A stretch of 57,313 bases of DNA, taken from the NCBI GenBank assembly GCA_964342815.1, contig CAYFHS010000025.1, positions 1 through 57,313 on the forward strand, given 5' to 3'. This stretch comes from an uncultured archaeon. GTDB lineage: Archaea > Thermoplasmatota > Penumbrarchaeia > JASLWR01. Of the stretch, positions 1 to 57,313 are shown in pieces; positions within the stretch are counted from its first letter, which is position 1, and each line of letters begins with the position of its first letter. The notes under the pieces were generated by a model that was not told the origin of the DNA, did not search any database, and saw nothing but the letters and a program-made list of their open reading frames with translations. The translations under genes were made by a program, and so were the position numbers.

Positions 1-52
1 AGCACTGGCTTGTAAAGAATTTTTGTTTGGATATTAGTTTAGCGTCAAGGCC
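1..52. repeat. Terminal inverted repeat, left copy (probable IS terminus)
   Basis: Bases 1-52 are the exact reverse complement of 57262-57313; identity stops abruptly after ...GCGTCAAGGCC. Confidence 0.95.
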
Positions 53-168
53 AATGTAAACCATCTATTGCCAATAATATCAAAAGGGACTTCAAAATAT
101 TCACTGTTCCGCTGAATTCGTTTCCATCCTTTACTTGCGATCAGATTAATAAGATCATTATGATTCAT
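34..168 (-). pseudogene. 5' fragment of a gene apparently truncated by the terminal repeat element
   Basis: ATG at 168 with TTTAAATA-like box about 25-30 nt upstream; reads MNHNDLINLIASKGWKRIQRNSEYFEVPFDIIGNRWFT then runs into the 52-bp repeat and stops there (TAA 36-34). Confidence 0.4.
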
Positions 169-490
169 CAAGTTTCTCTATTTGTAAAAAATTATTTAAA
201 TATTCGGGAAAATTATTCAGAAATATTTTGTTTGAAACTTGAGTTTTTATAAAACCTGAATCTCTTTGCTGTGTTGTGAAATATCATATATGTATCTATC
301 AAACTGTGTTTAGCAACCTCCCCCAGTATCGCCGGGGCCGCCCCCCTGCGCTGTTGCTCGGGGCTGTGAATGGATTGCCGCCCCGGTCCGGCGTAAGCCT
401 TATTGTTTATGATATTTGTAAGACATGACTTTATATATTTAAGAGGTCCTATCATCCAATATAGTATGTGAAGGTGGATTTCTGAAAAAG

Positions 491-856
491 ATGAAAGATG
501 CTTTTAAAAAGATTATTAATTTTAAGATCAAAGCTTATCCAGTAGTAGTATTAATCGTTGGAACTCTTATCTTTATGGGTCTCCTTTTATTCTTTTTTTT
601 GCTTGAAATGGGATTCGACTTCAGATTAGTACCATATCCATTCGGATTGATTTTGTTAATATACTGTGTGGGTATTGGCCTTTTATTTTCAGCGTCCCTC
701 GTTTACATGATGTTCTTTCGGACATTTAAAAAAACATTTAATGATATAACTGAAATAGATAAAAGAGTAGAATCAAAGATAATACGTAAAATAGTATATC
801 TAATTGCTTTCAGTTTTCTCATAATATTTTCTTTTTTTTTATTAACAGGTTTGTAG
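491..856 (+). CDS. Hypothetical membrane protein (about 3 TM helices)
   Basis: 121-aa ORF with three long hydrophobic segments; AT-rich region. Confidence 0.6.
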   Translation: MKDAFKKIINFKIKAYPVVVLIVGTLIFMGLLLFFFLLEMGFDFRLVPYPFGLILLIYCVGIGLLFSASLVYMMFFRTFKKTFNDITEIDKRVESKIIRKIVYLIAFSFLIIFSFFLLTGL

Positions 857-1290
857 GCAATACCTTAATTGAAGAGCAAAAAGCGGATATACCCCCCCCT
901 CCTGTCCGTCGGTTACTTTGGCAATGTACCAAATTCACATCCTTCTCCATCCCAAACTTTATAACCAGAATTTTCGAGATAATATTCCCAATTCCATAGA
1001 ATCCACACGTCACACACGCAAGAAATAATACAATTTCCATAAACGTCAGGCCAAGGTAAAGGCACTGTAAATAAGTAGAGAGGTTCCTGTTGTGGCCAGG
1101 GTTGAGCAAAAGGCCAGAAGCATAATGTATTTTCGGTAATCACTGCGTACTTTTTGTGGATCGGGATGCTTCCCGTAGTCTTTAATTGAAGGTAAAAGAT
1201 TTGAACCCGGACTAAACCCGAAATCTTTTTTTCGGTCGATTCGAAGATGACTCGGTTTAGATTGTTTCCTGTAAATAATAAAAATTAAAA
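854..1290 (-). pseudogene. Possible frameshifted small membrane-protein gene
   Basis: Overlapping minus-strand ORFs 1046..1375 and 819..1109 each carry one hydrophobic helix and would join with a single-base shift near 1050; boundaries approximate. Confidence 0.25.
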
Positions 1291-1353
1291 TATCGGAAAA
1301 TATAATATATCCATCCACCTTTTCTGATTTATATATTATACGAATTATGTTGG

Positions 1354-3561
1354 GTGATAACCTTGAGAACTGCACGCATATTGATCTGTGGGGTCATTCT
1401 GATCCTTGCGGTTTTTTTCCCGAATGTGGCCGCTGAAAACGATAGTATGAAAGTATTGGTAACAATCGATCGTGAGGAGGATTATTTCGGTGGGGATACG
1501 GGAAAGGTAACGGTGCATGTGTTCGACAAGGGAGAATATATCGAACCGGACGAAATACCCGATTGCAAGATAAAAGGCGGATATTATCCCGATACCGTTG
1601 AAAGGAATATTACTCTCGAAAAGAAATCCGCCGGGATATATGAGGGTGATTTCAAGATATACAGCAGCGACGCCGATGAGCTAAATCGCATGGTGATCAG
1701 CGCAGATGCCTCGTACGGAAAGAGCGATGAAGACGATACGGAATATAATTTGGATGAGGATAGTCAATCCATCGACATCAGTTCCAAGGAAGATGAGGAC
1801 GAGGAAGTGAGCGTAAGTATAATCGACGCACCACCTTCGTTATTTCCGGGTGATACCATAACACTGCGTATCGAGGTGAAAAAGGGAGATGTTCTGACGG
1901 ATGCCGATGAGCTTGACATCAATTATGAATTGGAATACGAGGAGGGGGACCCAGATGAGAACGAACTTCCGTATGACAAGGTGAGTAATGGAATTTATGA
2001 GGCTGTCCTGATCGTTCCTAAAGGAATAAAGGAGAGCTGTCAAATCGATATAACCGCTGAAGCCACTATCGACGAGGATTTCGACTTTGATTTTGAGTCC
2101 GTTAAGATCGATTTCTTCTCTGTATGGTACAAGAAAGGATCACTCGGCGAGACCGTTTGCACTTTCGACGTCTATGTATCTGATGCAGAAGGAAAAGCGC
2201 TTACGAATGCGGATATTAATTTGAACTGGGATGAATGGCGGCGTTCATCAGAGAACGAAGCGACAAAACTCACCGACGGCTCCGGGAAAGCAAGCTTCGA
2301 GATCACCTATGAAGAGGATACGGATGATCTGGAAATAACAGGTAAGATCATGAAGGATGGAAAGACCCAGTTCTTTTCGGGAGTAATCGAGCTGAAGGAG
2401 GATGGCGAAGAGGAAGGAGAATGGGCTGAGCCCGACTATTACGGGATGGACGTCGTTTTCAGAAATAAGCAGCTCTCAGGGGAATCCCCCTACACACTGG
2501 AATGCAGAGCCTTTCTGGAAGGTCAGAGGATATCTAAAAAGGAGGTTTATTATTATATATATGACGATTTAAATGTAATAGCCCATGGAGCCGCCACAAC
2601 GGATATCGATGGTGAATTTTCAATAAAGTTCTCCTACAGTCCCAAGGGATTATTTGATACCATTCGGACATATTTCGAGACCGCCGATGGAGATTATGAC
2701 GGGTGGAGCTGGGATGAACGGAAAAATTCCCTGGATGGAAAGGAATACGCCAGTGAGACTGATTATGTCAGGTTTGAGATAGATGAAGTCCCAGATGTCG
2801 ATTTCGACGATACTTCCATCAAGATCACCGTGAATGAACTGAAACGCGGCGGATTGACTGAGGTTACAGTGACGGGAATCCCGGCGGATATGCTGGCACA
2901 TGTTTCCTGGATTCCCTCCTCGGTTGACAACATCAAGGATATCGATGAATGGGAAAAAACATTCGAATGGAACCAATGGGCCGGCGAGGGACTTATGGCC
3001 CAGGGAACGAGTGTTTCCAACGGGAAGCTCACCTGTGAACTTATGATCCCCGAGTTCATGCCGTCCGGTAAATATACCATCTTTGCGGGATATATCGATG
3101 AATCCGATATCGACGATCCAAATTTTTCACTGGAAGAAGCATATCACATCAACAATGTTATCTTGGAACCCGGTGAATCGGGAACATCCACTGGGACCTC
3201 GGTGGGTTCTCTTTTCAGCAGCGGTGGATTTGTTTGGTTATCGGTCGGGATTTTTATAATTATCCTCGTAGCTATCATTGTTATCATCCTCATGGTAAGG
3301 AGAAAAAAGGGGAAAACCGTGAGTGGATCACCGGAAAAGGATGATCAAGATCATTATCTGGACTCTGATACGATGGTTCAGACTCAGTCTGACCTAAGCT
3401 ATCCCCCACCTTATGAATCACAGACCGAGGCACCCAATACCTTCTATCCCAGACCTCCAAACGATAATCCTCATCCACTAGAACAACAATCGCATATGCC
3501 TCAGCAGGGGCAGTTTCCACCTCCTCCGAGGAGAGGCGGATACCCACCACCTCCATACTAA
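1354..3561 (+). CDS. Acidic secreted, C-terminally membrane-anchored surface protein with Pro/Gln/Tyr-rich cytoplasmic tail
   Basis: Signal peptide, D/E-rich beta-sandwich-like body, TM helix (FVWLSVGIFIIILVAIIVIILMV-RRKK), tail ending GGYPPPPY. Confidence 0.8.
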   Translation: MITLRTARILICGVILILAVFFPNVAAENDSMKVLVTIDREEDYFGGDTGKVTVHVFDKGEYIEPDEIPDCKIKGGYYPDTVERNITLEKKSAGIYEGDFKIYSSDADELNRMVISADASYGKSDEDDTEYNLDEDSQSIDISSKEDEDEEVSVSIIDAPPSLFPGDTITLRIEVKKGDVLTDADELDINYELEYEEGDPDENELPYDKVSNGIYEAVLIVPKGIKESCQIDITAEATIDEDFDFDFESVKIDFFSVWYKKGSLGETVCTFDVYVSDAEGKALTNADINLNWDEWRRSSENEATKLTDGSGKASFEITYEEDTDDLEITGKIMKDGKTQFFSGVIELKEDGEEEGEWAEPDYYGMDVVFRNKQLSGESPYTLECRAFLEGQRISKKEVYYYIYDDLNVIAHGAATTDIDGEFSIKFSYSPKGLFDTIRTYFETADGDYDGWSWDERKNSLDGKEYASETDYVRFEIDEVPDVDFDDTSIKITVNELKRGGLTEVTVTGIPADMLAHVSWIPSSVDNIKDIDEWEKTFEWNQWAGEGLMAQGTSVSNGKLTCELMIPEFMPSGKYTIFAGYIDESDIDDPNFSLEEAYHINNVILEPGESGTSTGTSVGSLFSSGGFVWLSVGIFIIILVAIIVIILMVRRKKGKTVSGSPEKDDQDHYLDSDTMVQTQSDLSYPPPYESQTEAPNTFYPRPPNDNPHPLEQQSHMPQQGQFPPPPRRGGYPPPPY

Positions 3562-3744
3562 GGGAGTTATTTAACTTGATTTAAAGTTTTAAGGGTATCA
3601 TCTGTGGCGTAGTTGAATGTAACTGTGATAAGGCTCCATTACTCCTGGGCAGGGATCTCAAGGGGATTTCTTATGACGGAGTCGGGTAGCTTAAAGGCGA
3701 CGATAAAAATTCCATTCACTTCTTAGTTGCAAATTAAAAAAAAA

Positions 3745-3848
3745 TGCTCCTCGCGGAGATAAAACTACGGTTCATTCCTGAGTCGCACATTTTGAAAATA
3801 AAAATGTGCTCCTAGCGAAGGCAAACCTCGGTTTGCTTCTAAGTCGCA
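3745..3848. repeat. Two tandem imperfect palindromes (TGCTCCT...AGTCGCA) downstream of tRNA-Glu
   Basis: Units 3745-3787 and 3807-3848 both start with TGCTCC, as does the tRNA 3' end at 3865, and both end in AGTCGCA; the second has a GCAAAC-ctcg-GTTTGC hairpin. Confidence 0.75.
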
Positions 3849-3864
3849 TATTTATAAATAAATA

Positions 3865-3959
3865 TGCTCCCGAGGGGATTTGAACCCCTGTCAATGGCTT
3901 TCTCCGTACTGGTCGTACGCGAGAGGCCATTATGCTTGGCCGGACTACACTACGGGAGC
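3865..3959 (-). tRNA. tRNA-Glu(CTC) with 20-nt intron at 37/38 (3900-3919)
   Basis: Acceptor GCTCCCG/CGGGAGC, anticodon stem ATGGC/GCCAT, T-arm AGGGG-TTCAAAT-CCCCT; intron forms a bulge-helix-bulge (CUCU/GGAG central helix, GUAC/GUAC outer helix). Confidence 0.95.
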
Positions 3960-4049
3960 ACGTATAACCAATGATTTTCTGGCGTTATGGCGCTTTTTAT
4001 AGTTAAATGTTATAGTCATATATATCCCGGCTGAAATGAATAAACATCA

Positions 4050-5735
4050 TTACTTTTTCTGCTGTTTCTGAATCCTGGCCCAGGTGTCGCGAAGTCCCAC
4101 GGTCCTGTTGAATACGAGCTTCTCCGAAGTCGTATCCGGGTCCACGCAGAAATAACCCTGACGTTCGAACTGGAATCGATCATATTTTTTCAACTCACTC
4201 ACAGCCGGTTCTACCTTGCAGCTATCGAGTATCGTAAGGGAATCCGTGTTCAATAACTCCTTGTAACTCCTATCCTTTTGTCCAGCCGGATCCTCCACCG
4301 TGAACAACTTGTCGTAAAGGCGTATTTCAGCATCGAGAGCGCGTTCGGCAGAAACCCAGTGCATGGTGGACCGCACCCTGCGGCCGTCCGGAGCATCGCC
4401 GCCCCTTGTCGCCGGATCGATAGTGCATCGAAGCTCCACCACTTCGCCGTTCTCATCGCTTACATAATCATTGCACGTCATGAAATATGCATACCGCAAA
4501 CGCACCTCCCTTCCCGGACCCAACCTGAAGAAGCGCCTCGGTGGATTCACCATGAAATCATCCCGTTCGATATATATTACGCGGGAAAATGGTACCTTTC
4601 GCGTTCCGGCATCCGGGTCCTCAGGGTTGTTCACCGCCGTCATTTCCTCCGTCTCACCTTCCGGATAGTTATCGATGATCACCTTTAGAGGATTCAAAAC
4701 ACCCATGAATCGGAGTGCGGTTTTATTTAGATCGTCGCGGATACAATGCTCGAGAAACTCAATGGCGATGGTGCTGTTCACCTTTGCAACCCCAATGCGG
4801 GAGCAGAAGTTCCTGATGGCAGAAGGGGAATAACCTCGTCTTCGCATTCCGCTTATTGTGGGTAAGCGCGGGTCGTCCCATCCCTTCACGAAACCTTCTT
4901 CCACCAGTTCCAGTAACATCCGCTTGCTCATCACAGTGTAGGTGAGATTGAGGCGTGCGAACTCTATCTGCTGCGGGCGGTAAACGCCAAGTTCCTCGAG
5001 GAACCAATCGTAGAGGGGTCGATGGTTCTCAAACTCGAGAGTGCATATGGAATGCGTGATGCCCTCGATTGAATCCTCAAGGCCGTGGGCCCAGTCGTAC
5101 ATCGGGTATATACACCATTTATCTCCGGTGCGGTGATGGGCTGCGTGAAGTATTCTATATACGACAGGATCCCGCATGTTCATATTCGAATGGGCCATGT
5201 CAATTTTAGCGCGCAACACCTTCTCGCCGTTTTCAAATTCACCTGCCTTCATCCTTTTAAAGAGACCCATGTTCTCCTCAATGCTGCGCTCGCGATGGGG
5301 GCTGTTTCTACCAGCTGATGTTAGCGTTCCCCTGTAATCGCTTATCTTCTCAGCCGGAAGGTCATCCACATATGCATTTCCTGCCTCCACCAGCTTAAGT
5401 GCTAATTCATACATCCGCCCGAAATAGTCCGACGCAAAGAACAGTCGGTCCTCCCAGTCGAATCCCAACCATCGAACGTCCTCGATGATTGATTGCACGT
5501 ATTCAGTTTCCTCCTTCGATGGGTTCGTATCATCGAAACGGAGATTGCATTTTCCCCTGTATTCCCCGGCGATACCAAAGTTCAGGCAGATGGACTTTGC
5601 ATGACCGATATGTAGATAGCCGTTGGGTTCGGGAGGGAAACGCGTGTGTACCCGGCCGTCGTACTTCCCCGTTTCGTTGTCTTCATCGATAATACTGCGG
5701 ATAAAATCATGCAGGGGAGAGTCGGGGGATTTCAT
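4050..5735 (-). CDS. glnS: Glutamine--tRNA ligase, bacterial-type GlnRS
   Basis: [55 protein letters not shown] and FQFERQGYF motifs typical of E. coli-like GlnRS, not archaeal GluRS; GGTGA RBS upstream. Confidence 0.93.
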
Positions 5736-5834
5736 TTCAGCTCACCGGTTTTTTATTAACAAAAAGAAATAATCTGGATATGTAATTGTTTAATATTTCA
5801 GGTTTTCATTGATAAATGGATTTAATGCAGAAGA

Positions 5835-5906
5835 TAGCCCCGAGCAGATTCGAACTGCTGTCCAGAGATCCAGAGTCTCTGATGCTAACCACTACACCAC
5901 GGGGCT
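5835..5906 (-). tRNA. tRNA-Gln(CTG), archaeal type (A1:U72)
   Basis: Acceptor AGCCCCG/CGGGGCT, anticodon arm AGAGA-CTCTGGA-TCTCT, T-arm AGCAG-TTCGAAT-CTGCT, discriminator A. Confidence 0.96.
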
Positions 5907-5943
5907 ACTTTGTTCAGAAACTTTAGGCTCATACCGGATACAC

Positions 5944-5957
5944 AATATATACTTTTT
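5944..5957 (-). promoter_or_regulatory. BRE/TATA box of tRNA-Gln
   Basis: Minus strand AAAAAGTATATATT about 40 nt upstream of the mature tRNA 5' end. Confidence 0.55.
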
Positions 5958-6161
5958 GTAATCCGGTTATTCGATGGATAATATTGTAAATTCAAAGGAA
6001 CGGACCAGCTAAAAAACTTGCTCATTAAAAATATATAATTATTCATATATTAATACTAAATCAATATATCTAGTTTATTTTATTGACATCCCAAAAGCAA
6101 TAATTCCAAAACAGTTTTATCATAAAATTTACATCCAGTTCGTGGATCTTAGGTGATCATC

Positions 6162-7526
6162 ATGCACTTCATTCCAAACTTGTGTTTCAGAGATAAGATG
6201 CTCAAGGACATGGGCATTTCTTCCGTGGAGGAATTGTTCTCGGATATCCCCGACGGCGTTAGGATAGATCGTGTTGATCTACCTCCCGGGAAAACCGAGA
6301 TGGAAGTTGAATACATTATTAAGGATATTACTGCCAAGAACACGGCCTTGAATGAGGTAAATTCATTTCTCGGGGCTGGCGTCTATAATCATTTCATTCC
6401 AGCTGTTGTGGATTATTTATCGTCGAGAAGCGAATTTCTTACCACTTATACCCCATACCAGGGGGAGATCAGCCAGGGCATGCTACAGTGCCTTTTCGAA
6501 TATCAATCATATATCGCGGAATTGACCGGACAGGACATATCCAACTCATCGTTATATGATGCAGCAACGGCCATAGGCGAAGCAGCCATCATGTGCAAGG
6601 CGGTTACCAGAAAAAGAGAGTTCATTGTGGCAAGCCCCCTACCAAAGAGTAAGATGTCGGTTCTCGAAAATTATACCAAATATCAGAATATTGTTATTAA
6701 AACAGTAGACTACGATCCGGTCACCGGTAGGCTTGAGCTTGAAAGTCTGGCTGGTTCCATAAACGGCGATACATGCGGTATTTACGTGGAAAATCCGAAC
6801 TACTTCGGGGTACTGGAAAAAGACATCGCAAGAATACCCGAAATGCTGGGAGAAGGAAGAAAGAGACCCCTTTTCGTGGAAGGGTTCAATCTTTTAACTG
6901 CTCCTTTTGTGGAGAATCCTGGTGAGACCGGTGCCGACGTGGCAATCGGGGAAGTACAATTCGGTAATCCCCCGTCATTCGGCGGACCCGGTGCGGGGTA
7001 CATTGCCTGCAATAAGAAATTCGTGCGCAAGATGCCCGGGAGGTTGATCGGATACACAAAGGATCGTGATGGGGAGGATTCCTATGTCATGACTCTGCAA
7101 ACCCGGGAGCAGCACATACGGAGGGAACGGGCTACTTCCAATATCTGCTCGAACCAGGCATTGTGTGCAGTTAGATGCGCAATGACCCTAGCTTGTCTCG
7201 GACCCAGGGGGTTGTACGAGATGAGTCTTGGCAATCTGACCAATTCCCATCGTCTCCAGGAAGAGCTTTCGAAGATTCACGGTATAAGCGCACCGCGATT
7301 CAAAAGCGATTACTTCAATGAGTTTGTGGTCACAATTGATCCTGATATATTTAATCCTGCAAAACTCTATAACGATCTTCTGAAAATGGGGAATATTTTC
7401 GGTTATCCTCTTGGAATGGATTTTCCCGAACTTGAAAACTCGTTTCTTATCTGCGCTACCGAACTGAATTCAAAAGAATCCATTGATAAATTAATTTCAG
7501 ATCTGAGATCAGTGGGGGTGGTCTAA
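6162..7526 (+). CDS. gcvPA: Glycine dehydrogenase (decarboxylating) subunit 1
   Basis: FLGAGVYNHFIP, YTPYQGEISQG, YVMTLQTREQHIRRERATSNICSNQAL; GGTGA RBS favours ATG 6162. Confidence 0.96.
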   Translation: MHFIPNLCFRDKMLKDMGISSVEELFSDIPDGVRIDRVDLPPGKTEMEVEYIIKDITAKNTALNEVNSFLGAGVYNHFIPAVVDYLSSRSEFLTTYTPYQGEISQGMLQCLFEYQSYIAELTGQDISNSSLYDAATAIGEAAIMCKAVTRKREFIVASPLPKSKMSVLENYTKYQNIVIKTVDYDPVTGRLELESLAGSINGDTCGIYVENPNYFGVLEKDIARIPEMLGEGRKRPLFVEGFNLLTAPFVENPGETGADVAIGEVQFGNPPSFGGPGAGYIACNKKFVRKMPGRLIGYTKDRDGEDSYVMTLQTREQHIRRERATSNICSNQALCAVRCAMTLACLGPRGLYEMSLGNLTNSHRLQEELSKIHGISAPRFKSDYFNEFVVTIDPDIFNPAKLYNDLLKMGNIFGYPLGMDFPELENSFLICATELNSKESIDKLISDLRSVGVV

Positions 7527-9028
7527 TGGCTTACCGGCAGGCAAAATATGATGAACCTCTGATATTTGAGATGGGTTGCAGCGATAAACAGTCGGTATGC
7601 TTTTCAAAGGAATGTCAGGACCCGACCTTGATCGCGAAATTCATCCCGAAAGAGATCAGGAAAAAGGAAAGCGTGAACATCCCGGGTCTAACCGAGGTCG
7701 AAATTGCACGCCATTACACCCGTCTCTCACAGATGAACTGGGGCGTGGACAGCGGTTTCTATCCACTGGGGTCCTGTACCATGAAATACAATCCGAAATT
7801 CTCGGAGAAAATGGCTTCTCTAGAACGTTTTTCTCTTACCCACCCGATGCAGCCAGTGGATATGGTACAAGGAAATCTTGAACTAATATATGAACTGGAA
7901 AAAACTCTCTCAGTTATCGGCGGTGTTGAAGCAGTGACGCTTCAACCTGCGGCTGGAGCTCACGGCGAGTTTACCGGCCTTCTCATTGCCCGGGCCTTCC
8001 ATGAAGCGAACGGGGAAGAACGCGGCGAGGTGATATTACCGGATACGGCCCACGGCACAAATCCGGCAAGCGGAGCAATGGCCGGGCTCAAGGTTATCGA
8101 GATTCCATCTGAAGAGGACGGCTGCGTGAACTTAGAAGCATTGGAGGCAGCTCTATCTGAAAGAACATGTGCTTTCATGCTTACTAATCCGAATACTCTC
8201 GGTATATTCGAAAGACAGGTGCAGGAGATCGCAGAAAAGGTGCATTCTTACGGAGCTCTTCTGTACTATGACGGCGCTAATCTCAACGCAGTAATGGGAA
8301 AGACGACGCCTGGAAAGATGGGATTCGATATAGTACATTTCAATCTTCACAAAACATTTGGGACTCCACACGGTGGAGGCGGACCCGGGGCAGGTCCCAT
8401 CGGCGTTACGAAAGAGCTGGAGAAATTCCTTCCGATACCTCGCATTGTAAAACGAGTGGGAGATGAGAGTTCGGTAAAATTTGAACTAGAACATACACAA
8501 CCATATTCGATAGGTAGGATCCACGGCCAGCTGGGGAATTTTCTCGTCCTTGTGAAGGCATACGTCTATATAATGCTGGTGGGTGGAGACGGTCTTGAGA
8601 AAGTTTCGGAAGCAGCGGTAATGAATTCGAATTATCTGAAAATGAAACTTGAGCATTTGTTCCCTCTGCCATATCCGGGACTCCGAAAGCATGAATTTGT
8701 CTTGAACGGAAGTATTCTCAAGAAAAAGGGTGCAAGCACTTTAGACGCGGCAAAATGGCTTCTCGATGAAGGAATTCACGCTCCTACCATTTATTTTCCG
8801 CAAATATTCCACGAGGCCATTATGATCGAGCCTACCGAGACAGAGACCATTGAGGAGATGGACCGGTTCATAAAGGCAATGGAGGCTATTGCAGAATCCG
8901 ATGGGGAAGAACTGAGGAATTGCCCGCAAAATACCGCTAGAAAGAGACTGGATGAGACCTTTGCCGCAAAGAACATGATATTCACGTACAGGGCTTTATT
9001 GGAATGGCGTGAAAAGAATTCGCTTTAA
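7526..9028 (+). CDS. gcvPB: Glycine dehydrogenase (decarboxylating) subunit 2
   Basis: FYPLGSCTMKYNP, QPAAGAHGE, HFNLHKTFGTPHGGGGPG (PLP lysine); start overlaps gcvPA stop. Confidence 0.96.
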   Translation: MAYRQAKYDEPLIFEMGCSDKQSVCFSKECQDPTLIAKFIPKEIRKKESVNIPGLTEVEIARHYTRLSQMNWGVDSGFYPLGSCTMKYNPKFSEKMASLERFSLTHPMQPVDMVQGNLELIYELEKTLSVIGGVEAVTLQPAAGAHGEFTGLLIARAFHEANGEERGEVILPDTAHGTNPASGAMAGLKVIEIPSEEDGCVNLEALEAALSERTCAFMLTNPNTLGIFERQVQEIAEKVHSYGALLYYDGANLNAVMGKTTPGKMGFDIVHFNLHKTFGTPHGGGGPGAGPIGVTKELEKFLPIPRIVKRVGDESSVKFELEHTQPYSIGRIHGQLGNFLVLVKAYVYIMLVGGDGLEKVSEAAVMNSNYLKMKLEHLFPLPYPGLRKHEFVLNGSILKKKGASTLDAAKWLLDEGIHAPTIYFPQIFHEAIMIEPTETETIEEMDRFIKAMEAIAESDGEELRNCPQNTARKRLDETFAAKNMIFTYRALLEWREKNSL

Positions 9029-9053
9029 TTTTTTTATAATGGGTGACAGGACA

Positions 9054-10025
9054 ATGTTCGTTCTTGGTCTCGAAGGAACTGCGCATACACTAGGTGCAGG
9101 TGTTGTGGACGGTGAGGGAAACGTTCTTTCCAATGTTAGGGATATGTATCGACCGCAAAAAGGAGGAATTCATCCCAGGGAAGCGGCCAACCATCATGCC
9201 GCCGTTCTTCATACAGTAGTTAGCGAAAGCCTAGAGACCGCGGGGATAACTGCGCGTGAACTTGGCTTGATAGCATTTTCCCAGGGCCCCGGTCTCGGGC
9301 CATGCCTGAGGAGTACGGCAACGGCGGCCCGGGCGCTGTCACTCTGGCTTGATGTACCAATGGTTGGAGTAAACCACTGCGTCGCCCATCTCGAGATAGG
9401 AAAGACCGTAGGTGCGGGGGACCCTATCCTTCTTTATGCATCGGGAGCCAACACCCAGGTCATCGCAAAAGCAAAGGGTCGATATCGTGTGTTCGGTGAA
9501 ACACAGGACATCGGCGTTGGGAACATGTTAGATAAGTTCGGTAGAATGCTGGGAATGCCTTTTCCGGCAGGTCCGAAGATCGAAAAAATGGCATTGGAAA
9601 GTGATGAATACATACAGCTTCCGTATTCGGTAAAAGGGATGGATGTGGCATTTTCAGGTGTCCTGACAGCCGCATTGTCCAATAAAGGAAAAGTGCCTAT
9701 CTCATCACTTTGTAATTCGCTTCAGGAGACTGTATTCGCCATGCTAACCGAGGTAACAGAAAGAGCAATGGCGCATACCGAGAAGGGGGAAGTGCTTCTT
9801 GGGGGTGGGGTTGCCATGAACAAGCGGCTTCAGCAGATGGTTCGGACTATGGCCGAAGAGAGAAAAGGAGTTTTTTTCGTCCCTCAGGGTGGACTTCTGG
9901 TTGATAACGGCGCAATGATCGCTTTTACAGGACTTGAAATGTACAAGGGTGGTATAACCACTGCAATTGAGGAATCCCAGGTTAACCAGAACTACAGGAC
10001 CGACGACGTGGAAGTGCTGTGGTAA
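9054..10025 (+). CDS. kae1: tRNA N6-threonylcarbamoyladenosine synthase Kae1 (stand-alone, not fused to Bud32)
   Basis: LGLEGTAHTLG, GGIHPREAANHH, GPGLGPCLR, VNHCVAHLEIG, LYASGANTQ, DNGAMIA; GGTGA RBS before ATG 9054. Confidence 0.95.
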   Translation: MFVLGLEGTAHTLGAGVVDGEGNVLSNVRDMYRPQKGGIHPREAANHHAAVLHTVVSESLETAGITARELGLIAFSQGPGLGPCLRSTATAARALSLWLDVPMVGVNHCVAHLEIGKTVGAGDPILLYASGANTQVIAKAKGRYRVFGETQDIGVGNMLDKFGRMLGMPFPAGPKIEKMALESDEYIQLPYSVKGMDVAFSGVLTAALSNKGKVPISSLCNSLQETVFAMLTEVTERAMAHTEKGEVLLGGGVAMNKRLQQMVRTMAEERKGVFFVPQGGLLVDNGAMIAFTGLEMYKGGITTAIEESQVNQNYRTDDVEVLW

Positions 10026-10165
10026 TCTTTCGAAACTAAAATATTACACCCTCGCAGCTGTCTTCATCTCCGACGGCAACGGGACAAGAGTTTTATAGTG
10101 GGATTCTGATTTCTTCCAGAATAATAAATCCTTTTTCAAAACCGCAGCAGGTAGGAGGGCAATTT

Positions 10166-12613
10166 ATGTATCATATTTCAAAATACTTATACATAATAGG
10201 GCTGGTGCTGATATTTGGAATTAATCTCCCCAATTTACAAATAACGGAGGAAGCAATCATTACATCCACTACTTTTTTCTCTCACATCGGAAATTATCAA
10301 TTTGATTTGAACGATAACTGCATCCAAACCTCCTGGGAGGATGCAAACGAGATAAATGCTGATAGTATATTCAATTCAGACCCGAAAGCTGAACCGGAGA
10401 AGGGATTAATACTAATCGGGCTCGGAATGGTAATTATCTTCATCATACTTGGTGTTCTCCATTACTATAAAAAGAAAAGAGAAAAAGAAGATAATCAAAG
10501 GACTAGTGAAATGGCGAAACTAAGAACCAAAAATATCGAGAATTCCGAGAAATCGATCCCCAAAACAGGAAGGAAACATGAAAAAGAAAGTTCGAGACAT
10601 TATCCTGCTTCATATGCAGAAAGAACAAAAGCAGGACTGCCGTCAAAAGAATTGGAAAAAGCCCGGAAGAAAATGATGAGGGGGGATTCTTTCTCAAGGA
10701 AAAAGGCTTTAAAGTTATTTCACGAAGCAGTGGAAAAAGAACCAGCGAACTTCGTATATAACGTAGAAGCTATCATACCCTGCCTCGAGGATAAGGACAA
10801 CTCGGTAAAGAAAGAAACCCTCCGGCTTATCGAGAAAGCGGGAGTGATGTACTCGGATGAGTTCATTGATTCCATTGATGACATTGTGAACCTCTTGGTA
10901 CATGACGACAAGGGGATAAGAAAAGCGGTTCGGGGTGCGCTCACAGTTCTGGGTATGGAATCCGATGAAGCAGAGAAGGGAATACTCCGTTCGATTGATA
11001 ATAAGTACAAGATATTAATGGAGAAGGGCTCACTCCGTGAAGGTTTTCTTCCGTATTGCCTTTCATTGAACAAATTTCTGGTGAAACTCGGAAAGAACCG
11101 AAATGAGAGCATACCTGAGATCATGAACATTCTACTTAGATGTATCACCTATCCTATATACAGGCCAGAGCAGAGCGAGGATAAGGAAGAAGAACTGTAC
11201 CGGGATAGCGGAAATTCCATTTGCATTCTCTCTGAATATGCCCCCGGATCGATCCCGCTGGTCCTTCCGAAGATACTCAAGGTCCTCTCCGATACTTATA
11301 CCTTCGAGAATTGGAATAAAGATGCGGAAGCCAAAGAAAGCTTGCGAAATGTTTACCAGGATAACTTCATACGCTTAACATCCGGTGACCCGAAGTATTT
11401 CATTATTTCGCTTCTGAAGAGCGCTTCATCCACTAACAGCACCATGGTACGACTGGTTCATGAGAGGGTATTGGGAATGGCTGATGAAGACTTTGTTTCT
11501 GTGGTTCACTCCGTCATCGGTGCCTTCGACAGTGGTGATGAGAACATAAGAAATAATGCAGAGGATATGGTTGAAAGGATTGCGCCCATAGATCTGACAT
11601 CCAGTTCTGAAATTCTAATGAAATACATCAGTGGGGAAAACGAAAGGACCGCACGTTACTCGGTGAGAGTATTGAAAAACCTGCTTGAAAGTACAGAGCT
11701 CGCACCATTAAATGACCTTAATCCTATACTGAAAATTATGGACAGTCACTCCAACGAGCTTCGCCGCGAGGCGGTGGCCCTCTTAGGAAGAATCATCGAA
11801 AGGGACAAATCACAGGCCAACCAATGCATGAAATTCATCGTGAAGGCCCTGAAACAAGAATGGGGAGTTCGCTTGGAAGCCTTATCATCACTGTCACTTA
11901 TCTCTAAGGGTGACCCGATACTCAGAAAATTCTCTATTCCCTTCATTATCGAAGGACTACAGGACAAGCATGAACAGGTGAGGTGGCGGGCTTCGAATAT
12001 ATTAAAAGAACTCGATATTTATGAAAAGGACATTAAGCATTATGAATCAGCGCGGAGACAGATGGACCTGGCCGAACCCAAGCTTGCGGAACTCCACAAG
12101 GGTACCGCCCTGGATCTAAATGAAATAGTCGATGAGCTCTCAAAGGCTAAGGAGATGATAAGGTCGACCAATTACAGACAGGCAGACCTCCATGCCACAC
12201 GCACCAACGAGATGTTGATCGACCTTCAAGCGAGGAATAAACCTGAGGTTGATATGGTCATGAAGGAGAAAACGAAGTTTATAGTCGGAATACACACCCC
12301 ATTCAAACTTATACTGCTGAATACTGGTATGGTTCACATTTTCGATATTTCCATAGAGTTCTCAGAGAATGTGGAAATCATCGAGGAGGCTCCAGTATAC
12401 GTTAAAGCGGGGGGAGAGCAGGATATGTCCCTTGCATGGACTCCCCTGAGGGGTGGTAGAATTCCTCTAAAGGTAACATGTTCATTTAAGGAGAAGAACG
12501 GTGCCGTAAGGGGTTTCAATAAAGACATCTGGGTCGATGTTCGGGCAGAAGATTTTATCGAGGAGGATGCATCTGTAACTGTGGGGGTTTTGTGGGATAT
12601 GCTTTTGATATGA
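10166..12613 (+). CDS. Membrane-anchored HEAT-repeat protein with C-terminal Ig/CARDB-like domain
   Basis: N-terminal hydrophobic segment, TM followed by KKKR, HEAT-like repeats (e.g. GLQDKHEQVRWRASNIL), helical linker, beta-rich C-terminus. Confidence 0.75.
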   Translation: MYHISKYLYIIGLVLIFGINLPNLQITEEAIITSTTFFSHIGNYQFDLNDNCIQTSWEDANEINADSIFNSDPKAEPEKGLILIGLGMVIIFIILGVLHYYKKKREKEDNQRTSEMAKLRTKNIENSEKSIPKTGRKHEKESSRHYPASYAERTKAGLPSKELEKARKKMMRGDSFSRKKALKLFHEAVEKEPANFVYNVEAIIPCLEDKDNSVKKETLRLIEKAGVMYSDEFIDSIDDIVNLLVHDDKGIRKAVRGALTVLGMESDEAEKGILRSIDNKYKILMEKGSLREGFLPYCLSLNKFLVKLGKNRNESIPEIMNILLRCITYPIYRPEQSEDKEEELYRDSGNSICILSEYAPGSIPLVLPKILKVLSDTYTFENWNKDAEAKESLRNVYQDNFIRLTSGDPKYFIISLLKSASSTNSTMVRLVHERVLGMADEDFVSVVHSVIGAFDSGDENIRNNAEDMVERIAPIDLTSSSEILMKYISGENERTARYSVRVLKNLLESTELAPLNDLNPILKIMDSHSNELRREAVALLGRIIERDKSQANQCMKFIVKALKQEWGVRLEALSSLSLISKGDPILRKFSIPFIIEGLQDKHEQVRWRASNILKELDIYEKDIKHYESARRQMDLAEPKLAELHKGTALDLNEIVDELSKAKEMIRSTNYRQADLHATRTNEMLIDLQARNKPEVDMVMKEKTKFIVGIHTPFKLILLNTGMVHIFDISIEFSENVEIIEEAPVYVKAGGEQDMSLAWTPLRGGRIPLKVTCSFKEKNGAVRGFNKDIWVDVRAEDFIEEDASVTVGVLWDMLLI

Positions 12614-12809
12614 TCTGATTCTCTAAATATGAGTGTTGAAGACAAAGTGTTTTATTATTCTTGCAGTCAAAAGAAAATTACTGGAACATATAATGGCGTT
12701 CTTCCAAATCCGTGAGCGATCCACCATTTCCTCCATTAACCATTTCAACAGGGCCTTCTTCGCCAAGTCGTCCTTTCCTCAAATCCATTATTTTCCCGAT
12801 CAAGGGCAT

Positions 12810-13673
12810 TTATCTTGTCTCCTTTTCGCCCATAAATTGTTTAATATTATGGACGATCTGCTCGAAGGCGCTGGCGGATTTCGAATCCCTGTATTTCTGG
12901 ACAAATGGGATGCCGTCGTCCCCGGTCTCAACGATATTATAATCCAAGGGTACGTTTCCAAGATATGGGACGCTCATTTCTTCGGCTGCGATCTTCCCTC
13001 CACCCACCTTGAAAAGGTCGATATCCTTATGGCAGTGAGGGCAGCTGAAGCCGCTCATGTTTTCGAGTATTCCGATCACAGGCATCTCAAGTGCTCTCGC
13101 AAAATTCACCGCCTTTCGGGAATCCAATAGAGCAACATCCTGGGGAGTGGTCACTATCACGGCTCCGCTGTCCTCCTTTATCAGCTGGGCAATGCTTAGC
13201 GGTTCATCGCCGGTTCCGGGGGGAAGATCGATAATGAGGTAATCCAGATCTCCCCATTCCACTTCTCCAAGGAACTGGCGGATCGCCTGTATCTTTACCG
13301 GACCTCTCCAGATGACTGGTGTGTCCCGGTCCGCAAGAAGAAATCCCATGGATACCGCCTTTAAATTCTCGGAAACCAAAACTGGCTCGATTGCATTATC
13401 GGTCCCCCCCATTTTCTCGTCTTCGATCCCAAGCATCTTAGGGACATTGGGGCCGTTGATATCCACGTCCAGAAGCCCGACCTTTGCGCCAGAAAATGAT
13501 AGTGAAAACGATAGATTCACGGCAACCGTGGTCTTTCCCACTCCTCCTTTTCCACTCATGATGACGATTTTGTGTTTGATATTTGCCAGTTTGTCAACGA
13601 TCTTCAGATTCTGCTCCATCATCTGTATGTGTCTCCGTTCCTGTTCTTCTACCATAAAAACAACTCTGTTCAT
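12810..13673 (-). CDS. mrp: Mrp/NBP35 (ApbC) Fe-S cluster carrier ATPase
   Basis: [36 protein letters not shown]; true start may be ATG 13655. Confidence 0.95.
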
Positions 13674-13676
13674 TTA

Positions 13677-15338
13677 CTATGTTAAAATCATTTTCGCAGC
13701 ATCATAAAGATAATACCCACCGCTGAGGTTCCTGCATTTAAAACCACGCTGGGCGAGTATTCGGTAAGCGACATAACCGCGCTGGCCTATAGCGCAGTAA
13801 ATAATGTAGGTCTTGTCCTTGTCCAGCTCCGATAATTTGGAGCGGAGTTTATTCACGGGTATATGAATAGCGCCTTCAATTGGAGCTTCCATCTCCATTT
13901 CATATCTGTCCCGTACATCCAACAGGACAAACTTATCCATATCCAGCGAGCCGATCTCATTCCAGTTAATTGTCTCCATATCCTTTCTCAGAATATTACT
14001 CGCGACATATCCTGCCATGTTTACCGGGTCTTTTGCCGAGGAATACGGTGGAGCGTATGTCAGCTCCAACTCCTCGAGATCAAAGACAGTCATGCCTGCT
14101 CGAATTGCAGTCGCCATGACGTCAATACGCTTATCCACGCCCTTTATCCCAACGATTTGACAACCCAGAATTTTTCCATCGTCGGGGCTGAATATCAATT
14201 TAATATTCATCATCGCTGCCCCAGGATAGTAGAAGGCATGTGAAAAGGACTGTGTGAAAGATACAAGATAGGGTATCCCATTGCGTTTCAAACTCATTTC
14301 ATTATTCCCTGTAAGTCCAACGGTCATATTAAAAATCCTTATCATTGCCGATCCTTGAGTGCCTTTGTAAACTGAACTTCTGCCGAATATGTTATCTGCG
14401 ACTATTCTACCTTGTTTGTTAGCAGGCCCCGCAAGTGGAATCATAGCAGGTTTACCCGAGATGAAATCAGTCACCTCCACCACGTCACCAGCAGCAAATA
14501 TGTCCGGATCCGAGGTCTGCATGTGCTCGTTGGTCTTGATACCGCCCCTTTCACCCAGTTCCAGTCCGGCGTTCTTTGCCAGTTCGTTGTTGGGCTGAAC
14601 GCCAATGGAAAGTATGACCATATCACATTGAATTTCATCCCCGTTACCGGTGACTACCATAGTACGTCCTTCCATTTTATGGAATGAACTAACCGCATCG
14701 GATAGATGAAGATGACATCCCTTTTTTGAGACATAATTTTGAACTATTGAAGCCATTTCCTCGTCTAGGGGCGGTAATAGATGGTCGAGCATCTCCACCA
14801 GAGTTACTTCAATGCCGTTTGCTACAAGGTTCTCGGCCATCTCAAGTCCTATAAATCCACCGCCGATCACCACTGCAGACCTGGGCTTGTTTCGATTGAT
14901 ATATGCTTTCATTCGATCCGAATCGGGAATGGTCCAGAGAGAAAATACGGTATCGAGCTCAATTCCGGTAAGAGGGGGTTTAATGGGTCTTCCTCCGGGG
15001 CAGAGGACCAGTTTATCGTAAATTTCCCTGTAGCTCACATTATTAATATGATCTTTCACTGTTACCGTCTTGTTAAACCTGTCTATACTCGAAACCTCCG
15101 AAAAGGTTCTCACGTCGACATTGAACCGATTAATCAGCTGTTCAGGGGTGGTTACCAACAATTGGCCCCGTTCTTTTATTTGTTTGCCGATGTAGTACGG
15201 CAGTCCGCAGTTGGCGAAGGATATGAATTCACCTCGTTCAAACAAAATGATCTCTGCATGTTCATTCAACCTTCGGGCTCGTGTAGCAGTGCTTGCGCCG
15301 CTAGCAACGCCACCCACTATCACCAGTTTGATGGACAA
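13677..15338 (-). CDS. cdr: CoA-disulfide/persulfide reductase with C-terminal rhodanese domain
   Basis: VGGVASGASTA, SFANCGLPY, IGGGFIGLEMAE, YAPPYSSAKDP, rhodanese LLDVR...YCAIGQRGY. Confidence 0.92.
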   Translation of the reverse strand: MSIKLVIVGGVASGASTATRARRLNEHAEIILFERGEFISFANCGLPYYIGKQIKERGQLLVTTPEQLINRFNVDVRTFSEVSSIDRFNKTVTVKDHINNVSYREIYDKLVLCPGGRPIKPPLTGIELDTVFSLWTIPDSDRMKAYINRNKPRSAVVIGGGFIGLEMAENLVANGIEVTLVEMLDHLLPPLDEEMASIVQNYVSKKGCHLHLSDAVSSFHKMEGRTMVVTGNGDEIQCDMVILSIGVQPNNELAKNAGLELGERGGIKTNEHMQTSDPDIFAAGDVVEVTDFISGKPAMIPLAGPANKQGRIVADNIFGRSSVYKGTQGSAMIRIFNMTVGLTGNNEMSLKRNGIPYLVSFTQSFSHAFYYPGAAMMNIKLIFSPDDGKILGCQIVGIKGVDKRIDVMATAIRAGMTVFDLEELELTYAPPYSSAKDPVNMAGYVASNILRKDMETINWNEIGSLDMDKFVLLDVRDRYEMEMEAPIEGAIHIPVNKLRSKLSELDKDKTYIIYCAIGQRGYVAYRILAQRGFKCRNLSGGYYLYDAAKMILT

Positions 15339-15578
15339 TACCTCACCCCTATTAGAATTAATCTTTATGCAACGATAAAAGCCTATCCGTTATCCACTAT
15401 TTGAGCATTTTGCCGATCTTGATTGGTTATTTTAGTAAGTGGTAAATATGAATGAATAGATCATCCAAAATTACGGTCGTTTTGTACTGTAATTATTTTG
15501 GCCAATAAGGGGAGGCTTAGCCAAGTATCTATTTCCAAGAAATATTATGAATGGACACCAAATGGGAAAAACACCAAT

Positions 15579-15870
15579 GCCCTATTCCTGTAGAATAATT
15601 CAGCGGAATAGGCCCTACGGGCTCCCATTTCATTCCGGTTCCCACCTCATTCCGTTGACCCTTCGGCTCAACTGAACCCTCGAAAATCGTACGATTTTCT
15701 ACGGGAGACAACCTTCGGGTACTCCTGAGCCCTCGGAAACATCCTGTTTCCCGACATAGAATCAGAGATTCTATTAGGGTGCAGAAGAACTTCGTTCTTC
15801 AGGCACCTGCGGGTCCGCGATTCCGCGAACGTTGTTAAGCTGCAAACTTCGATAAATATTCGAACTTTGC
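15579..15870. repeat. Cluster of palindromes with two related ~42-bp units (MITE/REP-like or structured RNA)
   Basis: GAAAATCGTACGATTTTC (15682-15699), GGAAACA-tcc-TGTTTCC (15735-15751), TAGAATC-aga-GATTCTA (15757-15773), GAAGAAC-ttc-GTTCTTC (15784-15800), CCTATTCC/GGAATAGG; no credible ORF. Confidence 0.7.
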
Positions 15871-15885
15871 ACCGTTGACAACATA

Positions 15886-17322
15886 CTACATATTTTGAAT
15901 ATATCGATGTGTTGCCCGGATTACCTCCACATTTTTCCGGATCAGTTTTTTCTTTTTGAAATTGGCTTCAAAGAGTTTGATCAACTCATCAATGCTCAAT
16001 AGCTTGGTATATGATATGTAGGCGGTCAATGCCGCCATGTTGGACCCCCGTCGCAGGCCCTGGTCCTCCGCAATTCTGGTCATGGGGATGTATAGCGATT
16101 CTACATCATCCCGCTTTACTTTCCGTTCCACAATGGAGGAATTGACAATTATCAGGCCGCCGGGAGTAACGATGTCTTCAAAGGAATCCAACGAGGGCAA
16201 ATTCATTGCGATCAATACATTGGGCTTGTCCACGACGGGACTTCCGATGGAGGAGTTTGAAAGCACTACATGACAGTTTGCTGTCCCTCCGCGCATGGCA
16301 GGTCCGTATGATGGTAACCAGCACGTTGAAAGGTCTTTGTTCATCCCCAGCATGCACAAGGTTGTCCCTGCCATGAGGACGCCCTGGCCGCCGAATCCGG
16401 CGATCCGGAGCCTCTGCTCGGGGAAATTCTCCAAGAATTCCGGGTCAGCGTCAAATAATTTCTCATCTCCGGTAAGACCCAGTACTTTAATAATTTCATC
16501 GGGGGCTGCCAATGGTTCAGGTTTTGGTTTGGCGGGACGATCGTTTGTAAGGTTCTTAAAATTCTTGACTGGAAAATACTCTTCCATTACATCTTTCACC
16601 CATTTGACCGCATCAGGAGATGACATTTTCCATCCGACCGGGCAGGGAGACAACACTTCCACGAAGGAATACCCCTGACCGTCTTTTTGTGATTGGAGAG
16701 CTTTTCGGATAGCCTTCCGGGCGTTCCTGATTCCTTTGGAATCCGTCACCGCTACCCGTTCCACAAAGACCGGCGCTTCCAGGGTTCCGATCATCTCACA
16801 CATCCTTATTGGATAGCCCTGGTCATCCGGATCTCTTCCCCGGGGTGACGTGGTTGTTTTCTGCCCTTCCAAGGTGGTTGGAGCCATCTGCCCGCCAGTC
16901 ATCCCGTAAATAGCATTATTTATGAAGATCACGGTCATGTTTTCACCCCTATTCGCAGCGTGGATAGTTTCTCCCGTGCCGATGGCGGCCAAGTCCCCGT
17001 CACCCTGGTAACTAATAACCATACTGTCGGGATTTGATCTTGAAAGGCCGGTCCCCACTGCCGCTGCGCGGCCGTGAGCAGATTGAATGTTACCTGCATT
17101 GATATAATAGTACGCAAAAACAGAACAACCCACAGGGGAGACAAAAATGGTGTTATCACCAATTTCCAGGTCTTCCAGAGCCTCTGCTATTATCTTATGG
17201 ATTTTACCATGCCCGCATCCGGGGCAGTAATGTGTTGTATACTGGCTGCCAGTGGGTTTTCTTTCGAATTTTTCATAGAAACCGGTTGGTTTTTTTAGAA
17301 CTTCCTTTATCATGAGATTCAC
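15886..17322 (-). CDS. 2-oxoacid:ferredoxin oxidoreductase, fused beta (TPP-binding) and gamma subunits (Vor-like)
   Basis: YCPGCGHG, SPVGCS, QGDGDLAAIG, NNAIYGMTGGQMAPTT, then gamma motifs IAGFGGQGVL and WLPSYGPAMRGGTANC. Confidence 0.92.
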   Translation of the reverse strand: MNLMIKEVLKKPTGFYEKFERKPTGSQYTTHYCPGCGHGKIHKIIAEALEDLEIGDNTIFVSPVGCSVFAYYYINAGNIQSAHGRAAAVGTGLSRSNPDSMVISYQGDGDLAAIGTGETIHAANRGENMTVIFINNAIYGMTGGQMAPTTLEGQKTTTSPRGRDPDDQGYPIRMCEMIGTLEAPVFVERVAVTDSKGIRNARKAIRKALQSQKDGQGYSFVEVLSPCPVGWKMSSPDAVKWVKDVMEEYFPVKNFKNLTNDRPAKPKPEPLAAPDEIIKVLGLTGDEKLFDADPEFLENFPEQRLRIAGFGGQGVLMAGTTLCMLGMNKDLSTCWLPSYGPAMRGGTANCHVVLSNSSIGSPVVDKPNVLIAMNLPSLDSFEDIVTPGGLIIVNSSIVERKVKRDDVESLYIPMTRIAEDQGLRRGSNMAALTAYISYTKLLSIDELIKLFEANFKKKKLIRKNVEVIRATHRYIQNM

Positions 17323-18374
17323 CCCTCCCTTATATTACAGAATTCCTCAACTTTCTGCACCAGCTCGTCCGGAGTTGGTATGACCCCTCCCATTCTCCCG
17401 TAAAAATCCACTTTTGCGTGATCCTTAACAAGCAACCGAACATCGTCGACCATCTGTCCGTTCGACAACTCGAATACGACAAATTGTTTCGTTTTGGTTC
17501 TCAATTCCCGAAGCCTATCATTTGGAAACGGCCACAGGGTGATTGGTCGAAAGAGGCCCGCGTTGATCCCCTTCTCTCTCAGAATATCGACGCAACTCTG
17601 GGCTATTCTTGAGGTAATTCCATATGCCACCAAAACAATGTCGGCATCGTCCAACATGTATTCTGAATATCTTTGTTCTTTTTCTTCTATTTCACGATAC
17701 TTTTCCTGAAGTTTAATATTCAACTTTTCCTCTAGCTCAGGGCTCATCAGAATGGATGTGATCAGGTTGCCTTTAGTTTCTTTGTTACCTTTCAGTGCCC
17801 ATGGTTTTTCCGGTAATTTGCTGACGGTGGTGGGAAAATCCACAGATTCCATTACCTGGCCCACATAAGCGTCAGCGAATAGGTAAACCGGCGTTCGATA
17901 CCTATCTGCCACTTCAAAGGCCTCTATGGTGAAATCCACCATTTCCTGTGGAGAATTGGGGGCAAAGACAGGGGTTCTATAATTTCCGTGTCCTCCTCCT
18001 TTTACTACCTGGAAATAGTCGGCCTGGCTGGGCCAGATATTGCCCAATCCCGGACCTGCTCTTTGAATATCTGCAATCACACACGGAAGTTCGGAAGCTG
18101 CCAGATAGGATACTCCCTCTTGTTTTAGGCTTATCCCAGGGCCGCTTGAAGAAGTTAATACTCTTTTGCCTGCGGCAGACGCTCCATAGACCATGTTTAT
18201 GGCCGCCACTTCGCTGGAGGCCTGGATAAAGGTTGCACCAACTAGTGGAAAAAGGTCTGCAACGGTGTGAATTATTTCTGATGATGGGGTTATAGGATAA
18301 CCAAAATAGTGGGTGCAGCCCGCAAGGAGTGCCGCCTTTGCAATACACGCATTCCCTTTCTCAAATTGCTTCAT
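17319..18374 (-). CDS. vorB: 2-oxoacid:ferredoxin oxidoreductase alpha subunit (VorB-like)
   Basis: KGNACIAKAA, FGYPITPSSE, SSSGPGISLKQE, RAGPGLGNI. Confidence 0.88.
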   Translation of the reverse strand: MKQFEKGNACIAKAALLAGCTHYFGYPITPSSEIIHTVADLFPLVGATFIQASSEVAAINMVYGASAAGKRVLTSSSGPGISLKQEGVSYLAASELPCVIADIQRAGPGLGNIWPSQADYFQVVKGGGHGNYRTPVFAPNSPQEMVDFTIEAFEVADRYRTPVYLFADAYVGQVMESVDFPTTVSKLPEKPWALKGNKETKGNLITSILMSPELEEKLNIKLQEKYREIEEKEQRYSEYMLDDADIVLVAYGITSRIAQSCVDILREKGINAGLFRPITLWPFPNDRLRELRTKTKQFVVFELSNGQMVDDVRLLVKDHAKVDFYGRMGGVIPTPDELVQKVEEFCNIREG

Positions 18375-18607
18375 ATGTTCTCCCCCTTGCTTCTAATTTT
18401 TTTATAAACGGTTACAGCTCCTGGCTCTGGGCAGGCATAGAAACATAGGCCACAACCTGTGCATCCTTCTCCAATATATTCTGCAAAGGTATAACCCAGG
18501 ATATTGATCTTGTCCGACATGACCAAACATTTTTTAGGACATTCTACAGTACACAGAGTACAACCTTTACACAGGTTGGTAGTTATTTCAACATAAGGTC
18601 GGTTCAT
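18371..18607 (-). CDS. 2x[4Fe-4S] ferredoxin, delta subunit of the oxidoreductase
   Basis: CKGCTLCTVECP and CTGCGLCFYACPEP; overlaps the alpha start. Confidence 0.92.
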   Translation of the reverse strand: MNRPYVEITTNLCKGCTLCTVECPKKCLVMSDKINILGYTFAEYIGEGCTGCGLCFYACPEPGAVTVYKKIRSKGENI

Positions 18608-19203
18608 GTTCCGTCACCAGACATAATTTTTTTTGTTATTCATAAGATATTATAAATATTTTTTTGTTCATTACAATCACAAACCAATATCGCCCGTTTT
18701 TGGATTCGGTTCGATCCTGTTGTTCTTAATATCTATACGTATCATCTGCCCCTCGGACCTGATAAGAAAGATAAAGCGAGCCACAGAGAACGAAGGCATC
18801 AAATATAACTGGATACCCACCATCTTAATGGATTTAAGGCCAGGCCCTCCAAGACTGTTTAAGGGATGATGCTTGCCGTCAGCGCCCTGGTATTTCCCCT
18901 TTCGTGAAGTAGATCACGACAAGTACATGATAAATTGATAATCGAATGACAAGAAACCGTTAATGGTTTATCTCCAGAAGCATGGTTCCCATATGCCTGT
19001 TTTTCATTTTCAGCACTCCTTTTCGATATATTTTATACATGTAATTTGTTTTATATATTTGTTTTCTTGTAATTGATACAAGTTGATAATTAATATAGGT
19101 AAGTTGATAGAAAATAACTAATTCTTTATTTTGCAAAAAAGGGTTGTCCGGGAATGGGAAATGTCTCTGAACAAGGGAAAATACTCCATGATCTCCGGTA
19201 GAT

Positions 19204-20898
19204 CTATTCCAGACCATTATCAATGTAGGTCTCCTTAATCTCAGGAGCTTCTCCAAGGGGTGGAGCCGCCGGTGGTGGGACCTCCCCCTCAACGGATTCA
19301 ACAATACTGGTAGGTTCGGTCCCGGCATCGTCCATTCTCATACCGCAAGACATACAGAATACATCTTCATTCCTTATCATTGCATTGCATTTTGGACAAT
19401 GAATTTGAATGCTCTCGACATTTACTACCGGCCCCACGCTTGGTCCACCGCAGATCGGTTCTGAAATGTTCTCTTCGTCATCGTAGTATTCTTCGCCACT
19501 GTGCTCTTCATCCCCTTCCTCGTGGTCCCTATCCTCAACTTCGTATTCATCGTCTTCGTCCTCCTCATCACCCTCCTCCTTGTCTTCTTCATCATTATAG
19601 TCGTCCTCATCCTCGTCTTCTGTCTTATTGCCACAGGCTGTGCAGAACTTGTATGGTGGTAACATCTCAGCTCCACATTTAGAGCAGGTCCTCTCATCGT
19701 CCTCCTCCTCCTCATCTTCGTATTCATCGGCCTCTTCATCGTCCTCGCCCTCTTCCTCCTCCTTCTCTTTCTGCAATTCTTTTTTGACTTTTATTACGAG
19801 CATCTTATGGGTTAGAATTTTTATTTCGTAGGATTTTCGAAGCTGGGCAAGCAACCTTCTTTCATTCCATTCAACAGACCCACCTGCCAGCGCAACTCTC
19901 AATTGCTCTTTGTATATCTCAAGATCTCTCATTTTTTGGGCTTCCTCGGGATCCAGAGCTTTAACATCGGGAAACCATTTTTCAACCAATTTTTTTCCAA
20001 TCGCTTTTACTGGCATGGAGCTTAATATCACAACGCCGGCAGAGATGAATCCCGATAATTTCGTTTGTCCCACTACTTCTATCTTAACAAGATTCTCCAT
20101 CATTTTTTCTACAAGAAAAAAAACACCGGTCAGTGCAAATGTAACAAGCGAGTACTGGATGCTTCTTTTTACGATAAGGTCAATATCGAATAATCTCTCC
20201 TTTAGGATGCCATACGCAAGAATACTCATAGAAATTGGCATCATCAGAATAGCAGTGTTGAGCATAAGGTGAACACCTAAAACACCTTTGAAGAAATTAG
20301 TCATGATTCCACCGATTAACGGGAAGAAATAGGCCATCATGAAATAAGCACCTTGCCGCCGTAGTTCAAGGTCTTCTTTCTGTCTGAATATCCAGATACA
20401 ATTCACGAATGTTGCGATACCTATTAAAACAACCCAGCCCTGGAAGAAATCTCCCACCCATGTACCTGCCCTGGCGGGCAATATATGTCCATTGGGATGG
20501 CTCTCCTTGTTCTCGAAATCCGCATCCATTAAGGTGGGATTAATAATGATCATGAGGCTGACTAATAATGGTAAAAGGTAAACTACCATCACCTTCCAAT
20601 GCTTCCATATACTACCCTTGACCCGGTACATGTGTGAAAAATGATACAGGAAGGTCAAAGCCATTAGGTCGGCAATATAATAAAAATAGGCAAATTTGAG
20701 CCAAAGGTGCGCATCAGTGATACATACCATCAATGCTGCGGAAAAAGCTGTCAAACCTCCCAGAATGGAACCTATGGCGAATAAGACAACTATAGGGTCG
20801 CTTCGCTTCTTCTGGATAAGAAGAATGCTCAAACCGATCATGAAGGCACCGGATATGAAATACGCGATCGCCCAATTGGTGAATGCGAAGGTCGTCAT
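19204..20898 (-). CDS. Polytopic membrane protein: HisKA_7TM-like sensor region, D/E-rich tract, two zinc ribbons, no kinase domain
   Basis: About 9 hydrophobic helices, LFDIDLIVKRSIQY motif, acidic tracts, CSKC...CTAC and CPKC...CMSC; GGTGA RBS before ATG 20898. Confidence 0.75.
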   Translation of the reverse strand: MTTFAFTNWAIAYFISGAFMIGLSILLIQKKRSDPIVVLFAIGSILGGLTAFSAALMVCITDAHLWLKFAYFYYIADLMALTFLYHFSHMYRVKGSIWKHWKVMVVYLLPLLVSLMIIINPTLMDADFENKESHPNGHILPARAGTWVGDFFQGWVVLIGIATFVNCIWIFRQKEDLELRRQGAYFMMAYFFPLIGGIMTNFFKGVLGVHLMLNTAILMMPISMSILAYGILKERLFDIDLIVKRSIQYSLVTFALTGVFFLVEKMMENLVKIEVVGQTKLSGFISAGVVILSSMPVKAIGKKLVEKWFPDVKALDPEEAQKMRDLEIYKEQLRVALAGGSVEWNERRLLAQLRKSYEIKILTHKMLVIKVKKELQKEKEEEEGEDDEEADEYEDEEEEDDERTCSKCGAEMLPPYKFCTACGNKTEDEDEDDYNDEEDKEEGDEEDEDDEYEVEDRDHEEGDEEHSGEEYYDDEENISEPICGGPSVGPVVNVESIQIHCPKCNAMIRNEDVFCMSCGMRMDDAGTEPTSIVESVEGEVPPPAAPPLGEAPEIKETYIDNGLE

Positions 20899-21229
20899 GG
20901 TTCTTTCACCCAAAATGTCATTGTAAAAAGTGTGATGGGTGTAAAATCTATTTAAAAATATTATATTTACTTTTTACATAATGATATCCATACTGATTTT
21001 GGGTGATATCTCAACAAGATATGAAATTACCTTTTGAGATATTAACAAGAAAAGTTGTCCGAGGCAGCTGATAATTATACCACAATTCCCTGGTGACGTA
21101 TCCCCTCCAACTTGAAAAATGTCCTACCATCCTCAAGAAATACTTTCAAAGAACATTAAACAAATGTATAATCGGTCAAAATACAGAAAAAATCTAAATA
21201 GTAAAATCTTTGTTCATTCAAGTGATAAC

Positions 21230-24200
21230 ATGGAAATTAGGAGAAACATTGTATTGATATTATTCGCCACATTTCTGATGACAGTAACAAATTTTCCACA
21301 TTTTGTTTCTGATATTTCCTCCATTCAAGGAGTACCCGCTTCTGGACGTCGCGGTTCCTTAAGGGTGAACACAACCGGTTCGGGTGATTACACAGCCATC
21401 CAGGCTGCCATCGACAATTCCAGTACAGGTGACACTATTATTGTTGATCCGGGAACATATACCGAAAATATCACCATATCCAAGTCCCTTCAACTGGTGG
21501 GTTCCGGTCCGGATGCGACGGTGATCGAGGGAGAAGGAGCAAGTAATGTCGTGTTCATCAACGCTAGCTGGGTGAACGTTAGCGGTTTCAATATCAACAA
21601 CTCTGAAATGGGATTTGGCTGCTCGGGTTTGTACATTTATGACTCCAATAACTGCAAGGTTGACAACAATCTGTTTACGAATTGCTGGAACGGAATTCAC
21701 TCGGTTCATTCGGAGGGTAATACTTTCTCGAATAATACTTTTTTACAGATTCGAGCAAATGCGATCGGTCTGAATAATTCGAATTTCACCAATATTATTA
21801 ATAATACTTGCGAATCCGAGGAAGCTGAGGGGGCATATCTATTTGAGTCGCATTGGAATATCATCAGAGACAATATCTATGATAACAATGATTTTGGGAT
21901 CTATATTATTGGAACGAACAACTCGATATATAACAATTCATGTAATTCAAATTCAATGCAGGGCATCATACTTTTACGATCCGGGTTTAACCAGGTATAC
22001 AACAATACCTGCAATTGGAATTCTATGTACGGAATACTTATTTCAGAGTCAAATTTTAATTTAATATTCAGCAATATATGTGATGGAAATAGGGATTCGG
22101 GTATTTACGCCATATCCTCGGAATCCAACAGTATCTTCAACAACACCTGCGATGAAAATTGGGATGATGGAATCCATATCCGATATTCCCATAACAACGA
22201 GATTTTCAGCAATACCTGTAAAGATAATTGGTATCGAGGTATTTATCTCGACAATTCTTTTTCAAACTATATAAAGGATAATAACTGTTATTCGAATTCG
22301 TACGGAATTTATTTAATGGAATCTCGATATAATAACGTATTCAGTAATGAATGTGAATTTAATAATTATGGAATTCAAATCGATTATTCCTTATTAAATT
22401 CTGTAATCAACAACAGTTGTGAATCAAATAATGATGGTATAAATATTTTAAACTCCGAATCCAATAATATCACAGGAAATATATGTTATGATAATAATGC
22501 AGATGGGATTGAAATTTCTTCCTCAAGTTCTAACTACGTATCTGATAATATATGCGAGTCAAATTATTATAGTGGTATTCGCATATATAGATCGGACCTC
22601 AATCTCTTGATAAATAACACATGTATCCTGAATCGATACGATGGTCTATCTCTTTATAATTCTAATGAAAATATTATAGTGAACAACACCAGTAAAAACA
22701 ATTTCGGAGAAGGCGTTCACCTTGATGAATCCGATTCCAATGAGATATTGAACAATAACTTTAATTCAAATCGCCGAGGAATCTACCTTTATAATTCCGA
22801 TAATAACGAAATATTCAACAATGGATGCGATTATAATTCTAGGGATGGAATATACATCTCCTTTTCTCATTCCAACGAACTATTCAACAATACATTCACC
22901 GAAAATCAACGTGAAGGTATTTCTATCTCTAATTCGGACTGGAACTCCATCGAGAACAATACCTGTGATCTAAACACATGGAATGGATTATCCTTGTATT
23001 ATTCCGATAATAATAATTTATCTAAGAATAACTGTTCATTCAATGAAGATGATGGTATAATTCTATATAGTTCTCAACAAAACAATGTTCGGAATAACAG
23101 TATTAGTTCGAATAATAATGGAATCGTGCTCAGTCATTCTTCATCAACTAATTTAACTGAAAATACTTGCCGGTACAACAGAGAGGATGGGATAAAAATT
23201 TCTTCATCTCATCGGAACTATGTACGGAATAACAGTATCAATTCAAATAATAATGGTATCCTCCTTCGCTTTTCGTATTGGAACGTTGTAACCGGAAATA
23301 TCTGTATGAACGTCAATACAGGTATATACTTATATTTATCTGATGACAACATAATCTCGGGTATCAAGAGTGAAAATAATGTTTACGGTATCAAGCTTTA
23401 CGGTGCCTTTAGCAATCTGTTGTCCGATTCTATATTTTCTTTGAATAAAAGAGATGGCATATATATTGAGGAATCCAACAATAATATTATACTAAATAAT
23501 ACAATTTTATCGAACAATGGAAATGGTACTACACTGAACCAATCCTATAATAATATAATTTATAACTGTCAATTTGAGGATAATTACAACGGTATCTCTA
23601 ATTCAGAGGGTTGGAAAAACGATTTTTCTAATAATGATATTATTGACGGTAAAGGATCCGGTATTGCTCTGTTTTACTCACAAAATACGATTATCACATA
23701 TAATTCAATTTCTGACAATTCGGAATGTGGCATATACCTTACCGGATCGATCAACAACACCATCCACCATAACGACCTCATTCACAGCCAGCACCAGGTA
23801 TCCCTTGCCTATGACGATGGATGGAACAACTCCTGGGATGACGGCACAGAAGGTAATTACTGGTCCAATTATCTTTTCCACAACTATAATGCGGGAACAT
23901 ACGGCAAGATATGGGATATTCCTTATCAAATAGAAGGTAATTCCAGCCAGGATAATTGTTCGCTGCGTTTCCCTGTAGACCGGTATCTCGAGATCCCCAT
24001 CGCCTGCGCCGGACCTGATATGACCATTGATCAGTTCGATAAGTTCGTTTTCAACAGTACTCTCAGTTTTGATCACATAGGTATCGAAAACTTTTCATGG
24101 TCCTTCCGTTATGATGATCGCGAAGTGAAGATATTTGGCCCCTCTCCTTCGTTCGGTTTCAATATTATGGGTGTATATGAAATTCTATTGACTGTAAATA

Positions 24201-25804
24201 ATTCACGGGGAGAAACGGATGATGACACTTTTTTCATTACCGTTCTGGACAGGGAACCACCATGGATAGGTGTTTACGAGAATATTACGATAGATCAACA
24301 TGAATCCGCTGTCTTCAATGCCGGTAATTGCTCCGATAACCGCGGTATCGTTAACATTACATGGATGGTGGAATATCTTGACTTAAAATATTTTCGGTAT
24401 GGTATGACCAGCAATTTCACCTTCCCCGAAGCTGGATTCTACCCGGTAACGATCCTCCTCAATGATTCACGAAATAATACGAATCAGAGTACATTCTATG
24501 TCCAGGTAAGGGACATTACACCCCCGCTTGCTGTGGGGGGTGGAGATCAGACCGTGGACCAGTATGAAAGATTCTATTTGGATGCTTCCTGGAGCGAGGA
24601 TAACGTTGGAATCTTGCGTCATACATGGACATTTTACTACAATGAAAAGAACTGGACCTGCGGTGGATCGCAAATGGATTTTACTTTTTACGAAGCGGGC
24701 AAATATATCATCGTCCTGAATGTAAGCGATGAAGCTGGTAACTGGGCGATAGATCTGGTAACAATTACCGTTTTGGATGTCGAGGCCCCACTAGCAGACG
24801 CCGGAGGGAATCTTACTGCAAAGGTCGGAGTAGAAATGAAATTCAATGGAACAGCAAGCTTGGATAACGTTGGAATCCATAATTACAGCTGGAGCTTTCC
24901 CTTTCTTGGAGCCCAGATGGTATTGTACGGACCTGCACCGGAATACACCTTTACTGACCCGGGAATGTATCAGATCAAACTTAATGTAACCGATAAAGCC
25001 GGAAACAGCAATTTCGATACCATTTTTGTTTTCGTAGAGATTGATAACGATGATCAAGAAATACCTGAAGAAGAGGAACCTGATAAAAATGAAAAAACGG
25101 ATAAGGATAGCATCAGTTTCTACATATGCTCCGGAATACTAATAGCTTCGATCTTGGTGGTGGTTTTAAATGGCCTGTATAAAAAGAAAAAATTACGAAA
25201 TCCTCAGGGGAAAGCGGAAGAAGTGAATGTTAGTGGAATGATCGATGATATTTCTGATTCATTTTTCAAGAAAAGAGAAGACGAGGACTACGATTATTGT
25301 CTGCCAAAAGTGGTATTAAGGAAAAAGGAAGCTGAACCCACCAGGGTGCCCAGGGCCAAACAGCCTGAAAAGAAAAAAGTAATGGTAAAGGTTGTACGGA
25401 AAAAGAAAATAGAAAAGGAGACACGAGGACCCGATACATCTGATATGGAAGTTATGGAAGTCGAACCGTTAGATCTGACAGATGAGTATGGAGCTTTCAA
25501 TGGAGATGAGAATTCTGAACTAAAGGCTGAGGAGCATAAGAAAGAACAAAAGGAGATACATGGTGGCGATATATATTCGGAATCAAAAGATGAAGATCAT
25601 GGAACTGATGAGAAAGAAAAAGATATTGATGCGGACTCAGCTGAAACAGAATTTGAAGAAGAGATGGATGAAGAAGAGAAATCAATTGAGGAGTTCATGA
25701 TCTCAATAAAGGCCGAGATCGAAGCTTTGGAAGCAGGAGATGATTTTAAGGATGGGTTTTTGCAGGGTTACGAAAGAGCGTTGGAAGAATTAAGAGGTGA
25801 TTAA
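21230..25804 (+). CDS. Large surface protein: parallel beta-helix (NosD/CASH-like) repeats, 4 PKD domains, TM anchor, acidic tail
   Basis: Dozens of GIxLxxSxxNxIxNNxxxxN repeats, DxxxPxAxAGxD-type PKD starts, TM before KKKK, charged C-terminus; ATG 21230 precedes a signal peptide. Confidence 0.88.
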   Translation: MEIRRNIVLILFATFLMTVTNFPHFVSDISSIQGVPASGRRGSLRVNTTGSGDYTAIQAAIDNSSTGDTIIVDPGTYTENITISKSLQLVGSGPDATVIEGEGASNVVFINASWVNVSGFNINNSEMGFGCSGLYIYDSNNCKVDNNLFTNCWNGIHSVHSEGNTFSNNTFLQIRANAIGLNNSNFTNIINNTCESEEAEGAYLFESHWNIIRDNIYDNNDFGIYIIGTNNSIYNNSCNSNSMQGIILLRSGFNQVYNNTCNWNSMYGILISESNFNLIFSNICDGNRDSGIYAISSESNSIFNNTCDENWDDGIHIRYSHNNEIFSNTCKDNWYRGIYLDNSFSNYIKDNNCYSNSYGIYLMESRYNNVFSNECEFNNYGIQIDYSLLNSVINNSCESNNDGINILNSESNNITGNICYDNNADGIEISSSSSNYVSDNICESNYYSGIRIYRSDLNLLINNTCILNRYDGLSLYNSNENIIVNNTSKNNFGEGVHLDESDSNEILNNNFNSNRRGIYLYNSDNNEIFNNGCDYNSRDGIYISFSHSNELFNNTFTENQREGISISNSDWNSIENNTCDLNTWNGLSLYYSDNNNLSKNNCSFNEDDGIILYSSQQNNVRNNSISSNNNGIVLSHSSSTNLTENTCRYNREDGIKISSSHRNYVRNNSINSNNNGILLRFSYWNVVTGNICMNVNTGIYLYLSDDNIISGIKSENNVYGIKLYGAFSNLLSDSIFSLNKRDGIYIEESNNNIILNNTILSNNGNGTTLNQSYNNIIYNCQFEDNYNGISNSEGWKNDFSNNDIIDGKGSGIALFYSQNTIITYNSISDNSECGIYLTGSINNTIHHNDLIHSQHQVSLAYDDGWNNSWDDGTEGNYWSNYLFHNYNAGTYGKIWDIPYQIEGNSSQDNCSLRFPVDRYLEIPIACAGPDMTIDQFDKFVFNSTLSFDHIGIENFSWSFRYDDREVKIFGPSPSFGFNIMGVYEILLTVNNSRGETDDDTFFITVLDREPPWIGVYENITIDQHESAVFNAGNCSDNRGIVNITWMVEYLDLKYFRYGMTSNFTFPEAGFYPVTILLNDSRNNTNQSTFYVQVRDITPPLAVGGGDQTVDQYERFYLDASWSEDNVGILRHTWTFYYNEKNWTCGGSQMDFTFYEAGKYIIVLNVSDEAGNWAIDLVTITVLDVEAPLADAGGNLTAKVGVEMKFNGTASLDNVGIHNYSWSFPFLGAQMVLYGPAPEYTFTDPGMYQIKLNVTDKAGNSNFDTIFVFVEIDNDDQEIPEEEEPDKNEKTDKDSISFYICSGILIASILVVVLNGLYKKKKLRNPQGKAEEVNVSGMIDDISDSFFKKREDEDYDYCLPKVVLRKKEAEPTRVPRAKQPEKKKVMVKVVRKKKIEKETRGPDTSDMEVMEVEPLDLTDEYGAFNGDENSELKAEEHKKEQKEIHGGDIYSESKDEDHGTDEKEKDIDADSAETEFEEEMDEEEKSIEEFMISIKAEIEALEAGDDFKDGFLQGYERALEELRGD

Positions 25805-25897
25805 CCTCTTTTCAATTACTCTATTTGCAACCAATGAAGAACATCACATCTATTTTTTAACAGGTAAAATATAAATAAGCTGCAATATGTTCTAACT

Positions 25898-27007
25898 ATG
25901 GGAAAAATGAAAACCATCAAGACATCATGTCCTCTTTGTGATGAAGAAATTAATACCTTAACTCCAGACGGTAAGGATACCGGACGTTTTTTTATTTGCT
26001 GTCCCAGATGTAAGAGAGACGTATGTCTTACTCTCAGCAGGGATAATCCTAGAAAGCAAAAGGGAATGTCCCAATCTCTGGTAGTTGTGGAGGAGGAAAC
26101 GGGGATCACGGGGGACAGGAGGGAAGATATTCATTGGATTGGGGAAAGAGAAACAGGTGGAAAATCAGTTATATTTTTCCGTGGAAAGAAGAAAAATAAA
26201 ACCTTAGATCTCATGGATAATGGTGTGGATTGCTCACCATTGATTATGGAGATGGAAGGAACGGATGCTGGACGAAATGGTAATAAAATAATATTCCCTA
26301 AAAAAAAGAATCCCCCTGGCATATATGAAGATAGCTTCGCGAGTGAGAAAAAGAGCAAACGCGGAAAGCCAATCCGTCCCGAAAAAAGGGAAAAAACCAG
26401 AAATAGATCCAGGCAAGCATCCATGGGTCTCTTTTTTATCACATTTGTTCTCGGGATACTTTTTTTTGTGTCCCTTCCCTTATACCCGTCAGTGGAGACT
26501 GATACCAATGAAAACTCCGCCGGGGCAAATATAGACATCATGGGTAGGGTTTTCAGCGGTGTGAATGAGGGAAGTGTAGTTTCCGAAGCAGAAGTGACGA
26601 TTGATGAACTTAAAAGGAAAACATCAACCAACCCTGAAGGTTATTTTTTCTTCGAAGATTTACCCGAGGGAACCTATACCGTCACTGCCCGTAAAAAAGG
26701 ATTAGGCTCGGCAACATCTAAAAGTTACGGGCCCATCATAAATCTGCAATTGAGTTCCGACTCGAATTCCCCGAATCGGGAAATAACCTTTTCAGAGTCT
26801 AGAGAAAAGAGTACCAACTCCTATTACGCCATGACCCTCATTGCCTCTTTCAGCTCTCTCGCAGCAGTAATCGCATTACAGTTATCAAAGAAATTTTACC
26901 CCCCTATGATTTTGGGGATCATCGGTATCGCTTCAATAGGCTTCGCTATCGGTTCCATTTGTGCTTTGGGTGGAGTCGTGTTGTTTATCTATTCAAAAAT
27001 CGAATGA
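25898..27007 (+). CDS. Membrane protein with N-terminal zinc ribbon and carboxypeptidase-regulatory-like domain
   Basis: CPLC...CPRC, TM helix, GRV...AEVTI...TNPEGYFFFEDLPEGTYTVTARKKG, C-terminal TM helices. Confidence 0.75.
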   Translation: MGKMKTIKTSCPLCDEEINTLTPDGKDTGRFFICCPRCKRDVCLTLSRDNPRKQKGMSQSLVVVEEETGITGDRREDIHWIGERETGGKSVIFFRGKKKNKTLDLMDNGVDCSPLIMEMEGTDAGRNGNKIIFPKKKNPPGIYEDSFASEKKSKRGKPIRPEKREKTRNRSRQASMGLFFITFVLGILFFVSLPLYPSVETDTNENSAGANIDIMGRVFSGVNEGSVVSEAEVTIDELKRKTSTNPEGYFFFEDLPEGTYTVTARKKGLGSATSKSYGPIINLQLSSDSNSPNREITFSESREKSTNSYYAMTLIASFSSLAAVIALQLSKKFYPPMILGIIGIASIGFAIGSICALGGVVLFIYSKIE

Positions 27008-27156
27008 TTATCTTTTAATTAATTGTGCGCTTTGGGTTGGTAATAGAGTAAATATTTCCGAATGAGAGTGATACATGGGATATATTAAATAACATAAATA
27101 TGAATCACTTTGCCTGCTGAAGATGACCGGCTCACAACCAATAATGCGGTGACATA

Positions 27157-28398
27157 ATGAGTAAACAGTTCTTCACTCTTGATGACTTTCCCATGGAAGG
27201 TAAGACCGTGCTTATGAGGGTGGACGTAAATTCCACCATTGATATGAGAGAGAACAAGATCATAGGCCGGGAACGGTTCAGACAATTGCTGCCCAGCATC
27301 AACAACCTTAGTGGAAGTAGATTGGTCCTTTTAGCCCACCAATCCCGAGCTGGCAACCCTGATTGTATTAAACTCGGTCTCCACAGGCAGGTATTGGAGG
27401 AGGTTCTCGAAAGAAAAGTGAAATATGTCGAGGACCTGATAGGATCCGAAGCGAGAAAGGCAATATTGGATCTGGAAAACGGTCAGATACTTCTGCTCGA
27501 AAATACCCGACTTTTCTCTGAAGAGATTGCATACAGCAATAGACCTTCCCGTCTCACAAAGGACACATACATTGTGAAGAATTTGAGCCCCCTTTGCGAT
27601 TATTTCGTCTTTGATGCCTTTGCTGCAGCACATCGAAGTCAGCCATCCTTGAACGGATTCACAGAGGTCTTACCTTCGATTGTCGGTCGGTTGATGGAAA
27701 AGGAAATTGCGGCCCTTGACAGTATAATTACCGGAGAGAGAAAACCCATGGCAGTTGTCCTCGGAGGGGTCAAGGTGGACGATTCCGTATCCATCGCCAG
27801 TAATCTTTTATCATCCCAAAAGGCGGATAAGCTCATAGTTACAGGACTGGTCGCAAATGTATTTCTGATGGCCAACAAGATAGAATTGGGTAAGCGAAAC
27901 ACGGGAATGCTGAGATCGCGTGTAAAGGACTTGGACAAGTACGTGGAGATGGCGAAGAATCTGATATACAAATACCCTTACAAAATATTCATGCCCGATG
28001 ATGTGGCAGTCGATAACAACGGGGAACGGGAAGAGATTTTCATTGATATGCTTCCCACGGAGAAACTCATCAAAGACCTTGGCCGCAATACAATCGAATT
28101 CTTCTGTGATGAGATTCTGGGTTGTGAATCGGTAATGCTCAACGGTCCTGCCGGAGTATTTGAACAGGATGACTTTTCATTTGGGACCCGGGCGATATTC
28201 GAGGCTGCCTGCAGCGACAATTTATATACCGTAATGGGTGGGGGGGAGACAACCACCGTTATTGATCAGTTCGGCCTGCGGGAGAATATCGAGCATATCT
28301 CCACGGGCGGCGGAGCGGCGATCACCTATCTTGCTGGCCGCGCGATGCCGGTCATAGAAAGCCTGAAAGCAAATAAAAAGCAGTTCAGGTTGGATTGA
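27157..28398 (+). CDS. pgk: Phosphoglycerate kinase (archaeal type)
   Basis: VLMRVDVNS, LLAHQSR, LLENTR, DAFAAAHR, LGGVKVDD, NGPAGVFE, ISTGGGA. Confidence 0.95.
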   Translation: MSKQFFTLDDFPMEGKTVLMRVDVNSTIDMRENKIIGRERFRQLLPSINNLSGSRLVLLAHQSRAGNPDCIKLGLHRQVLEEVLERKVKYVEDLIGSEARKAILDLENGQILLLENTRLFSEEIAYSNRPSRLTKDTYIVKNLSPLCDYFVFDAFAAAHRSQPSLNGFTEVLPSIVGRLMEKEIAALDSIITGERKPMAVVLGGVKVDDSVSIASNLLSSQKADKLIVTGLVANVFLMANKIELGKRNTGMLRSRVKDLDKYVEMAKNLIYKYPYKIFMPDDVAVDNNGEREEIFIDMLPTEKLIKDLGRNTIEFFCDEILGCESVMLNGPAGVFEQDDFSFGTRAIFEAACSDNLYTVMGGGETTTVIDQFGLRENIEHISTGGGAAITYLAGRAMPVIESLKANKKQFRLD

Positions 28399-28464
28399 CA
28401 AAGACCAACTGTGCGGCAACCTTTATATAGAAGTTTAAACATACGTCGCGCCGAGGTGTATATC

Positions 28465-30099
28465 ATGATGGGTGGACAACCTATTATTCTACTAAAAGAA
28501 GGAACAAGACGAGAAACGGGGCGAAATGCCCAGAGCAATAATATTCAAGCGGCAAAGGCTGTAGCCGATGCCGTCCGGTCCACACTTGGACCAAAAGGGA
28601 TGGACAAGATGCTGGTGGATTCCATGGGGGACGTGGTCATCACCAACGACGGTGTGACAATTCTCAAGGAGATCGACGTGGAACACCCAGCAGCCAAGAT
28701 GATGATCGAAGTGGCTAAAACACTGGACGGAGAATGTGGTGACGGTACCACTACCGCCGTTGTAGTGGGCGGTGAATTATTGAAAAGAGCCGAGAACCTC
28801 ATCGAACAGAACGTTCATCCGACTTTAATTACCATAGGTTACAGAATGGCCTCCGATAAGGCTATCGAAATACTGAATAATATCGCAGTGACGGTGGACC
28901 GGAAGGATAAGGAGACGCTGCTGGATCTGGCGAAGACCGCAATGACCGGGAAGAATGCAGAGGTCGTCAAAGACCATTTAGCTGACATCGCAGCGGAAGC
29001 GGTCATAAAAATATCCCTGGTCGAAGACGATTACGTCGAAGCGGACCTAGACAATATCAAGATCGAAAAGAAACAGGGCGCGTCAGCAAAGGAAACTAAA
29101 CTTATTGATGGAATAATCATCGACAAGGAAAGAGTACATTCCGGAATGCCCCGAAAAGTGAAGAACGCGAAAGTAGCACTCATAAACTCTGCCTTCGAAG
29201 TTAAGAAAACAGAGGTGGACGCGAAAATTTCCATACGGGATCCCCATCAGCTCCAGGAATTCCTGGCCCAGGAAGAGATGGTTTTGAAAAAGTTCGTAAA
29301 AACGGTGAAGGACAGTGGGGCAAACGTGATAATATGCCAGAAAGGGATCGATGACCTGGCCCAGCATTATCTGGCCAAAGAGGGAATATTTGCCATAAGG
29401 CGTTCTAAGAAATCGGATATGGAAAAACTCTCAAAGGCCACCGGGGCCCGCATTGTGACCAATATTAACGATCTGAAAGTTGAAGATCTTGGCAGTGCCG
29501 CAGTGGTTGATGAACGGAAAATATCGGATGATAGAATGACCTTCGTCACAGGTTGTGTGAACCCCAAGGCAGTATCGATCCTCGTGAGAGGTGCCACAGA
29601 ACATGTTGTGGACGAGCTGCAACGCGCTCTCGATGATGCTCTTGGCGTTATCTCGACAGCGGTCAAGGAAGGGAAGATCACCGCGGGAGGCGGCTCGGCG
29701 GCGGTGGAGATATCTAGAGGATTGAAGGATTATGCTTCCACTGTAGGGGGCCGTGAACAGATGGCCATCGAGGAATTTGCAAATGCCATCGAAGTCGTTC
29801 CGAGAACACTTGCGGAGAATGCGGGACTCGATCCGATAAACACCCTTATAAATCTAAGAAAAGCCCACAAGGACGGCGATAAATATGCCGGGCTCAATGT
29901 GGATACCGGTGAAATTATTAATATGCTCGATAACAAGGTAATCGAACCTTTGAAAGTAGGTTCGCAGGTGATCTCTTCTGCAACGGAAGCTGCAGTCATG
30001 ATACTGAGAATCGACGATGTGATCGCAGCAAGAGAAATGTCCGGACCTCCTCCTGGTGTCGGAGGCGGAATGGGTGGAATGCCGCCGGGTATGATGTGA
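28465..30099 (+). CDS. ths: Thermosome (group II chaperonin) subunit
   Basis: [33 protein letters not shown]-rich C-terminus; GAGGTG RBS before ATG 28465. Confidence 0.97.
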
Positions 30100-30138
30100 T
30101 TTTTTTTTAATTATATAGGGGGGATTATTCCCCCTTTT
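30100..30138 (+). terminator. Oligo-T tract plus hairpin after thermosome gene
   Basis: T9 at 30100-30108, then GGGGGA-ttat-TCCCCC followed by TTTT. Confidence 0.55.
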
Positions 30139-30240
30139 ATTATTATTTTTAATTTAAATAGTTGATATTTTTTCATCACAGATCAAAAGGTCTGGACAAT
30201 TCGGATTAAATTAATATATATAAAATCCAATTCAAGCTTC

Positions 30241-30852
30241 ATGATCATCGATCTCACAATGCTCATAGACGACCGGACGCCCTCGTTCCCCGGAGAAATA
30301 CCGCAAAAGATAGAACAGGTCGCAACCATCGAAAAAAATGGTTGGAACGTAAAACGGCTGTGCTTCAATTCCCATTTTTCAACACATATTGACGCGCCGG
30401 TGCATATGATCGAGGGAGGTAAAACCCTTTCGGATTTTCCCCTGGAGAAATTCATCGGCGAGGCCGTGGTTATTGATGTAAGGGGACTGCGGGAGATAGA
30501 GGCCGATCTAACCGTGGTCCGGAAAGGAGATATAGTTTTTTTTCTTACGGGGCATAGTAAAAAGGCGTACAATGACGATTATTATGAGAACAATCCGGTG
30601 ATAACTGAGCGGACCGCAAAAGGATTGGTTGAAAAGGAGATCAATATTGTCGGTCTCGATTCGTTCACCCCCGATAATGAACCTTATCTCATCCACAAAA
30701 TGTTCCTGCGAGCCGATATCCCCATCGTCGAAAATCTTGTTAACCTCGGAAAGCTGGCCGGAAAGAGATTCCGCTGCATTGTCCTGCCCCTGAACCTAAG
30801 AGATGGGGACGGTGCGCCGTGCAGGGTTGCAGGGATCGTGGATGAGCCGTAA
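30241..30852 (+). CDS. Cyclase-family metal-dependent hydrolase (kynurenine formamidase-like)
   Basis: IDLT...PSFPG, HFSTHIDAPVH, IVENLVNL, DGAPCRV. Confidence 0.9.
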   Translation: MIIDLTMLIDDRTPSFPGEIPQKIEQVATIEKNGWNVKRLCFNSHFSTHIDAPVHMIEGGKTLSDFPLEKFIGEAVVIDVRGLREIEADLTVVRKGDIVFFLTGHSKKAYNDDYYENNPVITERTAKGLVEKEINIVGLDSFTPDNEPYLIHKMFLRADIPIVENLVNLGKLAGKRFRCIVLPLNLRDGDGAPCRVAGIVDEP

Positions 30853-30957
30853 ATGTCCGAAAATACTAATAGTCTCAGGATTACGACAATTGCTTTTTAT
30901 CGAAAGATATGTATCCTCTGCATGATAATATCATACTTGGTGGTATGATTGTTGGAA

Positions 30958-31362
30958 CTAAAAGCGAAAATCGGAATCCGGGATCAGGTAGTTATCCCCA
31001 CACCTACCGTGAAATATTTCAAATTCATGCTGGCGAAGATGTATTTTTAGGAAAAAAGGATGGGAGATAGGAAAAGATATATTGGAATTACCAAATTTGA
31101 AGATATCTTTTCCATCAATGAGGAGGGAACCGTTGATTATACGGACCGTATCGTTTACAGGCGCAGGAAAGTTGGTGCTGAAAGGTGGAGTTAGATAAAT
31201 GGGGGTACGCGGAAACCTTATAACACTTGAGGTGTTTGAAGTTTTATGAATCTCTGTGTATGTATAACTTGAAAAAATCAGGGGGAGCGGAAACGCACCC
31301 GAGATCAATGTGCAACAGATGACCACCTGCCATTTTCTCCAACGAGAAAACATCATTTGCAA
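30958..31362 (-). CDS. Hypothetical protein with N-terminal hydrophobic segment
   Basis: 134-aa ORF filling an intergenic gap; no family recognised. Confidence 0.4.
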   Translation of the reverse strand: MQMMFSRWRKWQVVICCTLISGAFPLPLIFSSYTYTEIHKTSNTSSVIRFPRTPIYLTPPFSTNFPAPVNDTVRIINGSLLIDGKDIFKFGNSNISFPISHPFFLKIHLRQHEFEIFHGRCGDNYLIPDSDFRF

Positions 31363-31404
31363 CCAAAAGATGAATGGAGATATAACTGTTTCTGTTCCGG
31401 TGGG

Positions 31405-31902
31405 TTATTGATTTTCCAATCGCGGAGTACCAGTTAGGTCTAATTGGCGTTTGTTCGTTATTTTTGTTTGAAAAAATCCTTCGCTTGTGTGCTTTTCATT
31501 TTCGTCGCTCGTGGTATCTCGGAATCTAAAGAGTAGATCAGCGATCTGATTTTTGAACAGCATACCAAGACAGAGTGCTATCAATGCGATGTTCAGTGCC
31601 AGGACTGCTTTGCTCGTTATGTCGAATCTTATATTTTCCCACACGGCGAACAGGTTTATCAGCAACGAAATGACCCAGATCGGACGAACATTCACACCAA
31701 ATTTAGCCTGTTCGGAAGAAAGGTACCAACCGTCACCCATTTTCTCGAAGCGGCGGTCGCTCTTTAACAAACGGCCCATCCCAGTTGCGGACATACATCC
31801 CTTGCGCCTTGCAAACTCGTCGCATATCATATGGATGCTTGCAGGCTGACCACGATCGGTCAAGAACTGATATACGGCATTCTTCAATCGGCTCTTACGC
31901 AT
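31405..31902 (-). CDS. Hypothetical protein: N-terminal winged-helix-like region plus 2 TM helices
   Basis: LKNAVYQFLTDRGQPASIHMI...LKSDRRFEKMGDGWYL, then two hydrophobic helices. Confidence 0.6.
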   Translation of the reverse strand: MRKSRLKNAVYQFLTDRGQPASIHMICDEFARRKGCMSATGMGRLLKSDRRFEKMGDGWYLSSEQAKFGVNVRPIWVISLLINLFAVWENIRFDITSKAVLALNIALIALCLGMLFKNQIADLLFRFRDTTSDENEKHTSEGFFQTKITNKRQLDLTGTPRLENQ

Positions 31903-32136
31903 TTGATAACCTAATCACTGTTTCTTATTCGCTTCTATTATATAATAATTGTTTAGATGTGTTCGAATGAAAATAATTTATTTCACCTGGTTTGTTCTTT
32001 TTCTCAATTATTGTCTCAATGATCAGGGAAAGAAGAAATAAATATGTTAGGTGCGAAAATATATCAACATCACATAGAACAATCCGCAGCAAATGAATGG
32101 CAAATTAATATAAATCCAGGAATGTTATCATGAACC

Positions 32137-32934
32137 ATGGGTTCGGTTGCACTTTTTTTCCTCTCCCTATTCGTTCTGGGTCTTTCAAGAGGAGCTGTGA
32201 TATGCACCACCGTGTGCGGACCGGGCCTCATATCTTACTTGGTTCTCAACAGGAAAAACCCGCGTCAATCTTTGAGCCTAACGTTCTTCTTCTGCATACC
32301 CCGCATATTACTGCTTACGCTTCTTGGTGGGGTTGTTGGATACCTAACCTATGAGATATCCTCAATTACTGGTCTCGCGGAACTCTCCACGAGCCTTCAC
32401 AGCGCAGTTTATCTCATATTCGGAATCATACTGATAATACTGGGATTTTATCTTCTCGCGAAATCCATAGACGAGAGAAGCGATTTCAGAGAGGGGCTTC
32501 TCAATCCCGCGAACAAACGGCCAAAACCATGCCGCAGACACCGGACCATAAAAGGAAAAAACATTTTATCCCGCATGTTGGATGGCAATTATACAACATC
32601 TCCTTGGAAGGAGAATGGGGCCATGATGATACTGGGATTTACTTTAGGTATAGGATGTCTGGGAGAGATCACGCTAGTAGAAGGAACTCTTCTCACCACT
32701 GGGGCTGTATTTATGAGTTCCACACTTATGGGGACAATCCTCAACGGTTTTTTGGGAATGTTGATTTTTTCCCTTGGCCTAACGGTTCCCCTCATAATCA
32801 TCGCCATGGGCGCCGGTTACCTGTCATCCCGGATCGATACTTACAAAGGCCTGAATATATTCAAAACGATTGTCTCGATAATAATCATGGTCACCGGTAC
32901 ATTTATAATTATTTTCAATTCAGGTATAATTTAA
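32137..32934 (+). CDS. CcdA/DsbD-like (TauE/SafE-related) multi-pass membrane protein
   Basis: 6-7 TM helices, CTTVCGP and GIGC cysteines, FSLGLTVPL motif. Confidence 0.7.
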   Translation: MGSVALFFLSLFVLGLSRGAVICTTVCGPGLISYLVLNRKNPRQSLSLTFFFCIPRILLLTLLGGVVGYLTYEISSITGLAELSTSLHSAVYLIFGIILIILGFYLLAKSIDERSDFREGLLNPANKRPKPCRRHRTIKGKNILSRMLDGNYTTSPWKENGAMMILGFTLGIGCLGEITLVEGTLLTTGAVFMSSTLMGTILNGFLGMLIFSLGLTVPLIIIAMGAGYLSSRIDTYKGLNIFKTIVSIIIMVTGTFIIIFNSGII

Positions 32935-32998
32935 AAACAAACGATCTATCAAGAACATTGGGTTGGCATGAACTGGAAAATGAGCATAATTGTAGACA

Positions 32999-34525
32999 TT
33001 AATGGGTTATGATAGGTGCTTTTTTCAACCACTCCAGATCGCTTATATAGAGCTGTCGGATATCATCGAGTCCGAACTTGAGCATGGCCAATCTTTCCAA
33101 TCCGAGACCCCATGCAAGCACAGGCTCTTCAACATCGAATGGTGCAACCACCTCGGGCCTGAATATCCCGCTGCCCCCAAGCTCGAGCCATTCTCCCTTG
33201 AACTTCACTTCAACTTCCATGGAAGGCTCGGTATATGGAAAATATGCGGGCCTCATACGTATCTCGGAAAACCCCATGCGTCTGTAGAACTCCTTCAGGA
33301 TTCCAAGCAACATTCTGAAGGAAGAACCTTCTTCGACAACGATGCCTTCTACCTGGTAGAACTCCGGTAAATGCGTCCTGTCTATTGATTCCTTTCTGAA
33401 CACAGGTTCGATGGAAAAAACCTTTATGGGCGGTTTATTGTGTTTCGAAAGGTACCTGATGGTGTTCACCGTTGTATGGGTTCGGAGGAGCGGTTTTCTT
33501 GCCATGTCCATAGACCAGCTACCACCCCAACCATCGGAGCCGGTATCGCCGCCATTTTCCTGAATTATTCTAACGGCTTCTGTCAGTTCATTTCCGGGCA
33601 TTTCTGTCTTTGAAGGTTGTTTCAGATAGAAGGTGTCCTGCATGTCCCGAGCCGGATGGTCCTGTGGTATGAATAACGCGTCCATGTTCCAGAAGGCCGG
33701 CTCGACGTAATTTCCCCAAATCTCGCTGAAACCCATATCAAGGAAAATCTTTCTTATCTTTCTTATAAGCCGACCCAGCGGGTTCTCTTTTCCCCCGTAT
33801 ATTGTGGGTGCAAAAGAGCCGATATCGTACGGACGTAGTTCCACCTGTCCCCATTCTCCACTTTGCAGCAGTTCAGGAGTGAGCTGCCCAACTTGTTTTT
33901 TCAGCACTAATCCTTCACGTACTATCTCCCGTCCTTTTTCTGTTAAAGAAATGAACCTTCGTATCTTTTCCTTCTTGACTATCACATCCTTTCTTCGGGA
34001 GAGCATGGAAAGGTCATTCGCATTCACTTCTGATACATTGATCTCTCCTTTCTCGAAAAGACGTTTTATCAACAATTCGTCCCCGCCTTTTTTGCTGAGC
34101 GAGTTCCTTCCCTTCTCACTGAGCGATAGATAAGTTTCTTTTCCGTCTTTTACAATATCTACCCAGCCCTTTCGCCTCATCCATCCTATTGCAATTGATG
34201 GCACACCTTTGGGCAACCCGGATTTGCTGTTAAAAACCGCCATGGAAACGGGCACCCGACTCTTTTTCAGGAATTTTATCCCGGTCCTCTCAGGAAGATC
34301 TTTACCTCCCGAACTCTTGCGAGCGAGGGAAACCGTCTCCTCTATCTTTTCCTCCATTACCACAATGCCCTTCATCTGTAGCCATGAAGATGCATTCATA
34401 ACCTCGACGAGGTGGGTGAACCTCCCCTGGTCCACGATCCTTTCCGGTGTTGCCTTTCCTAGGGTGGAAAGGGCCAGCATTACCTTCTTTTCGAAATAGC
34501 TCAGTTTCTCTTTTTCGCTGGTCAT
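32999..34525 (-). CDS. pheS: Phenylalanine--tRNA ligase alpha subunit (archaeal long form)
   Basis: FWNMDALFIPQDHPARDMQDTFYL, LLRTHTT, DRTHLPEFYQVEG, YFPYTEPS, AWGLGLERLAM; N-terminal winged-helix extension. Confidence 0.97.
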   Translation of the reverse strand: MTSEKEKLSYFEKKVMLALSTLGKATPERIVDQGRFTHLVEVMNASSWLQMKGIVVMEEKIEETVSLARKSSGGKDLPERTGIKFLKKSRVPVSMAVFNSKSGLPKGVPSIAIGWMRRKGWVDIVKDGKETYLSLSEKGRNSLSKKGGDELLIKRLFEKGEINVSEVNANDLSMLSRRKDVIVKKEKIRRFISLTEKGREIVREGLVLKKQVGQLTPELLQSGEWGQVELRPYDIGSFAPTIYGGKENPLGRLIRKIRKIFLDMGFSEIWGNYVEPAFWNMDALFIPQDHPARDMQDTFYLKQPSKTEMPGNELTEAVRIIQENGGDTGSDGWGGSWSMDMARKPLLRTHTTVNTIRYLSKHNKPPIKVFSIEPVFRKESIDRTHLPEFYQVEGIVVEEGSSFRMLLGILKEFYRRMGFSEIRMRPAYFPYTEPSMEVEVKFKGEWLELGGSGIFRPEVVAPFDVEEPVLAWGLGLERLAMLKFGLDDIRQLYISDLEWLKKAPIITH

Positions 34526-34623
34526 TATATCACTTAAGCGCCCTACAGCTCATTTATACGAGGTAGTTTGACAAATAAAAGTATCTTAATAATCTTTGGG
34601 TTATAATCTCCGGTTTCATCAAA

Positions 34624-35265
34624 CTATGTTGTTTTTGGATTTGAATCACGGAAATTTTTTATGGTTCCGGTAGCGGATCCCAAGAGACAAAAACCGAGAT
34701 TGGCCACCACACCCAATGTGAGGATCAGGTATTCGCGTCCTTGTGTGCTCACCTCGTTCACGGTTCCCTTTGTGAAAGCATCCAGAATCGAATATAATAA
34801 TAATATCTGAAGGGCCGATACCAAGACTGCCGCCAAAAATCCAATTTCTACAGCATACCTCTTTTCAACCCAGCGGCTCCCCCTTCTTCCGGCTATAAAA
34901 GGGACCAGTGTGAACGTGAACAAAGGACCAACAATCGGCACGAGTAATAGAGGGAGCAACACCATCCACCAGATGATGGTGGAGAAAAACCCCCGATGAT
35001 ATTTCTGTATTCCGTGGAAAGTTTTTTCTGCCTCGCCCGTTTTTTCCGTTTCTGTCTTTTGTTTCGGTTTAGCTTTCCTTTTCTTTCTTATCTTCTTCAA
35101 CTTCGCTTTAGTCCTCTTTCTACTTTCCTTTCCACTGACAAGTTTTTCCTTTTTTTTCTCTTCCCAAGGCTGCCTGTCGATTGGGTCCGGCTCAGCTTCA
35201 TCTAGGGGTTCCATGGGCCCCGGTAGATCTTCGTCGGTTTTCCGAGCAAATATTTTTTTTGACAT
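34624..35265 (-). CDS. Hypothetical membrane protein with Lys/Glu-rich N-terminus
   Basis: 213-aa ORF, charged N-half, 3-4 TM helices. Confidence 0.7.
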   Translation of the reverse strand: MSKKIFARKTDEDLPGPMEPLDEAEPDPIDRQPWEEKKKEKLVSGKESRKRTKAKLKKIRKKRKAKPKQKTETEKTGEAEKTFHGIQKYHRGFFSTIIWWMVLLPLLLVPIVGPLFTFTLVPFIAGRRGSRWVEKRYAVEIGFLAAVLVSALQILLLYSILDAFTKGTVNEVSTQGREYLILTLGVVANLGFCLLGSATGTIKNFRDSNPKTT

Positions 35266-35403
35266 TTTGCCAGTACTCCGCTCGATTATTTTTTGTTTTT
35301 GTATTAATACAGGAACATTAACGACGTATAGTAATATATATTTTGGTTTCGGTAGAAGTTCAAAGAAACAGATTCAATATAAAAAATTTACTTTAAATTA
35401 AAA

Positions 35404-35530
35404 AAGCGCTGAGGGAGGGATTCAGAACCCAAAACTTTTTGTTGCGTGGGTCCGCTGGAAAGGGCAGTGCAAAAAGTTTTGGCTTTTCCCAAAACCCTGC
35501 CCTTCCCTGCTCGCCACGCTTGGAATGAAT
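35404..35530. repeat. 127-bp palindromic mini-element bounded by a copy of the tRNA-Ser 3' end
   Basis: AAGCGCTGAGGGAGGGATTC at 35404-35423 and 35531-35550; internal perfect 11-bp inverted repeat AAAACTTTTTG/CAAAAAGTTTT. Confidence 0.8.
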
Positions 35531-35533
35531 AAG

Positions 35534-35618
35534 CGCTGAGGGAGGGATTCGAACCCCCGTGGTGTCGAGCACCACCGGCTCTCAAGGCCGGCGCCGTACC
35601 TGGCTAAGCTACCTCAGC
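35534..35618 (-). tRNA. tRNA-Ser(TGA)
   Basis: Acceptor GCTGAGG/CCTCAGC, G73, anticodon arm CCGGC-CTTGAGA-GCCGG, long variable arm, T-arm GGGGG-TTCGAAT-CCCTC. Confidence 0.95.
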
Positions 35619-35725
35619 TTCGGAAAACGTGATTGAAATCTGATTTTAAATTATTTTTGTAGTAAAACCAGGAATGTAAAAAATAAATACTATGAAAAAT
35701 CTGATTGGAGGTCAAGGGTGAATTA

Positions 35726-36220
35726 ATGGCCGTGTTGAGCGATGTGGACATAATTAAAGAAATTGAGAAAAAAAATCTCATTATCGATCCTTTTTCCCAA
35801 AATAACCTTACACCAAACGGGTATGACCTTTCCATAAGAGAAGTAATGATACCGGAACTGATCAAGAGGGTGGTTTCAGGAAAGGCATTGATCCCGGCAA
35901 AAATGTGGTTCGCAGTGGCCACCATAGAACGATTGAAATTCGGACCCCAGCTCGTGGGAAGCTGTTTGATACGTACTACTTTTGCCAGACAGGGTTTCAT
36001 CCCGGCCTTTGGTATGATCGATGCGGGATTCGAGGGAACGCTAACATTAAATTTTTTTAACAGCAGCAAAAGTGATAAGGTCCTCCTGATCGGCGATAGA
36101 ATCGCACAACTGGTGGTCCAACGGCTCAGTTCGACCCCGTCGTCGCTCTATGATGAAAAAAGCGGCAATTATCAAGGGCAGACAAACGTAACACTTTCGA
36201 AAAATTCCCCTGGGTTCTGA
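35726..36220 (+). CDS. dcd: dCTP deaminase
   Basis: LSDVDI, LTPNGYDLS, RTTFARQG, IDAGFEGTLTL, RIAQLV; GGTGA RBS before ATG 35726. Confidence 0.88.
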   Translation: MAVLSDVDIIKEIEKKNLIIDPFSQNNLTPNGYDLSIREVMIPELIKRVVSGKALIPAKMWFAVATIERLKFGPQLVGSCLIRTTFARQGFIPAFGMIDAGFEGTLTLNFFNSSKSDKVLLIGDRIAQLVVQRLSSTPSSLYDEKSGNYQGQTNVTLSKNSPGF

Positions 36221-36224
36221 TCCC

Positions 36225-36665
36225 ATGACCGGCTCAACCAATTATGAATCTACTGGGAATCACAATACTCCGTCCGCATGTAAAAGTTACTCGTGCTCGA
36301 AATGCTGTCACGAGACTGAAATGACCCTTTCTGAAGAAGACATTCGGTTAATACTGGAAAAGGGACATTTGGAATTTACAAGGCTCGTAGATGGGTATCA
36401 GTGTCTTGAAAATGTCAATGGAGCCTGTGTGTTCCTTGAGAATGGACTTTGTTCGATATACGAATACCGTCCCCTTGGCTGCCGGTTTTATCCGGTGATA
36501 TTCGACGAGGAAAGGAATTGCGCAATAATGGATGAATTTTGTCCGTACTTGGAAATGTTTCGGATCGAACCAGGACAGCAGGAAACTCTCGCCAAGGCCA
36601 TCGCAAACGAGGACAGGGAAAGACAGAGACGAATATCAGCCAGTCTTTTCTCTCCCAGAGACTGA
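36225..36665 (+). CDS. YkgJ-family cysteine-cluster protein
   Basis: CSKCC, CVFLENGLCSIYEYRPLGCRFYP. Confidence 0.88.
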   Translation: MTGSTNYESTGNHNTPSACKSYSCSKCCHETEMTLSEEDIRLILEKGHLEFTRLVDGYQCLENVNGACVFLENGLCSIYEYRPLGCRFYPVIFDEERNCAIMDEFCPYLEMFRIEPGQQETLAKAIANEDRERQRRISASLFSPRD

Positions 36666-38117
36666 GTTCTTTAGTATCTTTCCCGCTGAAGTTATGGTTA
36701 TCATGTTCGTTCCAGCGCCTAAAGGGAGAAGATTACCGGCAATGATAAGTTTTTCATTTTTCTCGATGTAATTTTTCTCCAGACAAATTTGGCTAACTTT
36801 TCCAAGCTTCCGGACCGTATCAGGTATCTTTTCCAGTTCTGGAATATGTAAGGGCTCCACGCCCCAGATCAATCTCATTTCCCTGGCGGTCCTGACATTG
36901 GAGGTGATCCCGATAATGGGCAGGAACGGTCTGTATTTTGAGATCATTTTGGCTGTATGACTGCTTGCCGTAAGACAAATTATTTTCCCTTTTTTGTACT
37001 TGATATCACTGAATTCCTTCCCGGCCGCATAAACAAGGTGTCCGATAATCTCCGATGTGTTCTCGTCCTCCGAGTCGTACTCATCTGGATCCCGCACTTC
37101 GAACAAAGCTTCAGATGTTTTTATCACTCGTTCCATCATGAGAACGGCTTCAGCTGGAAAACTGCCTGATGCTGTCTCTGCACTGAGCATCACTGCATCC
37201 GCCCCGTCTTCTATTGCGTTGAATACATCTGATACTTCCGCCCTCGTAGGTACGGGAGATTTGATCATGGATTCCAGCATCTGCGTCGCAACGATTATGG
37301 GCTTTCCCGCGATATTGCATTTCCATATCATGTCTTTTTGGAATGGTATGACCTGCTCTGGTGGGATCTCCACTCCGAGATCTCCGCGGGCCACCATAAT
37401 ACCGTCGGATACCTTTAAAATATTGTCGAAGTTGGTAAGAGCAACGGGTCTTTCTATCTTGGAAATCAGTTTGATACTTTTATTGCCGAAATCGGCCAAT
37501 ATCTTTCTGATCTTCATCACATCCGCCGCAGTACCGATAAATGACATGGCTACAAACTCGGGATCCAGCCCGGCGATCAATTTAAGATCTTTGACGTCCT
37601 TTTCAGTGGGCACCGTTAGGGAGATCTTAGTGGAGGGCAGATTCACTCCTTTTCTGCTTGTAAGGAAACCTCCCGATCGGATATGGCATCCTATTTCAGT
37701 CCCATCTATCTTTTCCACTTTGAGGCAGACTATTCCGTCATTTATAAATATCAACTCTCCGGGTTTTATCTCCTCAGGCAGCTTTCCGTAGTTAATTGTG
37801 ATCCGCTTCTCGTCACCGACTACATCCTGGGTGGTTAATATAATTTTATTTCCGGGATGAAGTGTCACACCTCCCTCTTTGATGGTCCCTATGCGTATTT
37901 TTGGGCCCTGTATATCGCATAAAATTGCCAGTTTCCCGTCCGCACTCCTGATCCTTTTGAACAGATCCGACTTGTATTCATCCGTACCGTGCGAAAAATT
38001 GATTCTCGCACAATCCATACCTATACCGGATAATTTTTTAATTTGTTCAGCAGAATCCGTTGCTGGACCGATGGTGCAGATTATTTTGGATTTAGTAATC
38101 GATTTTTTAACTTCCAT
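36636..38117 (-). CDS. pyk: Pyruvate kinase
   Basis: KIICTIGPA, ARINFSHG, DIQGPKIRIG, ISKIE, MVARGDLGVE, ATQMLESM, DAVMLSAETA; start may extend to 38150. Confidence 0.96.
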   Translation of the reverse strand: MEVKKSITKSKIICTIGPATDSAEQIKKLSGIGMDCARINFSHGTDEYKSDLFKRIRSADGKLAILCDIQGPKIRIGTIKEGGVTLHPGNKIILTTQDVVGDEKRITINYGKLPEEIKPGELIFINDGIVCLKVEKIDGTEIGCHIRSGGFLTSRKGVNLPSTKISLTVPTEKDVKDLKLIAGLDPEFVAMSFIGTAADVMKIRKILADFGNKSIKLISKIERPVALTNFDNILKVSDGIMVARGDLGVEIPPEQVIPFQKDMIWKCNIAGKPIIVATQMLESMIKSPVPTRAEVSDVFNAIEDGADAVMLSAETASGSFPAEAVLMMERVIKTSEALFEVRDPDEYDSEDENTSEIIGHLVYAAGKEFSDIKYKKGKIICLTASSHTAKMISKYRPFLPIIGITSNVRTAREMRLIWGVEPLHIPELEKIPDTVRKLGKVSQICLEKNYIEKNEKLIIAGNLLPLGAGTNMITITSAGKILKNSVSGREKTG

Positions 38118-38139
38118 GTATTCGTTCCCCTGTTCCATA

Positions 38140-38868
38140 TCAATCGGCATTAGTTACGTTCAGGAGTATCCTTGCGTCCACGGCAATGACACCCTTGTTA
38201 GTTATTAGAAGAGGATTAATGTCCAACTCGTCTATTTCCGGGTTGGATATGACTAGTTTCGAGACATTTTCAAGTATTTCAATTATTGTGTTCGGGTCGG
38301 CTCTGGGTAAACCCCGAATTCCCTCTAGCAGTGCTTTGCCCTTGATCTCACCTGCCATATCCCTTGCATCGTTGGCAGAGATGGGAATTAACCTGAAGCT
38401 GACGTCCTTGTACACTTCAACAAAGATACCGCCTATACCGAACATTATCATTGGTCCGAACTGCGGGTCCGTGGTGGTTCCCACGATTAGTTCGGTCCCG
38501 CTGACCATTTCCTCGATGAGAATTCCGTTTATCTCTGCATCGGGAACCTGCTTTTGAACTCCTCTCACGATATCCTCGTAGGTGTTTTTTACCTCTGTGG
38601 CGGAAGCTATATTAACCCTTACGCCTCCCACCTCCGTTTTGTGAATGACCTGTGGAGATACTATTTTCATCACAACGGGGTAACCCATATCGTCGGCAAT
38701 TTCAACCGCCTCTCCTGCACTTTTCGCAAGTCCGCATTTATTGAAAGGGATCCCGGCAAGCTCCATGATCTCTCGCGACTCTTCCAGGTTGAATACTTTC
38801 TGTCCCCTGTCGATAGCTTCCCGTATGAGACGAGATATCTTTTCGTTATTTTCGGTTCCAATGATCAC
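38140..38868 (-). CDS. acdB: Acetate--CoA ligase (ADP-forming) beta subunit, ATP-grasp
   Basis: GYPVVMKIVSPQVIHKTEVGGV, DPQFGPMIMFGIGGIFVE, ELDINPL, VDARI. Confidence 0.92.
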   Translation of the reverse strand: MIIGTENNEKISRLIREAIDRGQKVFNLEESREIMELAGIPFNKCGLAKSAGEAVEIADDMGYPVVMKIVSPQVIHKTEVGGVRVNIASATEVKNTYEDIVRGVQKQVPDAEINGILIEEMVSGTELIVGTTTDPQFGPMIMFGIGGIFVEVYKDVSFRLIPISANDARDMAGEIKGKALLEGIRGLPRADPNTIIEILENVSKLVISNPEIDELDINPLLITNKGVIAVDARILLNVTNAD

Positions 38869-40271
38869 ATTAATCCCTCCTTTTTTAGGAATCGCATGCG
38901 GTGTATCAGTGCGTACATTGCAAAGACTGCCCTTTCAGGGTATTCGACCTCGGGTATCCCGTTAGAGTCGAGAAAATTTTCGGATTCCTGAGAGACCATC
39001 CCAACGAAGGATGCCGTCACCGGTTTTCCGGATGCCTTATGAACCTCAACCGTTCTGGTGGCAATTTCCAGGGGGTCCGCCCTTGCCGTGGGGGACAGCA
39101 GAAGAATTACACCGTCAACCTCACTGGCACTCATCAATACGTTCAGCGATTCTTCGTATCTCTTTGCGGTAGCGTCTCCGATAATATCTACGGGGTTCCT
39201 GTGACTCCACGTCGGCGGGCATACCTTGTTCAGTCGTTCCACGGTATCCTCGCTTAGCTCTGCAAGGCTCATTCCCAGGCTGTAGGCGGTATCCGATGCA
39301 AGAACTCCCGGGCCCCCGGCGTTTGTAAGAATTGCAATGTTCTCGCCCCGAGGAACCGGCTGGTAAGCCAGAGCTCTCGATGCATCGAACAACTGGCTCA
39401 GCGTCTTTGCCCGGAAAATCCCGGACTGCTTGAAAGCTGCGTCATAGGCAATATCCGACCCGGCTATGCTTCCAGTGTGAGACGACGTGGCCTTGGCGCC
39501 TTCCTCTGTATATCCGGACTTGAATGCTACCACAGGAATATCTTTCACTATCCGCCGCGAGGTTTCGTAGAATTTCCTTGCGTCCTTTAGGGATTCGATG
39601 TAGAACATAACACACTTTGTATTTTCATCACGTGAAAAACATTCCAGCAGGTCTGCGTCATCTACGTCAGATTTGTTCCCAATACTTACGAAATTGGAAA
39701 AGCCAAGATGCTCCTCAAACGAATAATTGATAACCGAAGTACATAGCGCGCCGCTCTGGGATACGAAAGATATGGGCCCCTTGTTGGGCATTGCATCTCC
39801 AAAACTCGCGTTCAAGGCACTGTATGTACTAATAACTCCCAAGCAATTCGGACCAATGATCCTGATAGAGTATTGACCAGCAATATCCAGTATCTCCCTT
39901 TCAAGATCTTTTTCATCCTGTCCTCCTTCGGAGAATCCAGCTGTTATTATTACCACTGAATGAACTCCCATGGAACCGCATTCCTCCATTGCTTTCTTAA
40001 CGGCCACGGCGGGAATGCATATCACAGCTACATCCACGTCAGTGGGAACTTCCAGCATCGATTTATAGGATTTCAGTCCGCATACCTCATCGGCCTGAGG
40101 ATTGATGGGAAATATGCTCCCCTTGAATCCGTTTCTGAGGCCCATTCGCGCATTCTCCTTTGAGCCGTAGATTATATTCTTGAGAACGATATTTCCGATC
40201 TTACCTTCTTTTTGTGACGCACCAATCACGGCTACCGATCCAGGTTTAAAGAACTTGTCGATATATCCCAT
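38865..40271 (-). CDS. acdA: Acetate--CoA ligase (ADP-forming) alpha subunit
   Basis: SVAVIGAS, IIGPNCLG, SQSGAL, ATSSHTGSIAG (phospho-His), TNAGGPGV, NPVDIIGDA. Confidence 0.93.
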   Translation of the reverse strand: MGYIDKFFKPGSVAVIGASQKEGKIGNIVLKNIIYGSKENARMGLRNGFKGSIFPINPQADEVCGLKSYKSMLEVPTDVDVAVICIPAVAVKKAMEECGSMGVHSVVIITAGFSEGGQDEKDLEREILDIAGQYSIRIIGPNCLGVISTYSALNASFGDAMPNKGPISFVSQSGALCTSVINYSFEEHLGFSNFVSIGNKSDVDDADLLECFSRDENTKCVMFYIESLKDARKFYETSRRIVKDIPVVAFKSGYTEEGAKATSSHTGSIAGSDIAYDAAFKQSGIFRAKTLSQLFDASRALAYQPVPRGENIAILTNAGGPGVLASDTAYSLGMSLAELSEDTVERLNKVCPPTWSHRNPVDIIGDATAKRYEESLNVLMSASEVDGVILLLSPTARADPLEIATRTVEVHKASGKPVTASFVGMVSQESENFLDSNGIPEVEYPERAVFAMYALIHRMRFLKKEGLM

Positions 40272-40478
40272 TTCAAAACCACCTTTTTAAGTAACATCCT
40301 TGATAATCTCCTCTTTTACTATAAGCCTTTTGTCGCCGGTTTCGTGTGATAATCTTCCTCTGACATACGTATTATTGGTCGTGAACAACCTGGCCAAAAA
40401 TATTAACTATCAAAGGATAGATGGATTATGGAAGTATAAAATCTGTTTTTTGGATCCTATTATAAATGGTGTTTACGC

Positions 40479-43400
40479 ATGAGGAGGATGTTGTCATTTA
40501 TTGTTCTGTTCCTTCTGCTTCCCCCCTCGTTCTCCTGTTTTTCACCGGTTTTCTCAAAGGTCAATGAAGCTTGGGTAAACTGCGAGGGTCATTTATCAGA
40601 TAACTTCAGCTCGGAAATATATTTCCAACGCAGCGATTTGGATGCGAATAATGGAAGCAATATCGAACAGGATTACATTGGGGGTTCCTGGTTTAATGGT
40701 TTTGACGATGAAAAGAGGTGGGATTCATTTGAGAATGTGACCGTGGATAACGGGAAAGTTAGATTGGCTGACAACCGAATAACACCTAATGGGAATAGTG
40801 TAGGATTGTGGCATTTTGATGGGGGAGTCGGTTCCAAGGTTTTGGATTCCAGTGGGAATAACAATCACGGAGCCCTGCTGGGCGGATACCGGAACGATGG
40901 TCGTTTCGGAAAAGCTATACAGCTTGACGGAAATAACAATCATATTGAGGTCCCGACATCAGTGTCCCTGAACGTCTCTCGTAATATCACTCTTGAGGCT
41001 TGGATAAAAAGAGAGGAATCATACACAGCTGAAAGTATACTTTCGAAAGGGCCCTACGCAGTCAAGGTCGCAGCTGACGGAAGGGTATTTATGGAGATCA
41101 ATAACGGCTCCGAAACAATGGTTAACCGTGGATCGATTGGTCATGGTTTTGCCAAATCGCTTGTGAGCTATGATGGGAAGCTCTACGGTGGGACTACGTC
41201 AGGTAGGGTCTATATCTATAACGGCGGGACAAACTGGAGTAGTGTCGGACGCTTAGGAGCTAGTGTTTCTGTTTTTTCCCTTGCAGTACACGAAGGGGAA
41301 TTATATGGAGCCACCCATCCCAACGGTAGGCTATTCCGGTATAATGGTAAGGAAGATTGGATTGATGTTGGAAGATTGGGTGATGCCGTATCAGTGATAT
41401 CGTTAACAGTCTACAACGGTAAACTCTACGGTGGTACCGATCAATATGCGAAGGTTTTTCGGTATGATGGTGGTGCAACATGGAGCGAAGTGGGCCAATT
41501 GGAGGCAGACAAGGACGGCGAAGCTTACTCCATGACCGTCTACAACGGCAAGTTATACTGCGGTCACCGTCCATCGGCAAGAGTTCACCATTTCGATGGT
41601 AATTCTTGGACCAATACTGGCAAACTTGGTACTCCCGGAGCCAATAGTAACGTGGAAACCCTTGCTGTTTACAAGGGTAAACTATATGGAGGAACGTATC
41701 CTGAAGGAGCGGTTTATCGGTATAACGGGGGGGCCGGATGGACAAATGTGGGCAAGCTTGGGGACAACACGGCCTCGGTGACCATGGCGGTTTACAATGG
41801 CAATCTCTATGGAGGAGGAGGTCATAGTAGTGGAATGCCCGCTACTGTATATCGGTATGAAGGTGGAAGCAATTGGGAATCCCTTCCCTCGTCGAGCAGT
41901 TTTATAAAAGCAACTTCTTTTGTGACCTATGATGGAAAATTATTCATAAGTACACGTGAGAACGATTTTGTCTATTCCATGGGTGACGGTCTTGCTGTTT
42001 ATTCTCCTACCCCGATCCCCCGCGACGATTTCGTTCACATAGGTGCTACTTACAACGGTACAATGGCAAATCTATTCATTAACGGAGAAAAGGTAAACTC
42101 GTCGCATAAGGAAATAAATCTGGGTATTACTCGGTCAAATCTTCTCATCGGGAGTTCCCATGGATCTTCAAAAGGTGGGAGGTCCGGGAGCGGTGATGAA
42201 CATTTTAAAGGCATCATCGACGAGGTTTCAATATTCGATAAGGCGCGGTCAGTAGATGAGATCCGTCTCCATAACTATAGATATCGTCATAATGCAACCA
42301 TAAATAGTGAAAATATCACGCTCCCGAACGGGATGAACTGGTCTGTCCTATCAGTCTGTAAAACTGAGTCCCTCAATACAAATATCACAATAGACATTAT
42401 CGACACAAATGAGGCTAAGGTGATAGAGGGTTATAACGACCTGGCCTTTAGCAATGTAAATATATCGAACATTACTTCTTCAAGTATTCGCTTGGATTTC
42501 CATCTCTCGGGTAACGGCAGTGCCGTTCCTTTCCTCGTTTCATCCGGGATCGAATGGACTGCTGCAAATGGATGGAGGGACAGTTTTTCCGGGAGCAGCG
42601 GATCCCGTCTAAATCCGGAGACACCTGCAGTTATAGATAACGGTCATGCCCGGCTAAAATTCAATCGTGCGTCACCGGATAATACTTCGGGATTATGGGC
42701 TTTTGACGATGGATTTGGGGATATTGCGCGTGATCTATCAGGGAACATGAACAATGGAACCCTGAGCGGAGCAAAATGGGCTGTTGGTAGAATGGGTGGA
42801 GGACTGGAATTCGACGGGATAGACGATCATGTGAATATCGAGCTTAACGCCTCCGAGTCCTCTTACACCATGGAAATGTGGTTCAGAACTAATGATCCCA
42901 ACTGCGGATTATTTTCAACCGTGAGAGGTAACTTGGGGATTGGGGGTCATGACAGGGATATTTATCTAAAAAACGGAGATCTCCGCGCTAGGATTTTAGC
43001 AGATGAGACCGTAACCACGCAGGGAGTAAATTACAGCGATGGTAATTGGCACCATCTGGTGCATGTATTCGGAGGTGAGGAGGGAGGTCAAAAACTCTTT
43101 ATCGACGGGATCGAAAAGGCGGGTGGAAGAAAATCCGCCTCTGATTTCCACCGGCAGACCGGAATTATTATTGGGTATTCGCGGGATGCGGACCTTAAAT
43201 ATTTCAATGGTACCATTGACGAGGTCACCATTTATGATCGGGCATTATCCTCTGATTCGATAATCGCTCGCTCCCGCCTTTTTCAGTCGAATGCAACACT
43301 TCGCAGCAGAGACATTCAAATTCCCAACGGAAATACATGGCGTTTTCTTAAATTCAACCGTACTTTACACCGAAATACCTATCTCAATATATCTTTTCAC

Positions 43401-46400
43401 GATGCAATTACTGGACAAAAACTTCTCACAACAGGCGAAAATACTTCACAATACCAAATCGATCTTTCGGGGTTGAATGCCAGGATACATTCTTTGATAT
43501 ATCTGCAGGGTGAGCTCGGATCGAATATCTCACTTTCCCCGGAGCTTCATTCGTGGGGTGTAAATTGGACTCCGACTCGATATCCGGAACTGCAGTCTCA
43601 GATAGATGATATCGAGATATTGGAAGATGTTACCGGAGTCGCTATATTGGACCTCCGAGAACATTTTTACGACATTTATGACTCTATCGAGGAACCTAAA
43701 TTTGATATAGATTTTTCGTCTGATCCCAATGTAACCTTGAAGATCGAAAACCATTCACTGAAAGTAGATTCTCTTCCGGAGAATTGGACCGGTAAAACCG
43801 ATATAAAGATCAACTGTACGAACCTCTATGGTTTGACTTCTTCATCGAATATGTTCAATATCACGGTACTAAACGTGGATGATTTGCCTGTGTGGAAATC
43901 TGCGCTTCCTACGGTTGTGTTATTCGAAGGTAATTCGCGCACAACCGAATGGTCCCTTGTTGACTTTGTTAAGGATGGCGATAGTGATGAATTGAATTAT
44001 GTCGTCACACCGACCAATAATAATTCATTGAAAGCCAAGGTGGAAGATAATGGCACTGTTACCATCACGGCATTGGAGGATTATTTTGGTGATACCCACA
44101 TAGTCGTTTATGCATACCAAATACACAACCGGTCTCAATTAACCCGCAGTATGATACTGCCGGTTTCAGTGACACCGGTAAACGATCCACCGGAGGTCGA
44201 ACTTCAATCCCCTGCCCTTGGAGCATTGATAGGTGAACTTAACGCCACACTGCGCTGGAAAGTAATCGATGTGGATGACGAGCCGGCAAATCTGACCTAT
44301 GACCTGTATTTTGGGGAGGTTTCCGATCCCCCCATCTACAAGAGTGATATTAAGGGAACAAGCCTGACCATTCGGGGTCTTTCGGATGGAGCAACCTATT
44401 ACTGGTACGTAATACCCCGTGACCGAGAAAGCCAAGGGAATCTCATGAATGGTGAATGGAATTTTAAAATTGATGAAAATGTTCCGATCCCCGAAGTATC
44501 CCTTCTACGACCTGTTGACAGGACGGTTTTGAACACCACGAGGGCAAACCTGACCTGGTCCGCTCATAACTGGAATGGTGAAAACTTGGTCTACAAGGTA
44601 TATGCAGGTCTTAGCTACGACAGTATGGAAGAGATCGCGTCCACCGGGAAAACTTGGTATCTTATGGGGAATCCGAAGGATAATTCTACCTATTATTGGA
44701 CAGTAATTCCGGTTGCCGGGACCAGACAGGGTCGTTGTGTGCAGGGATTTTGGAGCTTCAATATTAGTTCCGCATTTGTCACTTTCTACAATTTCAGTTC
44801 ATCATCGAGCTTAGATCAGCTGGATATGAAACGGGGAGAAGTTGTTTTATTCAACTTTACCCTTGACAACAATGGAAACGTTCCGGTAAGCGTGACCCTC
44901 TTTGCTTCAGGGCATATATCGGGTTTTGTCGTCATGACCGGAAACGTTATTCTGCCACCGGGAGCAAAATTGGAAATTCCGGTACGTGTGGGACCCATAA
45001 CTGTCCTCAGTACCGGTAAATATGATCTTTTAATTGAGATCAAGCATCAGGAAGGAATCGAAAAATATCCGATTATTGTGAACCTCACTTCCGAGGATTT
45101 ACTTCCAGATGATGATGAAAACGATGATGATGACGATAACGGGGCTGTTGACTCAAAATCCATGCTAACTATTTTTGGATGGCTCGGTATCATTATTATT
45201 TTCCTCATACTGATTTTCCTGGTTTGCGGAATCTTGTTTCTTTTCAGAAAACGGGCCAAATCCCAATTTGATGAGCCGATTAATACTGTTCATACCGGAA
45301 AAATAGGAACTATCGAAGAAAAAAAAATAGATGAAAAGACATATAACCCGTATCCGAGTAAAATATCCAAACCCATAATCGCTCCAAGCATAAAACACGA
45401 TTATACAAGAAGAACGCAGCTTACAATACCTGAAACAATCCATAATACGTCCCGGCCTCCATGGACCAAAAAGGCTTATCCAGCTTCATTACCGGAAAAA
45501 GAAAAATCGAAAATAACTAATGAACCGCCACCGGATCCACCGCCAGGACCCGGCCCATCACCACCCCCAGTTTCTCGGGGACCTCAACTTATAGGAGTCG
45601 ATACAACTTTCAAGATCAGTGATATATTTCTCATTTACGTGGATGGGCGTTTGATAAATTCGGTATACTTTGATGATAAGGGCGGAGTGGATCAGGATAC
45701 CGTGGGAGGACTTCTTTCGGCTATAACCGATTTTATCAAGGATTCCTTCAAGGAGGATTCAGGAGCGCTTAAGGCGCTCGAGTACGGAAAGAAGACAATA
45801 TACCTCGAGCGGGGCGTCGCCATGTATGTGGCAACGGTCTTTCATGGGACTCCCCCCCCGGAATTACGGGAAAAAATGCGGGGCCTTCTGATTCGGGTCT
45901 GGGGAAAATATAAAATTAATTTGAAGGTATGGGATGGCAGCAAGAACGGGATGGAGGGCATCACATCAATGATGAGCTCAATGATGCACCAGGAGGAACC
46001 TATGGAAGAGATATCGGAAATTCCTCCCGAGATGCCACTTGATGAAAAATCTCTGCTTGTTCCAGACGACGTGTCTAAAAATATTCAATTGTTAAATGAT
46101 CCATCTCAGCCCCCACCGCAGATAAGCAAGACCACTACCGCTGTTATATGTGGAATCTGCATGGGTGTAGTGAAAACTGATCTGAAGGTTGTAACCTGTG
46201 GATGCCAGAAAAAATATCATCTAAGCTGCGCTAAAAGAATGAACAAATGTCCCAACTGCGGGATATCCCTATCCTTTTCGGATGAGATTCATTCAAATGA
46301 GGCGTCCGAATCATTGAGCAATATTTTTTCTGACTCAGTCCAACCTTCTCTGCATATTCAAATTGACGACGAAATAGAAATAAAAATGCTAGAAGAACAT

Positions 46401-46439
46401 ATTGAGAAGGAAAGCGAGGAGTTCAGGATTGATGTCTGA
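40479..46439 (+). CDS. Giant single-pass receptor-like protein A: LamG with inserted 7-blade propeller, second LamG, Ig/FN3-like domains, TM, longin-like domain, one C4HC3 RING-like finger
   Basis: Signal peptide; two GLWxFDxG...DxSGNxN LamG starts; seven xYxGKLYGG repeats (about 41157-41984); TM about 45162-45245; CGIC-x12-CGC-x4-H-x2-C-x6-CPNC at 46149-46262; ends EEFRIDV. Confidence 0.88.
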   Translation: MRRMLSFIVLFLLLPPSFSCFSPVFSKVNEAWVNCEGHLSDNFSSEIYFQRSDLDANNGSNIEQDYIGGSWFNGFDDEKRWDSFENVTVDNGKVRLADNRITPNGNSVGLWHFDGGVGSKVLDSSGNNNHGALLGGYRNDGRFGKAIQLDGNNNHIEVPTSVSLNVSRNITLEAWIKREESYTAESILSKGPYAVKVAADGRVFMEINNGSETMVNRGSIGHGFAKSLVSYDGKLYGGTTSGRVYIYNGGTNWSSVGRLGASVSVFSLAVHEGELYGATHPNGRLFRYNGKEDWIDVGRLGDAVSVISLTVYNGKLYGGTDQYAKVFRYDGGATWSEVGQLEADKDGEAYSMTVYNGKLYCGHRPSARVHHFDGNSWTNTGKLGTPGANSNVETLAVYKGKLYGGTYPEGAVYRYNGGAGWTNVGKLGDNTASVTMAVYNGNLYGGGGHSSGMPATVYRYEGGSNWESLPSSSSFIKATSFVTYDGKLFISTRENDFVYSMGDGLAVYSPTPIPRDDFVHIGATYNGTMANLFINGEKVNSSHKEINLGITRSNLLIGSSHGSSKGGRSGSGDEHFKGIIDEVSIFDKARSVDEIRLHNYRYRHNATINSENITLPNGMNWSVLSVCKTESLNTNITIDIIDTNEAKVIEGYNDLAFSNVNISNITSSSIRLDFHLSGNGSAVPFLVSSGIEWTAANGWRDSFSGSSGSRLNPETPAVIDNGHARLKFNRASPDNTSGLWAFDDGFGDIARDLSGNMNNGTLSGAKWAVGRMGGGLEFDGIDDHVNIELNASESSYTMEMWFRTNDPNCGLFSTVRGNLGIGGHDRDIYLKNGDLRARILADETVTTQGVNYSDGNWHHLVHVFGGEEGGQKLFIDGIEKAGGRKSASDFHRQTGIIIGYSRDADLKYFNGTIDEVTIYDRALSSDSIIARSRLFQSNATLRSRDIQIPNGNTWRFLKFNRTLHRNTYLNISFHDAITGQKLLTTGENTSQYQIDLSGLNARIHSLIYLQGELGSNISLSPELHSWGVNWTPTRYPELQSQIDDIEILEDVTGVAILDLREHFYDIYDSIEEPKFDIDFSSDPNVTLKIENHSLKVDSLPENWTGKTDIKINCTNLYGLTSSSNMFNITVLNVDDLPVWKSALPTVVLFEGNSRTTEWSLVDFVKDGDSDELNYVVTPTNNNSLKAKVEDNGTVTITALEDYFGDTHIVVYAYQIHNRSQLTRSMILPVSVTPVNDPPEVELQSPALGALIGELNATLRWKVIDVDDEPANLTYDLYFGEVSDPPIYKSDIKGTSLTIRGLSDGATYYWYVIPRDRESQGNLMNGEWNFKIDENVPIPEVSLLRPVDRTVLNTTRANLTWSAHNWNGENLVYKVYAGLSYDSMEEIASTGKTWYLMGNPKDNSTYYWTVIPVAGTRQGRCVQGFWSFNISSAFVTFYNFSSSSSLDQLDMKRGEVVLFNFTLDNNGNVPVSVTLFASGHISGFVVMTGNVILPPGAKLEIPVRVGPITVLSTGKYDLLIEIKHQEGIEKYPIIVNLTSEDLLPDDDENDDDDDNGAVDSKSMLTIFGWLGIIIIFLILIFLVCGILFLFRKRAKSQFDEPINTVHTGKIGTIEEKKIDEKTYNPYPSKISKPIIAPSIKHDYTRRTQLTIPETIHNTSRPPWTKKAYPASLPEKEKSKITNEPPPDPPPGPGPSPPPVSRGPQLIGVDTTFKISDIFLIYVDGRLINSVYFDDKGGVDQDTVGGLLSAITDFIKDSFKEDSGALKALEYGKKTIYLERGVAMYVATVFHGTPPPELREKMRGLLIRVWGKYKINLKVWDGSKNGMEGITSMMSSMMHQEEPMEEISEIPPEMPLDEKSLLVPDDVSKNIQLLNDPSQPPPQISKTTTAVICGICMGVVKTDLKVVTCGCQKKYHLSCAKRMNKCPNCGISLSFSDEIHSNEASESLSNIFSDSVQPSLHIQIDDEIEIKMLEEHIEKESEEFRIDV

Positions 46440-47709
46440 AATAAAAGATCACAGGAGTGCGTCCGTGCCAATTTTTAAAAATGAACGTCCCGAAGACACC
46501 GGGAAGGTTCGAAGGGTTTTTAATCCCGCAACGGGTTTCCAGGAGAATAAATATCCAATTGCAATCGATGAAGCAAGCGGTCACGCACATTCCGGTCCTC
46601 AGATCGTCTCCATGGAATTGAGCTCCATGTGCAATCTCCGCTGTATAATGTGCGGCTTTCATTCAATACACAAAAAAGATCGTGGGGAGGGTCGGCACAT
46701 GCCAATGGAACTATTCACCCGGACTGTGCCATTTATGGAAAGAGCAGAGCTGGTGCCGTTGTGCGGTGGTGGTGAGCCTCTTCTGAATCCCAGTTTTTGT
46801 CAAATGCTTCGTAAAATTACCGATATCGGAGTTCCCACAACCATAACGACCAATGGTATTCTGTTAACCCCGAAGCGTATAGAGGAGATCGTGGAAGCCG
46901 GTCTTACCTATATTGAGATTTCCGTGGACGGGACACTCTCATACGAAAGAATTAGGGGAGTTCCTTTCCTTCGACTTGAGAAAAATCTAACAAATTTGGC
47001 CCGATACAAAAAAGATAACAATAACAGAACACCAATAATAGATCTGTCCTACACTGCCATGAGGGACACTTTGGGCGAGCTGGATGATATTGTAAAATTG
47101 GGTGCGGAGATCGGGGTAAGGGAAATACGGGTACAACCGCTGCAGATATGTTTTGCTCAGCTAATTGACCAGAATATTTACCAGGACCGGGCTAGGTCCA
47201 TTAGTTATATACAAAAGGCAAAGGAAAAAGCGGAATCCCTGGGGATGAAACTCATTGTACGAAGACTTACGTTTTTGGATGATGAGAGATACGGGGATGA
47301 CGAGGATGCAAATTATTACCTGAAAAAATATAACTGCCTGGAGCCTTTCAACTCCATGACCATTCTCGCAGACGGGAGGATACAGGTCTGCTGCGCGGGA
47401 ATTACTCTTACAGAATCACTTTGGACCCATACGCCGGACGAGATATGGAACTCCGATAATATGAAACGACTGAGGCAGGAATTGATCAAGGGTGAATTCA
47501 GGAAAAGATGTAAATCCTGCAACCTGATACACGGCTCTAAAGAGAACCAGGTGATAATGCAGGACAAGGTGACTCTTTCAGCACTGCTTCGCATGGAGCG
47601 AAAAGCATTTCTATTATACCGGGAGCACTTGAAAAAGAGAGGGATAGTGAAAGGGAACCTGGATGCCTTGAAAAGGCTTTACAATGACCTTGCGGGAGGT
47701 ATGGAATGA
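46432..47709 (+). CDS. Radical SAM protein with SPASM/Twitch-type C-terminal domain
   Basis: CNLRCIMC, GGGEP, TTNG, ISVDG, CLEPF...ADGRIQVCC...EIWNS...CKSC; ATG overlaps the end of the upstream gene. Confidence 0.92.
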   Translation: MSEIKDHRSASVPIFKNERPEDTGKVRRVFNPATGFQENKYPIAIDEASGHAHSGPQIVSMELSSMCNLRCIMCGFHSIHKKDRGEGRHMPMELFTRTVPFMERAELVPLCGGGEPLLNPSFCQMLRKITDIGVPTTITTNGILLTPKRIEEIVEAGLTYIEISVDGTLSYERIRGVPFLRLEKNLTNLARYKKDNNNRTPIIDLSYTAMRDTLGELDDIVKLGAEIGVREIRVQPLQICFAQLIDQNIYQDRARSISYIQKAKEKAESLGMKLIVRRLTFLDDERYGDDEDANYYLKKYNCLEPFNSMTILADGRIQVCCAGITLTESLWTHTPDEIWNSDNMKRLRQELIKGEFRKRCKSCNLIHGSKENQVIMQDKVTLSALLRMERKAFLLYREHLKKRGIVKGNLDALKRLYNDLAGGME

Positions 47710-48305
47710 ATGGAGTTTTTGATCGAGCCATGGCAAGGAGAATAAGGTGGTATAACTTTTTCAAGAATCTCCCGGGGGATCTCGCCCACGGACTGCGGAA
47801 AAAGTATGCTCCCATCAGGGGAATTCCACCTAACCTGATCGAGAGGGGTGTTACATTCATTTATCCTGAGTATGATTTCTGCTGGCCCCCGGAGATAACT
47901 TTGGGAAGGAACGCGAAATTAAGGGCAAATACCGCATTTGCAGGGTCAATTATTCTAGGGGACGACGTGGTTGTTGGTCATCATTCCATTCTTTGGGCAA
48001 TCGGTGGCGGCAATAATTATATAAAAGTTGGGAACGGCTCCGGACTCGGTGCCTTCTCCGTTCTCATGACCCGTTATCACCAGTACCGCAAGAAGAATGT
48101 CAAGTTCATTGACCAGGGCGCAGTGGAGGGTAAACCGATCATAATCGGGGATGACTGCTGGATCGGAATCAGAAGCATTATCATGCCAGGAGTAACCATA
48201 GGTGATGGGGCAGTTGTAGGTGCGGGGGCGGTAGTTACGAAATCGGTAAAACCGTACAAGGTGGTTGCGGGGAATCCTGCCAAGGTCATCGGGGAAAGGA
48301 AATAG
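47706..48305 (+). CDS. Hexapeptide-repeat O-acyltransferase (LbH; WcaF/maltose-acetyltransferase-like)
   Basis: PIIIGDDCWIGIRSIIMPGVTIGDGAVVGAGAVVTKSV...VAGNPAKVI. Confidence 0.92.
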   Translation: MNGVFDRAMARRIRWYNFFKNLPGDLAHGLRKKYAPIRGIPPNLIERGVTFIYPEYDFCWPPEITLGRNAKLRANTAFAGSIILGDDVVVGHHSILWAIGGGNNYIKVGNGSGLGAFSVLMTRYHQYRKKNVKFIDQGAVEGKPIIIGDDCWIGIRSIIMPGVTIGDGAVVGAGAVVTKSVKPYKVVAGNPAKVIGERK

Positions 48306-48316
48306 TAGAAAAAAAA

Positions 48317-48919
48317 TTACATTTCCATATCCATTTGCTTTCTTTCATATCTTAGCTTGATCCAACCCGCGGTGTCAATATTTTTTATCATGCACATGTC
48401 AAAGAAATAATAGCAATCCGCGTACTCAATTTTAAATTTTAGTCCAGTGATATTTACGCTGTTGAAAAACCAGTAATAACCCGATTCACCATCGGTTTCC
48501 CAAGTCGACAATCCCGGATAATCTGATTTATAGAATTGGACGTTCTGCTTGATGTCGAATGGTCCTTTTACGGTATAGGGATCACAGGAGAACCACATCC
48601 AGAATTGACCGGATGGAATCGGACTGATCCGTATACCTTTTCCGTATTCAGTATCAACATAATCGTAGGTGTAATTGTGGAAATCGGTGACATTCTGAAA
48701 TGTAGATAATTCTAGTGTCCTGCCATTTTGTATTGGAGCTGGGATGATTATGTATGAAGTATTGTTGATATTATCCGATTCTATTTTAAAATTCAATAAT
48801 AATTTGTTGTATGTTTCGCTGAAATATTCTTTATCTTTCTTCTCTTCGTCGAGACAACCGGAGCTGGTCACCATTATTCCGGTTAAAAGGAGAATAATTA
48901 AAATGGATTGAATTTTCAT
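48317..48919 (-). CDS. Putative archaeal lipoprotein
   Basis: MKIQSILIILLLTGIMVTSSGCLD: signal peptide with SGC lipobox; ATG 48919. Confidence 0.7.
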   Translation of the reverse strand: MKIQSILIILLLTGIMVTSSGCLDEEKKDKEYFSETYNKLLLNFKIESDNINNTSYIIIPAPIQNGRTLELSTFQNVTDFHNYTYDYVDTEYGKGIRISPIPSGQFWMWFSCDPYTVKGPFDIKQNVQFYKSDYPGLSTWETDGESGYYWFFNSVNITGLKFKIEYADCYYFFDMCMIKNIDTAGWIKLRYERKQMDMEM

Positions 48920-49073
48920 GGACTTACTTCCGTTAGTAGTTGAACCCGCCAAAATTATTTTAGCGTTTTGTACATATTCGAAATTATTATTATTTATCCA
49001 GAGTAGTTCCATCAGGGATGGAAGAAGAGTTTATAAAGGATAACCTGTATATAATAGGAAATTCAATCCGAGT

Positions 49074-52000
49074 ATGGTGGAAACGATGAAGAGGATTCTA
49101 TCGGTCTGTTTTATCCTGATGCTGTTAATACAACTTTCAGGATCTTTTCATTTTTATTCCAAAGAAAAATTTGAGGAATCCGAAATCACGACAAAAACAC
49201 CTCGCTCGGTCATTCCGTTTGAGTCTATGGAGGAGTTCACTCCTGATCTAGAGGATATACCCCCCGCGAACAGCGGCCCTGTAAGATCCTTGATTCGCGT
49301 GGAAAATGACGAAATGGGCGGTTCATGGTTGGACGATTTCGATGATGCAAGCGGGATCAATCAAACACAAGGAATGAAAGTTGGCGACGGAAAAGCTGAA
49401 ACTGATCTCTGGATGTATAAAAAACAAATTACCATTATCAACAATGGTGGTTTATCCGAAAATTACCCATTGAACGTTACTCTGACAATAGATAATTTCG
49501 ATTATTTGAAGGCGGATACACATGGTGATGATATTCGCTTTACAGATAGTACAGATAAAAATTTGAATTACTGGATCGAGGAATGGAACTCTAGTGGTAC
49601 CAGCAGGGTATGGGTGAACGTCAGCAACATACCATCCGGAAATTCACAAATCCGGCTTAAGTACGGTAATCCTCATGCCGATCCCGCATCAAATGGTACT
49701 CGTGTATTTTCTTATTTCGATCACTGGACCGCAGATAACACCGGAGATTGGCTCCATGGAACCCCCGATCAGGACAACAATCATCACACTTACTGGGAGA
49801 ATACGACATCTCAATCATTTGATCGTGTACTTAGTACGAAATTCAGGATGAAGAGCTGGAACAAAGGGGCCTGGGACTGGGCTGTAATGGGCTGGTCCTC
49901 CAACCGCAGCAGTCTCTGGGATGATGTGGATCACTGCCTCGTTCAGTGGAGCATGAAAGAGAGCGACGGCGCTAAAAACACCTTGGTTCCTATTCGTTTG
50001 AGCATCAATAATGGACCCAACTCATCGGTCACACAATTCAATTACGTCCCAAAACCGGACCCAAACCACAATCTATCGTTTAAGATAAATTATCGGTCCG
50101 ACAGAGTGTCATACGAATGGTGGAATCTTGCAAACAACAGCCTCCTTGCTGCAGATGAAATTAATGGTCTTTCGAACATATCGTCTCCCGCGGTCTCACG
50201 ATATTTTTTCGTTCAGCAGGTTGACAGCGCTGGAGCTACCTTCTCCTGGCTGCCGCCAACTTATCTGAAATGGGGTAATAATCCAGCAAACGGAGGGGGA
50301 GAATGGCAGTTCGATCATTGGTTCATACGAAAATATTCCAATCATCCTACAATTATTTACGGTGCGGAGATGGACGAGCCTTCACCGTTCATTACTTCGA
50401 TACCTGTAACCCTTTCTGAGGGTATGTACTGGGATGACTTCTCTGCGATAATGTCAGAGCCTATGGGCACGGAAATAAAATTCTCCATACTGGACACCAC
50501 AACGGGATCGGCAATAGTGGGATTGGAAAATCTAACCGTTCCCAATGTTAACCTTTCACGCCTCAACGATATGGATGTCGATTCCATCAGATTGAAAACG
50601 GAATTTTCCTCCAACGGAAGGCAGTCTCCATCAATGGAATCGTGGGGAGTGCAGTGGATTAGATCTTCAACATGGAGGGACAGCTTTACCGGTCAGGGTA
50701 TGTGCGGCGGTGGAGTGGAGGGTAAGACAGATCCCGACACAGTGGGACTGTGGCATTTCAACGAAGAGGACGGAAATACAATAATTGACCAAAGCGGCAA
50801 CAATAATGACGGAACCATGAAGAATATGAATGTCGGGAACCGAGTGATCGGGAGATTTGCAGGTGGAATGAAATTCAACGGGAGCACGAATTATGTAGAG
50901 GTCCCGGACAGTCCCAGTTTACACAATGATGGAAATTTTACTATTGGTGCGTGGATACGTCGGACAGCACCCTACGTAGGCGAGGATTGGCGTAATATGG
51001 GAACCGTGGCGAGCAAAGGAAGGGATGCCCAAATGGGCTCGTACAATCTCATGACAACGGTAAATTCCTCCAATAATATTCGGTATATATTCAATATTCA
51101 TTTTCTGGAAAGCCCTGCAAATGGTGATACCGTGGAGTGGCAATCCCCTCATATCATCGGGACATGGCATTATGTGGCAGCGAGATATTCAGGAACAGAG
51201 ATGAGTCTTTGGGTAGACGGTGTTAGACGGGTAAAAAAGGATGTTCGGGATAGACATATTACGGTGAGTATGTCACCTTTTTCCATTGGTCGGATGACCG
51301 GGTCCGAGTCGAGGTACTTTTTTGGAGGTGACATCGATGAAATTAGATTGAGTGACGTGGCCCGCTCTCAAGAGGAGATAATGAACGATTTTCTGGTGGG
51401 TATTTCAATATCGGGGGGACGAGCTCTGCCAGAAAATGAATACTCGAACGTTACTCTACGCTCAGATATCATTCGTTTATCCTCCCCATATATATGGAAT
51501 ACTCTTCGTATCCAGCGCTCGGTCCCGGAGAATACTTTTCTTAATATATCGGTCCACGACGCGGTCACTGGGGAAAGATTATTTGGTGATAGGACCGATC
51601 TCGAAACCACCTACCTGGAACTTGCAGGATCCATAAACGCAAGGGAGCACCCGACCATTTATCTTGAAGCGAACTTTATTTCCAACCATACATTCTCTCC
51701 TGTCCTCTATGATTGGGCTGTGAATTGGTCCATACCGGAATCACCTCAATTGTTGACTGATATAACCGATTTTCCCATCTCCGAGGAAACGAATGTAAGC
51801 AAATTATTGAATTTTTCCGACCATTTTTACGATCAATATCATAGGATCGAGCCGTCACTATTTACCCTTGAGAATCTAACGGACCGAACAAACCTGATAC
51901 TGGAAGTTATCGGGGAGGAACTCCATATTGCAAAACTGGTAGAGAACTACTCGGGGACCATCTCCCTCTACGTTACCTGCACAAACGTTTACGGGTTGGA

Positions 52001-57313: not shown

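Follow-up and report, generated by a model that had tools for sequence, protein, structure and literature searches.

[quoted passage not shown] The A1:U72 pair of tRNA-Gln is recognised by the amidotransferase GatDE (PMC2330236), and the unpairing loop of the bacterial enzyme acts on a weak 1:72 pair (PMC2978374). One paper from 2022 words the absence as applying to 'almost all archaea', citing Di Giulio 2020, and GlnRS genes have been described beside cox genes in the Heimdallarchaeia (bioRxiv 10.1101/2024.07.04.601786).

A search of the open full-text literature found no paper analysing an archaeal GlnRS. Archaeal GlnRS genes are already annotated in public Thermoplasmatota MAGs at NCBI, where the close homologues of the protein described here are labelled as Thermoplasmatales, Thermoplasmata or Methanomassiliicoccales archaeon. 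For the distribution of GlnRS, Di Giulio 2020 (Biosystems 196:104174) is cited. The enzyme described below adds one more member to a known family that the literature describes poorly.

The present analysis concerns a glnS gene in a window of 57,313 nucleotides, the whole stretch of DNA analysed, which constitutes one contig of an uncultured marine archaeon of the Thermoplasmatota. An earlier note on this DNA had proposed a domesticated bacterial transfer that provides direct glutaminylation and possibly replaces GatDE. The reading preferred here, judged highly probable from sequence comparisons, is that a functional GlnRS of bacterial descent charges the tRNA-Gln of the archaeon directly with glutamine and has replaced the two-step route of ND-GluRS and GatDE in the family to which the window genome belongs.

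The glnS gene, its product and its host

The glnS gene (4050..5735, minus strand) is an uninterrupted open reading frame with an ATG start and encodes a bacterial-type GlnRS of 561 amino acids; the claim of a full-length gene is borne out by the list of open reading frames, the translation and a score of 720.4 bits with the glnS equivalog model TIGR00440 of NCBIfam (cut-off 425.8). All four GlnRS motifs quoted in the earlier note (28 protein letters) were found in the translation, which also contains the 15 protein letters listed beside them. A GGTGA Shine-Dalgarno-like motif, read from the sequence, is present 6 nt 5' of the ATG (5742..5746, minus strand) and probably serves as the ribosome-binding site that it had been taken for.

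The product scores 359 bits with the archaeal GluRS model TIGR00463, which is below the cut-off of that NCBIfam model (401.75), and its Pfam domains (PF00749, PF03950 and PF20974) correspond to the class Ic catalytic domain and both of the beta-barrel anticodon domains. It is 55% identical to E. coli GlnRS over 548 residues, with the alignment starting from residue 10 in both proteins, and only 32% identical, in the catalytic domain, to the GluRS encoded by the same genome. Among the PDB chains, the highest scores were obtained with 5BNZ (699 bits), followed by the GlnRS of E. coli (686), Deinococcus (523), human (468) and yeast (411) and then by GluRS. The eukaryotic N-terminal extension, said in the earlier note to be absent, is indeed lacking, as seen from the start of the alignment with E. 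coli; the alignments with the human and yeast chains begin no earlier than their residues 262 and 249, and the core begins here at residue 10. The best NCBIfam model is NF011291, the GlnRS/YqeY fusion (869 bits), the match to which runs just from position 13 to 563 of the 769 in the profile and thus excludes the YqeY tail. The protein also ends just 6 residues past the C-terminus of E. coli GlnRS, and both results agree with the claim that it has no such tail. The name 'GlnRS/YqeY fusion', given by NCBI to the archaeal homologues, is therefore a misnomer, the YqeY domain being absent.

Residues known to be important in E. coli GlnRS (whose numbering is used here) were compared in the 49 members of the archaeal clade defined below. 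The class I signatures LHIGHAKS and TVMSKRM are present in the translation, and His40, His43 and Lys270 show no variation within the clade. The catalytic and glutamine-pocket residues (Arg30, the HIGH motif, Tyr211, Cys229, Gln255 and Lys270) are kept in 49/49 members, and the pocket set of Arg30, Tyr211, Cys229 and Gln255, which separates GlnRS from GluRS, is intact in the window protein. The same holds throughout the clade (49/49) for the anticodon readers Arg341, Arg402, Arg410, Gln517 and Arg520, and in the alignment to E. coli the anticodon contact Arg412 is also conserved and the G36-recognition loop is present. The unpairing loop YRGTLT aligns with that of E. coli, and its Leu136 is kept in the window protein and in 43 of the 49 members. 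Position 235 is occupied by Asn in the window enzyme and 46/49 clade members; of 77 bacteria, 44 have Asp there. In the E. coli complex this position contacts the 2:71 and 3:70 pairs of the tRNA, and D235N is a relaxed-specificity change in E. coli GlnRS. There is high confidence that the window protein is a resident and functional GlnRS.

The window genome (4.35 Mb in 116 contigs; 88.9% complete, 3.2% contamination) contains an archaeal 16S rRNA. The glnS-bearing contig encodes a thermosome subunit (808 bits), an archaeal-type PheRS-alpha and Kae1, and carries an intron-bearing tRNA just 3' of glnS, all of which place the gene, as claimed, in an archaeal chromosome. The divergent neighbours gcvPA, gcvPB and kae1 (6153..10025, plus strand; Pfam) provide a context of conserved host synteny. 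The GC content at third codon positions (GC3) of glnS is 0.60, at the 91st percentile of the long open reading frames of the genome, and is like that of the host genes for GluRS (0.58), AspRS (0.60) and AsnRS (0.63), which bears out the description of glnS as domesticated. The gene is thus shown to be intact, archaeal-resident and compositionally ordinary.

The tRNA cassette and a proposed mode of its recognition

The adjacent tRNA-Gln mentioned in the earlier note was confirmed as tRNA-Gln(CUG), located 99 nt 5' of glnS (5835..5906, minus strand; Aragorn; Rfam 59.3 bits). Its ends were set from the T-arm and acceptor pairing and from the fold, those given by Aragorn being off by 1-2 nt with respect to this pairing. 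The tRNA has the pairs A1:U72, G2:C71 and C3:G70, the discriminator A73 and a D-loop of 8 nt. On the other side, 90 nt 3' of glnS, lies an intron-bearing tRNA-Glu(CUC) (3865..3959, minus strand; Rfam tRNA 52.8 bits), the only tRNA-Glu(CUC) found in the window genome; the earlier note makes no mention of it. The intron of 20 nt was placed by us after position 37 (37/38; 3900..3919, minus strand), since its removal leaves a 75-nt cloverleaf with the anticodon loop CUCUCGA and the precursor is predicted to fold with a helix that includes the anticodon stem. Aragorn had called this tRNA Ser(aga), which is a miscall in view of the cloverleaf and of the intron-less tRNA-Glu(CUC) that relatives carry at the same place. 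A second tRNA-Gln of the window genome, with the anticodon UUG, is encoded on contig C5 (C5:66445-66519) and carries G73. It is thus unlike tRNA-Gln(CUG) at position 73 (G versus A), and the pair 3:70 is different as well.

At the glnS loci of 47 relatives, tRNA-Gln(CUG) is almost always found 5' of glnS. The gene on the 3' side is tRNA-Glu(CUC) in the families f1, f5 and f7, and tRNA-Gln(UUG), often followed by tRNA-Glu(UUC), in family f21. Among the 80 closest bacterial loci, a tRNA-Gln lies near glnS in ten, and most show none within the stretch fetched. The cassette tRNA-Gln(CUG)-glnS-tRNA-Glu(CUC) is thus shown to be conserved across families.

All archaeal tRNA-Gln examined have a weak first pair (A1:U72, rarely G1:U72) together with G2:C71 and C3:G70. 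The A1:U72 pair suits both GatDE, which recognises it, and GlnRS, the unpairing loop of which acts on a weak 1:72 pair. A mode of recognition can be proposed in which the CUG and UUG anticodons would be read by the conserved Arg341, Arg402, Arg410 and Gln517, the weak A1:U72 pair would be opened by the conserved unpairing loop through Leu136, and C3:G70 would be tolerated owing to Asn rather than Asp at position 235; Asn235 probably fits the C3:G70 pair of archaeal tRNA-Gln. The enzyme would then accept both the A73 of the CUG tRNA and the G73 of the UUG tRNA encoded on contig C5. G73 is an identity element of tRNA-Gln in E. coli, and efficient charging of the A73-bearing tRNA-Gln(CUG) by this GlnRS is assumed here. 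Several Bacteroidota tRNA-Gln encoded near glnS also carry A73, which indicates that this base does not bar every bacterial-type GlnRS.

G73 in tRNA-Gln was considered as a mark of GlnRS carriers and was rejected as a general rule: the strict G73 pattern occurs in only 39 of the 75 carriers identified in the phylum (see below), 13 GlnRS-less, GatE-bearing genomes (families f36, f41 and f42) match it as well, and the tRNA-Gln adjacent to glnS in the window itself has A73. The length of the D-loop was also compared. It is 9 nt in the sampled GatDE-only relatives (G004, G027 and G038), in family f7 and in most other GlnRS carriers that keep GatE (7-8 nt in some), and 7-8 nt in most GatE-less lineages, including the CUG tRNA of the window family. 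In this small sample the association of D-loop length with the loss of GatE is only a lead.

Distribution, origin and the probable loss of GatDE

GlnRS was sought in 401 sampled species genomes of the Thermoplasmatota. The enzyme was identified in 75 of them, 74 with a score over the cut-off and one with a gene truncated at the end of a contig. These carriers belong to a dozen families or more; several large families lack the gene. An apparent remnant of glnS in G016 proved to be merely a gene cut by a contig end. In the phylogeny, the 51 archaeal GlnRS rows all group in a single clade, which is nested among bacterial GlnRS, and the GluRS of the window genome lies far from this clade on a branch of length 10. 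The earlier note had the transfer serving 'this lineage'; the bacterial origin is upheld by the tree, but the transfer is old and common to about a fifth of the sampled phylum. In a first tree, built with the 80 most similar bacterial GlnRS, the archaeal copies constitute a single clade with full support; in an enlarged tree the support is 88 for the archaeal rows alone and 100 when a small bacterial sister group is included. The members of this group are candidate division TA06 and three near-identical sequences, of which two come from Planctomycetota MAG contigs assembled independently. The two Planctomycetota contigs are genuinely bacterial, as judged from their tRNA-Arg(ACG), KdsD/KdsC-family genes and MutS2. 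The Planctomycetota contig fell inside the archaeal clade in the first tree and became its sister once rows were added; with the trees in disagreement, these sequences may stand close to the donor or may have received the gene secondarily.

No match to gatD, gatE, gatB or gatA was found in the window genome at its completeness of 88.9%. The searches for gatD and gatE were likewise negative in the three relatives (91-93% complete) that form the window family with it (four genomes, 89-93% complete). This outcome supports the suggested replacement of GatDE. An AsnRS is present on contig C2 (C2:304417-305700; 425.6 bits against a cut-off of 342.6), and together with the missing GatD, GatE, GatA and GatB it makes direct charging look like the only route of the window genome. 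Across the phylum, 36 of the 401 genomes have no GatE. GlnRS is carried by 29 of these 36, as against 46 of the 365 GatE-bearing genomes; put the other way, the 75 genomes with GlnRS comprise 46 with and 29 without GatE, and the 326 without GlnRS comprise 319 with and 7 without it. Related genomes are not independent and no statistic is therefore attached to these counts. Four of the seven genomes without both GlnRS and GatE belong to family f21, most members of which carry GlnRS; three of these four have a G73 tRNA-Gln like the carriers of that family, which suggests an unassembled glnS. GatE has been lost in at least six families. Two GlnRS carriers assembled as single contigs illustrate the state, namely G324 (2.32 Mb), which lacks GatE and GatB, and G396 (1.92 Mb), which lacks GatE. 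The phylum thus shows three states: GatDE only, both routes, and GlnRS only. Since 46 of the 75 carriers keep GatE, the presence of GlnRS cannot by itself be taken to make it the main route. Within the limits set by genome completeness, there is good confidence that GlnRS is the sole route of glutamine charging in the window family.

In a family with no amidotransferase, an ND-GluRS would put Glu at Gln codons, and the GluRS would therefore have to reject tRNA-Gln. A comparison with the GluRS of 25 relatives identified an insertion of 6-12 residues common to the four genomes of the window family only. Relative to the ND-GluRS structure 3AII, the GluRS of the family (C1:315451-317187) has about 15 extra residues in a loop directly before the RLKD strand, and in an alignment anchored on the RL(K/R) strand this position is that of the G36-recognition loop of GlnRS. 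The family-specific insertion, which lies in the anticodon-binding domain, is a candidate for the element that would reject tRNA-Gln, and represents one lineage-specific event. A GluRS signature shared by all the GatE-less lineages was sought and not found, as G008, G039 and family f21 have no insertion.

An artefact of assembly or binning, by which a bacterial fragment was fused to archaeal DNA, could account for a protein that is 60-71% identical to many bacterial GlnRS among the matches listed and for the Planctomycetota label of one close homologue. However, glnS lies 4 kb inside the 57-kb contig with archaeal-type tRNAs on both sides, and it shares the contig with the thermosome, archaeal PheRS and Kae1. 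A 14-kb Logan contig from a marine metagenome, possibly the source sample, spans 3000-7200 without differences, and short contigs from other studies, identical in sequence, cover 5631-5972 (from the start of glnS to past tRNA-Gln) as well as 3787-4049 and 4024-4192 (from tRNA-Glu to the end of glnS), so that both junctions proposed for a check of chimerism are crossed with zero differences. Among the public runs listed as containing this DNA, none is of RNA. In three assemblies made independently (JGI, ENA and NCBI) the order kae1-gcvPB-gcvPA adjoins a glnS of 90% identity, the 47 relatives have glnS, mostly within the same tRNA cassette, and the codon composition of the gene fits that of the host synthetases. 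Such an artefact is scarcely credible. An improbable reading, though a less remote one, is that GlnRS is redundant, with GatDE encoded in the 11% of the genome that is not assembled, and two routes in coexistence. The incompleteness of the window genome and the retention of GatE by most of the sampled GlnRS carriers speak for it; against it, four separate genes are missing from that genome, gatD and gatE are missing from all four family members, and the single-contig relatives from another family demonstrate a genuine GatE-less state. It is also very unlikely that the enzyme has drifted, whether to serve one isoacceptor only, to act as a tRNA-Gln-specific GluRS-like protein or to function outside translation, with Gln-tRNA made by an unknown route. 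The differences between the two tRNA-Gln at 73 and 3:70 would suit that reading, and the relative G012, which shows no known Gln-tRNA route, makes unknown routes conceivable. The glutamine pocket is nevertheless kept in every clade member, the equivalog score is far above the cut-off, and the loss of GatE across the phylum is nearly confined to GlnRS carriers. Direct charging by a functional GlnRS thus remains the preferred reading of the present state of the family.

The history behind this state is a separate question. After one bacterial entry, the cassette with its tRNA-Gln may have moved between families instead of descending vertically, a reading which we hold to be a serious possibility at slightly less than even chance. 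The family labels are mixed within the archaeal GlnRS clade, and the window protein is 76-78% identical to those of family f21 as against 70% to that of G002 from its own family, which together make movement within the phylum plausible. The copies of the window family are scattered: that of G000 has a branch of its own together with metagenomic sequences, that of G002 groups with f7, and that of G003 lies in a subclade distinct from both in the enlarged tree (unplaced near the base of the clade in the first tree); glnS is, moreover, almost always accompanied by tRNA-Gln(CUG). Against this, the inner branches of these quick trees are weakly supported, and conservation of the gcvP and kae1 flanks was seen only in the nearest of the relatives compared. 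A stepwise takeover by GlnRS is a more tentative proposal. The window family would be its end point. A single bacterial entry would have been followed by a looser reading of the acceptor stem (Asn235), by a shortening of the tRNA-Gln D-loop as recognition by GatDE was no longer needed, by several losses of GatDE and finally by a new loop at the base-36 site in the GluRS of the family, which would then be the first archaeal discriminating GluRS, arisen independently of the bacterial and eukaryotic routes.

Significance and comparison with known systems

The two-step GatDE route, in reviews still universal for archaea, is lost in the window family as far as the four genomes reveal. The occurrence of a bacterial-type enzyme beside an archaeal-style tRNA-Gln in a family without amidotransferases renders the hypothesis of a tRNA-Gln barrier directly testable, and two natural tRNA-Gln in one genome, with A73 and G73, are well suited to such a test. 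With three states side by side, the phylum offers a natural series for the swap of an essential translation pathway. An archaeal discriminating GluRS is predicted and a candidate loop for it is indicated. The present analysis adds to the annotated genes a family without either amidotransferase, an adjacent tRNA-Gln with A73, a phylum-wide cross-tabulation of GlnRS and GatE, the GluRS insertion, and the caution that G73 is also found in GlnRS-less families.

The protein has the same domain order and the same length as the bacterial GlnRS (E. coli GlnS, 1GTR/1QTQ; 5BNZ). The HIGH and VMSKR motifs, the glutamine pocket, the unpairing loop, the G36 loop and the anticodon arginines of E. coli GlnS are all kept, whereas the tRNA encoded by the adjacent gene has A1:U72, C3:G70 and A73 in place of the U1:A72, G3:C70 and G73 of E. 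coli. The archaeal host, Asn235 and the setting of the gene between tRNA genes are further differences. With the Deinococcus-type GlnRS that carries a YqeY tail (2HZ7; NF011291) it shares the best model, but not the YqeY domain. When compared with the archaeal ND-GluRS (3AII) and GatDE, the genome retains a GluRS of archaeal type that scores 511 bits against 3AII, along with the archaeal-style acceptor stem of tRNA-Gln with A1:U72; it differs in that no GatD or GatE was found throughout the window family and in the longer loop of its GluRS. The GlnRS of the Heimdallarchaeia belongs to a different phylum and has a different neighbourhood. The GlnRS cassettes of other Thermoplasmatota (NCBI MAGs) fall in the same clade and have the same linkage to tRNA-Gln; the cassette described here is distinguished from them by a 3' partner that is tRNA-Glu(CUC) where theirs is tRNA-Gln(UUG), by A73 in the adjacent tRNA-Gln and by the loss of both amidotransferases.

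Bacterial GlnRS nearest to the archaeal clade

The GlnRS proteins of two Planctomycetota MAG contigs (L093 and L172, with glnS at 10001-11695) and of TA06 DG_24 (protein row P0089) are placed either as sister to the single archaeal GlnRS clade or within it. The two MAG contigs carry bacterial markers, namely tRNA-Arg ACG, KdsD/KdsC and MutS2. These bacterial contigs represent either lineages near the donor or lineages to which the gene was returned from archaea.

Gln-tRNA routes and GluRS types in the phylum

Two full-length GatE matches above the cut-off, located on separate contigs, were identified in each of the relatives G004, G007, G011, G015, G017, G021, G025 and G036, several of which also possess GlnRS. 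None of the known Gln-tRNA routes is visible in genome G012 (family f9, of the window's class), in which GlnRS, GatE and GatB were not found and a BLAST search of the genome gave no match for tRNA-Gln(CUG). The G012 assembly is a single contig of 3.58 Mb, with a marker completeness of 78% despite its being one contig, and encodes a GluRS at G012:C1:1021267-1022433 (locus L181). The GluRS proteins of families f21 and f10 (L193-L197 and L190) share 30-33% identity with that of the window genome and score about 340 bits against the glnS model, versus about 210 bits for the other GluRS type; this low identity and the differing scores show that two types of GluRS exist in the phylum.

Discriminator base of tRNA-Gln

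Genomes lacking GlnRS and bearing GatE in families f36, f41 and f42 have tRNA-Gln with a G73 discriminator and a long D-loop (for example, G147:C1:1217168-1217237 and G253:C1:829477-829546); therefore, A73 is not universal in archaeal tRNA-Gln. Downstream of glnS in family f13 genome G040, at L105:3223-3295, there is another gene resembling tRNA-Gln, with A73 and an anticodon loop that fits poorly with normal U33-CUG reading.

Other ORFs of the window

The forward strand of the window contains giant ORFs of 1561 aa (21119-25804), 1986 aa (40479-46439) and 1981 aa (49074-55019), together with an 815-aa protein of HEAT-like repeats (10166-12613), whose matches in Pfam, namely HEAT_2, Adaptin_N and Cnd1, are weak.
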